Notes under the pieces: model-generated
Seen by the model: only the letters and a program-made list of their open reading frames with translations
The model's database searches: none
What the model was told of the DNA's origin: nothing
Virus record (IMG/VR): IMGVR_UViG_3300032233_002382
Span: 224,001-288,000 of that record
Source of the DNA: a virus
Lineage: Duplodnaviria > Caudoviricetes
Length of the DNA stretch: 64,000 nt
Reading direction: 5' to 3' (one strand)
Shown here: positions 1 to 64,000 of the stretch, piece after piece
Position numbering within the stretch: position 1 is the stretch's first letter
Layout: every line of letters begins with the position of its first letter
Program-made: the position numbers and the translations under genes

Positions 1-3000
1 GAGCAGCAAGGCTTATCGAGTTCGTCGAATCCGCCACGAAGTGGCTATTCGTGTTTACACGGTGAGCTTCGTATGCTGAACGGATATCATTCAGGAGGTA
101 GAAGATAGCATCCTGGCTCTTGATGGTTCCGCCGCTTGTATAAGCGCCCACAAACGTTGATCCAACCAGGTCAAACGTGGTCAGACCAGTCGACGTAATC
201 TGGAATGTCCCATTGGCGTTGGTCGTAAGACCACCAGTTCCAACTACGCCCGAGATATTCACCCAACGACCGGTGGCTAAACCATGGTTGGCGGTCGTCG
301 TAACTGCGATTAGTCCAGAGCCATTGTTAGCCATTGAGCTAACAGCGAACGGAGTTAAAGTACCTACATCGAATGCCGTATTGCTTGTGGAAACGACATT
401 GGTCGAATCATCGATACCGTGGGCACCTAACTGTAGCAAGTGCGAGTTGTACTTGGTCTGGATCAAGTGTGCTAACGACAGAGCGCTCGATAAATCAGTC
501 GGAGTCGAAAAAGCAAAACCGTTAGCGGTGTCGCTCGTGTTGTGGACGCCGGACTGAGTAAGGTGTGCGTTGATCTTAGTGGCTAGTTCATTAAGCAGTG
601 TTATCGACGTGCTTAGGTTAGTCGCGACAGGCGAACTTATCGTGTTGGTAGTATCAGCGTTCGCGTGTAAGGTCGCACTGGTGCGGTGATTTGAATTGTA
701 GTTCGTACGCAGCTCGTTTGCTAGAACCACGAGCGATGCCTCTAAAGCGGCGACGCTGGAGGAAGCTGCGAAAGCGGCAGTCGCAGAGTATGAATCGTTA
801 ATGGCGTCTACCACCTGCTGGGCAGTAACGCTCGATCCAAGAGGCAACGTGGTCTGCCAGTCCTGACCATCGACGTTCAGGGCAAGACCATTATTAAGAG
901 CAGTAATCTTGAAGTTACCAGTGTTGCTCGACACAACCACAGCGTTTTGATTCAGGGCATCGGACGAACCGTAGCTTGAGGCTATAGTTAGACCTAAAGC
1001 GGTCGAAGCGTCAGAGTCACCGGGGTTTACTGGCATCACCAGAACCCGAGCAACTAGACCGCCGCCGATACCGGACGGCAAAGAGCCGGAGTTACGGCCC
1101 TTGATCTTTAGGATAGCCTCCGAACCATATAGGACTACTGAAGCCAGGTTATTAGGAGCGGTCGACGCGAAAGTGCCGGTTCCGTCGGTGTGAACCGTAA
1201 TATCGGCGTCAATAGCGGAGTTTATGGCAGAAGCGACGGAAGTTAGAGACGTGAGCGAAGCTAAGTTCACGTCAATTTCCACACCGTCAACATCTAACAT
1301 TAGATGGTCAGTGCTTAGCAGCGCCAAGCTCGCATCGATGGGCTGTCCTAGTAGTACAGCAGGGAATGAGACTCCAAGGTCCGTAGCAGTGCTTATTCCA
1401 TCGATCACGGCAGTTCCGAAAATTCTAGAGGCCGTGTAGATGTTATATGGGCCAGCAAGAGCAGAAGTAATAGAAGCGTGGGTAGCAGGCTCAAGCGCGT
1501 TATTGAAAGTGATAGTAACGGTCTCAGCAACCGGATTGCCGTCACCAGAATAGAGAGCGTCAGGGTTTGTCTCAACGCCAGACGGCCAATTGATCGTCTG
1601 CGATAACCCCGTGACTACACCGAACCGCACGTTATAAAGCGGGAGAGCCGTGTTGCGGCTCGAGACCATCGAGTACTGACCGATTCCGGAGGGTCCTGGA
1701 GTGATAACAGACAGCGTGTAGGTGACGTTATCCTGGATCCGGTTATAGTAATAGGTCGCGTAAACTTTGTAATCAGCCGGAACAGGATTCCGGAGTGTAA
1801 TCGTGCGGTCGATTACCTCGAGAACTTCAACTGCTCCCTTGGCAAACGCATCACGCCACGTCTTGCCAACGTACGCCACAACGAGATTCGGATTGGTGGT
1901 ACGAAGATCCTGGCGACCATTCGTGACCTGGTTAAAATAGGAGACAGACAGAGGAGTGTCACGACCATTGCCAGTGGTCGGCACATTGGCCAAGCGCCAC
2001 TTGCTCAGGTCGTTCGTCGAAACCAGGCTAAGCTCTTCGCCGAATATACGGTTATCGACGAGCATGCCAGACATCTGTACACTGTCGAAGGCTACATTGC
2101 CGATAGTGCTGCCGGTGGTGATGTTATAGGCAGCACCCCAGTAGATCTTCGACTGATCAGCGTCGTTCAATACAACGTAGTCAGCGCCCTGCTTATAAGA
2201 GGCGTCCCCAGGGCCGATGCCAACGTTGAGAACATTTGTGATATTACTGTTCGGCAGATAATCGAACGTGTCCTGCCACGGGTTGTACCAGTACTCAACG
2301 CTCACGGTGGAACCAGCTACCGGGGCGAATGGTAGAACAACAGAGCGGGTGGCACCGTCGACAGACACCGGAGTCACCGGCACGTTATCGACGAGCACAC
2401 GAACATCAGCCACGCTCGTGGTCGTACGGCCCTCATCTGAACCATCGACAATTGGTCCATTGAACACGACGAAGGTCTTATTTCGGGTGGTCGTCTGAAG
2501 AGCATTGAATCCAAAAGCGCCGTTCGCGCTACCATTACCGATCTTAAGCTGACCGGTAGTGGTAAGCCCTAAGTGAGAAAGACCTTCGGCGTCAGTGCTA
2601 GCATAAGCAGTTAGACCGGTTATGCCCTTCGAATTGATTTCGGATACGAGCTGGCTAACAGTGCGAGCGCTACCGGCTGTTAGAACGACCGATGTAACGG
2701 TCGCACTATCGTTGATGAAGAGCTCGAGTGTGTTGGTGGAAGAACCGATGCTGTAAGTAGTCGCAACAGGAGCCACGATGACGGCGGAGCCAGGCGAAAC
2801 CTGTTCAGAAACGTCGTCCGTCACTCGAGTGTCTTTGCGACGGAAGTAGTAGTTCACCGTCACGAAATCCGACTCAGAAGGAGGGACGATGAGCGAAATG
2901 ATGCCGTGGGCACCGTCGACCGCACCAACCGCAACCGGCTCACCGTTGACCGACACAGACACAAACTGAGTGTCGTTGGTCGGGCTGGCATTTAATCCAT

Positions 3001-3310
3001 TGCTCGAGACAATGGGATAATTCCTGACGCGAAAACTAAACTTATTCCCATCGGTCGGACCTAGAGTCGGGTTCGCGAAGGTACCAGACACCACCCAATG
3101 GGATGATACGTCTTCTCCGAAAATAGGCGTATTGGCTTGGCTACTCGAACCACGAATCATCTCGATATTAGACTGGAGAATACTTTCCTTACCAGTCCCG
3201 ATGAAAACGGGGATTCTAAGTCCGGCTATCAGATTTCCGACGACTGGCTCGATTAGAGTAGTCGTATAAACACCGGGAGGAGCATAAGTGGAAAAAGGTC
3301 CGATAGCCAT
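1..3310 (-). CDS. Large contractile tail sheath protein (partial, runs off left end; missing from ORF track)
   Basis: ATG at 3310 with SD GGAGA. My translation starts MAIGPFSTYAPPGVYTTTLIEPVVGNLIAGLRIPVFIGTG, the PGVY...PxFIG N-terminus typical of sheath proteins. The track reports no minus-strand ORF here, consistent with an unstopped frame of >1100 codons. Confidence 0.75.
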   Translation of the reverse strand, partial: MAIGPFSTYAPPGVYTTTLIEPVVGNLIAGLRIPVFIGTGKESILQSNIEMIRGSSSQANTPIFGEDVSSHWVVSGTFANPTLGPTDGNKFSFRVRNYPIVSSNGLNASPTNDTQFVSVSVNGEPVAVGAVDGAHGIISLIVPPSESDFVTVNYYFRRKDTRVTDDVSEQVSPGSAVIVAPVATTYSIGSSTNTLELFINDSATVTSVVLTAGSARTVSQLVSEINSKGITGLTAYASTDAEGLSHLGLTTTGQLKIGNGSANGAFGFNALQTTTRNKTFVVFNGPIVDGSDEGRTTTSVADVRVLVDNVPVTPVSVDGATRSVVLPFAPVAGSTVSVEYWYNPWQDTFDYLPNSNITNVLNVGIGPGDASYKQGADYVVLNDADQSKIYWGAAYNITTGSTIGNVAFDSVQMSGMLVDNRIFGEELSLVSTNDLSKWRLANVPTTGNGRDTPLSVSYFNQVTNGRQDLRTTNPNLVVAYVGKTWRDAFAKGAVEVLEVIDRTITLRNPVPADYKVYATYYYNRIQDNVTYTLSVITPGPSGIGQYSMVSSRNTALPLYNVRFGVVTGLSQTINWPSGVETNPDALYSGDGNPVAETVTITFNNALEPATHASITSALAGPYNIYTASRIFGTAVIDGISTATDLGVSFPAVLLGQPIDASLALLSTDHLMLDVDGVEIDVNLASLTSLTSVASAINSAIDADITVHTDGTGTFASTAPNNLASVVLYGSEAILKIKGRNSGSLPSGIGGGLVARVLVMPVNPGDSDASTALGLTIASSYGSSDALNQNAVVVSSNTGNFKITALNNGLALNVDGQDWQTTLPLGSSVTAQQVVDAINDSYSATAAFAASSSVAALEASLVVLANELRTNYNSNHRTSATLHANADTTNTISSPVATNLSTSITLLNELATKINAHLTQSGVHNTSDTANGFAFSTPTDLSSALSLAHLIQTKYNSHLLQLGAHGIDDSTNVVSTSNTAFDVGTLTPFAVSSMANNGSGLIAVTTTANHGLATGRWVNISGVVGTGGLTTNANGTFQITSTGLTTFDLVGSTFVGAYTSGGTIKSQDAIFYLLNDIRSAYEAHRVNTNSHFVADSTNSISLAA

Positions 3311-3489
3311 TATTTTCTCCTGATTCGAAGTATCTAACGAATCTAGGTCTTGTCTGGTCTAAATATACTTAAGTCTATGTCTGATCTACAGCTCTCATCA
3401 AACATAGGGAGGCTATTGAAAGCCGACCAACCCAAGTATAAGGAGATCCGACCTAGTGTCACATTAAAGCGGAAAAATAAAATTTCAAA

Positions 3490-3927
3490 TCATTCGTCAG
3501 ATTTTATAGATTTCTTAAAGGTCCCAATCCCATCTTCTCGAGTCTTTAACACAGATTTATCTACAGCAGAATAAGAACCGTCTGAATTGCTTGCAATCGC
3601 ATTGGTATTCAGTGACTTTCGAGCTTCATTTATACTCTTCTGCCGTTCCTTAATCATACCCCATTTTTTCTCGGAGCTTCTTGCAACCGCTTTATCTAGA
3701 GTCGGGTAATCAAGATCATGTACACCCGAGTTGCCATGTACTCCACTAGTCCCTCTTACATCACCTTTAAAGGAAAAACCAAATACCGAACCATGAAGCC
3801 GGGGCGCCAATAGCTTGCACTGAGGACATGGATGTGACTCAGAATATTGCTTTATCTCATCACGACTCATAAGTAGTTCTTCGAAATCAGCTTCGCACGT
3901 GGCACATCGATATTCATAGATTGGCAT
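3490..3927 (-). CDS. FmdB-family zinc-ribbon protein
   Basis: MPIYEYRCxxC...CPQC signature. Start moved from track TTG (3936) to ATG 3927. Confidence 0.75.
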   Translation of the reverse strand: MPIYEYRCATCEADFEELLMSRDEIKQYSESHPCPQCKLLAPRLHGSVFGFSFKGDVRGTSGVHGNSGVHDLDYPTLDKAVARSSEKKWGMIKERQKSINEARKSLNTNAIASNSDGSYSAVDKSVLKTREDGIGTFKKSIKSDE

Positions 3928-3932
3928 AAGTA

Positions 3933-3938
3933 ACAATA
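3933..3938 (-). promoter_or_regulatory. Putative -10 box (TATTGT) of leaderless transcript
   Basis: gTANNNT exactly 5 nt upstream of ATG 3927, no SD. Confidence 0.5.
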
Positions 3939-3942
3939 CGAA

Positions 3943-5139
3943 TCAAATGATCCGTTCATAACCAATCGGCTTGCCGATATTGTAAGAGAACCTACCTATC
4001 GGATCCATTTGGACTAAATCGACCACTGCCGACCCGTCCAGGTTACCTTTAGACAGTTCCTCTGAGGCGGATACCATTTCCGCCCTTGAAACGACAACTG
4101 GAAGCGGCACATATATGAACCAGTCTACGCGAAATCCTAGAGAGATATTACTATCGTAGTAATATTCGTCGGTTTCAGGGTTATATACATCTTCATTCTC
4201 TCCACCAGGAGAGAGGTTAATGAGTTCAAGCCCTTCAAAACCCAGGGTATTCTGACGTTCAAGTATCTTCATCACTACGTAATCAGAAAGCTTTTCACGG
4301 TCCTCAGAATCCTTAGAGAAGGCTATTAGATCGAAGTTTACCTCGAATCGTCCACCGTAGACATTCGCAACCTCAGTTCTTTCATCCGTCACAACGACCG
4401 CGAATTTATCATATAACTGGGAGCGATCTCCAAATGCTATTACGATGCCAGGAAGAATCGAGACGTTAAACTCTTCTTGCTTAAAATCAAAAGGCCCGAG
4501 TTCAGGCATTTTATATCGATAGTCAGCGGTAATATACGCACCTTCAGGCTGGTCCTTAAGGAATGTTATCAGGCCTGTCGATTCGTCTACTAGAAAATCA
4601 ACGTCGCGAATTAAAGCCTTTCGGTCATTTAACCAAAGTCTAATGCTATTTGGGTATATGTTATCGTGAGTAAGCTGAGCTTCACCGAAAGCCGAATAGT
4701 CGAACACGATCAAAGGTTCACCCGACACTGTTAAGTCCGGATAGACCACTACTTGACCGGGAATGTTCTTAGCTACATCCGGAATCGCAATCACTTCAAA
4801 CGTATAAACACCCGGAGCCGTGGGAAAAGAGCCACCGGGGGAAATAGAGCCCAAAATGTTATTGTTTTCTCTAATCCATTCAACCGTGGTGTTCGGAGAA
4901 TCAGAGACAGGCACTTGCATGCAAAAGGACTTCAAACGTCCCATAAAATTGTCGGCGGATAGGACAACCCTATCCGCCGACGTTCCATCAACTATTATAC
5001 CGCGAGAAGGACGTTCTTCAAATGAGTACTTATTTTGTACGTTTTGACTGTCTTCGCGATAGCGGGGGTGTTGATATAGTATCTCCCGTAATTCCTTGAT
5101 TATCCTACGCTTAGTAGCATTTGATAACCAAGAAATCAT
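3943..5139 (-). CDS. Putative tail-completion/terminator-type structural protein
   Basis: Lies upstream of the sheath. C-terminal FEVNFDLIAFSKD...EKLSDYV pattern resembles tail-terminator folds. Inference from position and pattern. Confidence 0.45.
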   Translation of the reverse strand: MISWLSNATKRRIIKELREILYQHPRYREDSQNVQNKYSFEERPSRGIIVDGTSADRVVLSADNFMGRLKSFCMQVPVSDSPNTTVEWIRENNNILGSISPGGSFPTAPGVYTFEVIAIPDVAKNIPGQVVVYPDLTVSGEPLIVFDYSAFGEAQLTHDNIYPNSIRLWLNDRKALIRDVDFLVDESTGLITFLKDQPEGAYITADYRYKMPELGPFDFKQEEFNVSILPGIVIAFGDRSQLYDKFAVVVTDERTEVANVYGGRFEVNFDLIAFSKDSEDREKLSDYVVMKILERQNTLGFEGLELINLSPGGENEDVYNPETDEYYYDSNISLGFRVDWFIYVPLPVVVSRAEMVSASEELSKGNLDGSAVVDLVQMDPIGRFSYNIGKPIGYERII

Positions 5140-5152
5140 GGTCTACACCCCG

Positions 5153-6154
5153 TTATTCCTCCATTTGAGCATACACAAGAAGCCCAGTACCAACGGCGGT
5201 CATCGGATCGGTGGCATGCCGAACTTCCGAAATCGGAATCGGAAATTTCGCCCGATGCTTCTCGAAACGCTCCGCGAATTTGGCCACAAATCCCTTAGCC
5301 AGACTTGTTCCGCCAGAGATAACGATAGGGATGGGTTTCGGGATCGTTATTTCATTCTTGCTCTTTAGGAACTGCGATATTATGCTCGAAATCGCATAAT
5401 CAATCAAACTTTCGATATAAACCGTTAGAGCCTCGGTCTCTCGGTTATTAGGCGACGCGATATCGACACCTGATTCTTTTAGAGCACAGATTTTAGCCGC
5501 TGTAGTCCCAATAGCTTTAGCGGCTCCCGAGTCGATCCAGTCACCACCACGACCAACGCTGAATTCAAGCGCCGACATCGCATTGTATGAAAGGCAAACG
5601 TTCGTCATACCGGAACCGAAGCTAATACCAAGACCGCTGAAATTCGAGCTGGCGCACTCCGAATAAATTACGGCAAGAGCCTCATTCACAGGCTCCGCAT
5701 TGTATCCGAGTTCACCGAGAATCTTACCCAGCACCTTGCTATGATAAGTTATGTCGGAGCCTGTAACGTCGATAGCGGATGCAGGAACTGAGTAGCAACA
5801 ACGCTCGTTAGGCTTCTTAGGATCGCCTAAAATCGTCTTCATCATAAGACCAATAACTTGTTGGGCATCGATCTCACCCGAAGCGACAATACCTCCAGCC
5901 ATGGGACGACGGGCTTCGCGATTAAATAAATTGGCAGTATCTAAAGCCGCGTCACCTACGACTAACAGTTTCCCGTCCATTTCGACATAATTCGTATTAC
6001 TGATTTTAAGCATCCGCTTGTTTTCGGGCGGAAGATCAATGAATGCATTCCGGATGCGTGCGGTAGTGACGTTTGATCCGGACTTTCTGGCGCTAACGAA
6101 ATTCATCGTGCCAACGTCCAGACCGACTCCAAAAGACTCTGCAGGGTTTGACAT
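5153..6154 (-). CDS. Actin-fold ATPase (MreB/FtsA/ParM superfamily)
   Basis: Phosphate-1 GLDVGT, connect-1 NEALA, phosphate-2 SFGSGMT, adenosine ISGGTS, connect-2 DPMTAVGTG, all in the correct order over 333 aa; SD GGAGG. Confidence 0.85.
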   Translation of the reverse strand: MSNPAESFGVGLDVGTMNFVSARKSGSNVTTARIRNAFIDLPPENKRMLKISNTNYVEMDGKLLVVGDAALDTANLFNREARRPMAGGIVASGEIDAQQVIGLMMKTILGDPKKPNERCCYSVPASAIDVTGSDITYHSKVLGKILGELGYNAEPVNEALAVIYSECASSNFSGLGISFGSGMTNVCLSYNAMSALEFSVGRGGDWIDSGAAKAIGTTAAKICALKESGVDIASPNNRETEALTVYIESLIDYAISSIISQFLKSKNEITIPKPIPIVISGGTSLAKGFVAKFAERFEKHRAKFPIPISEVRHATDPMTAVGTGLLVYAQMEE

Positions 6155-6188
6155 ATCGCCTCCTAAACGAATAATACCGAACGAAGGT

Positions 6189-6749
6189 CTATTTTCGCTT
6201 ACGAAGCGATTTTAAAACATCAGTAGCTGAATCGATGTCGCTTCTGACGCTACTATCAGTTTGAATGTTTATCTTGGTTTCTATACCTTTTGGAACAATG
6301 TTTGATGGTATGAAAACAGGATCTGCGACGGTCGACTGATAGGATCCGACATTGGCCGCACTTAAGTGGGCGGGCAAATTAGAAGGCGTCGGAGATGTTG
6401 GAATATTCGATAAAGCGTCAGCGAGTTTCGAAATATTACTGTTAAGGGCATCTAGCTTATTATCGATAGATTTTAACAAAGTTACCTGAGGTTCTTCTTC
6501 GACTACCGGCTCTTCCTCAGGCGGTTTTTGATACTCAACGACCTTAGAATTGGCTGTTTTGGTAAATGACTTATCGCTATTAAACAACCTCAATGATATC
6601 ATGTGTCGCACCTGCTTCGCTTGGAGCGAACTGTCATATAAATGTCTAGGTATTACCGCACTATCCCCATATTTCTCAAGCCTCACACCAATATCAGAAA
6701 GATAAATGAGCTCTTGTGATTTATTTGTAATTAAATAACTAGTCATCAT
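6189..6749 (-). CDS. Hypothetical protein (N-terminus resembles shared anchor-like domain)
   Basis: 186 aa ORF coupled to upstream gene; LITNKSQELIYLSDIG N-terminus. Confidence 0.55.
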   Translation of the reverse strand: MMTSYLITNKSQELIYLSDIGVRLEKYGDSAVIPRHLYDSSLQAKQVRHMISLRLFNSDKSFTKTANSKVVEYQKPPEEEPVVEEEPQVTLLKSIDNKLDALNSNISKLADALSNIPTSPTPSNLPAHLSAANVGSYQSTVADPVFIPSNIVPKGIETKINIQTDSSVRSDIDSATDVLKSLRKRK

Positions 6750-7450
6750 TTCTCCAGAATCCCCATTATGGCCGGAGTGAATTCTTCGGCAATAAGCTGA
6801 TTTATTTGGTCGATAAATTTTGACATTATACCTTGAAAATCCCCCTTAGGATGCTTTTGAACGAATTTTGTGTTCCTTACAGTTCTTTGGACCGAAACAC
6901 GTAATTTCTTATCCACTACTTCCATTCCTCGAGGAGCAGTCGCTTCGAGTTCATGCTCTACGTACCTCTGACCGGAGTTCTTAACATTCGAATTACGTGT
7001 GCGGTCTGATGAAATTTTCCGGGCATCTCTCGGCATTTTTAACTTATCTTGTAAGGGCTTTCTAGCGTCATACCGACCGTTGATTCTTTCAGGCCGATTA
7101 TTTCGACCTATGAAGTATGACTTCACATATCCTTTCGCTTGCGATTTCGATTGTACTAAAGACGCTTTCTTCTTATCTTTAGCTGAGGTTTCGGGTCGGT
7201 TGTACCCCCTTGGAGCTTCGTCCGTGGTTGAATCATCACTAAGGCCTTCGGCATCGATGTTTATCTCGAACATTACTGCGTCATCTGCAAGATGGGCATA
7301 AACTTGGTAATCTTTTAAGTATTCAGAGTCGGAGAAGCCAGACTCATCCAATATCTTCTTTAAAGCTAAGAGACCCTTGACCGCAATCGGCTCATAAATT
7401 GACAGCATAATATCATCAAACGATGTCGGAAGAATGAGTTCAGGCTTCAT
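6746..7450 (-). CDS. Hypothetical protein, neck cluster
   Basis: 234 aa; ATGA overlaps with both neighbours. Confidence 0.55.
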   Translation of the reverse strand: MKPELILPTSFDDIMLSIYEPIAVKGLLALKKILDESGFSDSEYLKDYQVYAHLADDAVMFEINIDAEGLSDDSTTDEAPRGYNRPETSAKDKKKASLVQSKSQAKGYVKSYFIGRNNRPERINGRYDARKPLQDKLKMPRDARKISSDRTRNSNVKNSGQRYVEHELEATAPRGMEVVDKKLRVSVQRTVRNTKFVQKHPKGDFQGIMSKFIDQINQLIAEEFTPAIMGILEK

Positions 7451-8763
7451 CTTCTATAAGTATTTTCGAATACAGGGGTTCGACCACGAATTTCCCGCTC
7501 ATCCGGAATCGCCTGGCGTTCCGTCGTCATAGGGGTTGCGCTGCCTTCACCCGGAATTATATATCGAGTCTGCGGGATGACTAAGCTCGAAGTATCCAAC
7601 ACCGGAACCTTATACCGAATATCCGATTCATCTAAGTGAGAAATAGAAAAATGTTGTTGCAATTGCATCCCACGATTCGTTGGCATACGAACTGGACCTA
7701 GTCCATATCGATCACCATTCAATTTCACAATAAAGTCTCTCTGAGATAGGAGCGGACTTGGGCCGGTCCAAGTTTCATAATTATGCGTTAGACTTCTACC
7801 ACGGTTGCTTTGAGCAATCGATCGGTCCGCATCGTCCGGAGCAATAATTAAGTCGTATGGACCATCATAACCACCGATAATGCCCGTACCAAAACAAGTT
7901 AGACAGTCTGAAGCTGGCTGCTTATTTGTAAATGAATAACAACCGCACTTTGGTCCTACATATTTACGAATAAAGCATTTTACGCGTTCACCGCTTTGAT
8001 CTAGTATGAACTTATTCCGACGAATTGCTTCCCGCCAAATCCAGTCTAACTGTTCGATAGCGTTAGAATTAGTCGTGGTCGCTTTCTTGAGTTCAGTCTC
8101 GATAAGAGCACCATTCTCGTCATAAGCAATTGTAGTCACGCGATAAAACACGCGCTGATATAAGACAGTCTTGCTAACGGCATTAAAATATCTATACGAG
8201 GCCAATACGACCGAATCTAAGTTCGGCACGACGGACGGAACCATCTTTTGACTTATCACGTCAAAAGTCGGATTTGTTTCGATCACCACTTCGCCAGTTT
8301 GAGAAACAACCGATCTCACTTTAGCTTGACGACCGTCAATAGTGACATACATATTCGCGTCAATATCATCGGAATTGATAGCAGGCTGCAAGTAAAGCGG
8401 AGTGTTAACCGTTTTAAAGATCCAACGTCCCAGAGAGTCCGTCGGACCAACAGTGAGCCAATTTTTAGATACTTCTTCCTTAAAAACAGCTTTTACCTGG
8501 GTTCGATCCCGATAGAAATTCGCCTGAATTGGCGTGGCATTTAGTTTAATATAAGGACCGAATTGGGAATCAAAACTTCGATAAACGTTCACCCCGATTA
8601 CATTAAATTTCGTGTTCGCAGATAACTCTGCCGGATTAGACCACCAAATATCTACAGTATACTTATCAAATGCAGAAGCACAAGTAACCGTCAGAGGAGA
8701 CAGAGGTCTCTCCGGGTTAATGATCTCTAACGGTGATATAGGCCTATCGGGAGGTGACGGCAT
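7447..8763 (-). CDS. Putative head-tail joining/neck protein with Cys motif
   Basis: N-terminal FN3-like segment (DIWW...GVNVYRS); C-terminal CGC...CLTCFGTG motif; located in neck cluster. Confidence 0.45.
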   Translation of the reverse strand: MPSPPDRPISPLEIINPERPLSPLTVTCASAFDKYTVDIWWSNPAELSANTKFNVIGVNVYRSFDSQFGPYIKLNATPIQANFYRDRTQVKAVFKEEVSKNWLTVGPTDSLGRWIFKTVNTPLYLQPAINSDDIDANMYVTIDGRQAKVRSVVSQTGEVVIETNPTFDVISQKMVPSVVPNLDSVVLASYRYFNAVSKTVLYQRVFYRVTTIAYDENGALIETELKKATTTNSNAIEQLDWIWREAIRRNKFILDQSGERVKCFIRKYVGPKCGCYSFTNKQPASDCLTCFGTGIIGGYDGPYDLIIAPDDADRSIAQSNRGRSLTHNYETWTGPSPLLSQRDFIVKLNGDRYGLGPVRMPTNRGMQLQQHFSISHLDESDIRYKVPVLDTSSLVIPQTRYIIPGEGSATPMTTERQAIPDEREIRGRTPVFENTYRR

Positions 8764-8792
8764 CTTATTTTAGCCGTCGCAATAAGGCCCGA

Positions 8793-9071
8793 TTACTGGG
8801 CAGTATTATCTTCTTCTTTGAACTGCACAACTACTTCGCCGTTAGGACCGACGTTCACATCCTTGACGTCGGCAGGCTTAATTTTATTGTCTGACAGAAG
8901 ATCATCTATGATCTTCTGACGAGACAGATACATCGAATCGATGGCCTCGAGCATCTTTCGGGCTTTGAGCGTCAGTACAACATGCTCAGAAGACCAGTGA
9001 CTTATAGACGCCTCGAACTGCGTCAACTGGGCGAGAGATTCTTTAGAAAGCTGAAGTTTAGCAGTGGTCAT
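8793..9071 (-). CDS. Small helical hypothetical protein
   Basis: 92 aa; leaderless-type promoter upstream. Confidence 0.55.
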   Translation of the reverse strand: MTTAKLQLSKESLAQLTQFEASISHWSSEHVVLTLKARKMLEAIDSMYLSRQKIIDDLLSDNKIKPADVKDVNVGPNGEVVVQFKEEDNTAQ

Positions 9072-9076
9072 GATAT

Positions 9077-9082
9077 ACCATA
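9077..9082 (-). promoter_or_regulatory. Putative -10 box (TATGGT), leaderless
   Basis: gttcggTATGGT-N5-ATG(9071). Confidence 0.55.
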
Positions 9083-9101
9083 CCGAACAAATATCTTAGT
9101 G

Positions 9102-9740
9102 TTAGTCGTCTGAGGACGACTCGTCATCCGAATCATCATCCGAATCGTCAGACTCATCGAGCAGGTCTTCTAGAGATTCCGCTGAACCAGAAGACTCATC
9201 CATTGAAGATTCTAGGTCATCCGATTCGTTGTCATCGGAGTTCTCAGAATAATCTACCGACCCTTCTAAGTCTAACTCACTGCTTTCATCCACTTGATCC
9301 CCATAATCTTCGGAGAGTTCACCGGCATCAGAAGATTTCGATCCTTCTTCCTCTGAGGTATCGGTATCAGAACCATCACCTAGTCCAAATTCATCCGCCC
9401 CTAGATCGCTCTCATCTATTAAAGAACAGTCTATCTTAATGGGCAACACTTTTACTTCGGTTTTGTTTAACCCAAGGTCATCGGATACTACTTTCATACT
9501 CGATTCAATCGCACTTTGAAGCTCGGCTTTGAGCTTGGAGACAAGATCAGCTTTAGACACCTGTCCATCAAAAGTAGCATTTAACAACAATTCGACATTA
9601 CAAGCATATTCGGTAGTGGCAGAGGTAATATCCAATTCCGAATCGACATCATCGCCTACTTCTAATTCGTCCTGCGACTCGTCAATATCTTCCTCATACT
9701 GAGCTGCAATGCGACTAGCGATTCGATTTAAATGACGCAT
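9102..9740 (-). CDS. Highly acidic protein with N-terminal RIASRIA tag
   Basis: D/E/S-rich C-terminal half; start reassigned to ATG 9740 (MRHLNRIASRIAAQ). Confidence 0.65.
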   Translation of the reverse strand: MRHLNRIASRIAAQYEEDIDESQDELEVGDDVDSELDITSATTEYACNVELLLNATFDGQVSKADLVSKLKAELQSAIESSMKVVSDDLGLNKTEVKVLPIKIDCSLIDESDLGADEFGLGDGSDTDTSEEEGSKSSDAGELSEDYGDQVDESSELDLEGSVDYSENSDDNESDDLESSMDESSGSAESLEDLLDESDDSDDDSDDESSSDD

Positions 9741-9746
9741 AGTTAA

Positions 9747-9752
9747 ATTATA
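9747..9752 (-). promoter_or_regulatory. Putative -10 box (TATAAT), leaderless
   Basis: tgTATAAT-N6-ATG(9740). Confidence 0.55.
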
Positions 9753-9762
9753 CAAAAAGGAT

Positions 9763-9930
9763 CTATATATAGAACATCACAAGAACATTATAGATATCTT
9801 GTCGTTGTAAATAAGCCGCCCGCTTACATCCCCGGCACTTAGAATCAAGTCCGTCGGATTTAGATCGACTCCGAGCGAACGCGTGTAAATCCAGTGTTAA
9901 TTTGCATGTAGAACATATCTTCTGATTCAT
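9763..9930 (-). CDS. 55-aa CxxC...CxxC zinc finger resembling the N-terminal domain of HNH/EndoVII-type homing endonucleases (possible relic)
   Basis: Own translation: MNQKICSTCKLTLDLHAFARSRSKSDGLDSKCRGCKRAAYLQRQDIYNVLVMFYI*. Not in ORF track. Confidence 0.5.
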   Translation of the reverse strand: MNQKICSTCKLTLDLHAFARSRSKSDGLDSKCRGCKRAAYLQRQDIYNVLVMFYI

Positions 9931-9968
9931 AAAGCAAAATAATCACATTCGTCTTAGACAGACAATGA

Positions 9969-10880
9969 TTAAATTCCCAAAAACCTGCGAGGAGTTAAAG
10001 CGCCTCTGCCAACTGAAGGACCGAATGAGGACCTGATGCCGACGCCATATCTAGACTGCTGAATACCGCGTATAACTTTTACAGTCGCCTTCGCTCCGGT
10101 ATCAGCGTTAAGCATGTCTTTGAAACGAGTATCTATAGCATCCGCCATACTTTGATATTTCGAAGATTTTTCTAAATCAAGAGACACTCCACCGATAGAG
10201 TATCCAAATTCCTCAGCGGTCCAGTTAATCGATAGTGCCTGAAGAGCATAAACCATCGCCCCGGTAAGCACCAAAGAACGCCAACCAGCATTCTGCTGGA
10301 TCAACTGATCGATGGTCGCATAAAAAGTCCTAGGTGGGTACATATTAACAACATCGAGTGCGACCTTTAGGAATTCCAATAATTCAGGGTCTTCCCATAT
10401 ATACCCGAATACTCTATTAAATTGATTTACCGCTTCCTCCCCACTAGGGGGCTGGAAGTGATAATTTCGAGCTGGATTAGCGTCTCTAAGAAGAATTCTT
10501 AATGAACGAACAAGCTCAGATTCATTATTCGAGGCACCAGGGAGTGCTACGGGGGCCACGTCATTTGCTATAACGCAGAATTCTTGAACGACATTTGCGA
10601 ATGGTGAAGTGAGGTATTCCCTCATCTTCCATCTGATCCGGTAATCACCAATGTTCGCATCGATCGGGATGGTGAAATTAGCATAATACTCGCCGACTGC
10701 TGGGTTAACGGGAATCCGATCAGCAGGTGGGAGAAGGACTTCGACCCCCGTAGTGAAGTCGTATACATTATAAAATATCTGAGCGGCATTACGAGGCGTA
10801 CCGTCCTTAGACTTCAGGAATATGGACAGGCCGTTTGCGCGTCCTAACTGCTGGCAACGTTTGAATATGACACCGCTCAT
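9969..10880 (-). CDS. Putative head-tail adaptor/neck protein with N-terminal Ig-like domain
   Basis: C-terminal YSIGGVSLDLEKSSKY pattern typical of adaptor proteins; N-terminal GEYYA...GDYRIRW beta-sandwich. Confidence 0.5.
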   Translation of the reverse strand: MSGVIFKRCQQLGRANGLSIFLKSKDGTPRNAAQIFYNVYDFTTGVEVLLPPADRIPVNPAVGEYYANFTIPIDANIGDYRIRWKMREYLTSPFANVVQEFCVIANDVAPVALPGASNNESELVRSLRILLRDANPARNYHFQPPSGEEAVNQFNRVFGYIWEDPELLEFLKVALDVVNMYPPRTFYATIDQLIQQNAGWRSLVLTGAMVYALQALSINWTAEEFGYSIGGVSLDLEKSSKYQSMADAIDTRFKDMLNADTGAKATVKVIRGIQQSRYGVGIRSSFGPSVGRGALTPRRFLGI

Positions 10881-10894
10881 ATTAATACCCGCTA

Positions 10895-12379
10895 CTATAG
10901 GTCTACGAGCGATTCTAAACGATTTATTTGACGATTGAGTTCGTTCAGTCGAACATGCAGTATTTCACGGTCTTCATCGTTCTCAGGGATTTCATACTCC
11001 AATACTTCCTTTTCTTTAATAGCATCCTCGTATTGAGATCTATAAATCGAGTCCATCTGCTCCGTCAGCGACTGGATTTGATCAGCGTGCTGCTTGCGAT
11101 CCGAACCGTATAGGCTGTACATCTTCTTCTTAAGTGATTGTATCTCGGGTGTGTCGAAGGCATCTGGTGTAACATATTTCTTTTTGAATTCGAAGTCGCG
11201 AATTCTTTCCTGTTTCTTCTTAATACTTCTATCTTTAAGAGATCTACGTTTTTTAATAGAGGTCTCTAACTCAGGTCTGATATCTATGTCGTGTTGCTGC
11301 CCAACGTATTTAAGCATCAACATCAGCTTAGAAACCGCTGTGACCAACGCTTTTACATCAGCGGCACTAGTGTGACTTGCATCTTTATTTAGTATACCCA
11401 ATGCCGAGTTTACGTAGTCTAAATTATAGTAGTTTGGTTTACCGTTGAGCAGTTTAGAAAAACGATCGACAATATCGCGATCGTTGACTTTATCGATAAC
11501 AGAATCTACGTACACCTGCATGAACTCTTGAGAATCTAGGTTGTCACATTTCTTAAGGGCAGAATCATTGATACCGTAAATCCTGCAACGACGCGAAATG
11601 AACTCACGATCGAACGGAGCATTATGTGCTACTAAAACGACTTTATAACTGGACGAAATGCGACGCACAAATTCAATGAATTCTTCTAAAAGATCTGACT
11701 CGGGCTTAAAGTCCGGAGGCATCTCACTGGTGGGAATTTCAATGGCTGGGCCTAATTCACTCTCAAAATCTTTGGTCGGTTTACGTTCTAAAGGCTTGTA
11801 ATTGAGAGGCTTAGGCGGTAACGAGATATTGCGCTCGCTAACGAATCGGTCTAGTGGATAACGATTAAATTCTAAAATGGCTCTGACAGTCGGACCACCC
11901 CTGGCGGTATCAAGATTCTTTATCGTATCTTCTGTTAAATCCGCAGTTCCGTGAATATGGCCGAGGTATTCGGGTTTATATCCACCATGAGTCGAAATGA
12001 ACTCTTGTTCTTCCTCTTTAGTACGTTTTTCGATGAAATCTTTTAAACCAACAGCTACAGCTGAGACTTGAGTAATTTGCACGTTTGGGAGTTGGTTTGG
12101 TAAACCCGTAGTCTCAGTGTCATAGAATACGAATGCATGATTCGTAAATTTGCTAAAAATCGAGTCAAAAAGATCTGCGGCCTTTACCTTCCCGGAGTCA
12201 TCGACTGGAAGTTCATAAGCACTCATATGTGAACCCGAAGAAATCTTTAAGCTAATTGCTCGTAAATCTGCACGTGGTAAGGAGGCAATACTAGTGCCAT
12301 AATCGGGTCGTTCCATTATATGACCGACCCATTCTCGATTGCTAGAAAGGCTATCAGAGAGTTTGTTGATTTTTAACAT
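10895..12379 (-). CDS. DEDDh 3'-5' exonuclease (DnaQ/epsilon-like) with extensions
   Basis: ExoI YDTETTGL, ExoII AHNAPFD, ExoIII HTSAADV; start reassigned to ATG 12379 (SD GGGAG). Confidence 0.8.
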   Translation of the reverse strand: MLKINKLSDSLSSNREWVGHIMERPDYGTSIASLPRADLRAISLKISSGSHMSAYELPVDDSGKVKAADLFDSIFSKFTNHAFVFYDTETTGLPNQLPNVQITQVSAVAVGLKDFIEKRTKEEEQEFISTHGGYKPEYLGHIHGTADLTEDTIKNLDTARGGPTVRAILEFNRYPLDRFVSERNISLPPKPLNYKPLERKPTKDFESELGPAIEIPTSEMPPDFKPESDLLEEFIEFVRRISSSYKVVLVAHNAPFDREFISRRCRIYGINDSALKKCDNLDSQEFMQVYVDSVIDKVNDRDIVDRFSKLLNGKPNYYNLDYVNSALGILNKDASHTSAADVKALVTAVSKLMLMLKYVGQQHDIDIRPELETSIKKRRSLKDRSIKKKQERIRDFEFKKKYVTPDAFDTPEIQSLKKKMYSLYGSDRKQHADQIQSLTEQMDSIYRSQYEDAIKEKEVLEYEIPENDEDREILHVRLNELNRQINRLESLVDL

Positions 12380-13116
12380 CCGCAACTCCCTGCGCACGAA
12401 TTATACACCCCGCATAAACCAGGGTAACAAGCAGGTTTACAATGACACCCACAATTGTGACCCACGTTTGAGACGTTGGCAACAGGTTGCGGACAAAAAA
12501 CATTAAACTTCATAGAAGGAGCGGATGTAATGCCTGTGAAGGGGTCCGTATAATTCCATTCAATCGAATACGTTCCAGAAAGACCGTTAACAATCCATAT
12601 CACGAAATAATGGCCTACACCAGCGCGAGAGGCCACCTGATAATCGACCACAACGCAGCCATCAGGGCGAAGTATTCGGTAACGAACATTATCCGCATCC
12701 ACTAACTCACAATATTCATTCTTTATGTAGAGAGCAAGGTCATCTACGCTTGTCACATATCCCACAACATACGTCTTAGAAGATGGATCAGGAAGAAGAG
12801 ACGCAGGTTTCACCTGACCATCGACAATCGTAAACTGACCAGACTGAGCTACATAAAAATTCGTCGAATAAATCTCAGATCCATTAACAAACCACTTTGC
12901 TACATAGGTCCCAGGATTTACAGTTCGGTACGGAGCGTAGTACACACCATCATAATAGTTTATACTTGATAGATCCCGACCACTCACAAGGGTACAGTTA
13001 GTGTCGAATATAGAATATGTTACTTTTAAAGCGTCTAAAGTTCGACCTTCTAAATCGCGAATGATAATCGAAAGATCACCACGACTTAAATCAGTATTTA
13101 CATTAAAGAAATTCAT
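12373..13116 (-). CDS. Two Ig-like domains plus Cys-rich C-terminal tail; likely virion protein
   Basis: Internal duplication (DLSIII...GVYY...GTYVAKW / DLALYI...GHYF...GTYSIEW); ends CGCHCKPACYPGLCGVYNSCAGSCGC. Confidence 0.55.
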   Translation of the reverse strand: MNFFNVNTDLSRGDLSIIIRDLEGRTLDALKVTYSIFDTNCTLVSGRDLSSINYYDGVYYAPYRTVNPGTYVAKWFVNGSEIYSTNFYVAQSGQFTIVDGQVKPASLLPDPSSKTYVVGYVTSVDDLALYIKNEYCELVDADNVRYRILRPDGCVVVDYQVASRAGVGHYFVIWIVNGLSGTYSIEWNYTDPFTGITSAPSMKFNVFCPQPVANVSNVGHNCGCHCKPACYPGLCGVYNSCAGSCGC

Positions 13117-13117
13117 T

Positions 13118-13828
13118 TTATTTATAGAATGAACTGGTCAACCCACCAGATATTGAAGTGGTGGAAGCCGGAATTATGTCGAATTCTCGAGCGATTATCG
13201 CGCCGCCAGCTGGATAGGTGAAGCTTAGTTTAATGAACCCAGTCGAACTCGGATAGAACCGGATCGAATAAAACCCAGGTGAACCAATGATCTCATTGAA
13301 ATAAACGTTGCCAGATACAACGGAAGAATCCGGAATGTTGGTTCCATCAAGAAGATTCCAACCTACGTTCACATTATTGACAAATGCGGACAAGAATAAA
13401 TCGCTAGCGACGATCCCATTAATACGGCTGGGCGGAGTGCTAGTGTTGAAAAAATCTAGTTGATCTAAGACGAGCTTACATGTAGACACAGTTCTAACAG
13501 GGACTGAATCAGTCGGAGCAGATACACCCCCACCACCTCCGCCACCACCAGAACCAACCGTTATGTTCGCGTACCATTGATTGTACGTATATGGGCCTAT
13601 TCCGGGAGAAGTAACGGCAATTTCTCCTCGCGCATACTGACCAGCTCCTAAAGATATGGGAAATTCATACTGACCGACATCTACATTCACGAAAGCGGGG
13701 CCGACGGATGAAACTACCACTCCATTTGCATTGCAAATAGCGAATGAAGTCCATGTGGGCGCAGCACCCGAATTTATAAGGTTACCGCTCACAGACCGCA
13801 CAAAAAGCACTTCTCGTATTGACGACAT
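13118..13828 (-). CDS. Putative virion structural protein with poly-Gly linker
   Basis: Start reassigned to ATG 13828 (SD GAGGT); two beta-rich domains joined by GSGGGGGGGG. Confidence 0.5.
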   Translation of the reverse strand: MSSIREVLFVRSVSGNLINSGAAPTWTSFAICNANGVVVSSVGPAFVNVDVGQYEFPISLGAGQYARGEIAVTSPGIGPYTYNQWYANITVGSGGGGGGGGVSAPTDSVPVRTVSTCKLVLDQLDFFNTSTPPSRINGIVASDLFLSAFVNNVNVGWNLLDGTNIPDSSVVSGNVYFNEIIGSPGFYSIRFYPSSTGFIKLSFTYPAGGAIIAREFDIIPASTTSISGGLTSSFYK

Positions 13829-13838
13829 CAGACACCTC

Positions 13839-16751
13839 TTATGGAGCGCTCGTGCCGTTGACGAACGCAATTTCTACCCAGAGATTTCCGTCCCAAATAA
13901 AGATGATTGTAGCACCCGCTGAAAGAGTACGGGTGGCGCCGTTTAAGGAGAGTTTGTTAGCAGAGCCTCTTTGAATGACTATATTATTTGACATGCCTAC
14001 AATAGATTGTAATACCAACACCTGGCCAAGTGTTGGAGTGCCCCAACTGATAGTGGGAGCACTAGTCAGAGTAATATTACCGCCAGTCGTGTTGTTTAAT
14101 CGATGGTAAGAGCTTGTCGGGTTAATCGTGTTAGAAGCGGCTGTAATGGATTGAACCGCAGCTCCCGAAAAAATCACAGTCCCTAAACCTACAGATATCA
14201 AACCACTTGTTATCTGAGAACCTGATATCGCTATTGGAGTCGAAGCCGCAGTAGTAAGCTGTCCCTGGGCATTTGTAGTGAAGGTAGCGACTGAACTTGC
14301 AGAGCCGTAAGACGCTGCGACTACCCCCGTATTTGCAAGGTTTAAGCTAGTACTACCACCTAGTGAAACCGCACCACCACCAGTTAGACCAGTTCCAGGA
14401 TTTAAAGTAATGCTGGAGTTAGCTAAAGCTGCATTAGGAAGCTGACCAACCGTGAAAGTAGTACCGTCAGCAGTATAAACTGCCCTGTTGGCGACGCCAC
14501 CAGCCGATGTTAAATTGGTGCCACCCTGAGCTACTGACACAACACCAGAAGTTATCTGGGAGCCACTGATCGAAATATCTTGGTCCGTAAGCGACGTGAC
14601 TCGACCTTGAGCATCCGTTGTGATAGTAGCGCTTCGAGACGCGGTGCCTTTGGTAGTGGCCGTACCGACGTTTTGTAAGCTGATTGTTACATCAGCGGTT
14701 AACACACCGCCACCAGTAAGGCCGGTTCCGGCTATGACCTGGCGGGAGTCTGGGACTTTCCCAGATAAATCAGAGACTAAACCAATTACCTGTGATTGAC
14801 TAATATCTACAGAAATTGGAGCGACGCTGGTGACACGACCCTGATCATCGGTAGTAAAGACAGGAACTGAAGAAGCGGAACCGTAACTACCAGCGGTCCC
14901 AACATACGGCATCGAGATCGTTCGATCGGCCGATAGATCGCCTCCCCCCGATAAACCAGTTCCGGCAAAAATAGATGTGGTCTTATCCGCTTTATCATTT
15001 AAAGATGAATCGAGGCCAGTCACTTGATCGATAGTAATCAAGATCGGGGTGTCAACCGCGCCGATGACTCTACCAAATTCATCGGTAGTGATTACTGAAG
15101 TCGAAGAAGTAGAACCAAAAACCCCGGTAAATCCGAAAGACGGTAATGAAATAGTTACATCGCTAGACAGGAAGCCGCCACCAATTAGACCAGGACCAGC
15201 AAGCACCGAACGCGCGTCGGTCACAAAGCCAGACAAAGTTCCCGTTAGACCATTTAACGATAAGACACCTATATTTTCTACAGTAATGCTTCCGGGACCG
15301 TTTATAATGGAAATGCCAGGACCAGTGGAAATCTGAGCCGAGGTGTAGTTAACACCATCCCCAATAGGAATGAACCCGTTTGAAGGAATAGTGCTGATGC
15401 CCAAACCGCCATAACCTACGGGTAAAATTCCAGTTACGTCAGCACCGGCTGTTAGGTTCACTGGAGTCGCCGGGCTTTGCAACACACCATCAATCACGTG
15501 GACTAGGCCTGTACCCGAAATCGAGGGGACTGTGGTAGCCACGCTTCCTGCTGTGTTATCTCCGAAGGATAAGGTGATTGTTTGAGAAGCTATAGTGGAA
15601 CTTGCTTCGACTTCAATGTAAATACGGTCAGTGGTTAAAAGCGGAGTATTAGGGACGGCAATTAAGTTAAAGTATTGCTTAACAACAGTGGGAACGTAAA
15701 GGAATACTGGTTCAGAAGTCGAAATCAGCGTTGGGGTCAAACCGTCATACTTATAAAGTTTAAACCTGAAAAACACTGAATCCGCTAAGGAAGACGGCGA
15801 ACTTGCCCAGATGTTAAAATCCCATAGACCCGAAGGCAAAGATATTGAATTCGGGTCCGATGGGTCAGTTACGAAGGCAGCTACCGTGGCATAGACCCCG
15901 CCGGTAGGAAGCACAGACGAAGTAAAGCTTGTTGAAGATGATTGAAAGGAACTAGAAAGAAGCTTCGTTGAGCCAAAAAGTCCCGTGGTCGGTGCGGTTC
16001 CCGGAACATAATCATTAAAATAATAAATTTTACCGCCACCACCGGAGCCACCAGACGAAGGTGTGGTAGGCACCCATGCAGTTCCATTCCATGTGGGAAC
16101 GGTCCCAGGGACAGGGGTTTCAAGGGCTATTGGATTTAACTGCCACGAAAATAATACGGGATTTGGATAGCTGCTATCTGAAAGATCACCGCCTGCCAGA
16201 CCGGTCGGGGGTCTAGAGTCGCTCAAACGAGGATCGTTTCCTTCGGTTACAGTATTTGCAGCACTGCCATATACAGGCTGGAAGGTCCGATTTGCCGAAA
16301 GGTCACCGCCGCCCGTTAAACCATTTACAGAATTTATGACTATCGATTTATCGGCCTTATTGTCGGATAAACCAGTGATACCTAAAGCTAAGTCGTTTAG
16401 AGAATTTGAGATACTGGATAAATCCGAATTTAAACCTGATACTTGAGACTCTGATATAAGTATATCACTCGCGGTAATGCCCGAAACTCGACCTTGAATA
16501 TCAAGAGTGAGAACGGAAATCTGATCAGCGGCACCATAAACACCAGGAATACCTACATCAGGCATCGAAATCGTTCGATCGGCGCTTAAATCACCGCCGC
16601 CGGTCAAACCGGATCCTGCACTGATTGTTGTGGCTTTGAAAGCTAAAGAATCGGGTATCTGTGAGGAGGTCAGCTTGCCGTCATTATCTAAAGTCGCCGT
16701 ACCGTTCGCGGTACCGCCATTCGAAGGTATGTTCGGTCCAATGATAGGCAT
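13839..16751 (-). CDS. Long tail/head fibre protein with repeated shaft units
   Basis: Six GL(T/S/I)GGG...TISxP units, several followed by DxQGRV motifs; 970 aa, Gly/Ser/Thr-rich. Confidence 0.7.
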   Translation of the reverse strand: MPIIGPNIPSNGGTANGTATLDNDGKLTSSQIPDSLAFKATTISAGSGLTGGGDLSADRTISMPDVGIPGVYGAADQISVLTLDIQGRVSGITASDILISESQVSGLNSDLSSISNSLNDLALGITGLSDNKADKSIVINSVNGLTGGGDLSANRTFQPVYGSAANTVTEGNDPRLSDSRPPTGLAGGDLSDSSYPNPVLFSWQLNPIALETPVPGTVPTWNGTAWVPTTPSSGGSGGGGKIYYFNDYVPGTAPTTGLFGSTKLLSSSFQSSSTSFTSSVLPTGGVYATVAAFVTDPSDPNSISLPSGLWDFNIWASSPSSLADSVFFRFKLYKYDGLTPTLISTSEPVFLYVPTVVKQYFNLIAVPNTPLLTTDRIYIEVEASSTIASQTITLSFGDNTAGSVATTVPSISGTGLVHVIDGVLQSPATPVNLTAGADVTGILPVGYGGLGISTIPSNGFIPIGDGVNYTSAQISTGPGISIINGPGSITVENIGVLSLNGLTGTLSGFVTDARSVLAGPGLIGGGFLSSDVTISLPSFGFTGVFGSTSSTSVITTDEFGRVIGAVDTPILITIDQVTGLDSSLNDKADKTTSIFAGTGLSGGGDLSADRTISMPYVGTAGSYGSASSVPVFTTDDQGRVTSVAPISVDISQSQVIGLVSDLSGKVPDSRQVIAGTGLTGGGVLTADVTISLQNVGTATTKGTASRSATITTDAQGRVTSLTDQDISISGSQITSGVVSVAQGGTNLTSAGGVANRAVYTADGTTFTVGQLPNAALANSSITLNPGTGLTGGGAVSLGGSTSLNLANTGVVAASYGSASSVATFTTNAQGQLTTAASTPIAISGSQITSGLISVGLGTVIFSGAAVQSITAASNTINPTSSYHRLNNTTGGNITLTSAPTISWGTPTLGQVLVLQSIVGMSNNIVIQRGSANKLSLNGATRTLSAGATIIFIWDGNLWVEIAFVNGTSAP

Positions 16752-16827
16752 ACATGCTCCGAATCGCGTTCAGCGACTTACACTAGGAAGCATGAATAAT
16801 GGTTTATGAACTCGCTAATGATACCGC

Positions 16828-17076
16828 TTACTGATCAAAACATAATTGCTTCATGGCGATAATCTTCTGGGAATACTCGTGCGCTTTAACAGTTGCGGTA
16901 CCCGAATAATAAGCGGTACGCAAATCCGAAATCGATCCACCGACGTTGCTAAATACAAAGTATTTTCGCGGACCGACCTTACGTTCGCGTTTAAGGGTAC
17001 AACCAGCCAAAATCAAATAGGCAGCAAAATAAATGTCGTGAGTTTCGTGTTCATCAGCGCTAAGAGTGGTTATCAT
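16828..17076 (-). CDS. Small protein, DUF5659-like
   Basis: THDIYFAAYLILAG motif; 82 aa. Confidence 0.5.
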   Translation of the reverse strand: MITTLSADEHETHDIYFAAYLILAGCTLKRERKVGPRKYFVFSNVGGSISDLRTAYYSGTATVKAHEYSQKIIAMKQLCFDQ

Positions 17077-17081
17077 GAGTT

Positions 17082-17087
17082 ACCATA
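17082..17087 (-). promoter_or_regulatory. Putative -10 box (TATGGT), leaderless
   Basis: gttctgTATGGT-N5-ATG(17076). Confidence 0.55.
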
Positions 17088-17101
17088 CAGAACGAATACG
17101 A

Positions 17102-17137
17102 ATCAGCCCCATATCCTGGATAGGATATGGGGCTGAT
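17102..17137 (-). terminator. Perfect 16-bp hairpin, probable terminator/processing site
   Basis: ATCAGCCCCATATCCT-GGAT-AGGATATGGGGCTGAT, downstream of 17153; followed by TCGTATT on minus strand. Confidence 0.65.
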
Positions 17138-17152
17138 CCGACTGAGGGAATA

Positions 17153-17953
17153 TTACAGGGTAAACGGGGTGCTGCCGTCGTCCTCGAGGCAGTAAAGAGC
17201 CGCACCAGCGGGTAGACCGACGCGAGCGCCACCAGGCTGAAACGAAGAAGAGCTAAACTTGCTTAAGTTTCCGTAAGCGAAGCTTAAAAGAACTGGACCG
17301 GTCTCAACTAACTGGGGAGCAACGACGTCCTGGATGGCCGAAACAAGGGTGTTCTGAGCAGCGGTCGTAAGGTACTGCCAAGAAGTCAGACCAAGTATCG
17401 TAGCACTGCTAACGTCTATGGAAGAGGCAGTAGGATAAACGCCCGCCTCAAGAGCCGCGACGGATAATCCGACAACAGCAGTCGTGGATAAACCGAGCAC
17501 CGTCTCCAAGGTAGAAGTCGCATCTACCTTAACGTAACCACTCGGACCTTTGTTGGTGCCGGTCGAATCGATGAAAACTCGGTTAGTGCCGCTGTTCCGA
17601 GCTACTAGTCTAAGAGAGTTTGCGGAAAAACCGGCATTCAGATCACTGATGATAGTAGCGATCGGAACGGCTGCACCGGCAGTCACGGTAATGGTAGCAT
17701 TCGAGCCGGTAGCAGAATCCTTAATTACAAGAACGTTCGCACCAGCCGCAGTATTGAACGTAGCGCCAGCCACGGTTCCGTTTAGGGTGACCGGAGCATA
17801 AGCATTCAAAACTGACAGAAGAGCGTCAGACATGGGCTTAGAGAAGTACCGGCTTTGGCCAGGAGGCTCGGCGGAGAAGCAGCGCTGAACGCGGCTTTCT
17901 ACGTCGTTAACGTAAACTTTCTGGATATCGGTACGAAGGGCTCCTACGCGCAT
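17153..17953 (-). CDS. Putative virion structural (decoration) protein
   Basis: 266 aa, Ala/Thr/Gly-rich, GC-rich codons like the capsid genes; SD AGGAG. Confidence 0.5.
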   Translation of the reverse strand: MRVGALRTDIQKVYVNDVESRVQRCFSAEPPGQSRYFSKPMSDALLSVLNAYAPVTLNGTVAGATFNTAAGANVLVIKDSATGSNATITVTAGAAVPIATIISDLNAGFSANSLRLVARNSGTNRVFIDSTGTNKGPSGYVKVDATSTLETVLGLSTTAVVGLSVAALEAGVYPTASSIDVSSATILGLTSWQYLTTAAQNTLVSAIQDVVAPQLVETGPVLLSFAYGNLSKFSSSSFQPGGARVGLPAGAALYCLEDDGSTPFTL

Positions 17954-17971
17954 ATTAGACTCCTATATAGC

Positions 17972-18544
17972 TTAGAGGGTGAAGGTGTTGCTGTACTTAG
18001 AATTAGCGAAGACCTGAGCGGTCCAGCCAGCACCCGGAACTCCGATAGTTACGGTGCCATCAAGAATATCGATCTGGGTAGCTAAGAAGGCGGAGAATCC
18101 AGACGAAGGAATCGTCTGACTATCGCCAGTCAGGTTCGTGAGAATCACGTAGGTAATATCTGGAGCTACCGAAAGGAAGGTGGTGCCGGTAATCGTGGTA
18201 GTACCCGCAGCATTCGATGCGGCAGTAATAGTAGAAGTCGTAACTAGGTTCGAGGCGACGATCGCAGTACTAACTACTCCGGCAGTCGTCAGCCCGCTGA
18301 TCGTGCCTAGATTATAAGAAAGAAGAACTTCGTCAGTAGGGACTAAATCGACGTAACCCTTGACGGCAGGGTTGGCCGGATTGGACTTAGGAACGTAGAT
18401 CTTTTGCTTGGCAATTTGAGCGTAATTCGTGAAGTTGCTCTGACTCCGGTCGATCTTATCGATCAGAACGGTATCGAGATTCACGCTTAGGCTATTAACC
18501 GAAGACGGGTTTTCATTTATGACGCGAACGAGATTTATTGGCAT
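17972..18544 (-). CDS. Putative virion protein with shared N-terminal anchor-like domain
   Basis: IYVP...GYVDL...EVLLS...GTI...AG pattern shared with 23094 and 29802. Confidence 0.5.
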   Translation of the reverse strand: MPINLVRVINENPSSVNSLSVNLDTVLIDKIDRSQSNFTNYAQIAKQKIYVPKSNPANPAVKGYVDLVPTDEVLLSYNLGTISGLTTAGVVSTAIVASNLVTTSTITAASNAAGTTTITGTTFLSVAPDITYVILTNLTGDSQTIPSSGFSAFLATQIDILDGTVTIGVPGAGWTAQVFANSKYSNTFTL

Positions 18545-18559
18545 TTATTTACTCCACTA

Positions 18560-19198
18560 TTATAATGGCATACCCGCTAGCAGTCTAGCTTGAATCTGGA
18601 AGTCAGTGGAAGCAGCAGTTCCTCGTAAGAACAAAACGGTGCTAGTCGGGAACGCAGACCCGAATATGATTCCAGTGCCAACACCAGGCATCGGAAATTC
18701 AGCACCATTAGGTTCAAAGGCAACATACAGAGTCTGTCCCGACTCGACCTCAAAATTAAAATTATTCGCCGTGAGAGGAAGCTGAAGCTCTTCAGCAGTC
18801 AATCCTACTGAGCCAGACAAAACGAGAGTTCGGTTAGGAACAGAAGAAAATGGCAACACCATTTGAGGTGTCTCGGGCGTTCCTACCACACCATAAGGGT
18901 CGATAGGAGCGATCCGCACCCAAAATGGTGTTGTATCATCAACAGCAGCCACAGAGGCAGTATAATCGGTCGGATCGAATAAAAATCTCGTTAACCCACG
19001 GAATTGTGAATCCTGAGTGTTGAGCGTTATGGGTGTAACTGATTTATATCCATTTGACGGAACATCTTGGAACGCATTAAATGTTCCGTTGAAGTCCGTG
19101 CTAGCCTGGAATTGAAACCCAGACACACCAGAACGCTTCGGGAGCGTGATATCCACAACCCCTGGCCGACGTCTGTAAATCGAAAGCGTCCTAGGCAT
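18560..19198 (-). CDS. Putative virion structural protein
   Basis: 212 aa beta-rich; in structural cluster. Confidence 0.45.
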   Translation of the reverse strand: MPRTLSIYRRRPGVVDITLPKRSGVSGFQFQASTDFNGTFNAFQDVPSNGYKSVTPITLNTQDSQFRGLTRFLFDPTDYTASVAAVDDTTPFWVRIAPIDPYGVVGTPETPQMVLPFSSVPNRTLVLSGSVGLTAEELQLPLTANNFNFEVESGQTLYVAFEPNGAEFPMPGVGTGIIFGSAFPTSTVLFLRGTAASTDFQIQARLLAGMPL

Positions 19199-19233
19199 CC
19201 TAGGACAGATGATTTAATAAAACCCCAACAAAA

Positions 19234-19632
19234 TCATTCAGGTTTTTCAGTCTTGACCTTCGAAACATAAGTAGCAGCTGAATCCGGTCCTGAGTCCTTT
19301 AATGCTTCCATCTGGGCTTCTTTCCATGAGCCCATCTCGACGCCTTTGTAATTCGGAACGGCGCCTTTCTTGATGCTAGCGAATTTCTCATTTTGGCGAC
19401 GTTCGGCAGCTGCCGCCTGTTTAGCACGATATTGCTTAAACCGATTACCCTTAGACGGCCAGCTTCCCGATGGACCATCCACGAAGGACACTAAAGGAAC
19501 CGTAGGAGTGAACGTATAATCACAGGAACCACCACATTCACAGGTGGGGTGATGTAGATCTCGAGAAGAGATCGAGCAGGAATCTTCCTGAACTTCACCA
19601 CAGGAAGTGCACTTAAAATCGTAAGTAGGAAT
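19234..19632 (-). CDS. FmdB-family zinc-ribbon protein with ATT start codon
   Basis: GGAGG-N5-ATT CCT ACT TAC GAT TTT AAG TGC gives (M)PTYDFKCTSC...CECGG. It is in frame with, and 47 codons upstream of, the track start at 19491. Confidence 0.7.
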   Translation of the reverse strand: MPTYDFKCTSCGEVQEDSCSISSRDLHHPTCECGGSCDYTFTPTVPLVSFVDGPSGSWPSKGNRFKQYRAKQAAAAERRQNEKFASIKKGAVPNYKGVEMGSWKEAQMEALKDSGPDSAATYVSKVKTEKPE

Positions 19633-19658
19633 GGTAGCCTCCTACCCCACTATACTGA

Positions 19659-20759
19659 TCAATCGTTCTCATCTTCCGGTATCTGTTCGAACTGAGACTC
19701 CTGAACTATCTGCTCAATATCATCCTGAGATACCTGCTCATATTCCGAGTCATCACGATCTTGCAGTTCTTCATCTTCAAATATAATCTCGATATCATCA
19801 TCATCTATTTCTTCGATAGGAATCTCTACGTACTCATCCATCTTTGCCCAGTTATCCTGGATAGCATCTTCGATGTTTTCATCAGGCAATTCTTCATACA
19901 GCTCGTTAAGATAACTTTCAAATCGCTTCAAAGCAGCATAAGTATGCTTACATAACCAGATCTTTTTATCAGGATCGCGGACGTTGGGTGTTTCAGCCGT
20001 TCCCATCGGGGCGCCAAGAAGATATTTATTACGCTTGGCGTGGTATTCGGGACCGTTATACTGCCAATATTTACAATCGCAGTTTAACACAATATTATTA
20101 TCGTCGATCATGCTCAAATTGACAGTATGAGCGTCTTTACCACCCGTGGCAGTGAATGAGAACACGTTAGTTTCAGGATCGTGGCTTAGCACCTTGATGC
20201 TGATGGACTTCGCGTTGTCTTTTGCAGGTTCGACCGCCTTAGTCAAAAGATATTCGGGAGTTAGAGCTACTCTTAGAATAAGTGGTCTATTTAAGCGAGT
20301 CGAAGAATGTCGTACGGGCGATTCTTCCGTGCGATACGGATAGCTCACATATTGAGTAATGTCAACATCCGACATGTAACTTGTGTCTGTTGGCACCTGA
20401 ATATTCTCGTCTTGGTAAAGATCTTGGTGACGAGTCTTAGAATCGGGAGTTACAACATCAAATATGGAGCCCGGCTCACTTGAAGGAATTGTAGGTTCGA
20501 CATCTTCATACTTGAATGTCTGATAACTGAATAAATCACCTTCAGGAGTTGCTCCAGACGGGGTCACCCCGTCAGCCACTTTTTTGGCGACAGATATATG
20601 ACTGCTTGCAACAGTGACTTCCGCCCTAATAGGAATGAGGAAGATCTGTTTTAAATGATCTGGTATTGCAGCCGCAAAACTCACGATATCAGGGAACACA
20701 TCCTGACATTTAAACGCATATTCAGCAGCTTCAGACAGAATGAATCCGGAAGATTCCAC
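19659..20759 (-). CDS. SWIM-type zinc finger protein with acidic tail
   Basis: CDC...LCKH motif; GTG start with GGAGG SD. Confidence 0.65.
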   Translation of the reverse strand: MESSGFILSEAAEYAFKCQDVFPDIVSFAAAIPDHLKQIFLIPIRAEVTVASSHISVAKKVADGVTPSGATPEGDLFSYQTFKYEDVEPTIPSSEPGSIFDVVTPDSKTRHQDLYQDENIQVPTDTSYMSDVDITQYVSYPYRTEESPVRHSSTRLNRPLILRVALTPEYLLTKAVEPAKDNAKSISIKVLSHDPETNVFSFTATGGKDAHTVNLSMIDDNNIVLNCDCKYWQYNGPEYHAKRNKYLLGAPMGTAETPNVRDPDKKIWLCKHTYAALKRFESYLNELYEELPDENIEDAIQDNWAKMDEYVEIPIEEIDDDDIEIIFEDEELQDRDDSEYEQVSQDDIEQIVQESQFEQIPEDEND

Positions 20760-20768
20760 GGTCGCCTC

Positions 20769-21137
20769 CTAAGCATCGCCCCGATCAAATACTATCGGGT
20801 TACCCGTGCGACGGGGCATCTTAAGTCGAACATCCTCAAGCACACGTTCTAACTCATCAACCTTGTCTGGGCGTAAACTCTGCCGAAGTTCTTCGTAGTC
20901 TATCTTATTCATAGCTAAGGCTGCAGCTTCTAGCGCCTTTTCAAGCTTCATCAAAGTGTTCGGAACAGCTTCTATCACATCACCAGCTACAGCATAAAAA
21001 TGATCTTTCTTCGGGGATTCGTTCACTAAATCTAGTACTCTGACTATATATCCTTTGAGTTCGTCGCATCGAAGACGAGCGTCCGATAACTCCTCCTGTA
21101 TATAAATAGTGGCGCCAGCAGTATGATTAGTAGCCAT
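20769..21137 (-). CDS. Helical hypothetical protein
   Basis: 122 aa, coiled-coil-like. Confidence 0.55.
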   Translation of the reverse strand: MATNHTAGATIYIQEELSDARLRCDELKGYIVRVLDLVNESPKKDHFYAVAGDVIEAVPNTLMKLEKALEAAALAMNKIDYEELRQSLRPDKVDELERVLEDVRLKMPRRTGNPIVFDRGDA

Positions 21138-21165
21138 ACTACTGGCGCCCCATTAAAAAACGATA

Positions 21166-22146
21166 TTAAGCGTCGAACTGTTCAGGGTATTCTTTGACTA
21201 AGAGCTTCCTCATCTGGTCACCTTCAGCAGCATAAAGCGCTTCAATAAATTCAGCCGAAGGGTTTACGGACTTAAGCGCTGCAAGTCTATCAGCCAATTT
21301 GCCTTCAAACACCCAATCCGAAGGAAAATCCGGGCAGATCGAACGAGCGATCCGGATTCTCGGAGATAATTTTTCGGTAGAAATCGCCTTAGCTGGCTTA
21401 GGATCACGAATGTTACTAGTGTCTCTGATCGATATGCCTTCAACATGATCGACACTAGAGTTTCTCACACGACCGACTACATTTGACTCATCTGAAGAGT
21501 CAGTTTCTATGCGATCAACTCTTCCGACGTTCGATTTAATCGTCACGCCTTCCTTTACGACAGTTTTTTCGATTAAATCGGCTCTGACATTCGATAAGTT
21601 TTCAAGCTCTTGGAGCTTGCGACCTGAATCACTTCGGGAAGCTTCGAAAGTAGCCTTAGCACTGGTCTTTATGCGAGCGATTGTGACCGCCCCCTGGTCA
21701 TCAGATGTGTCGCTCTTAACGTCTAACCGGCTCTTTCGATTATCTTGAGCCGTAATTATCTTAGGCCCCTGGGGCGAAGCGGAGGACCGATCCGCAACCT
21801 GTAGCACTTCATCTTCATCAAGAGAAGAAGTCTCGATGACAGCGGGAGAAGCACGCTGCACTTTGTTTAGATCGCGGTTGATTGTTTGAGCCTTAGCTAT
21901 GTTTCGCGTAGGTCTGACAGCCTCGACCGAAGGCATGTCGTCCATGGCCAAAGTAGCCCAGCCACTTAATACGGCCCCGCGCATCTGAGGCTGACTGAAC
22001 TCCATACCAGAGTATTTCAGGATCGAACCGTCATACTCGAATTCGTCGCCCTTCATAATGTCGACCGGACTAGCTCCACCGACTCGAATCTTCATCTGAG
22101 CGAAAAATTTAAGGAAGTTTCCGCGCTGCCACTTAATTTGCTCCAT
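21166..22146 (-). CDS. Hypothetical protein
   Basis: 326 aa; SD GGAGG lies inside a hairpin. Confidence 0.6.
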   Translation of the reverse strand: MEQIKWQRGNFLKFFAQMKIRVGGASPVDIMKGDEFEYDGSILKYSGMEFSQPQMRGAVLSGWATLAMDDMPSVEAVRPTRNIAKAQTINRDLNKVQRASPAVIETSSLDEDEVLQVADRSSASPQGPKIITAQDNRKSRLDVKSDTSDDQGAVTIARIKTSAKATFEASRSDSGRKLQELENLSNVRADLIEKTVVKEGVTIKSNVGRVDRIETDSSDESNVVGRVRNSSVDHVEGISIRDTSNIRDPKPAKAISTEKLSPRIRIARSICPDFPSDWVFEGKLADRLAALKSVNPSAEFIEALYAAEGDQMRKLLVKEYPEQFDA

Positions 22147-22150
22147 AATA

Positions 22151-22186
22151 TTGAGCCTCCTGCGATACTATACGCAGGAGGCTCAA
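22151..22186 (-). promoter_or_regulatory. 14-bp hairpin sequestering the SD of 22146
   Basis: TTGAGCCTCCTGCG-8nt-CGCAGGAGGCTCAA then TATT-ATG; minus-strand loop contains TATAGT. Confidence 0.6.
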
Positions 22187-22214
22187 AAATGTTTATAGAA
22201 AATTTAAGAGTAGG

Positions 22215-23051
22215 TTAGACTGGAGGCCTATGACCGGGTTTCATCGTTACCCGAGTGTTCGTTGGAGGTATCGTAATCAAACTTAATTGATGTAGAACGT
22301 AGTCAGTCAATTCCTTTACTGCATCTACATCCCAGACCTGGGTAGTCCGAACGGCAGGATCTTTAACATGGTCATTAACAGCCAGAACAATATCATCTTT
22401 GTAGATATCCATAATTCCATGCTTCTGTAGCCATTTTTCATACCGATCCATCCATTTATAAACATCAGGTCCGATCACTAAGGGCTCACTAACCTTTTTG
22501 CTTTCTGGAGGTACCTTTTTCTTTACTTCCTCAATAAAATCTACGATCGTGGGACAAGGGTCTGTTAGGAATTCAACACCATTTTCGACTACGTTCTCTT
22601 TTTCATCCAATTCAATAAATAAGTCGGAAACCCAACGATAAGTGTCGATACCGGCAATCGCACCGCCACCCAAAGCTTTGTTGTAGTATCTCACAAATAG
22701 TGCAGCATCAACAATCTGAGTGCCCGCTTTTGTTCTACTAGGTTTAGCGCCAGTCCAGTTTGTGGACGGCTCTTCAGATTTATATGATGGGTCACGAGAT
22801 ACCAGAAAATGAATAGTTCCTCTTCTATTAGTATTAACAAGCTCCGACGATTTCATGCCGAATGTGGATGAGTCCCCTTTAAACGCCTTCGTGCCTTCTG
22901 CCGTAACATCTTCCATACTTAAGAAAACACCAGAGCAAGCCTTCATCAGAGCATCAGCTACGCCACGGTTAATCTTGGTACCCAAAGTACGATCTGTAGC
23001 CGTGTTAAGGCTACCAGCAATTCGAGAGGCGATTCTTATAAATATATCCAT
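22215..23051 (-). CDS. Hypothetical protein with N-terminal RIASRIA tag
   Basis: MDIFIRIASRIAG; SD AGGAG. Confidence 0.6.
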   Translation of the reverse strand: MDIFIRIASRIAGSLNTATDRTLGTKINRGVADALMKACSGVFLSMEDVTAEGTKAFKGDSSTFGMKSSELVNTNRRGTIHFLVSRDPSYKSEEPSTNWTGAKPSRTKAGTQIVDAALFVRYYNKALGGGAIAGIDTYRWVSDLFIELDEKENVVENGVEFLTDPCPTIVDFIEEVKKKVPPESKKVSEPLVIGPDVYKWMDRYEKWLQKHGIMDIYKDDIVLAVNDHVKDPAVRTTQVWDVDAVKELTDYVLHQLSLITIPPTNTRVTMKPGHRPPV

Positions 23052-23093
23052 TTGGTTCTCCTGTATTGGAAAATAGTTAAAGAAAGCTTAACA

Positions 23094-25763
23094 TTAGAAG
23101 GCGTCCAATTCGACCACAAGGTCAGCGGATGAAAGACCGGAAGAGCCTACGACCTCAACCGAAAAGAATTCCCCTAGTTGGAGATCCTCTGATACGGTAT
23201 AGCAAGTAGCTAGTTTATCAGAATTAGATAGAGTAGCAGTCATGGCGGTAGGAAACCCAGAACCTGAAATGCCAGTAGAAGAACGTTTTAACGTCACAGT
23301 CGTCGTCTTTCCCGTTCCAGGCGGGACCCGAAGTGTGATCATCATCCCTTGTATGATCATCTTTTGCTGGGCCCTCATAAACACTTCGGTGTTGTCGAGA
23401 TTCGTCACAAGAGTACCGGGCCACATATAGTGAGCAGGAGAGGCATCTACATTTCCTTTAAGACCAAAAGTGAATAACATAGGGGTGACGTAAGTAGTGA
23501 AGGGCCGTTGACCGGCAGTCTTGTTTACAAGATCGCAACCGGGACCTAGCTGAATCCCGTAGGTGATGAATCCAGATCCGGGACTTGTCTGCAGAATATC
23601 CGATCCTGAGTAATTCAATAAAGTGAAAATCAATGAATCAGTACCAACTACACCATTAGTGAAGCAGGTCCAAACAGACCCAGAATAAGTTCCACCATAT
23701 ACTCGAGTGCTAGCATTTAATGAGGATGACCCGACAGGAAAATCATTAGCGCGAGTCCACGCGCCTCCACTATTAACTATCCAAATACCATTGTTCGTTC
23801 CAACTGTCTGGCCAGTGGCTAATACTTGCATGCCAGTTGTCAAAGCGACGCCCTGAAGTGTGTAGGCGCCTGTCAAAGCGATATTAGTGGTCGCAGCTAC
23901 CACAACAGGTAATTTAGTGGTAGAAGTAATAAAGGGTGCGCTCCCGATAGAACTTGTTCTGAATTGAGCGGAACCTAATGAATTCGATGATGAGACGCCT
24001 ACATAGCTTCCGGTCGAATTGATATCTGTAGGCTCTCTTACGTAGATATTGGTATCCCGGAAAGTGATTTCGGTCGCAGTTGTTATATCAACCCCGCGTT
24101 TATTACCGCCCCCATTCGAATAAATATTTACGGTTACGCCACGTGTGAAATTAAAACTAAATGCTGAGTTACCAAGCAAAGTAGACCCGTTCGCCAGTAT
24201 TCCTGTAACGTTTGTAGAAGCCGCTGCAGATAGTCCGGAGTTGTCGACAGTGATAACGGCGGTGCGTAGCTTACTGGTGCCCGATGTATTGCCGGGCAGT
24301 GCGATACCAACCAAGTTAGTCGTTGAATTACTAGAATTAAGCTGAAGATTCAGGTCTTCAACACGACTGTTTTCACCCATAGTGAGCATCGTGACAACGC
24401 CACCGGGGTTAGAAGCATTCATCAGGATCTTAGTAGTTTGAACGTTTTGACCACGCATCGCACAACCAGTTGGCATCGTCAAACCGGTTGTTGAACTTGA
24501 AAGCGTATAAGTTCCAGGCATGATCCAAAGCGTAGCGGGAGACCCGAAAGAAGCGACCGCAGATAAACCAGCTTCGACTGTCTTAAATGATCGACCGTTT
24601 ACAGAGCCCGTGGCATCATTACCGTTAACGATATCAACTACTGCAACATTACCTAACCCGCCTAAACCCGGAAGCCCAGAAGGTCCGATCGCTCCAGTAG
24701 GTCCGATCGGACCCGTTATGCCCTGAATTCCTTGAATTCCCTGGCTCCCGGTTGCGCCGGTCGGCCCTTGAATGCCTTGTATTCCTGAGGGACCAATGGG
24801 GCCTGTGGGGCCTTGTAGACCAATAGGCCCTGTAGAACCAACCGATCCAGTTGCGCCAACAGGACCGGTCGGGCCCGTTAAGCCAATCGGTCCGGTCGAA
24901 CCTGTGGGACCAACAGATCCATTAGGACCAGTCGGACCTACTATTCCGCCGTGAGTAAGAGCATGGATTACTCCATACTGATCTTTCCAGTATAATTCAT
25001 CATCGGATACCTCAGTATATATAGAGCCTCTTGGGACGTCGATGCCTGGGGTGGGAGTAAGAACTACAGCAGTAGGATCCGATATTAACGAAACTGTGTT
25101 TCCACCAAAGTATGCAACCGTATCTGGATCTAAACCTCCGGCACTACCGGAACCAGAAAGTAGCACTCGAGTTTTGCCGAATGGTAGTTTTAAAACTACT
25201 CCAGAAAGTGACGCAGCAGCGATATTAACGCCAACGCTACTAACATCGATTCGATATGTTGCTATATTATAGCCCGATAAATCGGTGCTTTTGTGTACAG
25301 CTAGTATAGGATAATTACCATTTAAACCGGCAAAAGCACCAGATAATCCTGACACCTCGACAGTTTCATATCTAATGAAGCCAAAGGATTCTGCAAAATC
25401 GAGGACGAAAGACAGTGTATCATTCTGACGTTGTACGTTGTTAACTAGAGCTGTTAGGGGAGCTCCGGTCTTAGTAGTACCGCCTTCGTCTTTGTGATCC
25501 TTAAGCAAAAATACGAAATCCGCCGTAATTAAACCAGCTTGGACGAATTTAAATATGCTTCCCTCCTGGAGGGAAAGCATGGAACGGGATGACATAGGGA
25601 CGTCGACATAGCCGCCGACCGGTACGTAAACCGGAACTTTTCGGTGTTGGTACTCCAAACCAGTATCAAGATCATTTATTTGTACTGATGTTATATTAGG
25701 CGACCCGTCCGCCATGAGACCAGTATGAGTAAGACGCACATAAAAAACAGTCAGATTATTCAT
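23094..25763 (-). CDS. Collagen-like fibre protein
   Basis: About 32 consecutive Gly-X-Y triplets (GPT/GIQ-rich), then beta-helix-like and C-terminal domains; N-terminal anchor-like domain. Confidence 0.75.
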
Positions 25764-25784
25764 GTGGAGGCCTCAAGATAGGTG

Positions 25785-25790
25785 TAATTT
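25785..25790 (+). promoter_or_regulatory. Putative -10 box (TAATTT), leaderless
   Basis: gtgTAATTT-N5-ATG(25796). Confidence 0.5.
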
Positions 25791-25795
25791 GACAT

Positions 25796-27496
25796 ATGCA
25801 TGGTAGATCTATACCTCAATATTTCATTAGAAATCCACCTGAAGAACCAAGATATCAAGAAAGACTCAAGTTAGAGCTAAGTTGGTTTGAAAATACGGTA
25901 GCTGAAGACTACATACTGACCGTAGCTGAAATATGCCGCAACATTAGAGACATACCCCATACGATCAGGGGATCCGCTGGATCGAGCCTTGTCATATACC
26001 TTCTTGGCATCTCTGACATCGACCCAGTTAAATGGAATATAGCTCCAGAGCGATTCTTTCATCCGAAACGCAAGGATCTCCCCGATATCGACTTGGACTT
26101 TCCAGATATAAGAAGAGAAGAAGTATTTGACAGAATTCACCAGTTGTTCCCAAATCGAACAGCACGAATATCGAATCATATAACATACAAAGACAAGAGT
26201 GCGATTCGCGAGGCGATTCGTAGGTTAGGAGTTCGAAAAAAGCTGCCTCGAGGCTTTAAAATACATGAAGTGGTACCGGGTCGAGAGACCGATGCAATAG
26301 AAATAGCGGCAGATCTAAAGGGGCAAGTAAGAGATCTATCTCTACACTGCGGTGGAGTCATCGTGTTCGACAGAGAAGTTCCGCCAGACATTCGGATGAA
26401 AGAGAAAAAAGGCCAAATTAGAATCGATAAGTTCGAAACCGATATCATGAACTATTTTAAAATCGACATTTTGTCTAATATATCGCTAACTCAGCTCAAT
26501 GATTGTGATTCAAGACCAATACTAGAATATCCTCCTGAAGACGCAAAAATCACTGAAATGCTTAGCCAGGGAAAATCTTTAGGTATTACGCAAGCAGAAT
26601 CACCAGCATTTCAGAAAATGCTAAGAGCAGTCAAACCTAAAAGCGTAAACGATATGATAATGTGCATGGCGCTTATTAGACCGGCGTCAGCCTGGAGAGG
26701 TCATAGAGTTAACTTCATGGAGGAATGGAATAAAGAACGAGATACTGAATTCCTTATATTCGAGGATGACGCCACGAAAGTAATTCAAGAGATATCAGGT
26801 CTTTCGGGTCCCGAAGCTGACGCTCTTAGAAGAGCATTTGTTAAAAGAGACCACGAAGCCACTGAAGATTTCAGAAATCTGATATCACACCGAGATGATG
26901 CTCAGACGATCATAGATGATCTTGAAGCATTCAGGTCGTTCAGCATGTGCAAGTCCCACTCAGTTGCATATGGTCACGTGGCCTGGGCATTAGCGTGGCA
27001 AAAAGCACACAACACGAAAGCCTTCTGGAAGTCGGTGCTTAACCGAACTCAACCAATGTGGAGACCGTGGGTCCATGTCGAAGAAGCCAAGCTTGCTGGA
27101 TGGAAAGTGATCCCAGGAAAGAGACCATTTGCAGTGAAAGACGATACGCTTATCGGGCAAGAGTACGTACCGCAGTTATTTAAATCGGACCCATGGTGGG
27201 AGCTTAAAAAGTATAAAATGTGGTCAGGAAATGAGTTCCCTAAAGAGTGTTACCGAAGCGATGACGGAGAAAGAATTGAATTCTACGGAATAATCGGAAC
27301 GCACCGGATACTTAAGAGAAAAGATGGACAAGCAGTCACGTTTGCTACAATAGGAACATCGCCAGGATCATATGTAGACTTGATACTAGAGGGAGCTATA
27401 GACCTAAAGAGGTATCAAGCAATTCAAGGCAACGGTGAATTAGGGATTAAATTCGGCTCCGAATTTACGAAAGTCAAACAGTACTCTATACTTTAA
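25796..27496 (+). CDS. dnaE: Family C DNA polymerase (Pol III alpha-like), compact, lacking PHP domain
   Basis: RGSAGSSL...DIDP...ERF...PDIDLDF, HCGG, KIDIL and KSH motifs; only 566 aa. Confidence 0.85.
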   Translation: MHGRSIPQYFIRNPPEEPRYQERLKLELSWFENTVAEDYILTVAEICRNIRDIPHTIRGSAGSSLVIYLLGISDIDPVKWNIAPERFFHPKRKDLPDIDLDFPDIRREEVFDRIHQLFPNRTARISNHITYKDKSAIREAIRRLGVRKKLPRGFKIHEVVPGRETDAIEIAADLKGQVRDLSLHCGGVIVFDREVPPDIRMKEKKGQIRIDKFETDIMNYFKIDILSNISLTQLNDCDSRPILEYPPEDAKITEMLSQGKSLGITQAESPAFQKMLRAVKPKSVNDMIMCMALIRPASAWRGHRVNFMEEWNKERDTEFLIFEDDATKVIQEISGLSGPEADALRRAFVKRDHEATEDFRNLISHRDDAQTIIDDLEAFRSFSMCKSHSVAYGHVAWALAWQKAHNTKAFWKSVLNRTQPMWRPWVHVEEAKLAGWKVIPGKRPFAVKDDTLIGQEYVPQLFKSDPWWELKKYKMWSGNEFPKECYRSDDGERIEFYGIIGTHRILKRKDGQAVTFATIGTSPGSYVDLILEGAIDLKRYQAIQGNGELGIKFGSEFTKVKQYSIL

Positions 27497-27543
27497 ATAT
27501 GAATCAACCCACCAAGATGAACATTGGTGGGTTGATTCATATT
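27496..27543. terminator. Perfect 20-bp hairpin between convergent genes (bidirectional terminator candidate)
   Basis: AATATGAATCAACCCACCAA-8nt-TTGGTGGGTTGATTCATATT. Confidence 0.75.
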
Positions 27544-27547
27544 GGAA

Positions 27548-27775
27548 TTACTTAGAGCTCGGACCTGATCCTTTGACCGGAGGCTTAACGGGTTTTTCCT
27601 CCCTGACGACCTTTAAAACATAACAGCCAACGCCAGCTGGTGTTGCTGCTAGCGCAGCCGCTTCTGAATCCCAGGAAGCTGTTTTCTCATGCCCTATCGA
27701 ACTAACCCAAGCGTTTTCGGTCGATAGGAAATGATGAGTTAGATCATTCTTTAGATAGAATTTAGAGGTCGCCAT
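27548..27775 (-). CDS. Small hypothetical protein
   Basis: 75 aa; SD AGGAG. Confidence 0.55.
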   Translation of the reverse strand: MATSKFYLKNDLTHHFLSTENAWVSSIGHEKTASWDSEAAALAATPAGVGCYVLKVVREEKPVKPPVKGSGPSSK

Positions 27776-27784
27776 TAATTACTC

Positions 27785-29797
27785 CTACATAGCGCTGACG
27801 CCGGTATGCTTATACCAGTCGCCAGCGCCAGTGCTTGAAGTGGTAAAGATGCTAGTCGCTAAATCAGCGGCCAAGCTAGCAGTTATGTCGCCTGCATCCC
27901 AAGTATTTAAAGTCGCCTTCGCTGGCATGCTGGTCGCTTGGAAAACGACCGGGATACCGGGACCGCGAGGCCGAATCTTCGAATCCGGGCGATCAACAAC
28001 GTTTACTATCTTAAACTGGCACGTGCCAGATAGGTAAACATTCGAGTCGAAAGCCGGTACCGCGCCAGCGCCTGCACCGTCTAAGCAATTTAAATCTTCT
28101 ACAAACATCCCGCCGTCCGCTCCCACAAATGTTGAAGCAGCCCCATTTATGGCGGCAGCCGCATCCAAAGACGCGTTTGAGTCACCACCAGACGCTTCAA
28201 GGTAGGCGCACGTTAACCGACCGGAAATGCTAATGTAACCGCCATCTCCGCCGTTATTCCCAGTCCCAGTACCTCCGTTAGCATATAGATTGTCGATGAT
28301 TGCATCTCCTGAAACGAAAAGCTGCCCACCACTACCACCAACACGATTGGCGAAATCGGTTATCACGGCACCGCCACGAATATTCATCGTATCACAGATT
28401 ACGTCACCGTCGACGTAAATATTGCCGCCATTGCTACTGGATCCGGCCAAATTGGCGACGGTCGTATTGCCGAGGCGGTCTCCACCATCGAGGTCAATAG
28501 TGTTATTAGCTACATTAAGGTTACGACAGTTTATTTGGCCTCCATAACCCGCGTTGTGTGTTTCATCAGCTGAATTGCAATATCCGCCGTTTCCGGCGAT
28601 ATAATCACTAGTAAAATTGCCCTCAACGCTCACATACCCACCATTACCCCCCGAACCATTATTGGCTGAACCACCAAAGAATTCAAAATTTTGATCGCAA
28701 ATTAAATTACCCCCAACCGAAATGTAAGCGCCATTGCCACCGTTTCCACCAGTTGCAGATTCACCATAGGCATAAAATTCATCGCAGGTTAAACTTCCGA
28801 GGACGTAAATACTACCACCTGACCCGCCGTTACCACCGTTGCCGGAGCCACCATAGATTTCGATTTCATCGCAGACAATATCACCATCGACGTCTATGAC
28901 AGCGCCATTGCCTCCATTACCTGCATTACCGCTACCGCCGCTACACCAAAAATCGTCAACATTTGCTGAACCATTTACATAAATGATGCCAGCATTGCCG
29001 CCGCTTAAATCTCCCCAACCACCCGCAAGACGAACATCGCCGCTTGATAAATAGCCATTTATGTCGATGAAACCACCCGAACCTCCATCAGACCCATTAC
29101 CGTAACCACCGTCTAAATCTAAAGTTCCAGTGCTAGTGAAATTCCCGTACACATACATTGACCCAGCACCAGCAGCATTAAATCCAACTTGTCCGTCTCC
29201 GCCTTGCAAACGAATACCACCGTTTATGGCCACATCACCATAAACATCAAAGGTGCCGCCAGTACCGGCTGCTAATACCCCATCAGAGTTAGCACCATCA
29301 AGGTATACATCACCAGTATACCAAGACCCGTAAACAATAATGTCAGCACCATTGGTTGCGGTATTGTCGACAGCCTCAGCTGTAAAGGGCGAACCGCCGC
29401 CGCCTAAGGTGCCATATACGCTTCCAGCCACTCTAAAAGTCGCTTGTGAACCACCACACTGAGGCCAGTAAAAATTCGTATAATAGAAAGATCCACCGAC
29501 TGTGATGTTGCCTTGAGGAACCGTAATGTCAGCGGGCGTCATATCCCAGTTATGGGCTATCACATCACCTTCGACCTCGACCGAATGGCCGTCGGGACCG
29601 ATCAAATCTCCGACTACATATAATGTACCTTTAACCAACACTGGACTAATAACGTTTACATTTCCTTCGCAGTAGACATTGCCGGAGTATGTACCGTCGA
29701 GATCTCCGCCATTCGGGATAACGGTGCCACCACCGCCACCACCGCCGGAATAAACGGTGGTGAATAATGTGCCGAATCCATCATTTGCAAGAGTCAT
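27785..29797 (-). CDS. Gly-rich beta-solenoid repeat protein (fibre/spike-like)
   Basis: ~29-aa repeats of type IxVxGxLxCDxxxxxGGxGxxGNGGxGG. Confidence 0.6.
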   Translation of the reverse strand: MTLANDGFGTLFTTVYSGGGGGGGTVIPNGGDLDGTYSGNVYCEGNVNVISPVLVKGTLYVVGDLIGPDGHSVEVEGDVIAHNWDMTPADITVPQGNITVGGSFYYTNFYWPQCGGSQATFRVAGSVYGTLGGGGSPFTAEAVDNTATNGADIIVYGSWYTGDVYLDGANSDGVLAAGTGGTFDVYGDVAINGGIRLQGGDGQVGFNAAGAGSMYVYGNFTSTGTLDLDGGYGNGSDGGSGGFIDINGYLSSGDVRLAGGWGDLSGGNAGIIYVNGSANVDDFWCSGGSGNAGNGGNGAVIDVDGDIVCDEIEIYGGSGNGGNGGSGGSIYVLGSLTCDEFYAYGESATGGNGGNGAYISVGGNLICDQNFEFFGGSANNGSGGNGGYVSVEGNFTSDYIAGNGGYCNSADETHNAGYGGQINCRNLNVANNTIDLDGGDRLGNTTVANLAGSSSNGGNIYVDGDVICDTMNIRGGAVITDFANRVGGSGGQLFVSGDAIIDNLYANGGTGTGNNGGDGGYISISGRLTCAYLEASGGDSNASLDAAAAINGAASTFVGADGGMFVEDLNCLDGAGAGAVPAFDSNVYLSGTCQFKIVNVVDRPDSKIRPRGPGIPVVFQATSMPAKATLNTWDAGDITASLAADLATSIFTTSSTGAGDWYKHTGVSAM

Positions 29798-29801
29798 GGA
29801 T

Positions 29802-30215
29802 TTATCCTAGTCTAATGAGGAAGGTTAAGGCGCCACCTGTGGTATTGGTGATGGTAGTAGTAGTAAACGCCGCGTTATGAACGGCGTTGAAGGTACCGGT
29901 AGCATCGACCCAAGTCGGACCTACCGCTTTAACGACGGAAACGTCGGGCGGCAAACCGAAATTGTGGTTTAAAACCACATTCGCTCCGCCAGCTAGGGTG
30001 ACGTTATCTTCTAAGGTAATGATGCCATTATCGCGCCACTTACGTAAGTCGCCCTTGAATGCGGAACGAATTACTTCGGTGGTATTCGGTAAATAGACCG
30101 ACTGACCAGGATTAAGATAACGGTCCTCACCCTGACGACCTTCGGTCTGGGCCTGAGCTATGAACCGAAGATCGTGAAGATATATACGGATTGTAGAAAC
30201 GTTTGTGATTTTCAT
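29802..30215 (-). CDS. Small virion-like protein with shared anchor-like domain
   Basis: MKITNVSTIRIYLHDL...GQSVYLP..EV..S...G pattern. Confidence 0.5.
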   Translation of the reverse strand: MKITNVSTIRIYLHDLRFIAQAQTEGRQGEDRYLNPGQSVYLPNTTEVIRSAFKGDLRKWRDNGIITLEDNVTLAGGANVVLNHNFGLPPDVSVVKAVGPTWVDATGTFNAVHNAAFTTTTITNTTGGALTFLIRLG

Positions 30216-30288
30216 AATTAAAGTCTCTTATTTAAAGGATAAAATCCGGAAATTCCTCTTATATTAAGTTCAGAATCATGAGGCAAGC

Positions 30289-30915
30289 ATGAACATTTTT
30301 GTGACCCATCACAACCCGGAAATCGCAGCAAAGCACCTGTGTGACAAACACGTTCCCAAAATGATCTTAGAAAGTGCGCAGATGCTATCTAATGCGTTTC
30401 ACGTCCTCGGACTCCCGCACCTGGCCCCATACAGACAGCTAATGCTGAAGCATCCTTGTTGCAAATGGGTACTTGAATCGAGAGGCAACTTCGAATGGTT
30501 GCTTAGGCACGCAAAACAAATTGCCGAGGAATTTGAACAGAGATTCGGGAAGAAGCACAAGTGTGAAGATGTAATTCTAAGTATGGAACGGAATTACATG
30601 AACCTCAGCTGGCCCAAGAAATCACGGACCAAATTCGTTCAGTGCATGCCAAGGATTTATCGCAATCGCGATGTCATCGTTGCGTACCGTTCATATATTA
30701 AGCACGCCAAGATGTTCGCTAAATGGAAAAAGGGGCGTAAGAAACCATCATGGTTCCTGAAGCATTACATCGAATTTAACCATGAAGAAATCGGTAATTA
30801 TATGACCGAATCGATTCCGCTACCTGATAGTGTTCCGCAACATCATATTGATTTCAGTGCTACAATCGCTTGGGCCAAGTGGTCAGTCGAGCAGGAGAAT
30901 GCAAATCTAATGTAG
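30289..30915 (+). CDS. Pyrimidine-dimer DNA glycosylase-like protein (T4 endonuclease V-related)
   Basis: MNIF...P..AA..LCDKHVPKMILESAQML N-terminus, HPC..W, AYRSY motifs. Confidence 0.75.
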   Translation: MNIFVTHHNPEIAAKHLCDKHVPKMILESAQMLSNAFHVLGLPHLAPYRQLMLKHPCCKWVLESRGNFEWLLRHAKQIAEEFEQRFGKKHKCEDVILSMERNYMNLSWPKKSRTKFVQCMPRIYRNRDVIVAYRSYIKHAKMFAKWKKGRKKPSWFLKHYIEFNHEEIGNYMTESIPLPDSVPQHHIDFSATIAWAKWSVEQENANLM

Positions 30916-31994
30916 CCCCTACCGGCGGGACCAAAGGCACTTCCTGGGCTGCTACCAACTCCCGCCTTGTCTATCATATAGTCCGTAAAAGCCACGTCAT
31001 TGGCTTCAGACTTCAGCTTTGTCCAAAGGAAGAAGGAACCTGAGGGAGTGAATGTTGTAAAATGTGGAGAATGAAGCAAGGCGTCTAATAACAAGTTACG
31101 TCGATTTTCATACTCCTTAGCCATTTCCGTCTGATGACTATTCCCGATCGAAAGAGCCGTCACAGCACCATATTGAGCGACACTGTTCACCCCGTTTGTA
31201 CTACACCTGAGCAATTTCTTAATACGATCAAGAACTGGCTCGTTATTCGATACGACATAACCAATCCTTAGACCGCTCATTGCATAGCTCTTAGAGGAGC
31301 TAAATAAAGAGATAGTTCGATTATATGCACCAGGTAGAGAAGCCACGCTTACATGTTTTAATCCGTCGAAAATCACATGTTCGTAAGCTTCATCAGACAC
31401 AATGATCAAGTCATACTTTTCTGCTAGATTAACGAATTCCTTTAAAACTGACTCAGAAAGCACGACTCCAGTTGGATTATGTGGAGTATTTAGGAAAATA
31501 GCTTTGGTATTGGGCGTAATATAACGCTCGACCATGTCCGCTGTATATGGATTGGGCTTGCTTAGGTCCATGGGACATCTAACAGCATAGCCACCAGCTA
31601 GTCTAATATTTTCTGCAATTTCGGTCCACATCGGATCCGGAATAATCACTTCATCATTGGTTTCGAGAATCGAAGCAAAGGTTAAGAAAAGTGCATGCAT
31701 TCCGCCACTAGTGACCACCACATGGTTTGGGTCAGATACCGGTATATGATTTGATCGGCGGCATTTTTCGACAATCGCACGACGCAGTTCGACGATTCCA
31801 GCTGACGCCGTGTAATGTGTATAGTCTTTATCTAAAGCATCGCGCATAGCCTGCTTAACTTCCGGATGGACTGCGAAGTTCGGATCTCCAGACTCCAGTC
31901 GGTATACCTTACGGCCTTGAGACGCCAAACCGAGCAAGCGGTCTCTGACGGTTACAATCGCACCGAAGCTAATCTGGTCTAATTGAGAAATCAT
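30843..31994 (-). CDS. PLP-dependent aminotransferase class I/II (aspartate aminotransferase-like)
   Basis: NTPHNPTG, SDEAYE and SSSKSYAMSGLRIG (PLP lysine) motifs. Confidence 0.9.
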   Translation of the reverse strand: MISQLDQISFGAIVTVRDRLLGLASQGRKVYRLESGDPNFAVHPEVKQAMRDALDKDYTHYTASAGIVELRRAIVEKCRRSNHIPVSDPNHVVVTSGGMHALFLTFASILETNDEVIIPDPMWTEIAENIRLAGGYAVRCPMDLSKPNPYTADMVERYITPNTKAIFLNTPHNPTGVVLSESVLKEFVNLAEKYDLIIVSDEAYEHVIFDGLKHVSVASLPGAYNRTISLFSSSKSYAMSGLRIGYVVSNNEPVLDRIKKLLRCSTNGVNSVAQYGAVTALSIGNSHQTEMAKEYENRRNLLLDALLHSPHFTTFTPSGSFFLWTKLKSEANDVAFTDYMIDKAGVGSSPGSAFGPAGRGYIRFAFSCSTDHLAQAIVALKSI

Positions 31995-31999
31995 GAGAC

Positions 32000-32005
32000 A
32001 CTTTA
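32000..32005 (-). promoter_or_regulatory. Putative -10 box (TAAAGT), leaderless
   Basis: ctgTAAAGT-N5-ATG(31994). Confidence 0.5.
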
Positions 32006-32009
32006 CAGA

Positions 32010-33257
32010 TCAAACTAGAACATGCTTGTTGTTACTCTCTTCAGATGAATCACGGTTGCGCCAATATGGGGGTTGGTACCTCCATCGTCGGAAGCTACGA
32101 CCTTCACCGTAGGCCTGGCGCATCCAAAAACCCGACACAAGCGTGCGAACTCGACGGACATTTATACTTTCGCTCGAGTTTTCTTCCGGGCTCCAAAGGG
32201 TTATGGAACGCCCAAGTCTAATTCGATTTTGAGGTATCAACTTCTTAAATCGATCTTTAAGGTCATCTTTCTTTCTTCCCTTAGGCAACTTCGAAATTCG
32301 ATTCCATAAAGCCCTAGCTTCGTCATTGGCCATGAAGTGCTCGACCTCAACATCCGGCCAGGTGGAATACATAACAACATTCATCGCCCAATTAAAAAGG
32401 CCTTTCCATTCAGTTCGAAAAATATCACGAGCTTTCTGGTCGATGATGAGAGTGCTATCATCGACCACCCTTTGCTCATTCGAAAGAATGTCTGAAATCG
32501 GCGTGTTCTCAGGTAGCTCTATACTAAAGTGAAAAAGAGCATCGTCGAAGGCATTAGTACCATCATGTGCTGTTCCAACAAACAAAAATCTCCACGTTCT
32601 GACAGGCTTTGAAGGATCCTCTCCTACAGGGTCTTCCGTAAGATAAAATCCCTCAAGTTGATGCCAGCCCGTTTCTTCATTATATAGCCGAAGATTATTC
32701 GACTCAGACTTAGGGATCATCACATAGATACTGGCATAAGGCATGCGCAAATCATCGGAATTTATTCCACGCAACTCAGTATGCCGTAATCGTTCAGCCA
32801 AACCCGGCGAGACTTCGTACACTTTCTTTCCCGCGTGCTCATGAATCAGATAACACCAATTCTGAATCATTCCAGTCAGCGCTGAAGCATAGAACGCTTT
32901 TTCATCAAGATTGGGATTGTATGACTTGTAAGCAGAAAGTACCATAACATTAAACTGCTGCATCAAATCAGAATTGGCAGATAAAGAAAAACTATATGGA
33001 GTCGAAGCCGACTCCATCGACTTCGAAAGAATCTCAATAGTCAGAGCAGCCAGCTTTTGAGTGTAAGGATTAGAGTAAAATCGGTCATCCACCGCCTTCG
33101 AACGAATCGAACTACCCGAACCAGAAATAATGCTCTGAGATTTCAAGTTATGTAGATAATTCGCATAGCAAAGCAAGCCTAGTTTCTCGAAATCCTGCTT
33201 AGCTTCTGTACGCTTGCTATTAAAGAATTTGTAAGCACGTTCCCAGTGGGTTAGCAT
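32010..33257 (-). CDS. Hypothetical phage protein with basic/aromatic C-terminal motif
   Basis: 415 aa; C-terminal VSGFWMRQAYGEGRSFRRWRYQPPYW. Confidence 0.6.
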   Translation of the reverse strand: MLTHWERAYKFFNSKRTEAKQDFEKLGLLCYANYLHNLKSQSIISGSGSSIRSKAVDDRFYSNPYTQKLAALTIEILSKSMESASTPYSFSLSANSDLMQQFNVMVLSAYKSYNPNLDEKAFYASALTGMIQNWCYLIHEHAGKKVYEVSPGLAERLRHTELRGINSDDLRMPYASIYVMIPKSESNNLRLYNEETGWHQLEGFYLTEDPVGEDPSKPVRTWRFLFVGTAHDGTNAFDDALFHFSIELPENTPISDILSNEQRVVDDSTLIIDQKARDIFRTEWKGLFNWAMNVVMYSTWPDVEVEHFMANDEARALWNRISKLPKGRKKDDLKDRFKKLIPQNRIRLGRSITLWSPEENSSESINVRRVRTLVSGFWMRQAYGEGRSFRRWRYQPPYWRNRDSSEESNNKHVLV

Positions 33258-33262
33258 AGATT

Positions 33263-33268
33263 AATTTA
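33263..33268 (-). promoter_or_regulatory. Putative -10 box (TAAATT), leaderless
   Basis: gtgTAAATT-N5-ATG(33257). Confidence 0.5.
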
Positions 33269-33299
33269 CACTAAACAAGAGTCCGCAATTCAAGACGCA

Positions 33300-33815
33300 C
33301 ATACGCGTGGGCCTCGACGGATATCTCCGTCGAGGCCCACGTTGGAAGGAAGCTTGATTTCGAACTTGATTCCGTTTAGAGAATCCGTCGCACCAGTCTT
33401 ACCTACCTGCTCCACGGTCCTTATCGCAGATTACGCTGCGACCGAATCGCGTGCACCCATTCTAGTTTAACATCTCTCGACGCTAAACCAAAACCGGGAC
33501 CAAGCCGATCTAGTAACCATCGCTGGTTACCGACCGAAATGGCATGTCGCGCCACGACAGGTATCGAACCACCTTGTTTAAGGGTTTGGCTCGAGACGCC
33601 ATAAGAATCGCGACATTGCCGACAGCCAAGAGAACGACTCTCATCGTTCAAATGCGTTTCCGGCTCCGCAGTTGCCTACACTAGACCGCTCTAGTAAACG
33701 ACAACAAAGGAACGACAGTCACTAGACTCTTCCGAGTATTTCGAGACCCCTTCTTTCAAGGCATCTCTAATCGACTGGCGCATAATAGCGCGCCGATAAA
33801 AATTCTAAAAATAGT
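33300..33815 (-). ncRNA. Candidate large structured ncRNA of unknown class
   Basis: ~575-nt gap with no credible CDS; closing helix 33773-33780/33391-33398; GNRA-capped hairpins on the minus strand; T-loop-like GGTTCGATACC; 16-bp terminal hairpin 33306-33341; gtgTAATTT box at 33820-33825. Confidence 0.55.
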
Positions 33816-33833
33816 AAGTAAATTACACGTCTT

Positions 33834-34499
33834 ATGTATCGTGTAGGCATGAGTGTAGATAAGATAAGGATAGCCAACCGGATTGCTAAAGGGAAAACAT
33901 CAGAATTGGTTGGTCAGGACCCAGACGTAAATCCGGACCTTAAAAATCCAGAGTCAGTTTCTGGACATAACGATCTAATAGATATCCCCAACGTACGTCA
34001 ATATAATGATTTTACGTGCGGATCTGCATGCTTGCTGGCGATACTGGCTTATTATGGGAAATATGACGGTAGAGAAGACGACCTCGCAAGCGAATTACGA
34101 ACAAATCCGATAAACGGAACAAATGCCGATGACATAGTTAAAATCGCAAGAAAGTTCGGCCTAAACGCAGAGCGTAGAGAAAACGCGGACCTTAAAATAA
34201 TCGAATCATCACTTAGACGAAAAACGCCGATTATAGTGAACTTTCAAGCCTGGAGCGATTCTGGATCAGACTACAGGCACAGCAACGAGGATGGTCACTA
34301 CGCCATAGTAACAGGCATGGACGACGAAAACCTGTATTTTCGAGATCCATCCATGAACGGAAAGATCGGCCGATTATCAAAAGCAGATTTTATGCAAAGA
34401 TGGCATGACGAAGACGCACAATCTGACGTGGAACGGATGTGCATACTATTTCACGATAATATGATCCCTAGAATCGAAGAGATAGAGTATATAGGATAA
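33834..34499 (+). CDS. C39-family cysteine peptidase with N-terminal RIANRIA tag
   Basis: RQ...TCGSACL (catalytic Cys), GHYAIV (His), DPS (Asp); start could be ATG 33849. Confidence 0.85.
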   Translation: MYRVGMSVDKIRIANRIAKGKTSELVGQDPDVNPDLKNPESVSGHNDLIDIPNVRQYNDFTCGSACLLAILAYYGKYDGREDDLASELRTNPINGTNADDIVKIARKFGLNAERRENADLKIIESSLRRKTPIIVNFQAWSDSGSDYRHSNEDGHYAIVTGMDDENLYFRDPSMNGKIGRLSKADFMQRWHDEDAQSDVERMCILFHDNMIPRIEEIEYIG

Positions 34500-35030
34500 T
34501 TAAGATCTCGAGACATGTTTTGAAACCCAGTCGTTCATTGCTATAGAACCCGCCACCGCCGCGTTCAAACTGCGTACGGATCCATACTGAGGTATACAAA
34601 CGCATCGATCCACTAAAGATAAAGTTTTTTCAGTGATACCTACCCCTTCCTCCCCTAAAATGAAAAGAGGAGGTCGATTATATGCAGTCTCATAAATCGA
34701 CTGAGCGCCTGGAACCGTGTTCTCAAGAGCGACAAACTCATACTGAGACTTTAAGCATTCCAATGATTCGTAATCCGGTAGATGGTGAACATAACTGTAA
34801 TTGAAAGTGCCGACTGCACCACGTTTATCATACTTCCGATTACCAATATAATAGACCGCTCTCGCATTAAAGGCATTGGCCGATCTAATTACTGTTCCGA
34901 AGTTAAAATCACCAACAAAGTTTTCCATCAAAACTGCGAACGGAAAAGCTTTGTTCGCTAAATCATCTCGAATAAGCTCGGTTGTCCACGCCTTATAACG
35001 ATTAATCACATTCCTATTTTCTAGATCCAA
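34500..35030 (-). CDS. SpoU/TrmH-family RNA 2'-O-methyltransferase
   Basis: NFGTVIRSA, LGEEGVGI and IPQYGSVRSLNAAVA motifs; start reassigned to TTG 35030 (SD GAGGA). Confidence 0.85.
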   Translation of the reverse strand: MDLENRNVINRYKAWTTELIRDDLANKAFPFAVLMENFVGDFNFGTVIRSANAFNARAVYYIGNRKYDKRGAVGTFNYSYVHHLPDYESLECLKSQYEFVALENTVPGAQSIYETAYNRPPLFILGEEGVGITEKTLSLVDRCVCIPQYGSVRSLNAAVAGSIAMNDWVSKHVSRS

Positions 35031-35031
35031 T

Positions 35032-35247
35032 TTATTCCTCGTGAATTTTAATAGATACTGCTTGATCACACGTCAATGACGGATAAGCTCTTCTAGCATA
35101 ACCGTTCCATGAGGGAATTTCCAATATAGTTAACATATTGTGATCGGGTCTGACAGATGAGTCGACTTTGCAACCACAATTTAAGCATTTATAACGGTAT
35201 AATCCAGCAATACCGGTAGGACCCTTGAAATCCCAGTCATGGCTCAC
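35032..35247 (-). CDS. Zn-finger-like micro-protein, array member (MSHDW...CLNCG...TCDQ...IHEE)
   Basis: Shares HxW/CxxC/TC/H motif with neighbours. Confidence 0.7.
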   Translation of the reverse strand: MSHDWDFKGPTGIAGLYRYKCLNCGCKVDSSVRPDHNMLTILEIPSWNGYARRAYPSLTCDQAVSIKIHEE

Positions 35248-35519
35248 GAGTTATGAACCTTATAAGATACACATTCTTCAACAGTATGCATTGATCTAGA
35301 TTGATCATTCTCGAATTCCATAAAACACTCTGAACACATCGGGTTTATCTTGAATGCACTTCTAATCCCGGCATAGTCGATGGGATTCTTAATAGGAGAA
35401 ATCATCCTTTGAAAAAGTTCGTTAGTTTCGTCGGTCGAGAGGCCGTCACGCGATACGCGCTTCACTTGATTATCTAAGAGAGCTTTGAGAGACGCCATCT
35501 TCTTTTCCCTATCGATCAT
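35244..35519 (-). CDS. Divergent array member (CSEC...HTVEEC...VHNS)
   Basis: 91 aa; retains CxxC and C-terminal VHxx*. Confidence 0.65.
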   Translation of the reverse strand: MIDREKKMASLKALLDNQVKRVSRDGLSTDETNELFQRMISPIKNPIDYAGIRSAFKINPMCSECFMEFENDQSRSMHTVEECVSYKVHNS

Positions 35520-35727
35520 GGACCACTTCCGCTAAGAATTCTTCGCACTTTGGGATAGCTCGATACTCCATCGAACCGCTATTAAAACACGACATTATTC
35601 GACCGACAACAAACCAGTCATAATTCGGACTGGTCCAATAACCGGCCGACGTAAGATAACCACACAACTTGCATTTCACTATGACGTTTCCATGAATCTC
35701 ATGACTTAAAATCCAGTCATGCTCCAT
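35509..35727 (-). CDS. Zn-finger-like micro-protein, array member (MEHDW...CKLCG...KCEE...VHDR)
   Basis: Start reassigned to ATG 35727 by motif alignment. Confidence 0.7.
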   Translation of the reverse strand: MEHDWILSHEIHGNVIVKCKLCGYLTSAGYWTSPNYDWFVVGRIMSCFNSGSMEYRAIPKCEEFLAEVVHDR

Positions 35728-35911
35728 GGATTGTCCCCATGAGTATTTCTTCACAGGTTAGATAAGAAGAATTCTTTAAAATAGGATCCACAACTAAGAG
35801 CCAACCATCCTTAGATGGGTTATATGAACCCACAAAAATATAACCACACATGTCACATTTAAACGTTTTGAGACCACCTGATTCCTTGAGTAAAACCCAT
35901 TCATGAAGCAT
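35717..35911 (-). CDS. Zn-finger-like micro-protein, array member (MLHEW...CDMCG...TCEE...IHGA)
   Basis: Motif shared with neighbours. Confidence 0.7.
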   Translation of the reverse strand: MLHEWVLLKESGGLKTFKCDMCGYIFVGSYNPSKDGWLLVVDPILKNSSYLTCEEILMGTIHGA

Positions 35912-36095
35912 AAATATTCCAGATTATTATTTCTTCGCAGGTCATATACTTTAAATCCTGAATCATATGGCTTCCGGATAATACTTTCTGGGCAGGAAAC
36001 GGCATATTCACATCTCTAAACAAAGAACCGCACAAAAGGCATTCGAATTCTTTGTAGTACACACCCGGCGTCCTACATTTCCATTTATGAGGCAT
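35901..36095 (-). CDS. Zn-finger-like micro-protein, array member (MPHKW...CLLCG...TCEE...IYAS)
   Basis: Motif shared with neighbours. Confidence 0.7.
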   Translation of the reverse strand: MPHKWKCRTPGVYYKEFECLLCGSLFRDVNMPFPAQKVLSGSHMIQDLKYMTCEEIIIWNIYAS

Positions 36096-36264
36096 GAATA
36101 TAATTCACCATCACATCATGATAGGTCCTAACGTCCACTAATTCATTATCACGTTCAACCCAATGTGGGTTGGGCTTCTGATTAGGATCAGAAAGCCTAC
36201 ACCAACTATTACAATTTAAGCATTTCCAAATATTCGAGTAAATTAACTGCCAATCATGGGCCAT
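36085..36264 (-). CDS. Zn-finger-like micro-protein, first array member (missing from ORF track)
   Basis: Own translation: MAHDWQLIYSNIWKCLNCNSWCRLSDPNQKPNPHWVERDNELVDVRTYHDVMVNYIHAS* (59 aa). Confidence 0.7.
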   Translation of the reverse strand: MAHDWQLIYSNIWKCLNCNSWCRLSDPNQKPNPHWVERDNELVDVRTYHDVMVNYIHAS

Positions 36265-36269
36265 ACCAT

Positions 36270-36275
36270 AACTTA
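36270..36275 (-). promoter_or_regulatory. Putative -10 box (TAAGTT), leaderless; overlaps agmatinase stop
   Basis: gtgTAAGTT-N5-ATG(36264). Confidence 0.4.
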
Positions 36276-37268
36276 CACCAAACTAGCACGCGGTCCAGCC
36301 CCAGACCAACCACAAAGTTTATGTAACATACGAGCTGCGATGATCGGATCATTTCCATCAGGTGAAGATTCATTTATATCGAATCCTACGATTTTTCGAC
36401 CCGCATTTACAACTGCCTTTAGAATCGCATTTACCTGCCACCAATTTAGACCACCTGGAACGGGTGTTCCAGTGTTCGGAACCATCGAAATGTCGAACAC
36501 ATCCATGTCAAAACAAACATAAACATTGGGTGAGAGAGTCGTTGCTATACGTTCCGCAACTATGTCGAATGATTCGTATTGAGAGTATTCCCATAAATCT
36601 TTAGCAAAAAACGGCGTTATGCGACCTCTCGAATTCATGATCGATAGATACTCGAATTCGGAAAGGTCTCGAACGCCGACCTGTGTAATCGGACATTTAG
36701 TCATTTGCACGACATTGCTCATGACAGCAGCATGCGAAAAATGACATCCGTTATACCTAGTTCGAAGATCGGCATGAGCATCAAAGTGAAGAACGCTCAA
36801 GTCTTTAAAACGCTCAAAATGAGACACGATCGAACCAAGCGAAACCGAATTATCGCCACCCAACACTATAGGCACTTTTCCCTTCGACAGCCAATAACGA
36901 GAGCGATCCCTAATAGCCGAATAGACGGTGTTACAAACCCGATTAAGCTCGTCCAAAGCTCGCGTGTCATTATTCAGACTTCTGCGATATAAATCTCGAG
37001 CTATTTCATTTGCCTCGACCGCCTCAATAACCGGATCATCGACAAATATATTCCCAACAACATTGTCACTGAATTCCAGATCAAACGTGTCGACTTGATG
37101 AGTCGCCTCAATTACTGCATCCGGCGCAAAAGCAGACCCGAGTCTATAACTTGAAGTCCCGTCAAAAGGCACAGGCACAATTACGAACTTTGATTTCTCG
37201 ATCGTGGATAACGATTCAAAGATAGGCTTAGAATTCACGATGGTAGATAAACGGTGAACTAAGTTCAT
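36273..37268 (-). CDS. speB: Agmatinase / ureohydrolase (arginase family)
   Basis: LGGDNS, HFDAHADLR, CFDMDVFD and TGTPVPGGL Mn-binding motifs. Confidence 0.8.
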   Translation of the reverse strand: MNLVHRLSTIVNSKPIFESLSTIEKSKFVIVPVPFDGTSSYRLGSAFAPDAVIEATHQVDTFDLEFSDNVVGNIFVDDPVIEAVEANEIARDLYRRSLNNDTRALDELNRVCNTVYSAIRDRSRYWLSKGKVPIVLGGDNSVSLGSIVSHFERFKDLSVLHFDAHADLRTRYNGCHFSHAAVMSNVVQMTKCPITQVGVRDLSEFEYLSIMNSRGRITPFFAKDLWEYSQYESFDIVAERIATTLSPNVYVCFDMDVFDISMVPNTGTPVPGGLNWWQVNAILKAVVNAGRKIVGFDINESSPDGNDPIIAARMLHKLCGWSGAGPRASLV

Positions 37269-37306
37269 GGACCGCCCTTAAGCATGAACTGTAATATTAC
37301 AATTCG

Positions 37307-38089
37307 CTAAAATCTAAACGCCTTCTTGAACGCGTTACCTACTTTTTTACCAGTATCTACAACTGCGTTACCGGCCTTCTTACCAGTGTCTACAATCGCA
37401 TTACCAGCTTTTTGTGCCGTGCTGACAACTGTAGACTCCGCTTTCTTCTCAGTAGCTACCACTGCACTACCGGCACTAGTTAAATCCTTGGCTGCTTGCT
37501 TAGTGTCTACAGTTACAGATACGTCGACCTTAGCTCCGACTAGTGCTGCCACATCTCCGCTAACGCCGACAGTGGCTTTACCGTCCTTGAAGGTAGCTTC
37601 GCCACCACCCCCAATACCTACTTGGTCGCCGACAGACACGCCAGCACCAGCCGTAGCTGAAGCCCCTCTCAGCTTCGCAGTGGCGTCAGCATCTACTCCA
37701 ACAGCAGTACCAGAGGAGACGCCACCGGAGGCAGCCACACCATGATCTCCAGCAGAAATGGAGGCGTCAACGGTAGTTCCGGTTACAGCATAAGCATCAC
37801 CTGAAGCTGATCCGCCAACGCCGTGATAATTTGTGGTCGCATCTACCGTCGCATGTGCCTCGGTGGTGTCAGAATAGTGCAGGCCAGCATTCACATTATT
37901 TCCATCTAAACCGGCCGAAACGCCAGCTTCAGTTCCAGTCTTAGCCGATACGCCTGCCGAAATCGACGCATTATCATTGCCGGTGCTAACCCCGGCGGAG
38001 GCTTCGATCGTGTTATTAATGGAAGCTGAAGCTGAATTCTTATCGGTAGTCGCGGTAGCTGACTGATTTGCACTTATGTTGGTGGACAT
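37307..38089 (-). CDS. Ala/Gly/Ser/Val-rich beta-repeat protein with amphipathic KKAGNAxVDTG tail repeats
   Basis: Alternating small/hydrophobic pattern (AGVS, AGLD, GVSG); C-terminal 11-aa repeats. Confidence 0.55.
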   Translation of the reverse strand: MSTNISANQSATATTDKNSASASINNTIEASAGVSTGNDNASISAGVSAKTGTEAGVSAGLDGNNVNAGLHYSDTTEAHATVDATTNYHGVGGSASGDAYAVTGTTVDASISAGDHGVAASGGVSSGTAVGVDADATAKLRGASATAGAGVSVGDQVGIGGGGEATFKDGKATVGVSGDVAALVGAKVDVSVTVDTKQAAKDLTSAGSAVVATEKKAESTVVSTAQKAGNAIVDTGKKAGNAVVDTGKKVGNAFKKAFRF

Positions 38090-38101
38090 TTTTGCTCCAA
38101 G

Positions 38102-38434
38102 TTATTTAGAACGAGATTTCGTTAAACGACTCTCGGCCTGATTCCAGGCCGCTTGTTCTTTAAGAATCGAAATGAATTCATCACGCTGCTGAATAAGATG
38201 CTTTTCCCGTTCGATTAACCTATCATGTTCACGATCGATCAAAGCCATAATTCGGTCGTCTTTTGAATGTATTTCCTTCAAATACTCGGCCTTGTCAGCT
38301 TGCCATGCCGCATGTTGGTAATAAACAATCGCTACCATCAGCACAACAGTGAAAGATTGTTCCTTAAGTTTGTTTAGGAATATGGAGATAGCGGAGGACT
38401 GAGATGAATCCGATGAACCAGCACTAGAACCCAT
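38102..38434 (-). CDS. Small membrane-anchored coiled-coil protein (holin-like?)
   Basis: One hydrophobic segment FTVVLMVAIVYY followed by charged helix. Confidence 0.4.
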   Translation of the reverse strand: MGSSAGSSDSSQSSAISIFLNKLKEQSFTVVLMVAIVYYQHAAWQADKAEYLKEIHSKDDRIMALIDREHDRLIEREKHLIQQRDEFISILKEQAAWNQAESRLTKSRSK

Positions 38435-38510
38435 ACTACGATGGGTTTAAAGAAAACCGAAGAGTCATTGATATGCTTTTAACTGATAAAATGCTTCGAT
38501 GATTCAATCA

Positions 38511-39038
38511 CTACATCTCAACATCAGGTAACTTATCGGCTGCCTCAGTAAAGCCATGTTCGACTAGTGTTTCACCAATTGCGGGCTTCTCTTTCTCATC
38601 ATACGAGCACATAAACCGCAGGGTATCCTCTTCTGCCGCGAACTTGGCACTCGATGAGTACTCTTTAAAATCCCTAGGCGTGAGCTTAACATAGTCGTGA
38701 GAAAGAATAGACTCAAGCGCTTTTCCATCGAAGAACGCTTGGTCTGATGACATGCGGGTTTCAGGAGCCATCATCTTAGGGTCGACATTCATGAAAGCCC
38801 AGCCGAAAGGCGTAAGGCTCGCCCATACCGGCTCCATATTGGTCACAAGACTCCCGACAACATCATGTTCTGTATAAGCTCCACCCTCAAAAATCGCTAC
38901 CTCAATTCGAGGTTCGCCAGTCAATTCGGATGCAAGTTTACGAAGATGTTTTAAGACTAATTCGCGAGATGGATTTTTCGAGGCATCTATTTTAGAAGCG
39001 ATCCGACGTAAAGTAGCAGACAAGTCAGCAGGTTTCAT
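38511..39038 (-). CDS. Hypothetical protein sharing ~40-aa N-terminal helical module with 58438
   Basis: MKPADLSATLRRIASKIDASKNPSRELVLKHLRKL. Confidence 0.6.
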   Translation of the reverse strand: MKPADLSATLRRIASKIDASKNPSRELVLKHLRKLASELTGEPRIEVAIFEGGAYTEHDVVGSLVTNMEPVWASLTPFGWAFMNVDPKMMAPETRMSSDQAFFDGKALESILSHDYVKLTPRDFKEYSSSAKFAAEEDTLRFMCSYDEKEKPAIGETLVEHGFTEAADKLPDVEM

Positions 39039-39094
39039 AATCATCTCCTTCCACTACTGGCACATTAGAAATGTATAATCGGTGCAAACAAATA

Positions 39095-39132
39095 CGAATC
39101 GGCCCTGGACGTTTCCATCCAGGGCCGATTCG
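39095..39132 (-). terminator. 15-bp hairpin terminator after major capsid gene
   Basis: CGAATCGGCCCTGGA-8nt-TCCAGGGCCGATTCG followed by TATTTGTTTG on minus strand. Confidence 0.75.
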
Positions 39133-39151
39133 ACAGTTCAGTTTTTCGAAA

Positions 39152-40039
39152 TTAGCGGGTGACGATCAGACGCACTAAACCACGCGGATTGTACGCGCCG
39201 ATACCAAGGTTCTCAAACATTGAGAATCCTATCGTCCGCTCCTCGGGGTTGTCAGCGGAGAGAACCGTGAGCTCAGTACGGACCGGAATGCGTCCGAACA
39301 TCTCAGGCTCGCAGCAGACGTAGACAACGCCAGCGGGAACGATACGGGAGACGATGAACTGAGCGTTCCAGCCCGTCGCCATCATACCGGTCTTCCACAG
39401 GGTCGCCTGGCTCTCGATGTCGAGGACGTCACGGCCGAACTTACGGATGTCGGCATAGTCGACCGCGTTCATGTAAACGCGAGCGACGCGGAGGTCCTGA
39501 CGCTCGATCTCGGCGAACGCGTCCGCGAGGACGGCCGGAGAGATCGGCGCGACAACCGGGATGTCCGGGTTCGTTCCACCGGGGAGTGAATCGAAGCCGT
39601 TGGCCGCGATCGCATCCATGATGGAGAACACGCGATCGTCCTCAGCAGCCTGGATCTGGGCCTTGCCGAGATCCTGCATACGCTTGAGTAGATCGTACCG
39701 GCGCTCCTTGACCTGGGTCAGGGGAGCCTTCGGTAGAGCCGCGATCTCGAAGAGCGGGAAGATAACGCGGCGGGGCTTGGCAACCGCCGTGATGGACTCG
39801 CCCTCTTCACCGATCACGTACGCGACAACGTCCGGATCCTTGTCGTAGATCGGGAGAGCGCCGTCCGGAAGCTGCTCGACCAAGAAGGTCTTGCGGCCAA
39901 CGGACGAGTAGTCGCGGCGCTCGCGCAGCGGCTGGATCATGCTGGCAGCGAGGTGACGACGACCAGCGGCGGTGCTAATGTACTTATCGACAACCTGCTC
40001 CTTGAGCGCGTTGTCTACAACCTGAACGCCAAATGACAT
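39152..40039 (-). CDS. Major capsid protein (HK97-fold)
   Basis: 295 aa after protease, scaffold and decoration genes; E-loop-like VIGEEG; C-terminal IGFSMFENLGIGAYNPRGLVRL typical of MCPs; strong codon bias. Confidence 0.8.
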   Translation of the reverse strand: MSFGVQVVDNALKEQVVDKYISTAAGRRHLAASMIQPLRERRDYSSVGRKTFLVEQLPDGALPIYDKDPDVVAYVIGEEGESITAVAKPRRVIFPLFEIAALPKAPLTQVKERRYDLLKRMQDLGKAQIQAAEDDRVFSIMDAIAANGFDSLPGGTNPDIPVVAPISPAVLADAFAEIERQDLRVARVYMNAVDYADIRKFGRDVLDIESQATLWKTGMMATGWNAQFIVSRIVPAGVVYVCCEPEMFGRIPVRTELTVLSADNPEERTIGFSMFENLGIGAYNPRGLVRLIVTR

Positions 40040-40074
40040 GATATATCTCCTTCCTTAGTATTTGATGATGATGC

Positions 40075-40761
40075 TTAGATGAAGCTAAGCATCAAGAACA
40101 TCTCGGTTGAGGTGGCGTTCGGGGGAGCAAGGACGAGACCTAGACGGGTGCAATCAGCCTCGGTAGCGGTTCCGCCACCAGCGTTGATCGCCTGAGCCTC
40201 GTAGGTGTCTTCCCAAACGTTGGTCACTAGACCGTTGACCGAAGCGTAGAGACGGTCGCCGACGTTGTAGGTGAGATCGTTGCCGACCACACCGCCGCCC
40301 GTCGTGGTCTGGCGCTCGGTCTCATAGATCTTGAGACCGACCGAACCACCACGGAGGAACGGACCCTTACCAGACGCCACACCAGGGGTGTTCTCATAGG
40401 CGTTGCCGAGAGCGTCATTGATGAACAGGCCGACCGGCTTCATGCCGGAAACAACCTGAGCCGTACCACCCGCTAACGTGAGCGAGTAGTAAACGCCACC
40501 GACCTTGGTGGGACCGCCGACGAGGTTCTCACCTTCGTCGTTGCGGGTAAAGGCGACGGAGCCGCCGAGTACGCCCTTCTTCACCGTAGCGGGAAGGGTG
40601 GTTGATACGGCTGCAGCAGCCGTTACAACCGGAGGATTGCTCTGCGTAAACGCATCCGCCGTTAAGGCAGGAATCGAATCCTTCACAACGCTGTAAAGGA
40701 TACGAAGAGCGCCACTGCTTAGGGTGAAATCACCCGATGACTGACCACCGATCGAGCCCAT
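40075..40761 (-). CDS. Putative capsid decoration/cement protein
   Basis: Immediately upstream of MCP; PVGLFINDA...NTPGVASGKG motif; same codon bias as MCP. Confidence 0.55.
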   Translation of the reverse strand: MGSIGGQSSGDFTLSSGALRILYSVVKDSIPALTADAFTQSNPPVVTAAAAVSTTLPATVKKGVLGGSVAFTRNDEGENLVGGPTKVGGVYYSLTLAGGTAQVVSGMKPVGLFINDALGNAYENTPGVASGKGPFLRGGSVGLKIYETERQTTTGGGVVGNDLTYNVGDRLYASVNGLVTNVWEDTYEAQAINAGGGTATEADCTRLGLVLAPPNATSTEMFLMLSFI

Positions 40762-40929
40762 TTTTAACCTCCAGTTCGGACGTTACTTGAAATTGTTCAT
40801 TAGGAGTTCAGAAATCGATTTTAATTCAGTCCGTTTCCGCGAATTACTAAATCGATTTCTTACTTCTTCATTCACAACTTCGTTCACATCGACTGAAAAA
40901 TTGGTTTAGGTATCCGTATCTAGTCTCTA

Positions 40930-40972
40930 CGAAACCGCTGGGCTCCCTCGGCGGGTGAGCCCAGCGGTTTCG
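40930..40972 (-). terminator. 16-bp hairpin after scaffold gene (terminator or stabiliser, no U-tract)
   Basis: CGAAACCGCTGGGCTC-11nt-GAGCCCAGCGGTTTCG. Confidence 0.55.
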
Positions 40973-40982
40973 CCACTTTCAA

Positions 40983-42296
40983 TTAGGGGCGATCCCAAAG
41001 GTTCGTTAGAGCGGACTCTGGCGCTTCCTTTGAAGCCTTCACCGCGCCGAGCTTCTTGGCTCCCTTAGAGGAAGCGGTGCGCTCGACGTTGTAGCCAGCA
41101 GCGCGAGCAACGGACTCGCGCTGAGCCGCCATGATCTCGCGCTGAGCCTTAACCTCAGGATCATCAGCGAATAGCGCCTCTAGTGCGCTGGTGTGGACCT
41201 GCATCGACTCCGTATCCTCGTCGAAAGAGATCGCAGGAGAAGACGCCATAGCCATCCCAGCAGGCGCAGGGGCAGGCGCAGGAGCAGCCATACCCTCAGG
41301 CATCATGGCGGGAGCCGGAGCAGGCGCAGGAGCAGCGTCACCACCCTCTTCCTCTGAGTGGTTCATAAGAGCCGCTAGCATTTCCTCAGCGGTCATGCTA
41401 TTAGACTTCTCTTCGCCCCACTTCTCCTCGGAAACGTGAGCTTCCTCAGACAGAGACCCACTACCGCCACTGCCTTCAGAAGCGGAAGCCTCAGAAGCAG
41501 AAGCTTCTTTCATTGGTGAAGCCTTCTTTTCATGCTCCGAACCCGGAGCTTTTTTCGACCCGGACTTCTTGGCAGCCGCAGCGGCTGGCTTCTCAGAGCC
41601 GTCTTCAGAACCGCCCTCAGAAGCTTCTTTCGACATGGAGGCTTCGGAAGCGGCTACCTTAGAGGTAGCGACCGCCTTGATGATGGACTTGAGAGTCAGA
41701 TCGTCGATCTGGTAGATCGCACGAGCTAAACGCTCAACAGTGGGCTCATCCGCCGCCTCATCAAGCATACGAGCCGCAAGCTTGGTGCAAGCGTAAGCGC
41801 GCTTGAAACGAGCCTCTTCCGGCATCGCGGCAGGAGAAGCCTCGGTCATAGCCTTCAGAGCGCCATTGATGCTAGCGTCCGGAAGCGCCATGAAGCCAAC
41901 GGCGACCTTCTTGACAAGGTCCTTGTTTTCGGTACGAAGAAGAGCAGAAGCTAAGCGGTGTGAAGCAACCGCCTTACGCTCTGACGCAAACTTGTGGTTA
42001 TCGTACTTGTGATCACCCCAGGCCGGGCGATCGAAAGTGGGAGCCTGGAACTCCGCAAAGCCCACTTCGTTGCGCTTAACGTGGCCCTTAGCATCATAGT
42101 CAGCCTTGACAAGAGACTTGTCGTAGCTAGCAGGCGTCTCAGCCCAAGTATCTGGACCAGCATCAGCCGCCATATACTGATCGGCAGAGGGCTGCGGATG
42201 CTCAACATTCATCTCATAAATGTCAGCTTTCCGTGAGGTAGCCGCCTGACGATTAGTCTCACGGCCGGGAACTTGCCAGGTGGTACGCTCGCGCAT
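40983..42296 (-). CDS. Putative scaffolding protein
   Basis: Between protease and capsid genes; Ala/Glu/Ser-rich low complexity, APAPAP repeats, C-terminal LTNLWDRP; start reassigned to ATG 42296 (SD GGAGG). Confidence 0.6.
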   Translation of the reverse strand: MRERTTWQVPGRETNRQAATSRKADIYEMNVEHPQPSADQYMAADAGPDTWAETPASYDKSLVKADYDAKGHVKRNEVGFAEFQAPTFDRPAWGDHKYDNHKFASERKAVASHRLASALLRTENKDLVKKVAVGFMALPDASINGALKAMTEASPAAMPEEARFKRAYACTKLAARMLDEAADEPTVERLARAIYQIDDLTLKSIIKAVATSKVAASEASMSKEASEGGSEDGSEKPAAAAAKKSGSKKAPGSEHEKKASPMKEASASEASASEGSGGSGSLSEEAHVSEEKWGEEKSNSMTAEEMLAALMNHSEEEGGDAAPAPAPAPAMMPEGMAAPAPAPAPAGMAMASSPAISFDEDTESMQVHTSALEALFADDPEVKAQREIMAAQRESVARAAGYNVERTASSKGAKKLGAVKASKEAPESALTNLWDRP

Positions 42297-42334
42297 GTTA
42301 GATGCCTCCTGATTCATGATAATTTATCAGAATC

Positions 42335-43888
42335 CTAAATAGTAGCTATACTTGCAATCTTGCCCTTCCAGGACAAGAAATTTAGTTCACGCTGATTCAA
42401 AGGTCTACCGGCTTTGGTTGTACAAGCAATCAAGAATGCTTTCTCGCTTTTGTAATTGCTCATAGGTCCAACGGAGATAGCCAATTTATATAATCTAGTA
42501 TCGTAATTCTTTCCCTTGACTCTATCCTCAATCCATGAAAGGACTAACAGATCCTTGGGGGTCAAAGAGGCCTTTTTAATAGCTTTGAGACCGCCCTTGT
42601 GGACGATATCATGAGCTTTAACCGCCCAGTCAGCGATTTTTGGATTTTTAACTACCGCAGACACTTTGGATTTAAACGACGCGCCTCTCATCATCGAGTC
42701 GTTCATACTCGTTAAAGCAACCGGAGCTGCTTCTACGACACTTCCAACATCTTCTGGCTTAGGACCGATTTTGTCCGCAAGCTTCTCAACCATGATTGTT
42801 AGAAGTTGTTCTTGGACTTTGTCTAATAGCGCATCGATTTTATCGCTAGAGTCACTCGTCGGTTCAGATGACTGACTATCGGAAGGAGCCTGATCAGACT
42901 GTGCTTGTTCTTCTGGAGCAGAGTCTTGAGAGTCACTATCGTCCGAAAGTAGCGATTCTAGGTCGTCGCCTCCTTGATCATCCTGCGCAGCATACTTAAT
43001 AGAAGCAGCTTTCTTAATTCCATCTAAGGGAATGATGCTTCGCGCAGAATTAAGTTCGATCGCATCGTTCATTTTCGCTGCGACTTGAATTTGATCAGCG
43101 TTGAGGAAATTCCGACGCACTGCGCCCCTAAAAGCCGGATTTTTTACCCAACTCGCTTCGATAAATTGATTCGAATTTGGCACGCTTACATGACCAATTA
43201 ACTCGGCGATCTTATTCTTCGCCCCAGATTCATCCAAGTATTCCGTGTGCTTGCCTTCATACTGGATGCAAGGGCACAGCTGCGAATCATCTGCCGCCAC
43301 ATTTCCGCACTTTGAGCATATCGTAAATAACGATATGCAGCCCATGCTTAAGCCAGTAATGCCGCCCGAAAGAATATCACTTACTAACTGCTGATGCTTG
43401 CGGTCTGTCGCTACCAAAATATCAATGTAACAGGTGTTGCCGAGATCTCTAGCTATGGCGTCGACAATGAACCCCTTCGAAAGCTCAGGAAGCTGAATGT
43501 GCTCTAGATAGTTATGAGCACCGATGAAAGTACGATAAGTAGATAGCAGGAGCGAACGCTCCCAAGCATCACCATTATTGTTGATTATGTCGCTGCATTC
43601 AGGCTTAATTCTAAAATCAGGGTAGCGAACATCAATTTGGACGCCCTTGTTCATGTGGCGTCCGGTCTTACTTCCCTTAGGCTGATACGTATCGACAGAA
43701 GCAACTATGGTGGCGTGACTGAGTAGGTATTGCTTGGGGTCACACTTGCGGAGGGTGGTCTTAGCAATACGATGGACATGATCTTTAGGTATCGCGCCTT
43801 CATTCTGACCACGAATTACTTCCATCCAGTTATCAAAATGAATGTCTTTCTGGCTAACTATAGCTTTAGCATAACGTCTAGTGGCCAT
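42335..43888 (-). CDS. Prohead maturation protease (HK97/herpes-type) with Zn ribbon and C-terminal extension
   Basis: NYLEH (His), GLSMGC (Ser), CSKCG...CPC and FIEASWVKNPAF motifs. Confidence 0.75.
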   Translation of the reverse strand: MATRRYAKAIVSQKDIHFDNWMEVIRGQNEGAIPKDHVHRIAKTTLRKCDPKQYLLSHATIVASVDTYQPKGSKTGRHMNKGVQIDVRYPDFRIKPECSDIINNNGDAWERSLLLSTYRTFIGAHNYLEHIQLPELSKGFIVDAIARDLGNTCYIDILVATDRKHQQLVSDILSGGITGLSMGCISLFTICSKCGNVAADDSQLCPCIQYEGKHTEYLDESGAKNKIAELIGHVSVPNSNQFIEASWVKNPAFRGAVRRNFLNADQIQVAAKMNDAIELNSARSIIPLDGIKKAASIKYAAQDDQGGDDLESLLSDDSDSQDSAPEEQAQSDQAPSDSQSSEPTSDSSDKIDALLDKVQEQLLTIMVEKLADKIGPKPEDVGSVVEAAPVALTSMNDSMMRGASFKSKVSAVVKNPKIADWAVKAHDIVHKGGLKAIKKASLTPKDLLVLSWIEDRVKGKNYDTRLYKLAISVGPMSNYKSEKAFLIACTTKAGRPLNQRELNFLSWKGKIASIATI

Positions 43889-43931
43889 ATTTCCCTCTAA
43901 TGTAGTTACTTCATAATAATTTGATAAATAC

Positions 43932-43969
43932 GATTCGGGCCTAGAAGGATTTCCTTCTAGGCCCGAATC
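43932..43969 (-). terminator. 17-bp hairpin terminator
   Basis: GATTCGGGCCTAGAAGG-ATTT-CCTTCTAGGCCCGAATC followed by GTATTT on minus strand. Confidence 0.7.
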
Positions 43970-43976
43970 TAACTGC

Positions 43977-44183
43977 TTAGTCCTTCTTTTGAACGAACGT
44001 GTACATTTCGGAAGCCACCTTAGTAATTTCCGAAACCGTAGGTACGGGCACTTCTTTGGGTGGCCGATTGTCTAATTCGGCGGCCCGACGCTCGATTTCC
44101 ACCTTCTGATGCCAGTCTTGCATCAGGTGATCACGAGCTTCGTGCATCAAAGCGTGCCTAATCTCAAATCCATTAGATCCCAT
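43977..44183 (-). CDS. Small conserved-looking phage protein
   Basis: NGFEIR..LM.EA...P.VSEI.KVA..MYTFV pattern; SD GGAGG. Confidence 0.6.
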   Translation of the reverse strand: MGSNGFEIRHALMHEARDHLMQDWHQKVEIERRAAELDNRPPKEVPVPTVSEITKVASEMYTFVQKKD

Positions 44184-44260
44184 GACGCCCTCCGTGTGTG
44201 TTGACAGACCTTCATGGTCTAGTCATAGAGTCTGGGCTTGACTCTGAATTACCTTACTAA

Positions 44261-44956
44261 TTACATTATATCTCGAGAATGGATAGAAAACCCGCAGGAT
44301 CGGCATTGCTTTATGTTCTTGCCCTGACGATACCTTCGGTCATACATCTTAGTAGCGCACCTAGGACACTTGATTATACCCGTAGCCTTCTCTCCCTGAG
44401 AACGCTTATACTTCCGGTTCGCGTTGCCCCAATATAAAGCAAGACGACGACCCGCACCATAAAGATTTTTCACAGTGCGATCGACGGTATCAAAACCATA
44501 GATGTGACCACATTCGCTTGCCAGACGATTTGCAGCGGTGACTTCTTCTACCCCATCATGGAAAAGTTGGCAGGCCTTAATGTAGAGAGGCTGCGTAAAA
44601 GACTCGAAGTCCGAGACAATATCAGAAGCTAAGCTTTTGCGCCATTTCTCATCCGACTTGGCGCTCTCCTCGGTGTTCATATACCGAGATTTTTCATAGG
44701 TCGAATAGCTCTGATCTAACTTTAAGGGAGGTAAGAAATCCACGGACCCAGCCCGAACCAACTCCGTCGGCACTTCCAGATAAGCTCCGAACGGCCACTG
44801 AACCATTACAACGCCGGTTTCAGTATTCGAGTAAATCACCCGACCCACATACGGGGTCATAAGCGTATCGCGATAATTTGCACGCCGAACAATATCGCCA
44901 GCTCTAAATTCTCGAGCCATCTGCACATTGTCGACATAAGCCGTTTTGTTATGCAT
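44261..44956 (-). CDS. SH3/KOW-like N-terminus plus C-terminal Zn ribbon
   Basis: FRAGDIVRR...GRV...VQWP; CPRC...CRSCG; start reassigned to ATG 44956 (SD GAGGT). Confidence 0.55.
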   Translation of the reverse strand: MHNKTAYVDNVQMAREFRAGDIVRRANYRDTLMTPYVGRVIYSNTETGVVMVQWPFGAYLEVPTELVRAGSVDFLPPLKLDQSYSTYEKSRYMNTEESAKSDEKWRKSLASDIVSDFESFTQPLYIKACQLFHDGVEEVTAANRLASECGHIYGFDTVDRTVKNLYGAGRRLALYWGNANRKYKRSQGEKATGIIKCPRCATKMYDRRYRQGKNIKQCRSCGFSIHSRDIM

Positions 44957-44973
44957 GGTATACCTCAAATACA

Positions 44974-45010
44974 AGTGATCCATGAAGAGGTTAACTCTTC
45001 ATGGATCACT
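44974..45010 (-). terminator. 16-bp hairpin after 45026 gene
   Basis: AGTGATCCATGAAGAG-5nt-CTCTTCATGGATCACT followed by TGTATTT on minus strand. Confidence 0.65.
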
Positions 45011-45025
45011 AGATATTGTATCTGA

Positions 45026-45514
45026 TTAATCAGCCCAGGTCTTGGCGCTGGCGGTAGACTTCTTACCAGCCCCAGCCCAAGAAGGCTGCTTGACCGTCTT
45101 ACCGCCATTAGAGAGCGGAGACTGATCGCGAACACTGAACTCAGGACGGTCAGTCACGATCGAAGAACGATCCGCGTCAAAAGTCGGAATATCCTCTGAC
45201 CAGCGAGCGCCATGACCGGCGTTGTGCATATAGGTCTCGTCCGCTTCAACGTGAAGAGGCTTAACCGGATTCTCAAACGTCGCCATGTATTTCTCATCGG
45301 CGTCGTGCTGAAGCACCTTGGCCTTGCGGCGGAGGAAGCTCTCGCGACCAAACGCGGTGGCCTCAAACCGATCCGCAAAGGAATCTAGCTGCGTCAACAT
45401 CGAAGAAGCGACACGGCCATCCAACTTGCCAGCCGCTACGAGCTTCTCGATCCGAGTAGCAGCGGCGTCGAGATTTGAAAGTACTTTATTAGCAGTGTCC
45501 TTAGGAATGGCCAT
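45026..45514 (-). CDS. Putative high-copy head/internal protein
   Basis: MCP-like codon bias; internal repeat DADEKYM/EADETYM. Confidence 0.5.
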   Translation of the reverse strand: MAIPKDTANKVLSNLDAAATRIEKLVAAGKLDGRVASSMLTQLDSFADRFEATAFGRESFLRRKAKVLQHDADEKYMATFENPVKPLHVEADETYMHNAGHGARWSEDIPTFDADRSSIVTDRPEFSVRDQSPLSNGGKTVKQPSWAGAGKKSTASAKTWAD

Positions 45515-45555
45515 ATTTATCTCCGTTATCCTAAAATGTTATGAAAGGCGTAAAA

Positions 45556-47970
45556 TTACCAGGAGAGATCGGAAGAGTCAACCGAGGCCTTATGCTTCTT
45601 TCCAGCCTTCTTTGAAGCCTTCTTCTTATCGTCTGACCTAGAAGAAGATGACTCCACCTTCTTGGGAGATGCCTTCTTACCGGACTTCTTCTTAACCGCC
45701 TTCTTCTTAGCCGCGATTATCGGCATAAGAACAGAACGGCTACCAGGATTCTCGAAGGCAACACGCACCAGCGTGTTCACGTCCACCGCTACCATATCCT
45801 CGGAAGCAGTGCGAATTAGATCGACATTGAACTGACCAATAAGCGAAGCTAAACGAGCAGCAGCTTCCGGGTTCTTCGCCTTAATTTCCTGAGCGATCTT
45901 AAGCATACCACCAATTGTTTCATTCATGGTTGACGCCTTCTTTGGCTTTCCAGCCGTGGTTAAGAGTGTTTCGGACAGTAAATCGGTTTTGTAATCACCC
46001 AACCGATTCAACAACATATTATAGGTAGGAGCGTCTATTTTGCTTTGGTAAGCCGAATTATCGGCTGTCGAAATAGCAAGATCTAACGCCGCCCGAATTT
46101 GGACATCAGGAGCTGAACCATTCCAGTTATTTTGGAGCCAGCCCCCTTTAAGAAATTCTTTAGCCGAAGCAATAATAGCATCGTAATGATCCTTATTAAG
46201 GTAACGCTTATCTAAGAAGGACCAACCAGAATAGGGCCCGTCTGGACCACCCTGGGTCAAAACACCATGATATGTCGCTGTTCTAGTCATCCTAGATTCC
46301 AACGGTTTATTAGAAGATGATAATTTAAGGGATTTGATCCGAGAAGAATTCGGAAACTGCTTTTTAAGTTTTTCGAGCATAGTTTGCTCGAGCAAAGAAG
46401 AGTCGACGATATCTACTTTTCTTGCCGCAGAATCCAATTCTTCCATAGCTTTAATCCAACTATCAAGCGCGTCATCTATATCGTAGTATTTAGGACGCCT
46501 AGCTAGATCCTCCAAGTCTACATCACTGCTCTGCTCCACCGCTTTTTTAAATTCGTCAGTGGTTTGCTTGATGCTGTATAATTCTAGCATCAAGCCATAA
46601 ACGTCTTTCGTAAATTTATCTAATACGGTTTTAAAATCTTTAGAAGGCAACTCGGCATTAGCGCGAAGATACTCGTAAAGTTTAAGGCTCACAGCCCAAG
46701 ATTCGAAATTGGGTATATCTTTGTCGATTTCAAAGTCTGGATCTGAACTTTTTCCAAGTATAAGTTCGGCCAGAGATTTTTCAACTTCGGAACTATCCTG
46801 AGATTTCTTAACCAGCGAACCCAGAGCCTGAACAGATCTAGGTAGTGATTTCTGAACGTTCTCCACGTTACGACGAAGTGATTCAATGTAACCCGCTCGG
46901 GCGCCCCACGGTATTTCGCCGGTCGCCATATTCCAATTACGTTCTAAAGATTTTAGAATACTATATATGTTAGAGCCTGGCGACTGTTCGCTTAGGCGCT
47001 TGAATGCCTTGAATTGATCGTCTATGTATTTTCGTACTGATTTTTCCTGATCAACGGATTTTTCAGAAGGCTTTTCAGCGGGCGGGGAATATAACTTCTT
47101 GGTGATAGACTGTGTCTGATCCGGGTACTTCTTTATTAAGGACTGTGCCGCATCATTTGTAACCTTGAAGTATTTTTTACCATCTTGGTCAACAGTAGGG
47201 GGCGCAAATTCCTTAAGAAATTCGAATTCAGGCAGTACGGGGATTAATGGAGTTCCGGACGGGTGAGTTAAAACTGCACGCACCACTTTCTCGATAGAGT
47301 CATACAAAGCCTGGTCGACTGCATTCACATCGGCAGGACGTTCATTCAAGGTTTTCACAATAACGGACCACATCGGTGCGTCGACAAGAAATACTTTATT
47401 TCCAGATTCCTTGGTTTTAACTTCTAGACCTATATCGTTTTCGAGAAACTTCATCTGATCGTGATATGGATATTCTAATACTGTATCTATATTTGATTTA
47501 AACCATTCCTCTAATGATATATCCTTAGGCAACTTATTGCGAGCAATAAGGTTACTTTCCATCTTTTCTAAGATGTTGTAATTTATTGCAGATACTTTAA
47601 AATAAGAAGACGCTTTTTTGCTAAAGGCAAATTCAGGAAAAGAATTATTGAAGTCTTCGACAAAATTAGAGGCAAGTGTCGGACTTACTGAGTTTAATAA
47701 AGAATATAGTTTATCGCGATCTTTCAAAGCTTCAGATGCCAACCGAAAGGCGATCGCAGTTGCGCTATACTTAGGGCTTAGACTTAAATCTTTATCGAAT
47801 TCTTTCTCAGAAGTATCGATCCGACGACGACGCTGGAAACTGCGTTTTTCTCTCTTCGGCTTATACTTTCGATCACCACGTGGCTTTCGGCCGCTAGGCA
47901 TAAGACGGCGGACCTCGGCGTCCTCCTTATCAGATTCAGTCACCTTTTTACCTGATAAGAAATACCGCAT
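45556..47970 (-). CDS. Large head-associated protein with basic N- and C-terminal tails
   Basis: 804 aa between portal and protease; Arg/Lys-rich start and Lys-rich end. Confidence 0.5.
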   Translation of the reverse strand: MRYFLSGKKVTESDKEDAEVRRLMPSGRKPRGDRKYKPKREKRSFQRRRRIDTSEKEFDKDLSLSPKYSATAIAFRLASEALKDRDKLYSLLNSVSPTLASNFVEDFNNSFPEFAFSKKASSYFKVSAINYNILEKMESNLIARNKLPKDISLEEWFKSNIDTVLEYPYHDQMKFLENDIGLEVKTKESGNKVFLVDAPMWSVIVKTLNERPADVNAVDQALYDSIEKVVRAVLTHPSGTPLIPVLPEFEFLKEFAPPTVDQDGKKYFKVTNDAAQSLIKKYPDQTQSITKKLYSPPAEKPSEKSVDQEKSVRKYIDDQFKAFKRLSEQSPGSNIYSILKSLERNWNMATGEIPWGARAGYIESLRRNVENVQKSLPRSVQALGSLVKKSQDSSEVEKSLAELILGKSSDPDFEIDKDIPNFESWAVSLKLYEYLRANAELPSKDFKTVLDKFTKDVYGLMLELYSIKQTTDEFKKAVEQSSDVDLEDLARRPKYYDIDDALDSWIKAMEELDSAARKVDIVDSSLLEQTMLEKLKKQFPNSSRIKSLKLSSSNKPLESRMTRTATYHGVLTQGGPDGPYSGWSFLDKRYLNKDHYDAIIASAKEFLKGGWLQNNWNGSAPDVQIRAALDLAISTADNSAYQSKIDAPTYNMLLNRLGDYKTDLLSETLLTTAGKPKKASTMNETIGGMLKIAQEIKAKNPEAAARLASLIGQFNVDLIRTASEDMVAVDVNTLVRVAFENPGSRSVLMPIIAAKKKAVKKKSGKKASPKKVESSSSRSDDKKKASKKAGKKHKASVDSSDLSW

Positions 47971-48008
47971 ATTTCACCGCCTAAAGACTAGGCTTTACCA
48001 AAAATGTA

Positions 48009-49781
48009 TTACCCCTCTTCCTCTTTACCGAACCGATCACCCTTCTTATCGGTGCGCTTTAACCCGGCGTTGGCAAATATCTTATCCAACACATCTGTCT
48101 TCTCGGCTGCTTCATCGCCAGCCTTAGTGAGTACACCCTTAAGAAATTCGTTGAAAGTCGAATCATTCGGGGTAAACATATCACGTTTGAGCTGATCCAA
48201 GGTATCATCCGGATCTATATTAAGAAGTTCAAGGATAAAGGAAATCGGTAAAGAGCCCTTTTGATATATATTGAACATGTAGTCTTGGAGCTCTGAATTA
48301 TCCCGTAAGGCAAGTCGCGTGAACTGCAACTTTGGATACAATAATCGCCGGTTACCGTATTCGTCCTCTTCCCAGAACCCCTTCTTCTCGGCCACTGGCT
48401 TAAATATATACTCTTCGACCAGTTCAGCGATTTGTTCGCGATACAGCAGGTACATAGTGTTCATAACGTCTAAATGAATACGCTCACCGCCGTACGAATT
48501 TTCGCCAGTCAGCATACCCTCAGTAATACGAAGACCAATGAACAGCATTTTATTGGTAGCTTCATACTCGCCGCTCAAGTCCAGCAAACGATCTCTAGAA
48601 CCGATCTCATCCCAGTGCACTTCAAAGTTCGTTACGATGGTGAAATCGGGGTCAATGATCGCTTGGTCGACCTGATCTCTAAGCGATTCTACGTCTACCT
48701 CTGACATCTTGTCGGCCCATACAACGCGCTTCGGGGTCATTGCACGAGATGCAATGGAGGTCTGAGCCTGACGGAGCTTATCCTGGTAAACCAAAGTCCG
48801 GAGGCAACGTTCGAGAAGAGAAATTCCGCGTTCGTCGTATGCGCTCTTCTTATGACTTAGGTGATAGCAAAAAGAGCTACACAAGAAATCATCATATGGA
48901 CTGGTATTCAAAGGTATAGGCTGACCACTCAGTAAGTTCTCACGGATCTGCTCTGGAATGTCATTTGCGATCTTAGCCGACTCCGGGTCATTCTGCTCAG
49001 ACGCTTTTAAAACTAATAGACGATCCTTTTCAGATGGAATCAGCTCCATCTTACCTTTGTTCGTGTATTGGAAGATTTCTAGCTTAACTTGCTCAGGCGG
49101 CAGAATCTGTATTCTCTGCCAACCCTGATACTTCTCCGCCACGAATTTACGAATATTAGAGACGCGGTCTGAATCAGGCTTCGGAGTAAGTTTGGTCACC
49201 TGACGTCTAGATGTATTACCAGCCCAGTCGACTTCACCCACTTCTTCGTGCTCGACATGATTAAGCAATTCAGGAGGAATAGAATCCGACAAATCATGAT
49301 CTTCTACGAAGAGGAACACATTTCCATGTAGCCAATACTCATGCGTGGCATCATATAAGGACTGAAACAGCCGAACGCGAGAACACATTTCCTCGAAGAA
49401 ATGAAGGATCTGCTTATTCCGACGTAAATCTTTACCTTTAGGTAAAGCCAGTCGGATCTTACTCATAGGTACATCAGTGTGAAAATCGATCGCGGCGCCT
49501 ATGATAGGATGAGTGTTATACCAAAACCTATATAATTCCCGCTTTTCGCGCTCAGACTGAGGTAATTCGAGGAAGTCAGTAGATAACTGAGGACTATAGA
49601 AAGCGGAGTCACCAGATTTTATGGCTCCACCTTGACCATTTCCGAAGTTAGACCCATATGAAGCCACTCGTATGCTCTGCTTTTGCTCAGCACGAGCAAT
49701 TTTCTCCAGCTTTGTGAGCTTTTGCTTAGTGGGCTTCTGCTCATCAACTTTATTTACAGGAAGCGATTTTTCGTCCGACAT
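48009..49781 (-). CDS. Portal protein
   Basis: Downstream of TerL; YRFWYNTHPIIGAAIDFH and HEYWLHGNVF motifs; 590 aa. Confidence 0.7.
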   Translation of the reverse strand: MSDEKSLPVNKVDEQKPTKQKLTKLEKIARAEQKQSIRVASYGSNFGNGQGGAIKSGDSAFYSPQLSTDFLELPQSEREKRELYRFWYNTHPIIGAAIDFHTDVPMSKIRLALPKGKDLRRNKQILHFFEEMCSRVRLFQSLYDATHEYWLHGNVFLFVEDHDLSDSIPPELLNHVEHEEVGEVDWAGNTSRRQVTKLTPKPDSDRVSNIRKFVAEKYQGWQRIQILPPEQVKLEIFQYTNKGKMELIPSEKDRLLVLKASEQNDPESAKIANDIPEQIRENLLSGQPIPLNTSPYDDFLCSSFCYHLSHKKSAYDERGISLLERCLRTLVYQDKLRQAQTSIASRAMTPKRVVWADKMSEVDVESLRDQVDQAIIDPDFTIVTNFEVHWDEIGSRDRLLDLSGEYEATNKMLFIGLRITEGMLTGENSYGGERIHLDVMNTMYLLYREQIAELVEEYIFKPVAEKKGFWEEDEYGNRRLLYPKLQFTRLALRDNSELQDYMFNIYQKGSLPISFILELLNIDPDDTLDQLKRDMFTPNDSTFNEFLKGVLTKAGDEAAEKTDVLDKIFANAGLKRTDKKGDRFGKEEEG

Positions 49782-49782
49782 T

Positions 49783-50091
49783 TTACGCCTCAGATGTATC
49801 GTCGATATATCGGTTTACTCTGGCCTTTAAAAATCTATCTTTATTTATAGTCTTAAGAATACCCAAGACATCGCCCAGCATGTGTCGGTAGTTCCTTAAA
49901 CTTAAATTCTGGACCGTAAGCTGGTCCGCAGCAGATCGGCTCCTCATATACTTCGATTCGATCCGTTCAATGTCTTTGTAGGTTTCGGAAAGAACGGAAG
50001 TCACCCTCAAGATCTTTTCTTGGTGCGACAAAAGAGTCTTTAAATCGGCTTCTAACTCAAGATCCGAATCAGATTTAGCCATCATCCTCAC
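49783..50091 (-). CDS. Small helical hypothetical protein
   Basis: 102 aa coupled ORF. Confidence 0.55.
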   Translation of the reverse strand: MRMMAKSDSDLELEADLKTLLSHQEKILRVTSVLSETYKDIERIESKYMRSRSAADQLTVQNLSLRNYRHMLGDVLGILKTINKDRFLKARVNRYIDDTSEA

Positions 50092-50339
50092 CTTTTGAGA
50101 CCATACTCCTCAGGATGTTTCTTTATTTCTACCCAAGATTCTAATATGCCTTTTAGAATTTCGAAACAACGCATATCACCTATAATCAAGGCCTGCCAGC
50201 TGCCACCAGATTTTAGGAACGCATGGTAGATATATACAAAATCATTGTCAGTCATGTCATCTTTCGCATCAAAAACATGGTCTAAGATTTGAGAAACGAT
50301 CTTATGACTTATCATTTGTTCGGTAACTTTGTCACTCAT
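50088..50339 (-). CDS. Small hypothetical protein
   Basis: 83 aa coupled ORF. Confidence 0.55.
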   Translation of the reverse strand: MSDKVTEQMISHKIVSQILDHVFDAKDDMTDNDFVYIYHAFLKSGGSWQALIIGDMRCFEILKGILESWVEIKKHPEEYGLKR

Positions 50340-50362
50340 ACTATGGTCGATTCATAGACATT

Positions 50363-52297
50363 TCAGCGATTAGGATTCCTGGGAGGAATCCTTAAGGTCG
50401 CCGATCCGTGCAATCTACTACGCATTCGATGATACTGACCATAAGATGGCATACGAGGCTGCGATGACGGTATAGAGGTAATTGTGTTTTTTCGATCAAG
50501 AATACCAGGATTTGCTACTATATACTCTGAAGCCACGAGTATACTACGAGCAAGCGCATCAGACATATCGTCGTGTTTGCCTGGTGCATTTGGGGCTTCT
50601 ACCGTAATAATATTCTTACCCTGACTATATGCCTGCAGCTCGAGTAACTCCGTGATAAGCGGACTATGACGACCGGACGTCATACCCTCCATAGCTTCAG
50701 GCACGGGATAATCATACAAATCTAACTGCCGGTTGTACATAAACATCTTGAAGGTCTGATACATTAGACTACTGTCGGAGGCAAAGAAATTACGGGTTTC
50801 GAATTGCGTAAGACCTTGTTTATGTAGCTCTTGCTCAAATACTATGCCAGACCATTGGTCGAATATACCCTTCACGACGTAAAACCTAGAACACACCGCC
50901 TTAAACCATAAAGCAATTTCATTCATATCTAGTCTGGCAACGTCTTGCAACGTGCGAGCGTACTGGGTCAATGGTTCTTTCAGATGTGGATTCGATTCCT
51001 TCCAGGTCTTTTTGGCGTACCAGGTTTCATGATATACGAGTTCGATCTTGCCTTGGTTTATTCGTGATAAGGCGATGGAGGTACCATCGTTTACCAAACC
51101 GACGTCGATACCTGCAAAGTGCGGCTCTCTTGGAAGACCGCGATCGTTTGGGATACGCTTAGGAGTGATACACTCGAACAGATCACGACTATCTTCAATC
51201 CAACCTCGAACGCGGTCTGAAAATTCAGCACCGTGTTCGGTCATGAAGGTGCGAGGATCTTTAAAGTATTCTTTCTCGTAATAACTACGGTCCAGTGTGG
51301 GGTTGACTTCCCATGTAGGAGCCTGTATAACTAACATATCTTCGGAACCTTTATCCTTAGACATGCCCAACTGATATTGACGGTAGAAAAACCCTTCTTT
51401 GGCATCCGGCGATGAAATTAAAATCATGCGGCCCTCTGTAGGACCAACCGCTTCGTGTTTATTTTTAGGATCTTTCGGGGAGAACTGAGCTAGAGAAGGC
51501 ATGATCGCTTTATATACACGCTCAGCTGAGCTCTTGCCGTCATCTATAAAGAATGCGATCTCATCAAGTATCGCGCAAATCACACCACGACCACGAAGGC
51601 CTTTGGCAACTGAACTCTTAAACGTAGCGTTTACTGTAGCTTTTCCAACATCACCGAATCGTTTCTTGTCATTTTCAGTACGAAATTTCATGAATGTCTG
51701 GGTCGTATTCGCTAGTGCATTTTTAAAATAATCCACAGCCTCGACGTGTGCCTGCATGTCGCCGTAGACGATAGAAGCTTGCTCTTTGTCGTTTGCCACA
51801 GCCAGTACACGAATTTCAGATCCGGGCGGCATACCATAGTAAGATTGAGGGTGTCCACGCCTCAGGAGCTTATAAAGCTCATATGCGGCGAATATAGCTG
51901 ACAGGGCGCTCTTGCCACTGCGTCGTCCAAGAACTAATATGAGCTCACGACGCTCTTTACCATCCTGCCGTTCAACGTTGCAGCGACCTTGGTCATATAG
52001 ATACTTTAGATATTCGACTTCAGTGAATGTATATAGAATTTTTTCGCCGAGCTTATCCTTGATCACGATGGTCTTATCAACATCGTTCAAAGGAATATTG
52101 TAATACATCTTAACGATGAAACGTTGTACCGGATACAAACCGAATGGTAATAACTTGAATCGTTCGATGAAATCTAAAACGGACAGGAAGTCTACAAAGC
52201 CATCGTCCGAACCAGGTTTAGAGGCCTTTTTACTATCAAGGAAACTCGAAACTTCACCGGTTAATGCGCTCTTAAAAGGAGCTTCCTTAATTGGCAT
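50363..52297 (-). CDS. terL: Terminase large subunit
   Basis: Walker A LGRRSGKS, Walker B ILDE, motif III ISSP, nuclease GIDVG...DGT and HDDMSD. Confidence 0.92.
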   Translation of the reverse strand: MPIKEAPFKSALTGEVSSFLDSKKASKPGSDDGFVDFLSVLDFIERFKLLPFGLYPVQRFIVKMYYNIPLNDVDKTIVIKDKLGEKILYTFTEVEYLKYLYDQGRCNVERQDGKERRELILVLGRRSGKSALSAIFAAYELYKLLRRGHPQSYYGMPPGSEIRVLAVANDKEQASIVYGDMQAHVEAVDYFKNALANTTQTFMKFRTENDKKRFGDVGKATVNATFKSSVAKGLRGRGVICAILDEIAFFIDDGKSSAERVYKAIMPSLAQFSPKDPKNKHEAVGPTEGRMILISSPDAKEGFFYRQYQLGMSKDKGSEDMLVIQAPTWEVNPTLDRSYYEKEYFKDPRTFMTEHGAEFSDRVRGWIEDSRDLFECITPKRIPNDRGLPREPHFAGIDVGLVNDGTSIALSRINQGKIELVYHETWYAKKTWKESNPHLKEPLTQYARTLQDVARLDMNEIALWFKAVCSRFYVVKGIFDQWSGIVFEQELHKQGLTQFETRNFFASDSSLMYQTFKMFMYNRQLDLYDYPVPEAMEGMTSGRHSPLITELLELQAYSQGKNIITVEAPNAPGKHDDMSDALARSILVASEYIVANPGILDRKNTITSIPSSQPRMPSYGQYHRMRSRLHGSATLRIPPRNPNR

Positions 52298-52298
52298 T

Positions 52299-52886
52299 TT
52301 AACCTACCGTTTCATTTAACTTCTGTTCCCAATCCTTCATATCCGCTTCAATCTGCTTGAAGACTAAGTCGATCAAGTCGTCAGAAATACCACATTTCTG
52401 CATAGAATCATAGACGAACTCCATCCATAGACGAAGTACCGCCTTAAACTTCGGACTTTTAACATCTACCCCATCAGATTTAACGCTATCAAGCTTCTTC
52501 AGCAAAACATCGGAAAGCTGACGAAGCGATTGAATGCGAGATATAGTGTAATTAGCTGTGTTCTTGCCTTCTTTTGCGGCTTTGCGACGCTCGAATTTAA
52601 GGTGACCAAGTTCTTCTATTATCTCATTTATTACGGTATCTACAATTTCCGCAACCGGGGCGCGTACCAATGCCGCCTGAGTTAGAGCCTGAGACTCAAC
52701 ATATACTTCGCGTTCTCTATATTCACGATTAATGCTCTGGGGGTCTATAACTTCGGGCGTGGGAACCATCCCGCTCTGGTCTACAACATAGTCCATACCC
52801 ATTTCACTAACGGGTATCTTTTCGCCGTTAGGAAAAGATATGAGTTTTCCCGATGAATCACTAGGTTTATCTTTATGATCATCCAT
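52299..52886 (-). CDS. Candidate terminase small subunit
   Basis: 195 aa helical protein directly upstream of terL (positional inference). Confidence 0.4.
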   Translation of the reverse strand: MDDHKDKPSDSSGKLISFPNGEKIPVSEMGMDYVVDQSGMVPTPEVIDPQSINREYREREVYVESQALTQAALVRAPVAEIVDTVINEIIEELGHLKFERRKAAKEGKNTANYTISRIQSLRQLSDVLLKKLDSVKSDGVDVKSPKFKAVLRLWMEFVYDSMQKCGISDDLIDLVFKQIEADMKDWEQKLNETVG

Positions 52887-52891
52887 AAAGC

Positions 52892-52897
52892 ACTGTA
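52892..52897 (-). promoter_or_regulatory. Putative -10 box (TACAGT), leaderless
   Basis: agTACAGT-N5-ATG(52886). Confidence 0.45.
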
Positions 52898-54811
52898 CTA
52901 GTCGCCAATGCTAGCAGGCGACACCTCGATCTCTAGCAAGCCCTTGTTGTTAGAACTCGGGCTAATATCCAGATCTGCTCTAAGATCGAAATCCGATACA
53001 GGATTCCTCACCGGAGCAGAAGCAACAACCGGCAAAGAACTCAACTGTTTTGAATAAGAAGCAACCACGGATTCTGGTACCGACCTGATCAAAGTTTTCG
53101 AATACTTTGAACACCAGCCGGGAGAAGTCTGAAGCGTGCAACCAGTGCAATTCGTGGAGGCTAACACATTCAAGGCGCCTTTTTTGCGGAATAGTCCAGC
53201 ACCCTCGGCACAGCCCTTACCGTAATCAGAATACACAGTAGGATCTAAGAAATAGTGGCCCTGGATCCCCACATTCGAAGCATGCCGAGCACTGACGTGT
53301 GAAAACGGCTTTAGATCTTCCTTAGAATACTTAGACAGTATAGAAGAAGCTAGTTTTGTTCCAGAATAGCCTAAATTCAGCAAACGACCTATATGGTTCT
53401 CAAGTTCGAGCTCGTCTATTTCTCTTGGGGCTACTAACTCATTCGTCGAACCATAAAACCCCTTAGGATGAGAATTTGATACGATTACCTTATTGGGGTT
53501 CGGTCGATAAGTGTTAATGGCTTTGACTATCGGCCGAATGTCTTGAACGGAAGCCATTTTCTGGAGAAGAACATCTGCTTCCTTACGATCTAATCGTGAT
53601 TCACGCACTGCGCTTTTTAAAGCAGAAGCAAGGGTTTCTTTGTTATAGGGAACCTCGTTCGTGACGAATTTAGAAACCGAACAAAGCTTATCGCAAGCGC
53701 CGCCGGAAATGCCATGACAGTGACCACAAGTGGCATGACGACGCAAAACGTAAGAAGGAACACGCTTAGTAGATATGACGAAGTTAAGCGCGTCTTTACA
53801 ACTTTCAAAGGCATCCAAGTCCAAATAGGTCTTGCCTAAAAGACCGTAATCTAAAGCCAAACGTTTTAAGGATTCATCACCAGACGCAAGCAAGAACTCC
53901 CTATCGTCGTGACCTTCCATCATGCGTCGAGCATATTTGAAATAAACTGAAGACGGTCCAGAGTACTTCGGCTCGCGGGGCGCAGATAAATACGCGTCAA
54001 CTGTAGACTGGTCATACACGGGCTTATATTTCGGTTGCTGAGTAGAAACTGTCTTTACACCATCATTCGAATGATGCGATTCAGAGGCGGCTATGCCGCT
54101 ACGAATCGCCTCTTTCCAAGCCGATTGATCGTCGGTAGGAACGTTTAACTTCACCAACCCTAAGTCGTTAGCTAAACGCTTCCCATAAGGAACAGATGAC
54201 ACTATCGTCTTTTTAAAAGCAGAACACTGTCCAGATCGATTGCAGACACACCCAGAGCATTCATTTTTTGCAATAACGAACTTGGCTGTTCGAGCGGTGT
54301 TTGCAACAATTTTCCGATCTCTCGAGTTATCTTGCGAGCATTTTGGGAAATTCGAAGCATTAATATAGAGATTACCTAAAAGATGGCGCTCACCCAAAAC
54401 GCTCTTAATAGCTTTAGCGGCCAGTTTTATGTCAGCGGGAGAGTACTCTGCATATAAGCGCTGTGCGACCGTCTTATCGTCGTAGCCCTTCATAACCATA
54501 GTAGCGACGCGGTTGCGAATTGGGTCTATCATGTCTACTTCAGACGGAAGCATTTTATCTGAAGGATTGACGTTAACCATCACATGAGGCTTAAGCGGAA
54601 CTAAGGAAGGCGTCGAGTCTTTAGGATCGAAAGCCAAGGCCTTCTGTAGTTCAGGAATAATATCTAAGTTTTGCTTTGGGAGTGTTTCCAAAGCTCGATA
54701 TTCCTCTTCATTTACTGATAACCAAGAAAGATCAGAAACCCCCTGGTTATGCATAACGTGATCAAGCTCGCCTACACCCGGCATACCAAATTCGAAATCT
54801 TTTTTCGCCAT
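52898..54811 (-). CDS. Protein with three copies of a Cys-rich domain
   Basis: LG..Y(I/L)(N/D)...F..C / G..FLD...Y...C followed by CxxC...C repeated three times. Confidence 0.6.
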   Translation of the reverse strand: MAKKDFEFGMPGVGELDHVMHNQGVSDLSWLSVNEEEYRALETLPKQNLDIIPELQKALAFDPKDSTPSLVPLKPHVMVNVNPSDKMLPSEVDMIDPIRNRVATMVMKGYDDKTVAQRLYAEYSPADIKLAAKAIKSVLGERHLLGNLYINASNFPKCSQDNSRDRKIVANTARTAKFVIAKNECSGCVCNRSGQCSAFKKTIVSSVPYGKRLANDLGLVKLNVPTDDQSAWKEAIRSGIAASESHHSNDGVKTVSTQQPKYKPVYDQSTVDAYLSAPREPKYSGPSSVYFKYARRMMEGHDDREFLLASGDESLKRLALDYGLLGKTYLDLDAFESCKDALNFVISTKRVPSYVLRRHATCGHCHGISGGACDKLCSVSKFVTNEVPYNKETLASALKSAVRESRLDRKEADVLLQKMASVQDIRPIVKAINTYRPNPNKVIVSNSHPKGFYGSTNELVAPREIDELELENHIGRLLNLGYSGTKLASSILSKYSKEDLKPFSHVSARHASNVGIQGHYFLDPTVYSDYGKGCAEGAGLFRKKGALNVLASTNCTGCTLQTSPGWCSKYSKTLIRSVPESVVASYSKQLSSLPVVASAPVRNPVSDFDLRADLDISPSSNNKGLLEIEVSPASIGD

Positions 54812-54812
54812 T

Positions 54813-55898
54813 TTAAACCTCGTACTTGGACAGTACTGCCAATACTTTGCTTAAAGCAGCAGCAGCATACCTGAACTCTTGCGAAGCTTCCGGGTCGTTT
54901 ATGTTTTGTATTTCAAAGTCTATAAGCTTTGAGCGAATCGTAGACAATATCACCCTGTGCTCAGTCGAAGCCTTTCTTACCGGAAACTCATCAAGAACGT
55001 CCTTAATAAATATATCATACTCAAGCGCCACAGCTCTAATAATATCTGAAGCCAGGTAAACATGCTCACCTCGCTCTTGTAAAAACGCCATGACGTGACG
55101 CCGGGTTAAATCCTTCTTACCGAATTTCTTTATGAATTCAGATGTTAGATCACGAACCAACACGACGTTAGTAGCTATTTTGTTCATCTGTTTAATCTCC
55201 GATGAGTGCAGCTGCTGATACCGTCCAATATCCCAGTATTCCATCGACGGGAACCCAGCGTCCACATTTTGATCTTGCACATTATAACCCGACCAATAAT
55301 TTCCTAGTGCTCCAAGAGTATTATCGACCGTTGTCTTGTTCTCAGGGATACTAGGCAGAGAATCGGATTTGGAAGCTTCTTCTTCTGCAAACGTATCGCC
55401 CGAGTGGGGTGCGAACATATCATCCACAGAGGTACCTAAAACCATCGGGTCATAATAGTCAGATCTGGCCGGAGGATTTTTTGAATCTGACGGAAGGTTG
55501 GTGTGGATATTCTTGGGGAAGTTCGTGTGAGTTACGAAATCATCTGAATGATCATCTGAATGATCATCTGTCATCGGACGAGTGGGATTTAAAAACAAAT
55601 TTGTAGGACCTCTTGGCCGTGTATCATAATCTCCCGGAAGAGTCGAATATGCTAACTCGGGGTCATGGCTGCCTTGTGATTTACTAGACGCTGTCGAAGT
55701 AGACTGAGGATAAGAAATCAGTAATTCAGGGTCTTCTTTCTGCCAGGTGCCACCACCATCAGGGAGAGAAACCTGTGATTTTTTCTTATTACTGTCTTCC
55801 CCGTGCTCGCCACCCCACTGAGGATAGTCATAGGTGCCGATCCCGAATGGATCTACAGATTTATCGGAGGCGTCCTCAGTGGGTAGGGCAGATGGCAT
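54813..55898 (-). CDS. Hypothetical protein, disordered acidic N-terminus plus helical C-terminus
   Basis: Start reassigned to ATG 55898 (TAATG overlap). Confidence 0.55.
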   Translation of the reverse strand: MPSALPTEDASDKSVDPFGIGTYDYPQWGGEHGEDSNKKKSQVSLPDGGGTWQKEDPELLISYPQSTSTASSKSQGSHDPELAYSTLPGDYDTRPRGPTNLFLNPTRPMTDDHSDDHSDDFVTHTNFPKNIHTNLPSDSKNPPARSDYYDPMVLGTSVDDMFAPHSGDTFAEEEASKSDSLPSIPENKTTVDNTLGALGNYWSGYNVQDQNVDAGFPSMEYWDIGRYQQLHSSEIKQMNKIATNVVLVRDLTSEFIKKFGKKDLTRRHVMAFLQERGEHVYLASDIIRAVALEYDIFIKDVLDEFPVRKASTEHRVILSTIRSKLIDFEIQNINDPEASQEFRYAAAALSKVLAVLSKYEV

Positions 55899-57010
55899 TA
55901 GTCTACATCCCACAACCAAGCCGTATTTGGCTTTGTCGCTTTTACTGGTTTCATGGGATTATCCGGCTCACTGTGCTTCATCATCATGTCTATCTCTTCA
56001 GATGATAAGCCTGGTGTATAAACCGGCATAAGTTTGTCGTTAGACGCCCCAGGAAGCCAGCTATAATAATCACTGGCAGTCTTCAGGCTGGTCGAATCAC
56101 CTACCGTGGGCCTATCGTAACCACCAACACCATCTGAAGTTACGTCCTCGTAAAGGTAGTCTTCAGTGATGAACCCATCTAAATTAGGATCGTCGCTAGG
56201 AAGCGCATCTGGACCATTGAAGAACCCATAGGGAGACTCACCCGGACCGACGTGAGTAATACGTGGACCAGGAAGGTTCTCGACTGGCACAGAAGAATTA
56301 CCGCCAGCTAAACGATCGCTAGCCAGTCGAGCTCCTTGGGAAGATAGATACTTAGAGATAGCAGCGTCGTAGATGGATTCGGAAGTTTGTCGTTTAGAAG
56401 CCTGCTGGGTGAATCCTCCAGCAGAGGCGGAGGATTCATTTCCGGAACCAGACCCCTCCGGCTGACCAAAATCAGCAGGAGTGGGGTTTAAGGTCTCCGG
56501 AGTTAATTCCATAAATTCTTGCTCATCCGGTTCAGCAGTTTGGTAAGCCTGCTCCACGAATCCTTCAGGGTTTGTCTTAACTGCCTGAGCATCTTGAACC
56601 AGAGTCTTTGTCTCGGGCGCTTCTTCTAGGTTCCAATGATCGGCACCGACCTCATCATATAAGGTGTCGGTGAATGAGGAGATGATCTCAGCAGCCTGAC
56701 CGAGCGCACCTCGCATATCCTTAACGGTCTGGATGTAGCCCCGGCCCCCTAGTAGTCCATCAGGACTAAAAGAAGAAGAAGGCATTTTTGAAAGAAGTCG
56801 AAGCGCTGAAGAAGCATAGCTATGTGAGCGCTGAGCAGCCCATAAAATTTTCGCAAGGTTTTTAAGGCTATCTCGAGACCATTTGAACCCCTCGACGCGT
56901 ATATCACGTCGTACCGGACCTTGGTCACGGATGAACTCGATCTTACCGGCGGTTCTTATGGTGCCGGAAGTCGCGATCCTATGAGCGATGTCTTTGTGGA
57001 AAAAGCTCAT
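55898..57010 (-). CDS. Hypothetical protein with N-terminal IAHRIA tag
   Basis: 370 aa; SD GAGGA. Confidence 0.6.
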   Translation of the reverse strand: MSFFHKDIAHRIATSGTIRTAGKIEFIRDQGPVRRDIRVEGFKWSRDSLKNLAKILWAAQRSHSYASSALRLLSKMPSSSFSPDGLLGGRGYIQTVKDMRGALGQAAEIISSFTDTLYDEVGADHWNLEEAPETKTLVQDAQAVKTNPEGFVEQAYQTAEPDEQEFMELTPETLNPTPADFGQPEGSGSGNESSASAGGFTQQASKRQTSESIYDAAISKYLSSQGARLASDRLAGGNSSVPVENLPGPRITHVGPGESPYGFFNGPDALPSDDPNLDGFITEDYLYEDVTSDGVGGYDRPTVGDSTSLKTASDYYSWLPGASNDKLMPVYTPGLSSEEIDMMMKHSEPDNPMKPVKATKPNTAWLWDVD

Positions 57011-57011
57011 A

Positions 57012-57269
57012 TTATCCTCGAATGGGCGAGTCGTCCGAGACCAATCGAACTATCACAGTATTACCTTCTTCATCCGTGGACAATTGCCAGAAATCCTGCT
57101 GCGAGATGCGAACAAGTTTATCTTCTGCTATACGCATGAAGCCTGACAAATCGGATAAACTAGCGACCCGAATACGTGTCGCGGTGCTAGCTACCCGGCT
57201 TTTTGAAGATATCTGAAAGCCGTCATCGATTGAAGAAGACGTAAATCTTAGATCTTCTATTTTTATCAT
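57012..57269 (-). CDS. Small hypothetical protein
   Basis: 85 aa; RVAS repeats. Confidence 0.55.
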   Translation of the reverse strand: MIKIEDLRFTSSSIDDGFQISSKSRVASTATRIRVASLSDLSGFMRIAEDKLVRISQQDFWQLSTDEEGNTVIVRLVSDDSPIRG

Positions 57270-57303
57270 ATACTATCTCCCATCATAATGATCGATGAAC
57301 GAT

Positions 57304-58203
57304 CTAAACAACTGTGAGGTTAACAACTACTACTTGAGGACCATTCGAAGAATTACGGGAATTAATAACTAAGGTCGTAGAATAATTCGCCGGTACCCAA
57401 GGTATGCCTAAACTGCCAACGGTGACAGTGACCTGCTGAGACTGACCGGATGATAATGGCCCGCCCGCTGATGGACTAAAGGTGCACCACGGAGCATTTT
57501 CTGCGGCTTTAGTGATAACATAATTTAACAAGGAACCGATAGGACCCACATTTGTGATCGTAAATGTCTGAGGAAGAGTAGCAGACTGGGTCGCTAAGGT
57601 ATAAGTGAACGACAGATACTGAACGTTTAAAGAAGTCACAGGTCTCGGGAGGACATTTACAGAAAAACTTACCGAAACGGGAGGAGCCGAAGAATTACTT
57701 TGAAGATTCAATAATGCGGAGTATGGGGATGAATCACTTAGAAGATCTTGATTAATAATTCGATAGCTAAGACCACCAGATTGATTTTTACCGATTCCCG
57801 AAACCACCGAAGGTACAGGCACTAACCAAGGAACGTTTGGGGTCGCAGTTACACAGAGCATACTACCGAAAGCGCCGGAGTTTACGAACGTGATAGGACC
57901 GCCTTGGAAATTCGCATCACCTTCACTAACGGTTACCGAAACCGACGAAGAGCTAGTTAAGCTTAATGCTGGGTCTAACTGCGATTTGAATGATTGTAGG
58001 CTCTCATAAATAGCATCAACCACATCCCCTGGTATCGGGTAGTCTACATCGACCAAGCGACCGAAGGGCGAATTTATTTCGGAGACATAAAAATACTGAC
58101 CTACTGACCGTATATTATTAGCCGACACCTTCCAAGACCACTTTCCGGCCTCAGAAGATATCTGAAAATAATAACCGCCACCAGCTACATTTGGTGTTAT
58201 CAT
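57304..58203 (-). CDS. Protein with two BACON/Ig-like domains
   Basis: ITFVNSG...PWL..PS...; FTITNVG...PW....PS.GG.L..G motifs. Confidence 0.6.
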   Translation of the reverse strand: MITPNVAGGGYYFQISSEAGKWSWKVSANNIRSVGQYFYVSEINSPFGRLVDVDYPIPGDVVDAIYESLQSFKSQLDPALSLTSSSSVSVTVSEGDANFQGGPITFVNSGAFGSMLCVTATPNVPWLVPVPSVVSGIGKNQSGGLSYRIINQDLLSDSSPYSALLNLQSNSSAPPVSVSFSVNVLPRPVTSLNVQYLSFTYTLATQSATLPQTFTITNVGPIGSLLNYVITKAAENAPWCTFSPSAGGPLSSGQSQQVTVTVGSLGIPWVPANYSTTLVINSRNSSNGPQVVVVNLTVV

Positions 58204-58370
58204 ACTGTAGCTAGCAAAAAGAAGGCGATACAGCTAGAAACCTAAACGCGATATCAGACATTCTGTAAGCAGGTTCCAGAACAATAAACGGTTTTTTCGT
58301 CAATACTCAGAATCCAGGTTATTCTTACTTCGACCACAATAAGCGCAGTACCCCACCATAGCGCCTAATA

Positions 58371-58409
58371 TGAATGAACTCGCCTGAGTCCCCCAAGCGA
58401 GTTCATTCA
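58371..58409 (-). terminator. 13-bp hairpin downstream of 58438 gene
   Basis: TGAATGAACTCGC-13nt-GCGAGTTCATTCA followed by TATT on minus strand. Confidence 0.55.
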
Positions 58410-58437
58410 CATTGAAATGCACTTTAAATGCAAAGTA

Positions 58438-59142
58438 TTACATCATTGAAATCGAGCGGAGTGCTTCTACAACGGCTTGTTCGGCGGTTAAATCACCACC
58501 CTCAGCGTCATTCGGGTCGGTTAGCGGAAGTGACTGATAATAATAGTTGCTATCGTCGCCACCTGCCCCGCGCCACACTGCTACCTCTCCTAATATTTCT
58601 ATGGCGTTTCTAGGACTCGCTTTAAGATGCCTGATCATATTGTTTACAAGTGCTTTACCCTTGCGACCAGTACCGTCACCAACGTGCTCATCATTCGTGA
58701 GTATGACATCGAACCCAGATCCATCTGTTTCAAGGGTCGTGTCTTCAGAAACGCTGGAAGCATTTACACAATCAACGTAGTCTTTGGATGAATATATGGC
58801 ATTAAGCATAGGTTCTTCTACAGTAAACATATCGAAATCCAAGTCCTCCCTAAGGTCATCTAAATTAAAACCGCTAACGTGCTCTGATTCCATATCATGA
58901 CCGGCTATTTCTAAGGAAATCTTCCGAACAAATGGCTGACCACGAAACGTTCCAGTAACATGGAAATCTGGATACGCGTCAGAACCCCCAACTCTCTGAA
59001 CAGCAGTAATCACCACATCTGAGGCAAGCGCAGCAACCATTCGACGCAGATCAGAAAGCACCAGATCGCGCCTTGGAGTTTTGGAGGATTCCAAGGCGGC
59101 TGCAATGCGCTTCAGTCCTAATGCTAATTCTTTAGGTGACAT
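58438..59142 (-). CDS. Hypothetical protein sharing N-terminal module with 38511
   Basis: MSPKELALGLKRIAAALESSKTPRRDLVLSDLRRM. Confidence 0.6.
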   Translation of the reverse strand: MSPKELALGLKRIAAALESSKTPRRDLVLSDLRRMVAALASDVVITAVQRVGGSDAYPDFHVTGTFRGQPFVRKISLEIAGHDMESEHVSGFNLDDLREDLDFDMFTVEEPMLNAIYSSKDYVDCVNASSVSEDTTLETDGSGFDVILTNDEHVGDGTGRKGKALVNNMIRHLKASPRNAIEILGEVAVWRGAGGDDSNYYYQSLPLTDPNDAEGGDLTAEQAVVEALRSISMM

Positions 59143-59186
59143 GTAGGCTCCTTATATGAACTTACTATATCAGAAGTTTAAGCACA

Positions 59187-60008
59187 TTATTCCATCGTCA
59201 AAATCTGCGCGTCGCCGCGATCTCTAAACTGCGGAAGTGAGACTTCGTGGAGGATGTTGAAGTGTTTGTCACTAATAGCGAAGAACACGGTATAATATTT
59301 TCCATATCTTGAGTTATTTACTGTCACTCTCAAAGCCTCGTCTGCAGACTCGAGTTCTTTCTTAGCAATTTCGAGTTCTTCTGCTGACGATTTTACATCG
59401 TCATTAGCTATACCATGCTTAATAAGCATGGCTACACGCGTGTGTTTTTCCCTTATCTCTTCCTTAATAAGTTCTTTTATCTTATTCAAAGCGCGAAAGA
59501 ATCGATGTCTAACCCGACCCTGGGTCAAACCCATTTGTTTTGCTATTTCTGACTGGCAGGTAGTTTCGTACATTCTCCAAAGAATTTCTCGATCCTGATC
59601 TGAGAACTTCGGACCTAACTCGACATCAAAATCGCGCTTCTCTAATTCCGGAATCGTTCTGAGAAACTGGATGCGTTTAATTCCTCGATGAAGACGATAA
59701 GAAACGGCCGCTTGAGTGATTCTAAAAAGCTTTGCGATTTGCTCTTGCTTCATACGGTCTTTATAATATAGCTTTATAAGATCAGACTCACGGGCTGGAA
59801 TTCGCGCTAAAAACTTTTCTATCGAATTATAATCTAGTGCCGCAGTGCCACTAACAATAGTATCGGACAAATCTTCTTCGCTATCTGGAGCGAACGACTT
59901 CTCGATAAAATCGTCAATATTATCTCCATAGAGACTATTGCCCAATTGATACCGGTTGCTGAATCGACCAGAAATCGACGACGGGTCTTGAATAAGAATA
60001 TGTGACAT
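59187..60008 (-). CDS. Transcription regulator with two sigma-70 region-4-like HTH units
   Basis: LYYKDRMKQEQIAKLFRITQAAVSYRLHRG and MYETTCQSEIAKQMGLTQGRVRHRFFRA. Confidence 0.7.
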   Translation of the reverse strand: MSHILIQDPSSISGRFSNRYQLGNSLYGDNIDDFIEKSFAPDSEEDLSDTIVSGTAALDYNSIEKFLARIPARESDLIKLYYKDRMKQEQIAKLFRITQAAVSYRLHRGIKRIQFLRTIPELEKRDFDVELGPKFSDQDREILWRMYETTCQSEIAKQMGLTQGRVRHRFFRALNKIKELIKEEIREKHTRVAMLIKHGIANDDVKSSAEELEIAKKELESADEALRVTVNNSRYGKYYTVFFAISDKHFNILHEVSLPQFRDRGDAQILTME

Positions 60009-60084
60009 TGATCTCCTTAAGAAACCATGAAGGGTGATTTAAATTTAGTCTAGTCTAGGAGATCTACCGAACTATACAAAACGG

Positions 60085-60987
60085 CTAAATATCTTCGAAT
60101 ATAGAACTGTTAATGCTCAAGATTTCTTGATCCTGACCAGAATATTTTACCTGCTTCTGACCCTTTGCGCAATACGAAGCCAAGCTCGGTAAAAGCTCGA
60201 ACCCTACTATTTCATAATTTAGAGTCAACTGATCCCTTGAAGACGTAAGACTTTGTTTCTCTTTATCAGTAAGCCAGTCAGGTAACTGGTCGAGCATGGC
60301 TTGCGGAGATTCAAAAGCAGCAAGTTTCGAAGCAGTTGATTTCCTTAATCGATATACCCCTTTAATATTATCCGACGAGTCGCCACAAAGAGTTTTAAAC
60401 ATGCGTACTTCTAATGGATGGATCCGGGGGTGCTTGCCCTTATCGAGCCTACCCCATATATCCATCGACACTTCAGCGTCGACAAAATTAGAAGGATAAC
60501 TTGGCTTAAAAATGATTATTCTCGGATCAGAAAGCAATGAAAAGAAATCTTTATCTTCGCTAATGATAATACGAACCGTATTATCATTAATCGCACAAAA
60601 TGAAGCGATTAAGTCATCAGACTCATGATGCTTACTATGATATATATCGAACCCGGTGTCTAAAAGAGACTTCATTAGACTATCTAAAAAATCAGTGGAA
60701 TCATTAAATACCAAATTTCCAGATTCTCTTCCAGCCTTGTAAGACGGATATAAAGAAATGCGATGACTAGAGATCCCATCGAAAAACACGCTTACAGTCG
60801 AATAATCTCTTATTTTTGAAAGATAAGAGCGAACAAGAGATAAGAATCTATCATTAACTAGTGAGATAGACCTGCTTTCATCATGGGGGCTAAAGTCGTG
60901 CTTTACGGAATGAAAGGCCTTATGCAGAATATTATTCCCATCTATAAGCACATGTCTAACTGTCTCGAGACCGCCGATTTTTCTCAT
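60085..60987 (-). CDS. 5'-3' exonuclease / flap endonuclease (PolA N-terminal family)
   Basis: LIDGNN, ESDDLI, SEDKDF and GDSSDNIKGV motifs. Confidence 0.9.
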   Translation of the reverse strand: MRKIGGLETVRHVLIDGNNILHKAFHSVKHDFSPHDESRSISLVNDRFLSLVRSYLSKIRDYSTVSVFFDGISSHRISLYPSYKAGRESGNLVFNDSTDFLDSLMKSLLDTGFDIYHSKHHESDDLIASFCAINDNTVRIIISEDKDFFSLLSDPRIIIFKPSYPSNFVDAEVSMDIWGRLDKGKHPRIHPLEVRMFKTLCGDSSDNIKGVYRLRKSTASKLAAFESPQAMLDQLPDWLTDKEKQSLTSSRDQLTLNYEIVGFELLPSLASYCAKGQKQVKYSGQDQEILSINSSIFEDI

Positions 60988-61523
60988 GGAATCTTTACTA
61001 CATAGCTCGAAGGGTAGTCCATCAATACGGGTTTAGAAGACAACTGAAGATTTAATTGTACCTTATCACCATTATCGTAGACAGCCGAAATGATACCGGT
61101 AAGGTTCTTGAATGTTCCCTTTAATACCTTCACCTTATCGCCCTTTGCAAACGATCCTATTTTAAGAGCGTCAGTTCCAGACTTCAGTGGTCTAATTTTA
61201 TCATCTGAAAGAAGAGCGTAGTTTTCTCTGTTAGACTTCAGCACTAATTCGAAATAATTGGTAGCATTCAGTTTATTGTAGTTGATACCCGGTCTAAACT
61301 CCACAAAGATGTATCCGTCCATATAAAACATGGTCTGCATATCTTCACGTACTTTTTCAGAAATCGCAGGAATAAATACATTCAGAGGCACTTTAAGTAT
61401 GCGATGAACCGCCCTGACTATGTGGTCGAGGGATTTCTCATGCTCCCCATTCGAAGACAGCTGTACAACAACCCACTGATTTTTTAAAGGGTCAGGCTTA
61501 CTTGAACCTGTCGAGGAAGGCAC
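60984..61523 (-). CDS. NusG-family transcription elongation factor (NGN + KOW)
   Basis: WVVVQ, GYIFVEF and KOW FAKGDKVKVLKGTFKNLTGII; start reassigned to GTG 61523 (AGGAG-N7). Confidence 0.8.
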   Translation of the reverse strand: MPSSTGSSKPDPLKNQWVVVQLSSNGEHEKSLDHIVRAVHRILKVPLNVFIPAISEKVREDMQTMFYMDGYIFVEFRPGINYNKLNATNYFELVLKSNRENYALLSDDKIRPLKSGTDALKIGSFAKGDKVKVLKGTFKNLTGIISAVYDNGDKVQLNLQLSSKPVLMDYPSSYVVKIP

Positions 61524-62868
61524 GAGCAAACTCCTGTTCAGACATAGGCATTTTGTGCCTATCATACTGTACGACAGGAGTCGATTCCTCAGAAATAACG
61601 GTCGGACCCCTAGATGGGGTAATTTTATCATGAAGCGCTGTGATACGCTCGTCCGAATTAAACTTCACACCTTCAATATCGATGGTCTTAGGTTTCGGTA
61701 GCGGTTTAGGAAGTGCAACTGTCTCAGGCCTTATGTCTATCTTCGTAGCCTCTTGAACCGGTGCAAGTGCTGCTTTAGATGAAGTATTCGATTCGACCGC
61801 ATCGATCTTAGTAGGAATCTCCGAGGCAGGTCTAGACGGAATAGATGGAGCATAGACAGCCTGAGGCTCATTGAACAGTATGAATTCAATGTCTGACCAG
61901 GTGATCACTGAACATTTACATAGCTCGATACCAACCGAGTAAAATCTATTATAATTCTTTGTATCTATGAAGTTAGGGGTGTCTACCTCACATTTAACGG
62001 ACCGATATCGCCTTATGGCTTGATTTAAAGCATTAACTATATACTCTCTTGCTACAGATGCACTCTCCGACACTCTTAGACGGTCGAACAAAGAGTACTT
62101 ACTGCCGGATTCCGATGCCACGGAAACAAGCACGTCCCTTACTAACTTGCGAACACTAGCGTTGGTCACATGTTCAAGCCCAGAATGGTCTACCTCACCC
62201 AGATCAATTAACAGAGCCAGCGAGTTCAAAACAGACCTAGGGTGTGAATGGTGAAAATCAATAAGAGTTTTCAGTGCATCTGGGTTAAATTTAACATTCT
62301 TATCATTACAAATGTTCATACAACGATTAAGCAGTAAATCTGAAGGCGGCGGTTTTACAGCAAACTCATCCAAGCGGTCCCGTAACGCAGGTCGTATCTT
62401 AGAGGCTTCAGTCGTACAAGCGATAATAAAAAGTCTTCTATCTTCAATCGACTTAAGAAGCACATCTTGAGCCCCAGCGCTAATCCGATGAGCCTCATCC
62501 AAAATAATAATATTCGCAGCCCCATCCAAAGAGTTGAAATCGCTGTCATCGACAAAAGATCTTATACGGTCGATAGAACCATTTGAAGCAGCATCGAGCT
62601 CTTGAACCGACATATGCCGTTCAGAAAGTATCGAACGGCATATGTCGCATTGGTTACAAGGCTCTCCTTGCACTTTGGACTGGCATAGTACAGCTCGAGT
62701 TACAATACGGGCAAGGCTAGTTTTACCGCAGCCCTTTGGCCCACTAAACAATAGCGAGTGCGACGCTAGCGTGCCGTTGCGGCTCCGATGCAACAGCACC
62801 TGTTTAATAGGGTCATTACCAAGGACCTCAGAAAACGTTCTGGCACGGTATTCTAAATCGAGATGCAT
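61498..62868 (-). CDS. dnaX: DNA polymerase III gamma/tau-like clamp loader
   Basis: YRARTFSEV, GPKGCGKT, C4 Zn motif, ELDAAS, ILDEAH. Confidence 0.88.
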   Translation of the reverse strand: MHLDLEYRARTFSEVLGNDPIKQVLLHRSRNGTLASHSLLFSGPKGCGKTSLARIVTRAVLCQSKVQGEPCNQCDICRSILSERHMSVQELDAASNGSIDRIRSFVDDSDFNSLDGAANIIILDEAHRISAGAQDVLLKSIEDRRLFIIACTTEASKIRPALRDRLDEFAVKPPPSDLLLNRCMNICNDKNVKFNPDALKTLIDFHHSHPRSVLNSLALLIDLGEVDHSGLEHVTNASVRKLVRDVLVSVASESGSKYSLFDRLRVSESASVAREYIVNALNQAIRRYRSVKCEVDTPNFIDTKNYNRFYSVGIELCKCSVITWSDIEFILFNEPQAVYAPSIPSRPASEIPTKIDAVESNTSSKAALAPVQEATKIDIRPETVALPKPLPKPKTIDIEGVKFNSDERITALHDKITPSRGPTVISEESTPVVQYDRHKMPMSEQEFARAFLDRFK

Positions 62869-62874
62869 TTGATC

Positions 62875-63357
62875 CTACTTCGTTTTGAGAATATTCCCAA
62901 GCTCTTGAAGAGCCTCATTCCATTTACCGTGACGAAGAGCAATTTCTGGGAATTCTTGGACCTGGGGCGAACGCAAAGTATATTTCATTTCGCCGGTCTT
63001 AGGATCTTCTTCACCCACGCATCTCATCAGCAAGTGGTCAACCAAGGCCACACGAGCGTGTTCGTTCAAGTCATTCCACACATCCAGAGCCACGACCATT
63101 ATGAAGTCGCACTCACCACCACACAGGTGCTTATCCATGGGAGAAGCCTTCTTAACGTATCCTGGAATCTTCTCCTTCGCTCGCGTTGACGCTTTATTTC
63201 GACAGAGAAACCGGAATTTAGCACTGCTAATATACGGGTGATATCTTGAAATTAAAGTCTTTGATATTTCTGCGGACGCTTCATGGTCATCGAAAAGTAG
63301 AGGGATCGAAACCGACTTCTCTTTAGTGTTACGAACGGCATCATTTTCGGTAGTCAT
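62875..63357 (-). CDS. Phage metallopeptidase-like fold with degenerate HExxH
   Basis: DFIMVVALDVW...ALVDHLLMRC (family usually has HELxH)...EF.EI..RHG.W. Confidence 0.6.
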   Translation of the reverse strand: MTTENDAVRNTKEKSVSIPLLFDDHEASAEISKTLISRYHPYISSAKFRFLCRNKASTRAKEKIPGYVKKASPMDKHLCGGECDFIMVVALDVWNDLNEHARVALVDHLLMRCVGEEDPKTGEMKYTLRSPQVQEFPEIALRHGKWNEALQELGNILKTK

Positions 63358-64000
63358 CGAGATATCTCCTTAAGAATTGCGGTTTTGAACTTCAGGTCAC
63401 CTAATTGCGACCAGAACTCGTTTGGGTCTTTAACCTGACCCCGACTTCCATATTTTACATCGATGACCTCTAAGTCATCCTGAAGTGCATCACGAATTGA
63501 TGAAACACCGTTGCGACCTGCTTCATCCATATCCAAAACGCAGTATACCTTGGTTGCAAATCGCCGAATAAACGACGTTTGAGCCCGGTTAAGATTATTT
63601 GTGAGAATAGACAAACACGGAACGTTTAGACAACGTTCTATGACCAACATATCCGAAGGACCTTCGGCCAAAAACACGGAGCTAGAGTTAAATATTCGAA
63701 GCACATTCGCCGCGCAACCAAAGAATAATGCTTCTGGTCTGTTAGACAACACGAAAGTATCATATCGTTTATAGGTTATATTTCGAGTTTGAATCCCATA
63801 CACTTCACCGCTGTAGCTCGTTAGCGGATAAACAATGCAGTCACTTTGCCTGAAGCGGTCCGATTCCGAGTTACCTTTCAACCACAGAGAAAAGCGACAA
63901 GCATCGCACGAGCAGTCTGAACCACAATCTTTAGAAAACTCAAAGACATCTGATATGAAACCTACTCTATGTCTTGCCCATTGTATATCATTAGAACCAC
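63354..64000 (-). CDS. DNA primase TOPRIM domain (5'-partial)
   Basis: FLAEGPSD, LDMDEAG and KDPNE motifs; frame stays open from the track start (63881) to the window end. Confidence 0.8.
   Translation of the reverse strand, partial: GSNDIQWARHRVGFISDVFEFSKDCGSDCSCDACRFSLWLKGNSESDRFRQSDCIVYPLTSYSGEVYGIQTRNITYKRYDTFVLSNRPEALFFGCAANVLRIFNSSSVFLAEGPSDMLVIERCLNVPCLSILTNNLNRAQTSFIRRFATKVYCVLDMDEAGRNGVSSIRDALQDDLEVIDVKYGSRGQVKDPNEFWSQLGDLKFKTAILKEISR

Follow-up and report, generated by a model that had tools for sequence, protein, structure and literature searches.

Related cytoskeletal systems and comparison with the phage locus

The actin-like protein Volactin of Haloferax volcanii (VolA, HVO_2015) forms dynamically unstable filaments in vivo, as seen with VolA-msfGFP, and its role in Haloferax lies in the transition from rod-shaped to disk-shaped cells (PMC10869688). 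Among the actins of mobile elements, AlpAC of the Corynebacterium glutamicum prophage CGP3 is encoded in an early operon, in which a co-oriented adaptor encoded upstream binds the actin (PMC4446434). In the nucleus-forming jumbo phages of the Chimalliviridae, PhuZ not only positions the phage nucleus but also delivers capsids (PMC7950403; see also PMC9067925).

In this study, an actin gene was analyzed that lies in a stretch of 64,000 nucleotides (the window) belonging to the 308-kb IMG/VR record of an uncultured phage. With VolA and the other haloarchaeal Volactins, the protein shares the family (PF25216), the S-x-G-x-G-M-x-N loop and a directly upstream gene whose product carries a similar helix motif at its end or within. 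It differs from VolA in that the phage copy lies inside a block of neck and tail genes and in a clade separate from the haloarchaeal proteins, that the phage partner comprises 186 instead of about 300 amino acids, with an N-terminal part without recognizable similarity, and that the rod-to-disk role has no obvious counterpart in a phage.

AlpAC, ParMRC and Alp7AR resemble the phage locus because they also combine the actin of a mobile element with a co-oriented upstream adaptor; for the phage adaptor, docking on the actin is predicted here. We take this predicted docking of the adaptor tail in the cleft between subdomains IA and IIA to follow the same mode as in ParM-ParR. However, the phage actin belongs to the Volactin family and not to ParM/StbA or Alp, and its module has a late, structural location, whereas theirs is early and replicative. 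In addition, no DNA-binding domain was recognized in the phage adaptor with Pfam or PHROGs, and no centromere-like repeats were found at positions 1-12000. The PhuZ spindle is similar insofar as it is also built from a cytoskeletal protein encoded by very large phages, provided that volactin polymerizes as proposed below. It differs in its tubulin fold, and no tubulin gene was found in the 308-kb record, which is about 72% complete. Furthermore, PhuZ phages form a phage nucleus, of which the volactin locus gives no sign.

The actin gene and its assignment to the Volactin family

The actin gene occupies positions 5153..6154 on the minus strand (stop codon 5153-5155, ATG 6154-6152), encodes 333 amino acids and is preceded by an AGGAGG box at 6164-6159. 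An intact open reading frame lies exactly where the earlier note had placed it; the strand has to be corrected to minus. The protein matched the Pfam profile PF25216 (Volactin) with an E-value of 3.7e-78 and 263.7 bits, with residues 10-329 covering profile positions 3-321 of 321, and the genome-wide search gave the same result. Because this score compares with a curated cut-off of 35 bits and the match extends over the full profile, it is far beyond chance. Together with an AlphaFold2 (AF2) model of pLDDT 95.9, it bears out the earlier reading of a phage-encoded actin-fold protein, a putative ATPase. MreB, FtsA, ParM, Alp and MamK had been named as proteins for comparison; the nearest folds are indeed MamK, BeeR and MreB, but the family is Volactin and not generic MreB, FtsA or ParM.

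PHROGs holds no family for the actin. Haloarchaeal members of the Volactin family are 42-45% identical to the phage protein, and phage actins are about 41-45% identical to cellular proteins. Clustering at 90% left 2357 relatives, many of them on contigs of 200-440 kb. In INPHARED, the gene occurred only in two uncultured huge phages, and no cultured phage carrying it was found there. Nowhere in the literature searched is the Volactin family described from phages. The protein is a phage-encoded member of this actin family.

All five actin-superfamily motifs that had been read from the sequence are present in the proposed order, namely phosphate-1 (GLDVGT, residues 11-16), connect-1 (NEALAVIYS, residues 157-165, including Glu158), phosphate-2 (GISFGSGMTN, residues 176-185), the adenosine motif (SGGTS, residues 280-284) and connect-2 (DPMTAVGTG, residues 316-324). 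Each has its counterpart in the alignment with MamK, BeeR and MreB. The phage actin retains Asp13, Gly15 and Thr16 of phosphate-1, Glu158 of connect-1 and the adenosine motif GGTS.

The canonical Asp of phosphate-2 (DxGxGT) is absent. While MamK, BeeR and MreB possess VDIGAGTTD, IDIGGGTSD and VDIGGGTTE, respectively, the Volactin family reads ISFGAGMVN at this site. In a motif scan of 270 homologues, Ser occurred in every phosphate-2 variant recovered, and Met and Asn in nearly all; the S-x-G-x-G-M-x-N loop is also shared by all loci examined from haloarchaea and Planctomycetota (14 each). The substitution of Asp by Ser noticed earlier is therefore real, but its description as unusual does not hold, since Ser is the normal state of this family and does not set the copy in the window apart. 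Judged from the sequence, the gamma-phosphate chemistry appears to differ from that of the characterized actins, because Ser178, Met183 and Asn185 stand at the sites that Asp, Thr and Asp/Glu occupy in MamK, BeeR and MreB.

Predicted structure and nearest folds

The AF2 model of the actin (pTM 0.93) showed the four-subdomain actin fold. In comparisons with VIA-align, it was closest to MamK (5ljv; Z 29.2, rmsd 3.0 over 294 residues), followed by BeeR (8r2n; Z 27.8), MreB (Z 26.4), F-actin (Z about 25.7) and crenactin (Z 25.3), and the model of the DnaK nucleotide-binding domain ranged below these filament formers (Z 24.7). Taken together, MamK (5ljv, 5jyg), BeeR (8r2n) and MreB (1jce, 4cze) are the closest solved folds, with rmsd values of 3.0-3.5 over 281-301 residues. 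The profile of the actin also recovered them from the PDB (MamK 1e-14, BeeR 5e-11, MreB 9e-8), whereas a phmmer search with the single sequence gave no match there, and MamK and MreB were reached by the profile only. The domain layout and the connect-1 Glu are shared with these proteins. However, the phage actin is only 16-21% identical to them, carries the Ser/Met/Asn version of phosphate-2 and has no magnetosome, cell-wall or membrane-binding context. All Foldseek matches were cytoskeletal or Hsp70-type proteins. In BFVD, no close viral structural relative was present; the best matches, e.g. Gp506 of Bacillus phage G and Hsp70 homologues, were 11-16% identical. From the family membership and the nearest structures we infer that the phage actin would polymerize and hydrolyze ATP.

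Actin-fold homologues of Hsp70, such as the Hsp70h proteins of closteroviruses, serve in virion assembly of other viruses, and closterovirus Hsp70h proteins were among the structural matches in BFVD. The phage protein could accordingly be conceived as a non-polymerizing ATPase that acts as an assembly chaperone or as an ATP-driven factor of neck or tail completion, much as scaffolds of the Hsp70 or FtsA/PilM type do, with the upstream protein as its client or co-factor. The altered phosphate-2 motif and the location of the gene directly between neck-like and terminator genes are consistent with such a role. Nevertheless, it is clearly unlikely: the 333 residues form an actin-fold domain throughout, and neither a substrate-binding domain of the Hsp70/DnaK type nor any other extra domain is present. 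The nearest structures are filament formers (MamK 29.2, BeeR 27.8 and MreB 26.4 versus 24.7 for the DnaK model), and the same pair of actin and partner is found in cellular genomes, which have no virion to assemble. Moreover, the founding member of the family forms filaments in vivo (PMC10869688).

The candidate partner protein and its predicted docking

A protein of 186 amino acids, which the earlier note had missed, is encoded directly upstream of the actin gene (6189..6749, minus strand) and is the best clue to the mechanism. This candidate adaptor, proposed on the basis of an alignment of 14 loci and of the predicted docking, consists of a conserved N-terminal domain of about 60 amino acids, a Pro-rich linker and a conserved C-terminal peptide (DPxFIPSxIVP ... 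D.DxSxxALKxLRKKK), whose coding region stops 34 nt short of the actin start. Neither Pfam nor PHROGs assigned this protein to a family, and its N-terminal domain matched no DNA-binding family.

When partner residues 128-186 were modeled together with the actin, the complex reached a score of 0.61 compared to 0.00 for the best control. Of 80 solved complexes, 58 attained the mark applied to this score, as did 2 of 110 mismatched pairs; this calibration holds only roughly here, as own alignments were used. The runs agreed in at least 86% of the contacts, and the pLDDT of the partner was at least 57. According to this prediction, the C-terminal peptide docks on the actin as a strand plus helix, with the helix in the cleft between subdomains IA and IIA, and contacts Tyr164, Ser165, Ala168, Phe172, Leu326, Val327 and Tyr328. 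Tyr164, Phe172 and Leu326 as well as the neighboring Gly324 are conserved throughout the family. ParR binds to ParM at this cleft, and WH2 and profilin occupy it on actin. The score may also in part reflect the memory of the model for peptide-in-cleft complexes of other actins.

Genes located directly upstream of the actin gene in Planctomycetota, haloarchaea and a Thermoplasmatales MAG encode a similar C-terminal motif. The likeness between the motifs of phages, Planctomycetota and haloarchaea is weak (hhalign E-values of 0.02, 4e-4 and 0.02; probabilities of 2-34%). In several relatives, one or two extra genes lie between partner and actin.

Gene neighborhood and synteny

The actin gene was found in a block with the order neck-like genes, a gene for a 234-aa protein, the 186-aa partner, actin, a tail-terminator-like gene, a Zn-ribbon gene and a sheath gene of 1793 codons. 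All neighbors lie on the minus strand, as the actin does, and the earlier placement of the actin among neck, tail-terminator and sheath genes, rather than with replication genes, is supported. The genes overlap at 7447-7450 and 6746-6749, and gaps of 34 nt and 13 nt flank the actin gene. As the stop codon of the 234-aa gene overlaps the start codon of the partner gene (ATGA, 6746-6749), these two are probably translationally coupled.

The downstream gene of 1793 codons encodes the tail sheath: residues 1445-1792 of the complete reading frame (L103:13929-19310) match phrog_2839 (tail sheath) with an E-value of 2.6e-33, and an E1_FCCH-like insert lies at residues 999-1064. Its N-terminal 1103 residues are encoded at positions 1..3310 (minus strand); from there the gene, which extends over G000:C1:221929-227310, runs off the start of the window. 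Between the sheath and terminator genes, a Zn-ribbon protein of 148 amino acids (3490..3936, minus strand; Pfam Zn_ribbon_8, E-value 4e-8, just below the cut-off) occupies a conserved position and is 41-52% identical in 18 loci.

The putative tail-terminator or tail-completion protein (398 aa; 3943..5139, minus strand) is encoded by a gene that starts 13 nt past the actin stop codon. It was recognized by Atlas features (SP10_terminator 0.91, with 174 shared features), by Atlas structure rows (Phage_tail_terminator_9, Tail_completion_gp17) and by a fold search with its AF2 model (pLDDT 74). This model matched neck chains of phage 812 (8qkh_G, E-value 1.1e-7; 8q01_M, 4e-7) and then tail-tube-fold proteins; the Foldseek probability was 1.00, but the TM-scores were low (0.23-0.32). 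On the other side of the actin gene, beyond the partner, the 234-aa protein (6746..7450, minus strand) has homologues of 26-37% identity at the same position in 15 loci, and no Pfam or PHROG match was obtained for it. Directly upstream of it is encoded a putative neck or head-completion protein of 438 amino acids with a conserved CxC...CxxC cluster (7447..8763, minus strand), which is 53-65% identical in 15 loci and is also encoded upstream of the actin in LR745208 and L022. Atlas structure rows, taken as leads, relate it to T4_neck-protein (TM 0.34) and, with residues 249-395, to Phage_HCP (TM by row 0.66). A putative head-tail adaptor or neck protein of 303 amino acids (9969..10880, minus strand) was assigned by synteny and, at the level of a lead, by Atlas features. 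Most of the families named by these features are those of head-tail connectors, adaptors or necks (Phage_Mu_Gp36 0.88, Phage_T4_gp13 0.84, HCP 0.82, Phage_connect_1 0.82, SU10_adaptor 0.82), with BppU_N (0.90) and Gp77 (0.88) in addition.

The profiles of the 438-aa, 398-aa and 303-aa proteins gave no PDB match by sequence, and in PHROGs the nine nearest neighbors had no family, except for a DNA-polymerase exonuclease located further upstream. When the same profiles were compared by hhalign with T4 gp14, gp15 and gp13, no match was obtained (probability ≤ 1%), so that the sequences do not support an assignment to the T4 type; the neighbor identities rest on the Atlas features and the fold search. 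The neck-like and terminator-like identities of these flanking genes are predictions only. Scans for Sigma-70-type promoters and for terminators remained at chance level (18 found versus 15.7 expected; 9 versus 6.4), and therefore no boundaries of transcription units were drawn.

Phage LR745208 (485 kb), a mis-binned MAG contig and 18 IMG/VR loci all keep the position of the actin gene, so that synteny across related phages is established and the actin is a syntenic core gene of this clade of huge phages, which occur at freshwater sites. In the 18 syntenic phage loci the actin is 62-74% identical, and in most of them its identity lies above that of every neighbor. The 303-aa neck-like protein (61-70%) is about level with it and higher in L014 and L016; the other neighbors range from 22-30% (partner) to 53-65% (438-aa protein). 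Where the actin is 53% identical, the neighbors reach only 34-44%. The actin thus ranks first or close to first in conservation within the block. Inteins interrupt homologues at four different sites, all of which lie in or near the phosphate-2 loop and the GGDW motif; the syntenic locus L019 harbors one of these inteins.

The position among neck and tail genes might also be explained if the protein were a structural component of the virion, i.e. of the neck or collar, that merely retains the actin fold. This appears extremely improbable, as the nucleotide-binding motifs are conserved under a selection so strong that inteins can reside at the active site, and the Foldseek matches are all cytoskeletal or Hsp70-type. 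Furthermore, we know of no actin fold in a solved phage neck or tail. In cells, the Volactin family is cytoplasmic and cytoskeletal (PMC10869688).

Another function that has to be considered is DNA positioning or segregation similar to that of ParM or AlpC. Here the cargo would be phage DNA, held by the adaptor, instead of virion parts: the filament would shift or anchor genomes under replication or ready for packaging, or a plasmid-like prophage. The layout, with a co-oriented adaptor before the actin and an adaptor end that binds the actin, corresponds to ParMRC and the prophage system AlpAC (PMC4446434), although this binding is a predicted docking in the phage. Huge genomes may need positioning, and Salactin, another haloarchaeal actin, aids DNA partitioning according to work cited in PMC10869688. 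The failure to detect a tubulin (PhuZ) gene points in the same direction, and is weak evidence because of the incompleteness of the record. We consider this function fairly unlikely, however, since the module lies inside the neck-terminator-sheath array and not with replication or early genes, whereas AlpAC is encoded by an early operon (PMC4446434). In addition, the N-terminal domain of the partner resembles no DNA-binding family of Pfam or PHROGs, and no iteron or centromere-like repeat array was found within about 3 kb: two short tandem repeats at chance level were detected at 1-12000, and no iterons at 3300-10000.

Origin of the phage volactins

In a quick IQ-TREE run, midpoint-rooted and without outgroup, the protein of the window fell within the family and formed, with 13 IMG/VR proteins, a phage-only clade with 100% SH-aLRT support, inside a clade of 45 metagenomic and phage rows (98%). 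The latter is sister to a Planctomycetota clade, so that the phage proteins stand beside and not inside it, and the haloarchaeal clade is separate. A recent transfer of a host MreB or FtsA, which according to the earlier note would have refuted its reading, is rejected because of the different family and the deep phage clade.

A host-takeover factor would be a further possibility, by which the phage actin remodels the shape or envelope growth of the host or disturbs its actin-like cytoskeleton, so that, for instance, an enlarged cell could yield a very large burst. In Haloferax, the transitions between cell shapes are controlled by Volactin (PMC10869688), and if the phage infects a planctomycete, its host could possess a counterpart, because the closest cellular clade, the Planctomycetota, carries the same module. 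Such a function is nonetheless very unlikely: the gene lies in the late structural block and not among early takeover genes, and the phage clade is deep and distinct, with about 41-45% identity to cellular proteins, unlike what would be expected for mimicry of a particular host protein.

Proposed function

We regard it as probable, with moderate confidence, that the locus encodes a volactin filament and an adaptor module, which are expressed with the late virion genes and position or organize assembly. The phage volactin would bind ATP and polymerize into dynamic filaments in the infected cell. The actin and the 186-aa upstream protein would act as a two-part module, in which the tail of the partner would dock on the actin and its N-terminal domain would hold the cargo. 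Since the module is packed in the array of neck, tail-terminator and sheath genes with overlapping or nearly abutting stops and starts, it is most likely made late and together with the virion proteins. The filaments would probably position or organize intermediates of virion assembly, or sites of head-tail joining, in the host of this very large phage. It should be mentioned that a location in a late operon is by itself no proof of a role in morphogenesis, and the functions suggested earlier, namely trafficking of capsids, organization of assembly or an ATP-driven factor of tail assembly, are hypotheses.

More tentatively, a large and globally distributed clade of huge phages may build its own actin cytoskeleton, in which a volactin filament and its dedicated adaptor, produced along with the neck and tail proteins, would capture capsids, tails or the sites of their joining and move or align them while very large virions are assembled. 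This would be the actin counterpart of the PhuZ spindle. The module of actin and adaptor, common to Planctomycetota and haloarchaea as well, would then be an ancient cytomotive cassette that passed between cells and viruses.

Phage-built cytoskeletons that have been studied in depth are based on tubulin (PhuZ), and the characterized actins of mobile elements (ParM, Alp7A, AlpC) serve DNA segregation or replication. Volactin, characterized so far in one haloarchaeon only, is a core gene of many phages of 200-480 kb. The family-wide loss of the phosphate-2 Asp raises the question how volactin-type actins hydrolyze ATP. If the phage volactin polymerizes, an actin-based system would be added to phage cell biology, and the partner peptide would be tractable for studying how filaments are coupled to their cargo, which would be relevant to the archaeal protein as well. 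In this case, the copies of Planctomycetota, haloarchaea and viruses would be linked as one module.

A Volactin-family actin with a serine-type phosphate-2 loop

The gene for P0001, an actin-fold protein of 333 amino acids, is located at 5153-6154, which agrees exactly with the ORF list, and is read on the minus strand (6154 to 5153) with an AGGAGG box four bases before the ATG. The protein covered the whole Pfam profile of Volactin (PF25216; E 3.7e-78; 263.7 bits at a cut-off of 35). The five actin-superfamily motifs, described in the earlier note as present in order, were confirmed with a family profile of 71 diverse Volactin members (alignment A1), which aligned them to those of MamK, BeeR and MreB. 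Asp13, Gly15, Gly180, Gly182, Asp208 and Gly281-Gly282 are invariant in this alignment, and Thr16, Glu158, Ser178, Asn185 and Asp205 are nearly invariant.

In phosphate-2, the segments VDIGAGTTD (MamK), IDIGGGTSD (BeeR) and VDIGGGTTE (MreB) stand against I-S-F-G-A-G-M-V-N in the Volactin family. The exchange of Asp by Ser, which the earlier note regarded as unusual, is real, but it is no oddity of P0001, as Ser is the rule in the family. A motif scan of 270 fetched homologues showed Ser in every recovered phosphate-2 variant and Met and Asn in nearly all of them; the Ser/Met/Asn loop was also present in the loci examined from haloarchaea (14) and Planctomycetota (14). Volactin, the founding member of the family, forms polymers in cells that assemble and disassemble rapidly (PMC10869688). 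From this we infer that the Ser-type loop is compatible with nucleotide turnover. A less likely reading of P0001 is that of an assembly ATPase which does not polymerise.

The AlphaFold2 model of P0001, calculated with A1 (pLDDT 95.9; pTM 0.93), matched MreB, MamK and BeeR in a Foldseek search of the PDB at E values of about 1e-14. VIA-align superimposed it on MamK (5ljv; Z 29.2, rmsd 3.0, 294 residues, 21% identity), BeeR (8r2n; Z 27.8), MreB (Z 26.4), F-actin (Z about 25.7), crenactin (Z 25.3) and a model of the DnaK nucleotide-binding domain (Z 24.7). The family profile detected MamK in the PDB at 1e-14; a phmmer search of the PDB with the single sequence found nothing.

Conserved position in a block of structural genes

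The block on the minus strand comprises, in order of transcription, the genes for a 303-aa protein (9969-10880; 61-70% identity to relatives), two small proteins, a 438-aa protein (7447-8763; 53-65%), a 234-aa protein (6746-7450; 26-37%), the 186-aa candidate adaptor, here called the partner (6189-6749; 22-30%), actin (62-74%), a 398-aa protein (3943-5139; 44-60%), a Zn-ribbon protein of 148 aa (3490-3936; 41-52%) and a long ORF (1-3310; 44-55%). The same gene order recurs in 18 IMG/VR loci. The position of the actin gene is conserved in these loci and also in LR745208 and a mis-binned contig, in which the order is kept with an actin of 53% identity and neighbours of 34-44%. Conservation in the block is thus highest, or close to highest, for actin. 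The 303-aa protein alone equals it, and has the higher identity in the IMG/VR loci L014 and L016.

Stop and start codons overlap at 7447-7450 and 6746-6749, and the actin gene is separated by 34 nt from the preceding and by 13 nt from the following gene. These overlaps and short gaps would fit a single transcription unit, on which simple promoter and terminator scans were uninformative. A hairpin at 4951-4981 (minus strand; 14-bp stem including 9 G-C pairs, loop of 3 nt, then AATTTTATGG) lies in the gene directly downstream of actin, some 160 nt inside the region coding for the 398-aa protein; it may act as an internal attenuator or a processing site, or be due to chance.

The neck and tail context claimed in the earlier note was supported overall, although to a different degree for the individual genes. 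Read past the window edge, the long ORF encodes 1793 amino acids (G000:C1:221929-227310 of the source record; L103:13929-19310 in a wider stretch of it). Its C-terminal 350 residues matched the tail sheath family PHROG 2839 at 2.6e-33, and no other part matched a sheath family; by this profile match, its assignment as a predicted tail sheath is firm. The protein is roughly three times the size of T4 gp18 and carries an E1_FCCH-like module at residues 999-1064. The Atlas features of the 398-aa protein matched SP10_terminator (0.91, 174 shared features), and its structure rows included Phage_tail_terminator_9 and Tail_completion_gp17. Its AlphaFold2 model (pLDDT 74) matched neck chains of phage 812 (1.1e-7 and 4e-7), followed by proteins of the tail-tube fold; because the TM-scores were low, the protein is called just terminator-like, a reasonably supported prediction. 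As neck proteins, the 438-aa protein, with T4_neck-protein and Phage_HCP among its lead-level Atlas rows, and the 303-aa protein, whose rows belong mostly to families of head-tail connectors and adaptors, are weakly supported. Sequence profiles of the 398-aa, 438-aa and 303-aa proteins found nothing in the PDB and did not match T4 gp13, gp14 or gp15. The Zn-ribbon protein is FmdB-like (PF09723), and its gene lies between the terminator-like and the sheath gene in 18 of 18 related loci. In this setting, an unlikely alternative is that the phage actin is a part of the virion.

Predicted docking of the partner protein

In the partner alignment A7 (14 loci), a conserved domain formed by about 60 N-terminal residues is followed by a proline-rich linker, a predicted helix and, at the very C-terminus, a conserved peptide, which reads D-P-x-F-I-P-S-x-I-V-P, about 15 variable residues and D-x-D-x-S-x-x-A-L-K-x-L-R-K-K-K. 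One or two extra genes separate partner and actin in some relatives. Complex prediction of actin (A1) with partner residues 128-186 (A7) in three runs gave a score of 0.61, versus 0.00 for the best control. Of 80 solved complexes, 58 attain the mark of this test, as do 2 of 110 mismatched pairs; this calibration holds only roughly because own alignments were used as input. The runs shared at least 86% of contacts, with a partner pLDDT of at least 57. Part of the pass may stem from likeness to solved peptide-in-cleft complexes of other actins. In the model, a helix of partner residues 171-183 occupies the cleft between actin subdomains IA and IIA and contacts Tyr164, Ser165, Ala168, Phe172, Leu326, Val327 and Tyr328, while residues 158-168 form an added strand beside actin residues 27-34. 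The Volactin family as a whole conserves Tyr164, Phe172 and Leu326, as well as Gly324 in their neighbourhood.

Inteins at the nucleotide site

In essential proteins, inteins typically sit in the best-conserved stretches of the active site. Among the homologues, several with lengths of about 470-710 aa (P0121, P0123, P0124, P0125, P0126, P0128, P0135 and locus L019:6-1961) are actins interrupted by an intein, in which Pfam detected Intein_splicing, Hint_2, LAGLIDADG_3 or HNH_3; the inteins carry a LAGLIDADG or HNH endonuclease, or are of the mini-intein form. The copy in L019 lies within the same syntenic phage block. Four insertion sites were seen, all within or close to the phosphate-2 loop and the GGDW motif: after IS-Y-G and before SGMT, after I-S-I-S and before GSGMT, after GMTN, and after the Arg of R-G-G-D-W. 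Such positions are consistent with the nucleotide site being under strong functional constraint.

Distribution and origin

The source record, an IMG/VR virus record of which the window is G000:C1:224001-288000, comprises 307,777 bp with an estimated completeness of 72% (CheckV). Further genes of the window are in keeping with a tailed phage of very large size: they include a collagen-repeat fibre, a protein with a depolymerase-type C-terminus, part of a DNA polymerase III alpha and a weak match to an HK97-type capsid. No tRNA genes were found. Several auxiliary genes are atypical of phages; they encode the fragment-sized DNA polymerase III alpha (25796-27496, plus strand; NTPase and finger domains only), a pyrimidine-dimer glycosylase (30289-30915, plus), a class I/II aminotransferase (30843-31994, minus), a C39-type peptidase (33834-34499, plus), a SpoU-type RNA methylase (34500-35069, minus) and an arginase-family enzyme (36273-37268, minus).

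A word-indexed search yielded 2357 relatives of P0001, the best 120 of which are all 63-84% identical, many on contigs of 200-440 kb; an exhaustive search of 50%-identity representatives yielded 1075 clusters, of which 330 scored below 1e-30. In INPHARED the gene was confined to two entries, the uncultured huge phages LR745208 (485 kb; 53% identity) and LR756511 (595 kb; 32%). No close viral relative was found in BFVD. The gene of LR756511.1 (L102, 10001-11023) is volactin-type and much more divergent, on a long branch, and none of the window's neighbours was detectable in its different neighbourhood; the family is thus present in two or more huge-phage contexts that are unrelated.

Prokaryote contigs (one genome per species) gave at least 561 matches, nearly all from Planctomycetota (41-45% identity) or Halobacteria (42-45%). 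Two matches at 53-54% were phage-clade actins from MAGs labelled 'Thermoplasmata archaeon' (L021, QMTU01000018.1) and 'Legionellales bacterium' (L022, PBLX01000019.1). In L022, neck-like, partner, terminator-like and sheath genes are present in phage order, so that at least this one is a mis-binned huge-phage contig.

In a quick maximum-likelihood tree (167 rows, midpoint-rooted, no outgroup), P0001 and 13 IMG/VR proteins formed one clade (100% support), nested in a 45-row clade (98%) of metagenomic representatives and LR745208. This larger clade grouped with a Planctomycetota clade (95%) at a partly unresolved fork, and the haloarchaeal proteins formed a separate clade (99%). Given this placement, recent acquisition of a host MreB or FtsA was rejected as the origin of P0001.

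Pairing of actin and a candidate partner in cells

The gene that immediately precedes actin in Planctomycetota ends with L-E-S-N-x-x-x-I-x-V-K-x-K-x-x-G-G-I-A-A-N-L-A-K-L-K-K-L-K-G-G-G and is sometimes fused with actin into a single long protein. The upstream gene of haloarchaea (about 300 aa) has V-D-x-A-V-A-x-L-K-G-L-Q-G-G and, after it, D-D-Q-x-A-A-L-x-E-L-R-E, and that of a Thermoplasmatales MAG (182 aa) ends with L-L-S-E-I-Q-K-E-K-K. In three hhalign pairings the motifs fell weakly into the same register (E 0.02, 4e-4 and 0.02; probabilities 2-34%). An adaptor peptide of common descent in phage, Planctomycetota and haloarchaea is suggested by these motifs. Planctomycetota variants (P0127, P0138, P0139, P0184; loci L024, L029, L032, L040, L088) include a tandem double-actin protein, proteins extended at the N-terminus by 300-600 aa of acidic or coiled-coil sequence, which is apparently a fused partner, and a 1160-aa fusion of actin, Wzz/GNVR and a ParA/MinD-type P-loop ATPase.

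A putative actin-adaptor module of huge phages

The best-supported reading is a putative module of an actin filament and its adaptor. Its closest analogues are ParM-ParR and the prophage system AlpC-AlpA (PMC4446434). In contrast to these, the phage actin belongs to another family, Volactin, and the module lies in the virion block and not among early or replication genes. It also differs in the absence of nearby centromere-like repeats, none of which were found in scans of window positions 1-12000 and, for iterons, 3300-10000. Positioning of DNA by the phage actin is a less likely alternative to the filament-adaptor reading, and remodelling of the host is an unlikely one. A tubulin gene was not found in the 307,777-bp record (72% complete).

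Tubulin alone is discussed in a review of jumbo-phage cell biology (PMC7950403), and the literature found on phage-encoded actins covered AlpC and the Alps of Bacillus plasmid-prophages only. The volactin papers examined concerned haloarchaea or general cytoskeleton biology and never tied the family to phages. The Volactin family and the logic of an actin with an adaptor are already known; huge phages as carriers, the neck and tail block as genomic setting and the putative adaptor itself are new.

Follow-up and report, generated by a model that had tools for sequence, protein, structure and literature searches.

Phages, prophages and bacteria encode large ornate RNAs, ROOL (RF03087) and GOLLD (RF01998), which assemble into RNA-only homo-oligomers (PMC12286853). 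The locus analyzed here resembles them in size class (~0.5 kb, compared to roughly 0.6-0.8 kb), in being carried by a phage as a stand-alone gene, in its many hairpins and GNRA loops, in its accessory-gene surroundings and in having no known function. It differs from both in helix order and in the lack of a covariance-model match; in addition, it is represented by only five freshwater metagenomic contigs. The RNA is closest in kind to ROOL and GOLLD, yet unrelated to them by every test run. OLE, HEARO and raiA are further large structured bacterial RNAs in Rfam that are orphans or have only recently been assigned. The RNA resembles them in having come to light as a long stretch that is G-rich, free of ORFs and covarying; unlike these RNAs, it has no model match, and neither OLE-partner proteins nor an IscB or HNH gene adjoins it.

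The window, i.e., the whole stretch of 64,000 nt that was analyzed, represents bases 224001-288000 of an IMG/VR virus record of 307,777 bp (CheckV completeness 72%). The virus is a jumbo phage, the minus strand of which carries nearly all genes. The RNA locus is an ORF-poor gap at window positions 33258-33833, located inside a variable accessory-gene region. On one side it adjoins a minus-strand gene for an AcrVA2-like protein of 415 aa (32010-33257), which is outside the RNA, and on the other side a C39-type peptidase gene encoded on the strand opposite to the RNA (33834-34499). We consider, with a probability of about 0.8, that this stretch is a stand-alone gene for a ~500-nt RNA of a previously uncatalogued family, which occurs in a small clade of uncultivated jumbo phages from fresh water. 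The proposed RNA (33298-33814, minus strand; about 480-515 nt) would start downstream of a promoter-like box and would end a few bases past a terminal hairpin. A stand-alone large structured RNA other than a tRNA, tmRNA, RNase P RNA or group I/II intron had been suggested by a first-pass annotation of this DNA, and this view is supported by the Rfam, ARAGORN, ORF and covariation analyses, as well as by the homolog in contig L018. Most of the elements listed in that annotation were also present, on inspection of the minus strand, at the positions it had assigned to them.

Homologs were found in four other metagenomic phage contigs (L006/L007, L009, L018 and L186), giving five contigs in total. 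L006/L007 (one contig from ENA and one from Logan) and L009 (from Logan) were reached through the AcrVA2-like neighbor protein, L018 by a motif scan of JGI metagenomes and L186 through the last upstream micro-gene (see below); an invariant hairpin of the RNA, h2, served as a search pattern for homologs. The sequences fall into three diverged lineages, represented by the window, by L009 and by L006, L018 and L186, which are close to one another. L186 is partial and holds only the first 125 nt of the RNA, leaving four full-length copies. A profile hidden Markov model and a covariance model of the 5' part (R1) recover exactly the known copies and nothing else.

Further searches did not extend the family. 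A blastn search of the RNA against the INPHARED phages gave no match, two motif scans of IMG/VR gave chance matches only, and one scan of GTDB genomes gave 120 chance matches, which were used as negative controls, and no relatives of the RNA. No copy was found by BLAST or R1 in the loci reached through DnaE and the AcrVA2-like protein or in five whole viral contig records of related or jumbo viruses, and the contigs of more distant AcrVA2-like proteins showed no 0.5-kb gap. A short-word search for look-alikes among the other genomes surveyed was negative as well. The RNA is single-copy in the phage genome; the profile model and R1 detected no second copy there and none in four other large viral records. 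The family is rare in current data and is carried by a small clade of uncultivated jumbo phages, for which fresh water is established as the habitat by the metatranscriptome runs with L018-type sequences (freshwater 2018 and aquatic 2017).

Comparison of the homologs revealed seven conserved blocks, namely AGAGAU...GGGGUCUC, the AGCGGU loop, GA(G/U)CCGG.AAC, GUCGGC, the GCGUAAUC loop, GGAG..GG and GCGUAU. Block spacings in the four full-length copies were 78/78/78/76, 24/25/25/25, 43/43/43/41, 187/185/185/186 and 23/24/24/23 nt. Anchor-to-anchor distances vary by only 0-7 nt among lineages, while the intervening sequence is often unalignable, and the same series of 11 hairpins is present in every lineage with differing stem sequences. 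The 5' part is made up of hairpins h1-h5, the center of the abutting hairpins H6-H9, with lengths across lineages of 71-73, 43-45, 42-45 and 37-39 nt, and the 3' part of H10 and a terminal hairpin of 14-16 bp. The RNA folds into a fixed 11-hairpin series, in which H6-H9 are framed by the invariant GUCGGC and GGAG..GG strands. GNRA or near-GNRA loops cap h3, h5, H7, H8 and the terminal hairpin in most lineages, with five or six GNRA-type loops in all. A compact tertiary fold is suggested by the many GNRA loops and by the strictly conserved lengths; it would most likely be held by tetraloop-receptor contacts. A role as a CsrA-type sponge was considered as well and ruled out, since GGA loop motifs are not conserved.

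In the 5' part (all features on the minus strand), a conserved A/U box at 33796-33802, which reads TTTTTAT here and TTTTAAT in all homologs, precedes the first hairpin by 4-7 nt; it may serve as a -10-like element or form a single-stranded 5' leader. The 5' hairpin h1 (33777-33794) has an invariant GCGC/GCGC core. In h2 (GAGAU-CCUUGAAA-GGGGUCUC; 33743-33767), 7 of 7 pairs are invariant in the four sequences. The short hairpin h3 (33726-33737) carries a GNRA loop, GGAA here and GAAA in the homologs, and a U-A to C-G exchange in its stem. The two-tier hairpin h4 (33663-33713) has a conserved apical loop, A-GCGG-U, and 12 of its 14 pairs are changed on both sides, with pair 89-137 being U-G or A-U depending on the sequence. 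Its basal helix draws on the GAGC of the motif GA(G/U)CCGG(A/U/G)AAC (33656-33666), which occurs in all full-length copies at identical spacing. This part ends with h5 (33632-33649), which has a GAGA loop in all lineages and changes on both sides in 3 of 4 pairs.

The invariant GUCGGC strand (33618-33623), conserved at fixed spacing, marks the entry to the central domain. Next to it is H6 (33544-33616), a long irregular hairpin that measures 71-73 nt in all lineages, the outer 8-bp stem of which is AUGUCGCG/CGCGACAU in the window, ACUUCCAG/CUGGAAGU in L006 and GCAC-ACG/CGU-GUGC in L009. H6 contains an arm that had been read as enclosing a multibranch junction with a T-loop-like element. While the outer stem of this arm does recur with compensatory changes, the minimum free energy folds show a long irregular hairpin rather than a multibranch junction, and the supposed T-loop, GGTTCGATACC, serves in the window phage as the 3' strand of the distal stem of H6 and is not conserved in the homologs. 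H7 (33499-33543; 43-45 nt) has a GCGA loop, which is GCGG in the L006 group, and H8 (33456-33497; 42-45 nt) has a GAGA loop that is also GAGA in L009 and is replaced by a 6-nt loop in L006; H8 recurs in the lineages. H9 (33414-33450) presents the invariant loop GCGUAAUC, with 5 of 7 pairs changed on both sides. The exit from the central domain is a conserved GGAG-NN-GG strand (33398-33413), which includes a word with complementarity to the H9 3' strand.

In the 3' part, H10 (33368-33385), with a U-rich loop containing UAAA, is a hairpin in each lineage with a different stem. It is followed by the perfect 16-bp terminal hairpin (33306-33341), in which 12 of 12 compared pairs are kept and 6 are changed on both sides, and by a conserved GCGUAU tail (33301-33306), which is complementary to, and may pair with, the 3' strand of h1. 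The terminal hairpin had been singled out in the earlier reading, as had the GNRA-capped hairpins at 33632-33649 and 33513-33530 (within H7), the GAAAG-capped one at 33743-33767 and the TCGCAG/CTGCGA hairpin at 33424-33441 (within H9); all five are present and recur in the three lineages, the terminal hairpin with covariation and the other four with compensatory changes among them. The terminal hairpin is likely a terminator, in the window phage one without a U tract, and the transcript would end at this covarying GC-rich structure. In L018, the hairpin shows a C-G to U-A exchange relative to L006 and is followed by a U-rich tail. Terminators of the window phage seem to be hairpins rich in GC, many of which lack a U tract. 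The words GGGCCTC/GAGGCCC are ~7-fold enriched in the non-coding DNA of this genome.

Covariation was evaluated with RNAalifold on the four full-length sequences, which yielded 95 pairs, 55 of them with compensatory changes. For the 82 local pairs, 94.2% of cells were paired, as compared to 34-49% when the 3' partners were slid by 1-3 columns, an agreement that is inflated since the 82-pair structure was derived from the same alignment; the five contigs represent only three independent lineages. Fifty of these 82 pairs were changed on both sides (6-9 when slid), and the covariation score was 0.73, as compared to at most 0.19 for slid partners, with 0 of 500 shuffles reaching the observed value. 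When, as an independent check, the minimum free energy pairs of the window's RNA were projected onto the homologs through a crude structure-guided alignment, 81.8% were paired (41-49% when slid) and 65 of 145 pairs were doubly changed. Furthermore, 15 stems of at least 5 bp occupied matching positions relative to the anchors in all three lineages, as compared to 4.8 +/- 2.0 in dinucleotide shuffles. Since hairpin-by-hairpin alignment with MAFFT misaligns h4, H7, H8 and H10, which are the most diverged, the pair counts for these four hairpins are based on the full-length alignment and the structure-guided projection. Diverged homologs in which compensatory changes keep the helices, as generally looked for in structured non-coding RNAs, are present here, with the three lineages affording low formal power in R-scape.

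Pairings over longer distances behave differently as a class. Long-range stems common to the three lineages numbered 7, as compared to 4.0 +/- 2.0 in shuffles, and are not above chance. This includes the closing helix that had been proposed to enclose most of the RNA; the 8-bp complementarity (33773-33780 with 33391-33398) is present in the window, but it is unsupported across lineages, with only a 5-bp counterpart in L009 (AUCCG/CGGAU) and no clear one in the L006 group, where the 5' strand of the closing helix pairs locally instead (GCUCUUGGC/GCCAUGAGC). Possible candidate helices are the closing helix, the local CAGUC/GACUG helix (GCUCUUGGC/GCCAUGAGC in L006), GCCGG/UCGGC and a pairing of GUCGGC with the GGAG strand.

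With regard to transcription, the motif GTGTAA occurs 11 times in the non-coding DNA of this genome as compared to 4.2 expected occurrences (2.6-fold), several of them just before start codons. GTGTAA(A/T) boxes are found at 25782, 33271 and 33828 and at 8 further genome sites, and a GTGTAA box lies exactly 8 nt before the ATG of both the DnaE and the AcrVA2-like genes; this arrangement fits promoters of leaderless mRNAs. A promoter-like box of this type, GTGTAATTT, is located at 33820-33828 on the minus strand, and based on this box the start of the RNA is placed near 33814. In the window phage, the RNA is thus probably transcribed on the minus strand from a GTGTAA-type promoter. The earlier proposal that the RNA has its own promoter is plausible only for this phage, as the homologs do not have the box; their RNAs begin behind the conserved TTTTAAT.

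The surroundings of the RNA in the relatives would allow a different source of transcripts. All related contigs keep an array of zinc-ribbon-like micro-genes of 59-91 aa each (M-x-H-x-W ... CxxCG ... TCEE), found on the minus strand at 35032-36264 in the window and at L006:2515-3439, L186:1012-1946, L009:380-643 and L018:9613-9849. In four of the five contigs (L006, L009, L018 and L186), the RNA directly follows this array and starts ~12 nt past the stop codon of the last micro-gene with neither a hairpin nor a GTGTAA box in between. Co-transcription with the micro-gene operon is therefore possible, and the RNA could be viewed as a structured 3' tail of this operon, perhaps cut off, that mainly stabilizes the mRNA or is released by processing. 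We regard this explanation as unlikely. In the window, the last micro-gene is absent, and insertions of a SpoU methylase gene and the opposite-strand C39-peptidase gene keep the remaining micro-genes apart from the RNA. Even so, the RNA is conserved in full there, and it is preceded by a separate GTGTAA box. Moreover, eleven conserved hairpins with GNRA loops far exceed the needs of a 3' stabilizer, and co-transcription would in any case be compatible with a function in trans after processing.

Another explanation is a giant cis-acting leader, i.e., a riboswitch or attenuator that would control whether transcription continues past the terminal hairpin into the AcrVA2-like gene. The RNA does resemble such leaders, in that a gene follows its terminal hairpin and some of its pairings may be mutually exclusive. 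Complementarity to a word in the GGAG strand ~20 nt downstream extends over the 3' strand of H9 and the end of its invariant loop, and both words differ in concert among the lineages (AUCUGC/GCAGGU here, UCCCGA/UCGGGA in L006 and AUCUG/CAGGU in L009), suggesting from sequence that this pairing and the H9 stem may be mutually exclusive and hence act as a switch. In addition, a 7-nt element ~15 nt past the terminal hairpin complements the H6 5' strand in the three lineages carrying the AcrVA2-like gene (GCGAUUC/GAAUUGC, UCCAGAA/UUCUGGA and GAUUCUA/UGGAAUC), an equal triple being obtained in 2 of 60 shuffles; this element is missing in L018, where the downstream gene differs.

Despite these pairings, a cis-acting leader is very unlikely, as the RNA shows no constant linkage to the downstream gene. 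L018 retains the whole RNA without an AcrVA2-like gene, having a 44-codon ORF and an unrelated 398-aa gene downstream instead, and conversely L004, L005, L008 and L010 carry the AcrVA2-like gene without the RNA. Beyond the terminal hairpin of the RNA, the AcrVA2-like gene also has its own promoter-like box, GTGTAAATT, positioned 8 nt before the ATG of what looks like a leaderless gene (32010-33271 including the box). The RNA is, furthermore, much larger than riboswitch or attenuator leaders, and the long-range stems, as a class, are not above chance. Taken together, the presence of the RNA without the gene and of the gene without the RNA, the separate boxes and the covarying terminal hairpin indicate that the RNA is most likely a separate gene rather than a leader.

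The comparison with Rfam placed neither the window nor the homologs in a known class. A cmscan search of the whole window against Rfam 15 gave no match at the gathering score, and at E<=10 the region 33000-34100 gave only a 20-nt chance match. At E<=1, nothing was found inside the RNA at the homolog loci L006, L009 and L018. Covariance-model matches to GOLLD or ROOL were absent from the window even at E<=10, and no Rfam model match was obtained for RNase P RNA, group I/II introns, SRP, 6S, HEARO/omega RNA, OLE or raiA (window at E<=10, homologs at E<=1). ARAGORN found 0 tRNA or tmRNA genes in the window, and no split host gene, reverse transcriptase, IscB, TnpB or HNH gene adjoins the RNA. In view of these results, it is extremely improbable that the covariance models have missed a highly divergent representative of a known class (RNase P RNA, tmRNA, group I/II intron, GOLLD, ROOL or HEARO/omega RNA), even though the RNA is similar to these classes in size, phage origin and abundance of GNRA loops.

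The region is also devoid of a conserved ORF; open frames in 33258-33833 vary in frame and position between homologs, and similarity among homologs is restricted to the nucleotide level, across several frames and both strands. Since no reading frame is shared by the homologs, a coding function was rejected. The folding energies clearly favor one strand. For 33300-33825, the minus strand reaches -227 kcal/mol, as compared to -168 +/- 6 kcal/mol in dinucleotide shuffles (z -9.9), and the plus strand at -166 kcal/mol (z -5.4). Of the 31 gaps in the 308-kb genome that span 250 nt or more, the RNA gap has the best energy per base and the largest strand difference. The sense strands of the four full-length copies fold at -219 to -231 kcal/mol and the antisense strands at -170 to -174 kcal/mol, a difference of 45-60 kcal/mol, with 27-33 G-U pairs in the minimum free energy fold of each copy. 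The asymmetry between sense and antisense and the G-U pairs that carry it indicate an RNA rather than a DNA element. Thus, although the plus strand also folds better than its shuffles, an element acting as DNA (an origin or a site for packaging or recombination) or chance inverted repeats can hardly account for a strand asymmetry seen in all four copies, for GC/GU/AU exchanges that preserve pairing on the minus strand alone and for hairpin lengths that are kept while the stems diverge.

Sequences that may represent transcripts were found for one of the relatives. Parts of the L018-type RNA occur in two metatranscriptome runs from different studies (freshwater 2018 and aquatic 2017), where three RNA-library contigs (~150 nt, depth ~2, 90-99% identical) all fall within the RNA (L018 9156-9504) and none on the flanking genes (5 kb); these runs were found using the RNA itself as query, and the contigs carry no information on strand, ends or level and could stem from DNA carry-over. 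The divergent one among these contigs shows some disruptive differences from the RNA. The contigs represent a weak hint of RNA expression. The window's own sequence was not listed in any RNA run.

Large, intricately folded RNAs without an assigned function are, to our knowledge, rare. Orphan large RNAs have repeatedly opened new biology, including ribozymes, guide RNAs and, recently, RNA-only cages. The RNA described here adds a new family, the architecture of which is clear and testable; it comes from a so far unexplored freshwater clade of jumbo phages, and its size of ~0.5 kb makes it a practical target for chemical probing and cryo-EM. Its neighbors are a gene resembling an anti-CRISPR and a group of very small zinc-ribbon proteins. 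Most likely, the RNA would act in trans during infection, as a structural, decoy or scaffold RNA. A more specific and rather doubtful possibility is that the RNA forms the core of a phage particle or switch, either as a scaffold bound by the zinc-ribbon proteins or as an RNA-only assembly of the ROOL/GOLLD type, with a pairing switch around the GCGUAAUC loop, and would serve host take-over or anti-defense.

Several other features of these phages were observed in the course of the analysis. The AcrVA2-like protein has an arginine- and tryptophan-rich C-terminus and only 8 relatives among 5.8 billion proteins; two copies are present on one distant phage contig (L008:4001-5224 and 6412-7548). A precomputed annotation assigns it to PF26125; a search of the local Pfam copy gave no match, and its profile had no sequence match among solved structures. 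A 190-aa protein is encoded 5' of the micro-genes in L006 (1748-2320, plus strand) and L186 (248-817, plus strand) and is not found in the genome of the window. It shows sub-threshold similarity to 2H phosphoesterases/2',3'-cyclic phosphodiesterase (Pfam E 0.003-0.012; PDB 5h7e E 0.11), suggesting that the L006 protein may be an Acb1-like anti-defense enzyme.

Additional gaps were noted outside the RNA locus. In L018, the 468 nt 3' of the RNA (8471-8938) have no ORFs of at least 60 aa and a GC content of 38%; this stretch is not obviously structured, with only moderate fold z-scores of -3.5 and -4.0 on the two strands. Ten tRNA genes are located at C1:23757-65039, outside the window, each encoded by the minus strand and most of them grouped at 61.5-65 kb; they account for the other well-folding gaps in that region. 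Finally, an ORF-poor gap of 486 nt at C1:17839-18324, likewise outside the window, folds at -189 kcal/mol on its plus strand (z approximately -6.8, as compared to -3.8 for the minus strand) and could represent a second structured RNA that is not a copy of the RNA at 33298-33814.

Follow-up and report, generated by a model that had tools for sequence, protein, structure and literature searches.

Arrays of putative zinc mini-protein genes joined by an 11-nt dual-coding junction in a jumbo phage

What are the very small proteins encoded by six micro-genes that run in tandem along the minus strand at 36264-35032 of the window (the whole stretch of 64,000 nucleotides that was analysed, part of a 308-kb jumbo-phage contig), and why does one gene after another begin within the last bases of its predecessor? 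The initial annotation described the run as an array of zinc-finger-like genes whose conserved residues also encode translational coupling. Its coordinates and motifs were all reproduced: an M-x-H-x-W start and CxxC were found in five of the six genes, (T/K)C(E/D) in four, and an H-x-x-stop end in five of the six. It is also true that G1 is absent from the ORF track, but the omission reflects only its length of 59 aa, which is below the default 60-aa cut. The six genes (array 1) and their two neighbours are as follows.

Arginase/agmatinase-family protein, 36273..37268, minus strand: neighbour on the upstream side, within the same run of co-directional genes; Pfam PF00491, E 3e-53
G1, 36085..36264, minus strand: 59 aa; MAHDW start, CLNC, TYHD replacing TCEE (third Cys lost), IHAS end; matches the family profile
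G2, 35901..36095, minus strand: 64 aa; canonical family member; MPHKW, CLLC, TCEE, IYAS end; the protein modelled with AlphaFold2
G3, 35717..35911, minus strand: 64 aa; canonical family member; MLHEW, CDMC, TCEE, IHGA end
G4, 35509..35727, minus strand: 72 aa; canonical family member; MEHDW, CKLC, KCEE, VHDR end
G5, 35244..35519, minus strand: 91 aa; family membership not demonstrable
G6, 35032..35247, minus strand: 71 aa; GTG start; canonical family member; (M)SHDW, CLNC, TCDQ, IHEE end
SpoU-type RNA methyltransferase, 34500..35030, minus strand: downstream neighbour; Pfam PF00588, E 1e-24

Array 1 is set among late and metabolic genes rather than in an obvious early region, which counts against the explanation favoured below. 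The arginase/agmatinase gene stops 8 nt ahead of the G1 start, and the SpoU gene likely starts at the TTG at 35030, 1 nt past the G6 stop, judging from its homologue in the relative L112. Neither an internal terminator nor a convincing promoter was found. The order G6 then SpoU is kept in L112, and SpoU was present in one of five related phage records; the arginase gene was found in none of the five, and a related-locus search seeded with it returned no relatives. A blastn search of 34000-38000 against cultured phage records gave no match, and a cluster look-up with the six proteins returned only two assemblies of the same phage.

The explanation that we favour, and hold to be moderately probable as a whole, is that the array contains members of an undescribed zinc mini-protein family, arranged in fused-junction arrays, translated by coupled reinitiation and acting as a panel of binders.

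A family of small proteins in jumbo phages

G1-G4 and G6 form a family without a match in Pfam, PHROGs, NCBIfam or PDB. When the six genes and 22-82 family members were searched against Pfam, PHROGs and NCBIfam, only sub-threshold zinc-knuckle noise was returned; any single Pfam family was matched by only 2 of 82 members, and NCBIfam gave nothing consistent. In 82 sequences, H3, W5, C19 and C22 were invariant, and P32 and C53 nearly so. The third Cys (C53), which G1 lacks while being a family member, begins the C-terminal helix. The conserved positions surround a variable stretch, which supports the scaffold with a variable centre that had been claimed for these proteins. An AlphaFold2 model of G2 (pLDDT 87.5, pTM 0.70) has five strands and a C-terminal helix. 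No whole-domain match to it was found by Foldseek in PDB, AFDB clusters and BFVD, by VIA-align against 48,161 chains, or by shape in the ESM Atlas (best Z 2.7). A complex prediction of G2 with G3 and two Zn scored 0.01, and counts neither for nor against such a complex.

Judging from the conserved residues and the model, the family probably comprises single-domain, zinc-binding proteins of 60-80 residues in jumbo phages. The metal site may be formed by His3 on the first strand, the Cys-x2-Cys knuckle and the third Cys, which would cap the C-terminal helix. Through these ligands a tiny domain, made of a beta-sheet and a helix, would have its N-terminus, its middle and its C-terminal helix stapled together, and the stretch from knuckle to helix would thereby be free to vary. 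Natural in-frame fusions of two such domains occur elsewhere (P0003, P0107, P0102, P0016).

A profile search identified at least 24 family members in the 308-kb contig, including a 14-gene array 200 kb away, and a singleton was found in addition at genome position 122360. Among 1.84 billion representatives, 426 matched at E<=1e-3; the matches, mostly full-length and 58-80 aa, represent 426 metagenome clusters at 50% identity and lie on phage-like contigs of 46-65% GC. The initial annotation had named homologues that occur only singly, without the 11-nt overlap, as the outcome contrary to its reading; instead, arrays with the overlap exist in other contigs, with 11 genes joined by ten consecutive junctions in L012 and likewise in L013. 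In L101 (64% GC), the tail CAT-G also provides the next start, and HxW lies at residues 9-11. Two complete relatives carry nine and six family copies that are dispersed and share no overlap, and thus the overlap is not needed for function.

Array 1 has orthologues in two relatives. G4 corresponds to L113:1012-1230 (51% identity, BLASTP) and L112:237-455 (66%, aligned core), and G6 to L112:693-908 (58% identity) and L113:1477-1692 (40% identity), while the nearest relative of G3 is L113:29-226 (36% identity). Orthologues of array 2 compared with L014 had dN/dS of 0.05-0.16, and the array-1 orthologues of G4, G5 and G6 had pN of 0.25-0.48 against a saturated pS of ~0.8. Family orthologues are under purifying selection. 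The paralogues of array 2 are conserved one by one across phages, and the expansion is a true paralogue expansion. Rather than a local burst, array 1 is a small outpost of a family that has at least 24 copies and old paralogues. The arrays nevertheless turn over: most genes of L012 and L013 are near-identical, but three cassettes have diverged (pN 0.24-0.32) and additional duplicates occur, and a truncated family copy is present in L014 and not in L016. In a tree of 74 members and 67 columns array 1 was poorly resolved (long branches), and only well-supported orthologue pairs were used.

The 91-aa gene G5 had been taken for a variant member of the family. This was not borne out, as it matches just the C-terminal tail. 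Against profiles A2 and A3, built without G5, only its last ~20 residues aligned (0.4 and 1.8 bits), and its whole-sequence scores were 1.4 and 2.6 bits. Its model begins with two N-terminal helices, followed by an unmodelled stretch bearing CSEC, and closes with a C-terminal helix that carries the shared tail (HTVEEC..KVHNS). No G5 paralogues were found in the whole genome by phmmer and jackhmmer, and its orthologues are conserved (L113:1220-1480, L112:448-696). G5 is a separate conserved small protein that has only the C-terminal tail in common with the family.

The junction between consecutive genes

All five junctions of array 1 lie on the minus strand.

G1/G2 junction, 36085..36095, minus strand: 11-nt dual-coding, ATGCCTCATAA
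G2/G3 junction, 35901..35911, minus strand: 11-nt dual-coding, ATGCTTCATGA; the upstream -3 codon TAT (Tyr) still gives ATG
G3/G4 junction, 35717..35727, minus strand: 11-nt dual-coding, ATGGAGCATGA
G4/G5 junction, 35509..35519, minus strand: 11-nt, ATGATCGATAG
G5/G6 junction, 35244..35247, minus strand: 4-nt, GTGA; also GTGA in L113, ATGA in L112

The four consecutive 11-nt overlaps that had been claimed are thus confirmed, and the fifth junction is 4 nt. It also held that the upstream CAT or TAT codon and the next G make the ATG of the following gene, and that the upstream genes at the first three junctions take the T of their stops from the downstream His codon CAT. The first codons of G5, ATG ATC GAT AGG, are two base changes off the family junction. 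In the relatives, the G4/G5 overlap is 11 nt in L113, and 8 nt with a GTG start in L112; junctions are kept among the orthologues of G4-G5-G6-SpoU. The tail His codon of G6 is CAC, and no overlap follows it.

The recurrence of this junction is not due to chance. The minus strand of the 308-kb genome contains 11 copies of the motif ATGnnnCATrAnTGG, compared with 0.35 expected on both strands, and all 11 sites are starts of family genes. Overlaps in this genome are usually of 4 nt (39 cases) or 1 nt (18 cases); among 17 candidate 11-nt overlaps, a family gene (or G5) is downstream in 10. A common consensus, RTY-C-ATG-CCT-CAT-RA-n-TGG, was shared by 36 eleven-nt junctions from five contigs. Of the 36 overlapping junctions, 35 encode His3, invariably as CAT, and the exception, G4/G5, has GAT; in non-overlapping members the His3 codon is often CAC. 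Where the tail His codon has changed from CAT to CAC, in this phage and in L014, an ATG 6 nt upstream is used and the overlap becomes 17 nt; a lost start gets repaired at family junctions.

We propose that the overlap arose from a fit between the two ends of the protein. The helix would terminate in the tail [V/I]-[H/M/Q]-x-S-stop. With the tail His encoded as CAT and the next codon beginning with G, an ATG would lie inside the tail, and the tail TCA-TRA, read one base later, would become CAT-RAn, the His3 of M-x-H-x-W. Thus a gene could finish and its successor begin within the same 11 bases. The fused junction would have joined a repeat unit (gene length minus 11 nt), to be copied through tandem duplication and unequal recombination; later, cassettes would have been gained, lost and swapped, with each paralogue under purifying selection. 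The initial annotation held that conserved residues double as the coupling device. It was right, at the level of sequence, that the terminal codons form the neighbour's stop and start, but the overlap does not explain the residues: His3 and the tail are kept without overlap, the tail being present on non-family proteins as well, and so the overlap exploits conserved termini.

One long minus-strand transcript would carry all array genes. On finishing gene n at its UGA or UAA stop, a ribosome would have passed the AUG of gene n+1 by only 8 nt and would re-initiate at that AUG, and such termination-reinitiation would give roughly equal protein amounts without intergenic ribosome-binding sites. 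Bacterial genes with short overlaps are tightly coupled by this mechanism (PMC6728339; PMC10666635), and the geometry of array 1, with overlaps of 11, 11, 11, 11 and 4 nt on one strand and no intervening terminator, is that of coupled pairs; reinitiation was measured, however, on overlaps of 1 and 4 nt, shorter than the 11 nt of the present junctions. Anti-Shine-Dalgarno pairing before the overlapped starts of this array is weak (-3.1 to -5.5 kcal/mol).

One alternative holds that the 11-nt overlap is functionless: a single fusion would have been frozen and then carried along by every duplication, the genes being initiated independently. Drift would be prevented because two constrained protein termini fix each of the 11 bases. 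Both termini are conserved without it, and the persistence of the junction could stem solely from these constraints, without selection for coupling. Anti-Shine-Dalgarno pairing upstream of overlapped starts averages -4.7 kcal/mol, compared with -2.5 for a coding control, which leaves room for independent initiation, and junctions have shifted to 17, 8, 4 and 0 nt with the genes retained. These shifted junctions nevertheless stay within 0-17 nt, spacers with a ribosome-binding site of their own being rare. The overlap arose or persisted in lineages of 46-48% GC and of 64% GC, with different downstream N-termini, and a GC-rich genome uses His CAT exactly where the ATG is supplied. We regard a functionless overlap as unlikely.

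Roles considered for the proteins and their tail

The proteins of these arrays may be a panel of specific binders, a role suggested by analogy, by their variability and by their mildly acidic charge. Over 76 members, the median pI was 6.05, 75% fell below pI 7 and the median net charge was -1; the median values point to proteins, rather than nucleic acid, as the more likely partners. The same values argue against the proteins being sequence-specific nucleic-acid binders, whether transcription factors or structural DNA- or RNA-binding proteins. The family alignment lacks a conserved basic patch, and no homology to a DNA-binding family reached threshold. This role was nonetheless proposed for the sole comparable expansion described, that of Bacillus phage G (PMC7824862); the in-frame two-domain fusions recall tandem zinc-finger readers, and the weak profile matches land on zinc-finger and ribbon knuckles. 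On this evidence, nucleic-acid binding appears rather improbable.

Neighbouring paralogues might instead be subunits of a hetero-oligomer, with the overlaps fixing stoichiometry and allowing co-translational assembly. The conserved order and junctions of G4-G5-G6 in L113 agree with this, as does the conservation of each array-2 paralogue across phages. A fixed complex is harder to reconcile with copy number and membership that vary among close relatives (L012/L013, L014/L016), with dispersed single copies in complete relatives, and with cassette swapping, and we consider a hetero-oligomer improbable.

More doubtful still, and highly improbable in our view, is a polyprotein, in which programmed +1 frameshifting at each junction would yield a multi-domain zinc protein. 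Each gene is in the +1 frame of its predecessor, as follows from the period of 3n-11, and in-frame two-domain fusions exist in nature; but no slippery heptamer or prfB-like shift site is found at the junction, every unit has its own ATG, restored after loss, and gene callers called separate genes on other assemblies. That the ORFs are a non-coding tandem repeat or chance ORFs, as their very small size and lack of database names might suggest, is effectively refuted by the dN/dS of 0.05-0.16 and the pN of G4-G6 well below pS, by Cys, His and Trp that are invariant while codons vary synonymously, by the confident fold model and by hundreds of homologues of the same length.

The C-terminal tail extends beyond the family. 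In the family it reads [VI]-[HMQ]-x-S-stop, with H, M or Q at residue -3 in 119 of 134 representatives (51, 43 and 25, respectively). The same tail is found on ~20 non-family proteins of this phage, and the tail-bearing proteins in this phage, more than 40, have different folds: besides the putative zinc mini-proteins they comprise G5 and proteins 100-255 aa long. That unrelated proteins share the tail hints that this clade of giant phages has a recognition system in common. We raise only tentatively the idea, itself rather unlikely, that hydrophobic-x-x-[V/I/L]-[H/M/Q]-x-S-stop is a clade-wide address or docking signal whose codons double as a translational-coupling cassette, portable because CAT-G gives the start of any following gene. 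If so, the tail would direct a whole class of phage proteins to a single shared partner, which might be a hub protein, a chaperone or protease, or a loader of a compartment or virion, and the arrays would exploit this tail further than any other proteins do.

The family is widespread and unnamed in any library, with ~24 genes in one jumbo phage. Its arrays of up to 11 genes offer a clean natural case of 11 bases read in two frames, both conserved as protein, and a good test case for the reach of termination-reinitiation and for overlapping genes arising by fusion of compatible termini. A stapled small domain with a variable loop could also be of interest for counter-defence or host-takeover binders, or as a minimal binding scaffold.

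Comparison with known systems

Zinc-ribbon and rubredoxin-like proteins carry two Cys-x2-Cys knuckles on two beta-hairpins and have four Cys ligands. The family conserves just one CxxC, supplemented as candidate ligands by His3 and by one Cys where the helix begins, and does not fit this definition. The likeness is confined to the knuckle: in a profile search of PDB sequences the sole similarity was a rubredoxin-type WxCxxCG...PD knuckle, the first knuckle of rubredoxin (WxCxxCG...P.PD) aligning with the family's central knuckle and Pro/Asp motif (best E 0.0013), and in Foldseek small phage zinc-ribbon proteins aligned with residues 3-30. Pfam RUBY_RBDX, Zn_ribbon_15 and others scored 13-16 bits against cut-offs of 26-40 bits.

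Three other candidates were likewise rejected. AcrVIA2 (E 0.024) aligned over just 14 residues of the knuckle. The HEWD domain (PF20576), a look-alike lead from a language model (score 0.86), gave no profile match, and its profile found nothing at E<=10 in a six-frame translation of the whole genome, while control genomes matched. For WhiB-like Fe-S proteins, tblastn matches in mycobacteriophages were at chance level (E 0.9), and the family conserves three Cys, not four. The C1 domains (His-Cys3 zinc sites) of Munc13 and GEFH1, a separate case, were among the best solved structures, at Z of only 2.7 and 2.2; C1 has two interleaved zinc sites, and the family has only four candidate ligands.

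The closest described expansion is that of zinc ribbons in the Bacillus jumbo phage G, with ~35 copies, for which a role as DNA-binding proteins or specific transcription factors was guessed (Iyer et al. 2021, Viruses 13:63, PMC7824862). In both cases a jumbo phage carries many paralogues of one tiny domain that contains Cys and binds metal, metal binding being putative in the present family. When one member was compared by tblastn with 50,697 phage records, phage G was not among the matches at E<=1. The ligand sets differ, with a putative His, Cys-x2-Cys and Cys on one knuckle here and a two-knuckle Cys4 ribbon in phage G. In addition, the present members have a conserved C-terminal helix and tail, and are chained by dual-coding 11-nt junctions, which are unreported for phage G.

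The arrays also resemble the gene 'accordions' of large viruses, which are multigene families of small accessory proteins, in being tandem and varying in copy number among close relatives, with duplicates, truncated copies and swapped cassettes. Unlike accordions, most of the present paralogues are of old origin and have each been conserved by purifying selection, with no recent burst.

With coupled overlapping gene pairs (Huber et al. 2019, PMC6728339; 2023, PMC10666635), the array shares co-directional genes, a stop within a few bases of the next start, the lack of a spacer and weak ribosome-binding sequences. It differs from them in the length of the overlap (11 nt, where 4 or 1 nt is usual), in its recurrence at as many as ten junctions in a row, and in the constraint that conserved residues of both proteins place on each of its bases.

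Six micro-genes and their junctions

Six closely packed small ORFs occupy the minus strand at window positions 36264-35032 (array 1):

G1, minus strand, 59 aa
G2, minus strand, 64 aa
G3, minus strand, 64 aa
G4, minus strand, 72 aa
G5, minus strand, 91 aa
G6, minus strand, 71 aa, GTG start

The coordinates, overlaps and motif counts claimed for these genes in the initial annotation were all correct on recount. Junctions 1-4 are exact 11-nt overlaps (ATGCCTCATAA, ATGCTTCATGA, ATGGAGCATGA and ATGATCGATAG, in order), and G5 and G6 overlap by 4 nt (GTGA). At junctions 1-3 the upstream frame closes with (H/Y)-x-(S/A)-stop, and the downstream frame, shifted by +1 base, opens with M-x-H-x-W. The proposed double use of codons holds at these three junctions: the upstream CAT/TAT codon and the next G form the downstream ATG, and the downstream His codon CAT supplies the T of the upstream TGA/TAA. 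Genome-wide, the minus strand holds 11 occurrences of ATGnnnCATrAnTGG, compared with 0.35 expected on both strands. Where genes of this genome overlap, they usually do so by 4 nt (39 cases) or 1 nt (18 cases); in 10 of the 17 candidate 11-nt overlaps, the downstream gene is a family member or G5. The junction pattern is far from chance.

The source virus is a jumbo phage; its IMG/VR record is 307,777 bp long (window, bases 224001-288000), has an estimated completeness of 72%, and carries large terminase, portal, prohead protease and tail genes within the window. Array 1 lies inside a long co-directional gene run, between an upstream arginase-family gene and a downstream SpoU-type methyltransferase gene. 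Within the array, no terminator or convincing promoter was found; upstream of it, positions 39132-39095 form a strong terminator-like hairpin. Auxiliary metabolic-type genes were observed amid the structural region at window 30843-37268:

class I/II aminotransferase
SpoU methyltransferase
arginase/agmatinase-family protein
C39-like peptidase, opposite strand

Since the arginase gene is absent from five related phage records, this region looks like a variable island. The longest SpoU ORF (window 34500-35069, minus strand, GTG start at 35069) would overlap G6 by 38 nt. Because its homologue in the related contig L112 begins 1 nt past the G6 stop, the true start is most likely TTG 35030.

An expanded family with a conserved scaffold

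A profile of the six genes retrieved a second array at genome 56.3-60.6 kb, further copies at 42-45 kb, and a singleton on the plus strand at genome position 122360, bringing the genome to approximately 24 members, with G5 not counted.

G000:C1:56341-60555, minus strand, outside the window: array 2, 14 members, interrupted by two non-family ORFs

Array 2 is syntenic with contigs L014 and L016, and its junctions comprise five 11-nt overlaps, overlaps of 17, 8 and 0 nt, and short spacers. Among 22 members of this genome, W5, C19, C22 and P32 never vary and H3 and C53 hardly do; in 82 sequences including metagenomic homologues, it is H3, W5, C19 and C22 that never vary, with P32 and C53 almost constant, which bears out the shared scaffold that had been suggested for the tandem genes. 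Searching 1.84 billion cluster representatives with a family profile returned 426 matches at E<=1e-3, most of them full-length (58-80 aa) with identical motifs. Member-bearing contigs have a GC content of either 46-48% or 60-65%. Searches of Pfam, PHROGs, NCBIfam and PDB sequences returned zinc-knuckle matches, all sub-threshold. Two family domains are naturally fused in-frame in one protein in the metagenomic homologues P0003, P0107, P0102 and P0016 and at L101:938-1411; in these fusions the tail of the first domain continues directly into the next HxW motif.

G2 was modelled with AlphaFold2 from a 22-row alignment (pLDDT 87.5, pTM 0.70). The prediction consists of five short strands followed by a C-terminal helix (residues 53-63); residues 41-50 combine the lowest confidence with the highest sequence variability. 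His3 comes before strand 1, C19 and C22 are in the turn between strands 2 and 3, and C53 opens the helix. No whole-domain match was found in any library searched with Foldseek or VIA-align: Foldseek aligned only residues 3-30, to small zinc ribbons, with E-values >=0.3, and the top VIA-align hit was a C1 domain (Z = 2.7). Given this result and the placement of the four residues, the domain may be read as a one-knuckle His-Cys3 metal site stapling a tiny sheet-plus-helix domain, with metal binding suggested by the conservation pattern. The zinc ligands would be His3, C19, C22 and C53.

G5 had been considered a variant member. It shares the C-terminal tail, but profiles built without it match just its final 20 residues (0.4-2.6 bits). 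In its model, an unmodelled middle containing CSEC separates two confident N-terminal helices from a C-terminal helix; no paralogue was found in its own genome. Orthologues in contigs L113 and L112 retain PLCxxC, HT(L/V)EEC and HKVHxS; G5 is a conserved gene, and its first four codons (ATG ATC GAT AGG) are two bases off the family junction. G5 is a derivative that has been strongly remodelled, or else a small protein unrelated to the family but with the common tail.

Junction conservation, protein ends and array turnover

Homologues occur in arrays with the 11-nt overlap in contigs L012, L013, L113 and L101, which goes against the refutation named in the initial annotation (homologues only as single genes lacking this overlap). 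In both L012 (ENA) and L013 (NCBI metagenome assembly), ten successive 11-nt junctions join 11 genes, with one further 11-nt junction besides. Nearer relatives of array 2 (L014, L016 and L011) share its junction types, the 17-, 8- and 0-nt variants among them. The 36 eleven-nt junctions from five contigs (33 distinct contexts) gave the consensus RTY-C-ATG-CCT-CAT-RA-n-TGG. L113 encodes orthologues of G4, G5 and G6 (51, 51 and 40% identity) with the 11-nt and GTGA junctions retained; a 189-aa protein (L113:248-817, N-terminus MDYHKIASNL) lies between a G3-like member and this block. The L112 order is [..IYAS-stop]-G4-like-G5-G6-SpoU, with junctions of 11, 8 (GTG start) and 4 nt (ATGA). L101 (64% GC) has at least six domain copies, including one in-frame two-domain fusion, and three 11-nt overlaps (ATGACTCCTGA once, ATGGATCCTGA twice). 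Because HxW occupies residues 9-11 there, the two genes have just the upstream CAT-G in common. Two complete relatives, G002 (436 kb) and G005 (377 kb), carry 9 and 6 dispersed copies, respectively; none of the seven read through has an 11-nt overlap, and they end in VMES, VMDS or VQEE.

The claim that the conserved residues encode the coupling stands in part: the same codons supply stop and start, but His3 and the tail persist without overlap. The His3 codon is CAT in all 35 overlapped junctions encoding His3 (the G4/G5 junction has GAT), and is often CAC where no overlap exists. Where CAT has changed to CAC, an ATG 6 nt upstream takes over and yields a 17-nt overlap, both in this phage and in L014. 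Position -3 is occupied by H in 51 of 134 representatives, by M in 43 and by Q in 25, and the final residue is S in 77; where genes overlap, this position holds H, Y or N, i.e., any NAT codon. Since the termini are kept without overlap, both are constrained as protein, and the overlap exploits their compatible ends. The start-codon requirement adds a nucleotide-level constraint at junctions. A member at G000:C1 43804-43565 (minus strand) terminates in GTTCATGATTCATGA, whose embedded ATG reads only M-I-H-E-P-stop; this seems to be what remains of a downstream paralogue that was lost.

The tail [VIAL]-x-x-[VIL]-[HMQN]-x-[SATE]-stop ends 43 ORFs genome-wide, versus 3.3 expected. About 20 of the 43 lie outside the family, with lengths reaching 255 aa; several have a CAC codon without overlap, and a few overlap an unrelated next gene by 11 nt. 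Examples of tail-bearing ORFs are:

C1:72334-72645, plus strand
C1:73511-74278, plus strand
C1:74941-75645, plus strand
C1:66472-67107, minus strand

Homologues of two non-family tail proteins in the distant relatives G002/G005 (27-30% identity) keep this kind of ending: VAMVMDS, IEGVHES, IVNVMGV or VKELMDS; relatives are at L108, L109, L110 and L111. If the tail is a common recognition signal, the interest of the finding rises.

Array-2 orthologues have dN/dS of 0.05-0.16 relative to L014. For G4, G5 and G6 against L112/L113, pN is 0.25-0.52 and pS is saturated at approximately 0.8; these genes are under purifying selection, yet faster-evolving. The tree pairs array-2 paralogues with orthologues of other contigs at high support, so the array-2 duplications are old; the branches of array-1 members are long and unresolved. 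Most genes are identical or nearly so between L012 and L013, three cassettes diverge (pN 0.24-0.32, high pS), and each contig has one extra duplicate. The member at L014:5708-5869 stops just past the third Cys (..GTCE) and is absent in the otherwise near-identical L016; it looks like a decaying copy and a case of array turnover. As these cassette differences, extra duplicates and the truncated copy show, the arrays change by recombination, duplication and loss, and not by in-place hypermutation.

Proposed mechanism and known systems

The family is real, under selection and expanded; its fold model is confident, and its dual-coding junction is conserved. The junction may have been born by fusion of compatible termini and then spread along with the repeat unit. 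Termination-reinitiation would couple translation down the array, because the upstream stop lies 8 nt beyond the next AUG, anti-SD pairing is weak in array 1 (-3.1 to -5.5 kcal/mol, against -2.5 for a coding control), and short overlaps in bacteria give tight coupling (PMC6728339; PMC10666635). The proteins may serve as a panel of binders; their mildly acidic charge (median pI 6.05) would favour protein over nucleic-acid targets.

The nearest described case is the zinc-ribbon expansion of approximately 35 copies in Bacillus phage G (PMC7824862), to which no homology was detected (tblastn, one member, phage records, E<=1). Expansion of small metal-binding paralogues in a jumbo phage and overlap-coupled genes are already known. 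New here are the family, its putative ligand set, the common tail and the 11-nt dual-coding junction repeated in series.
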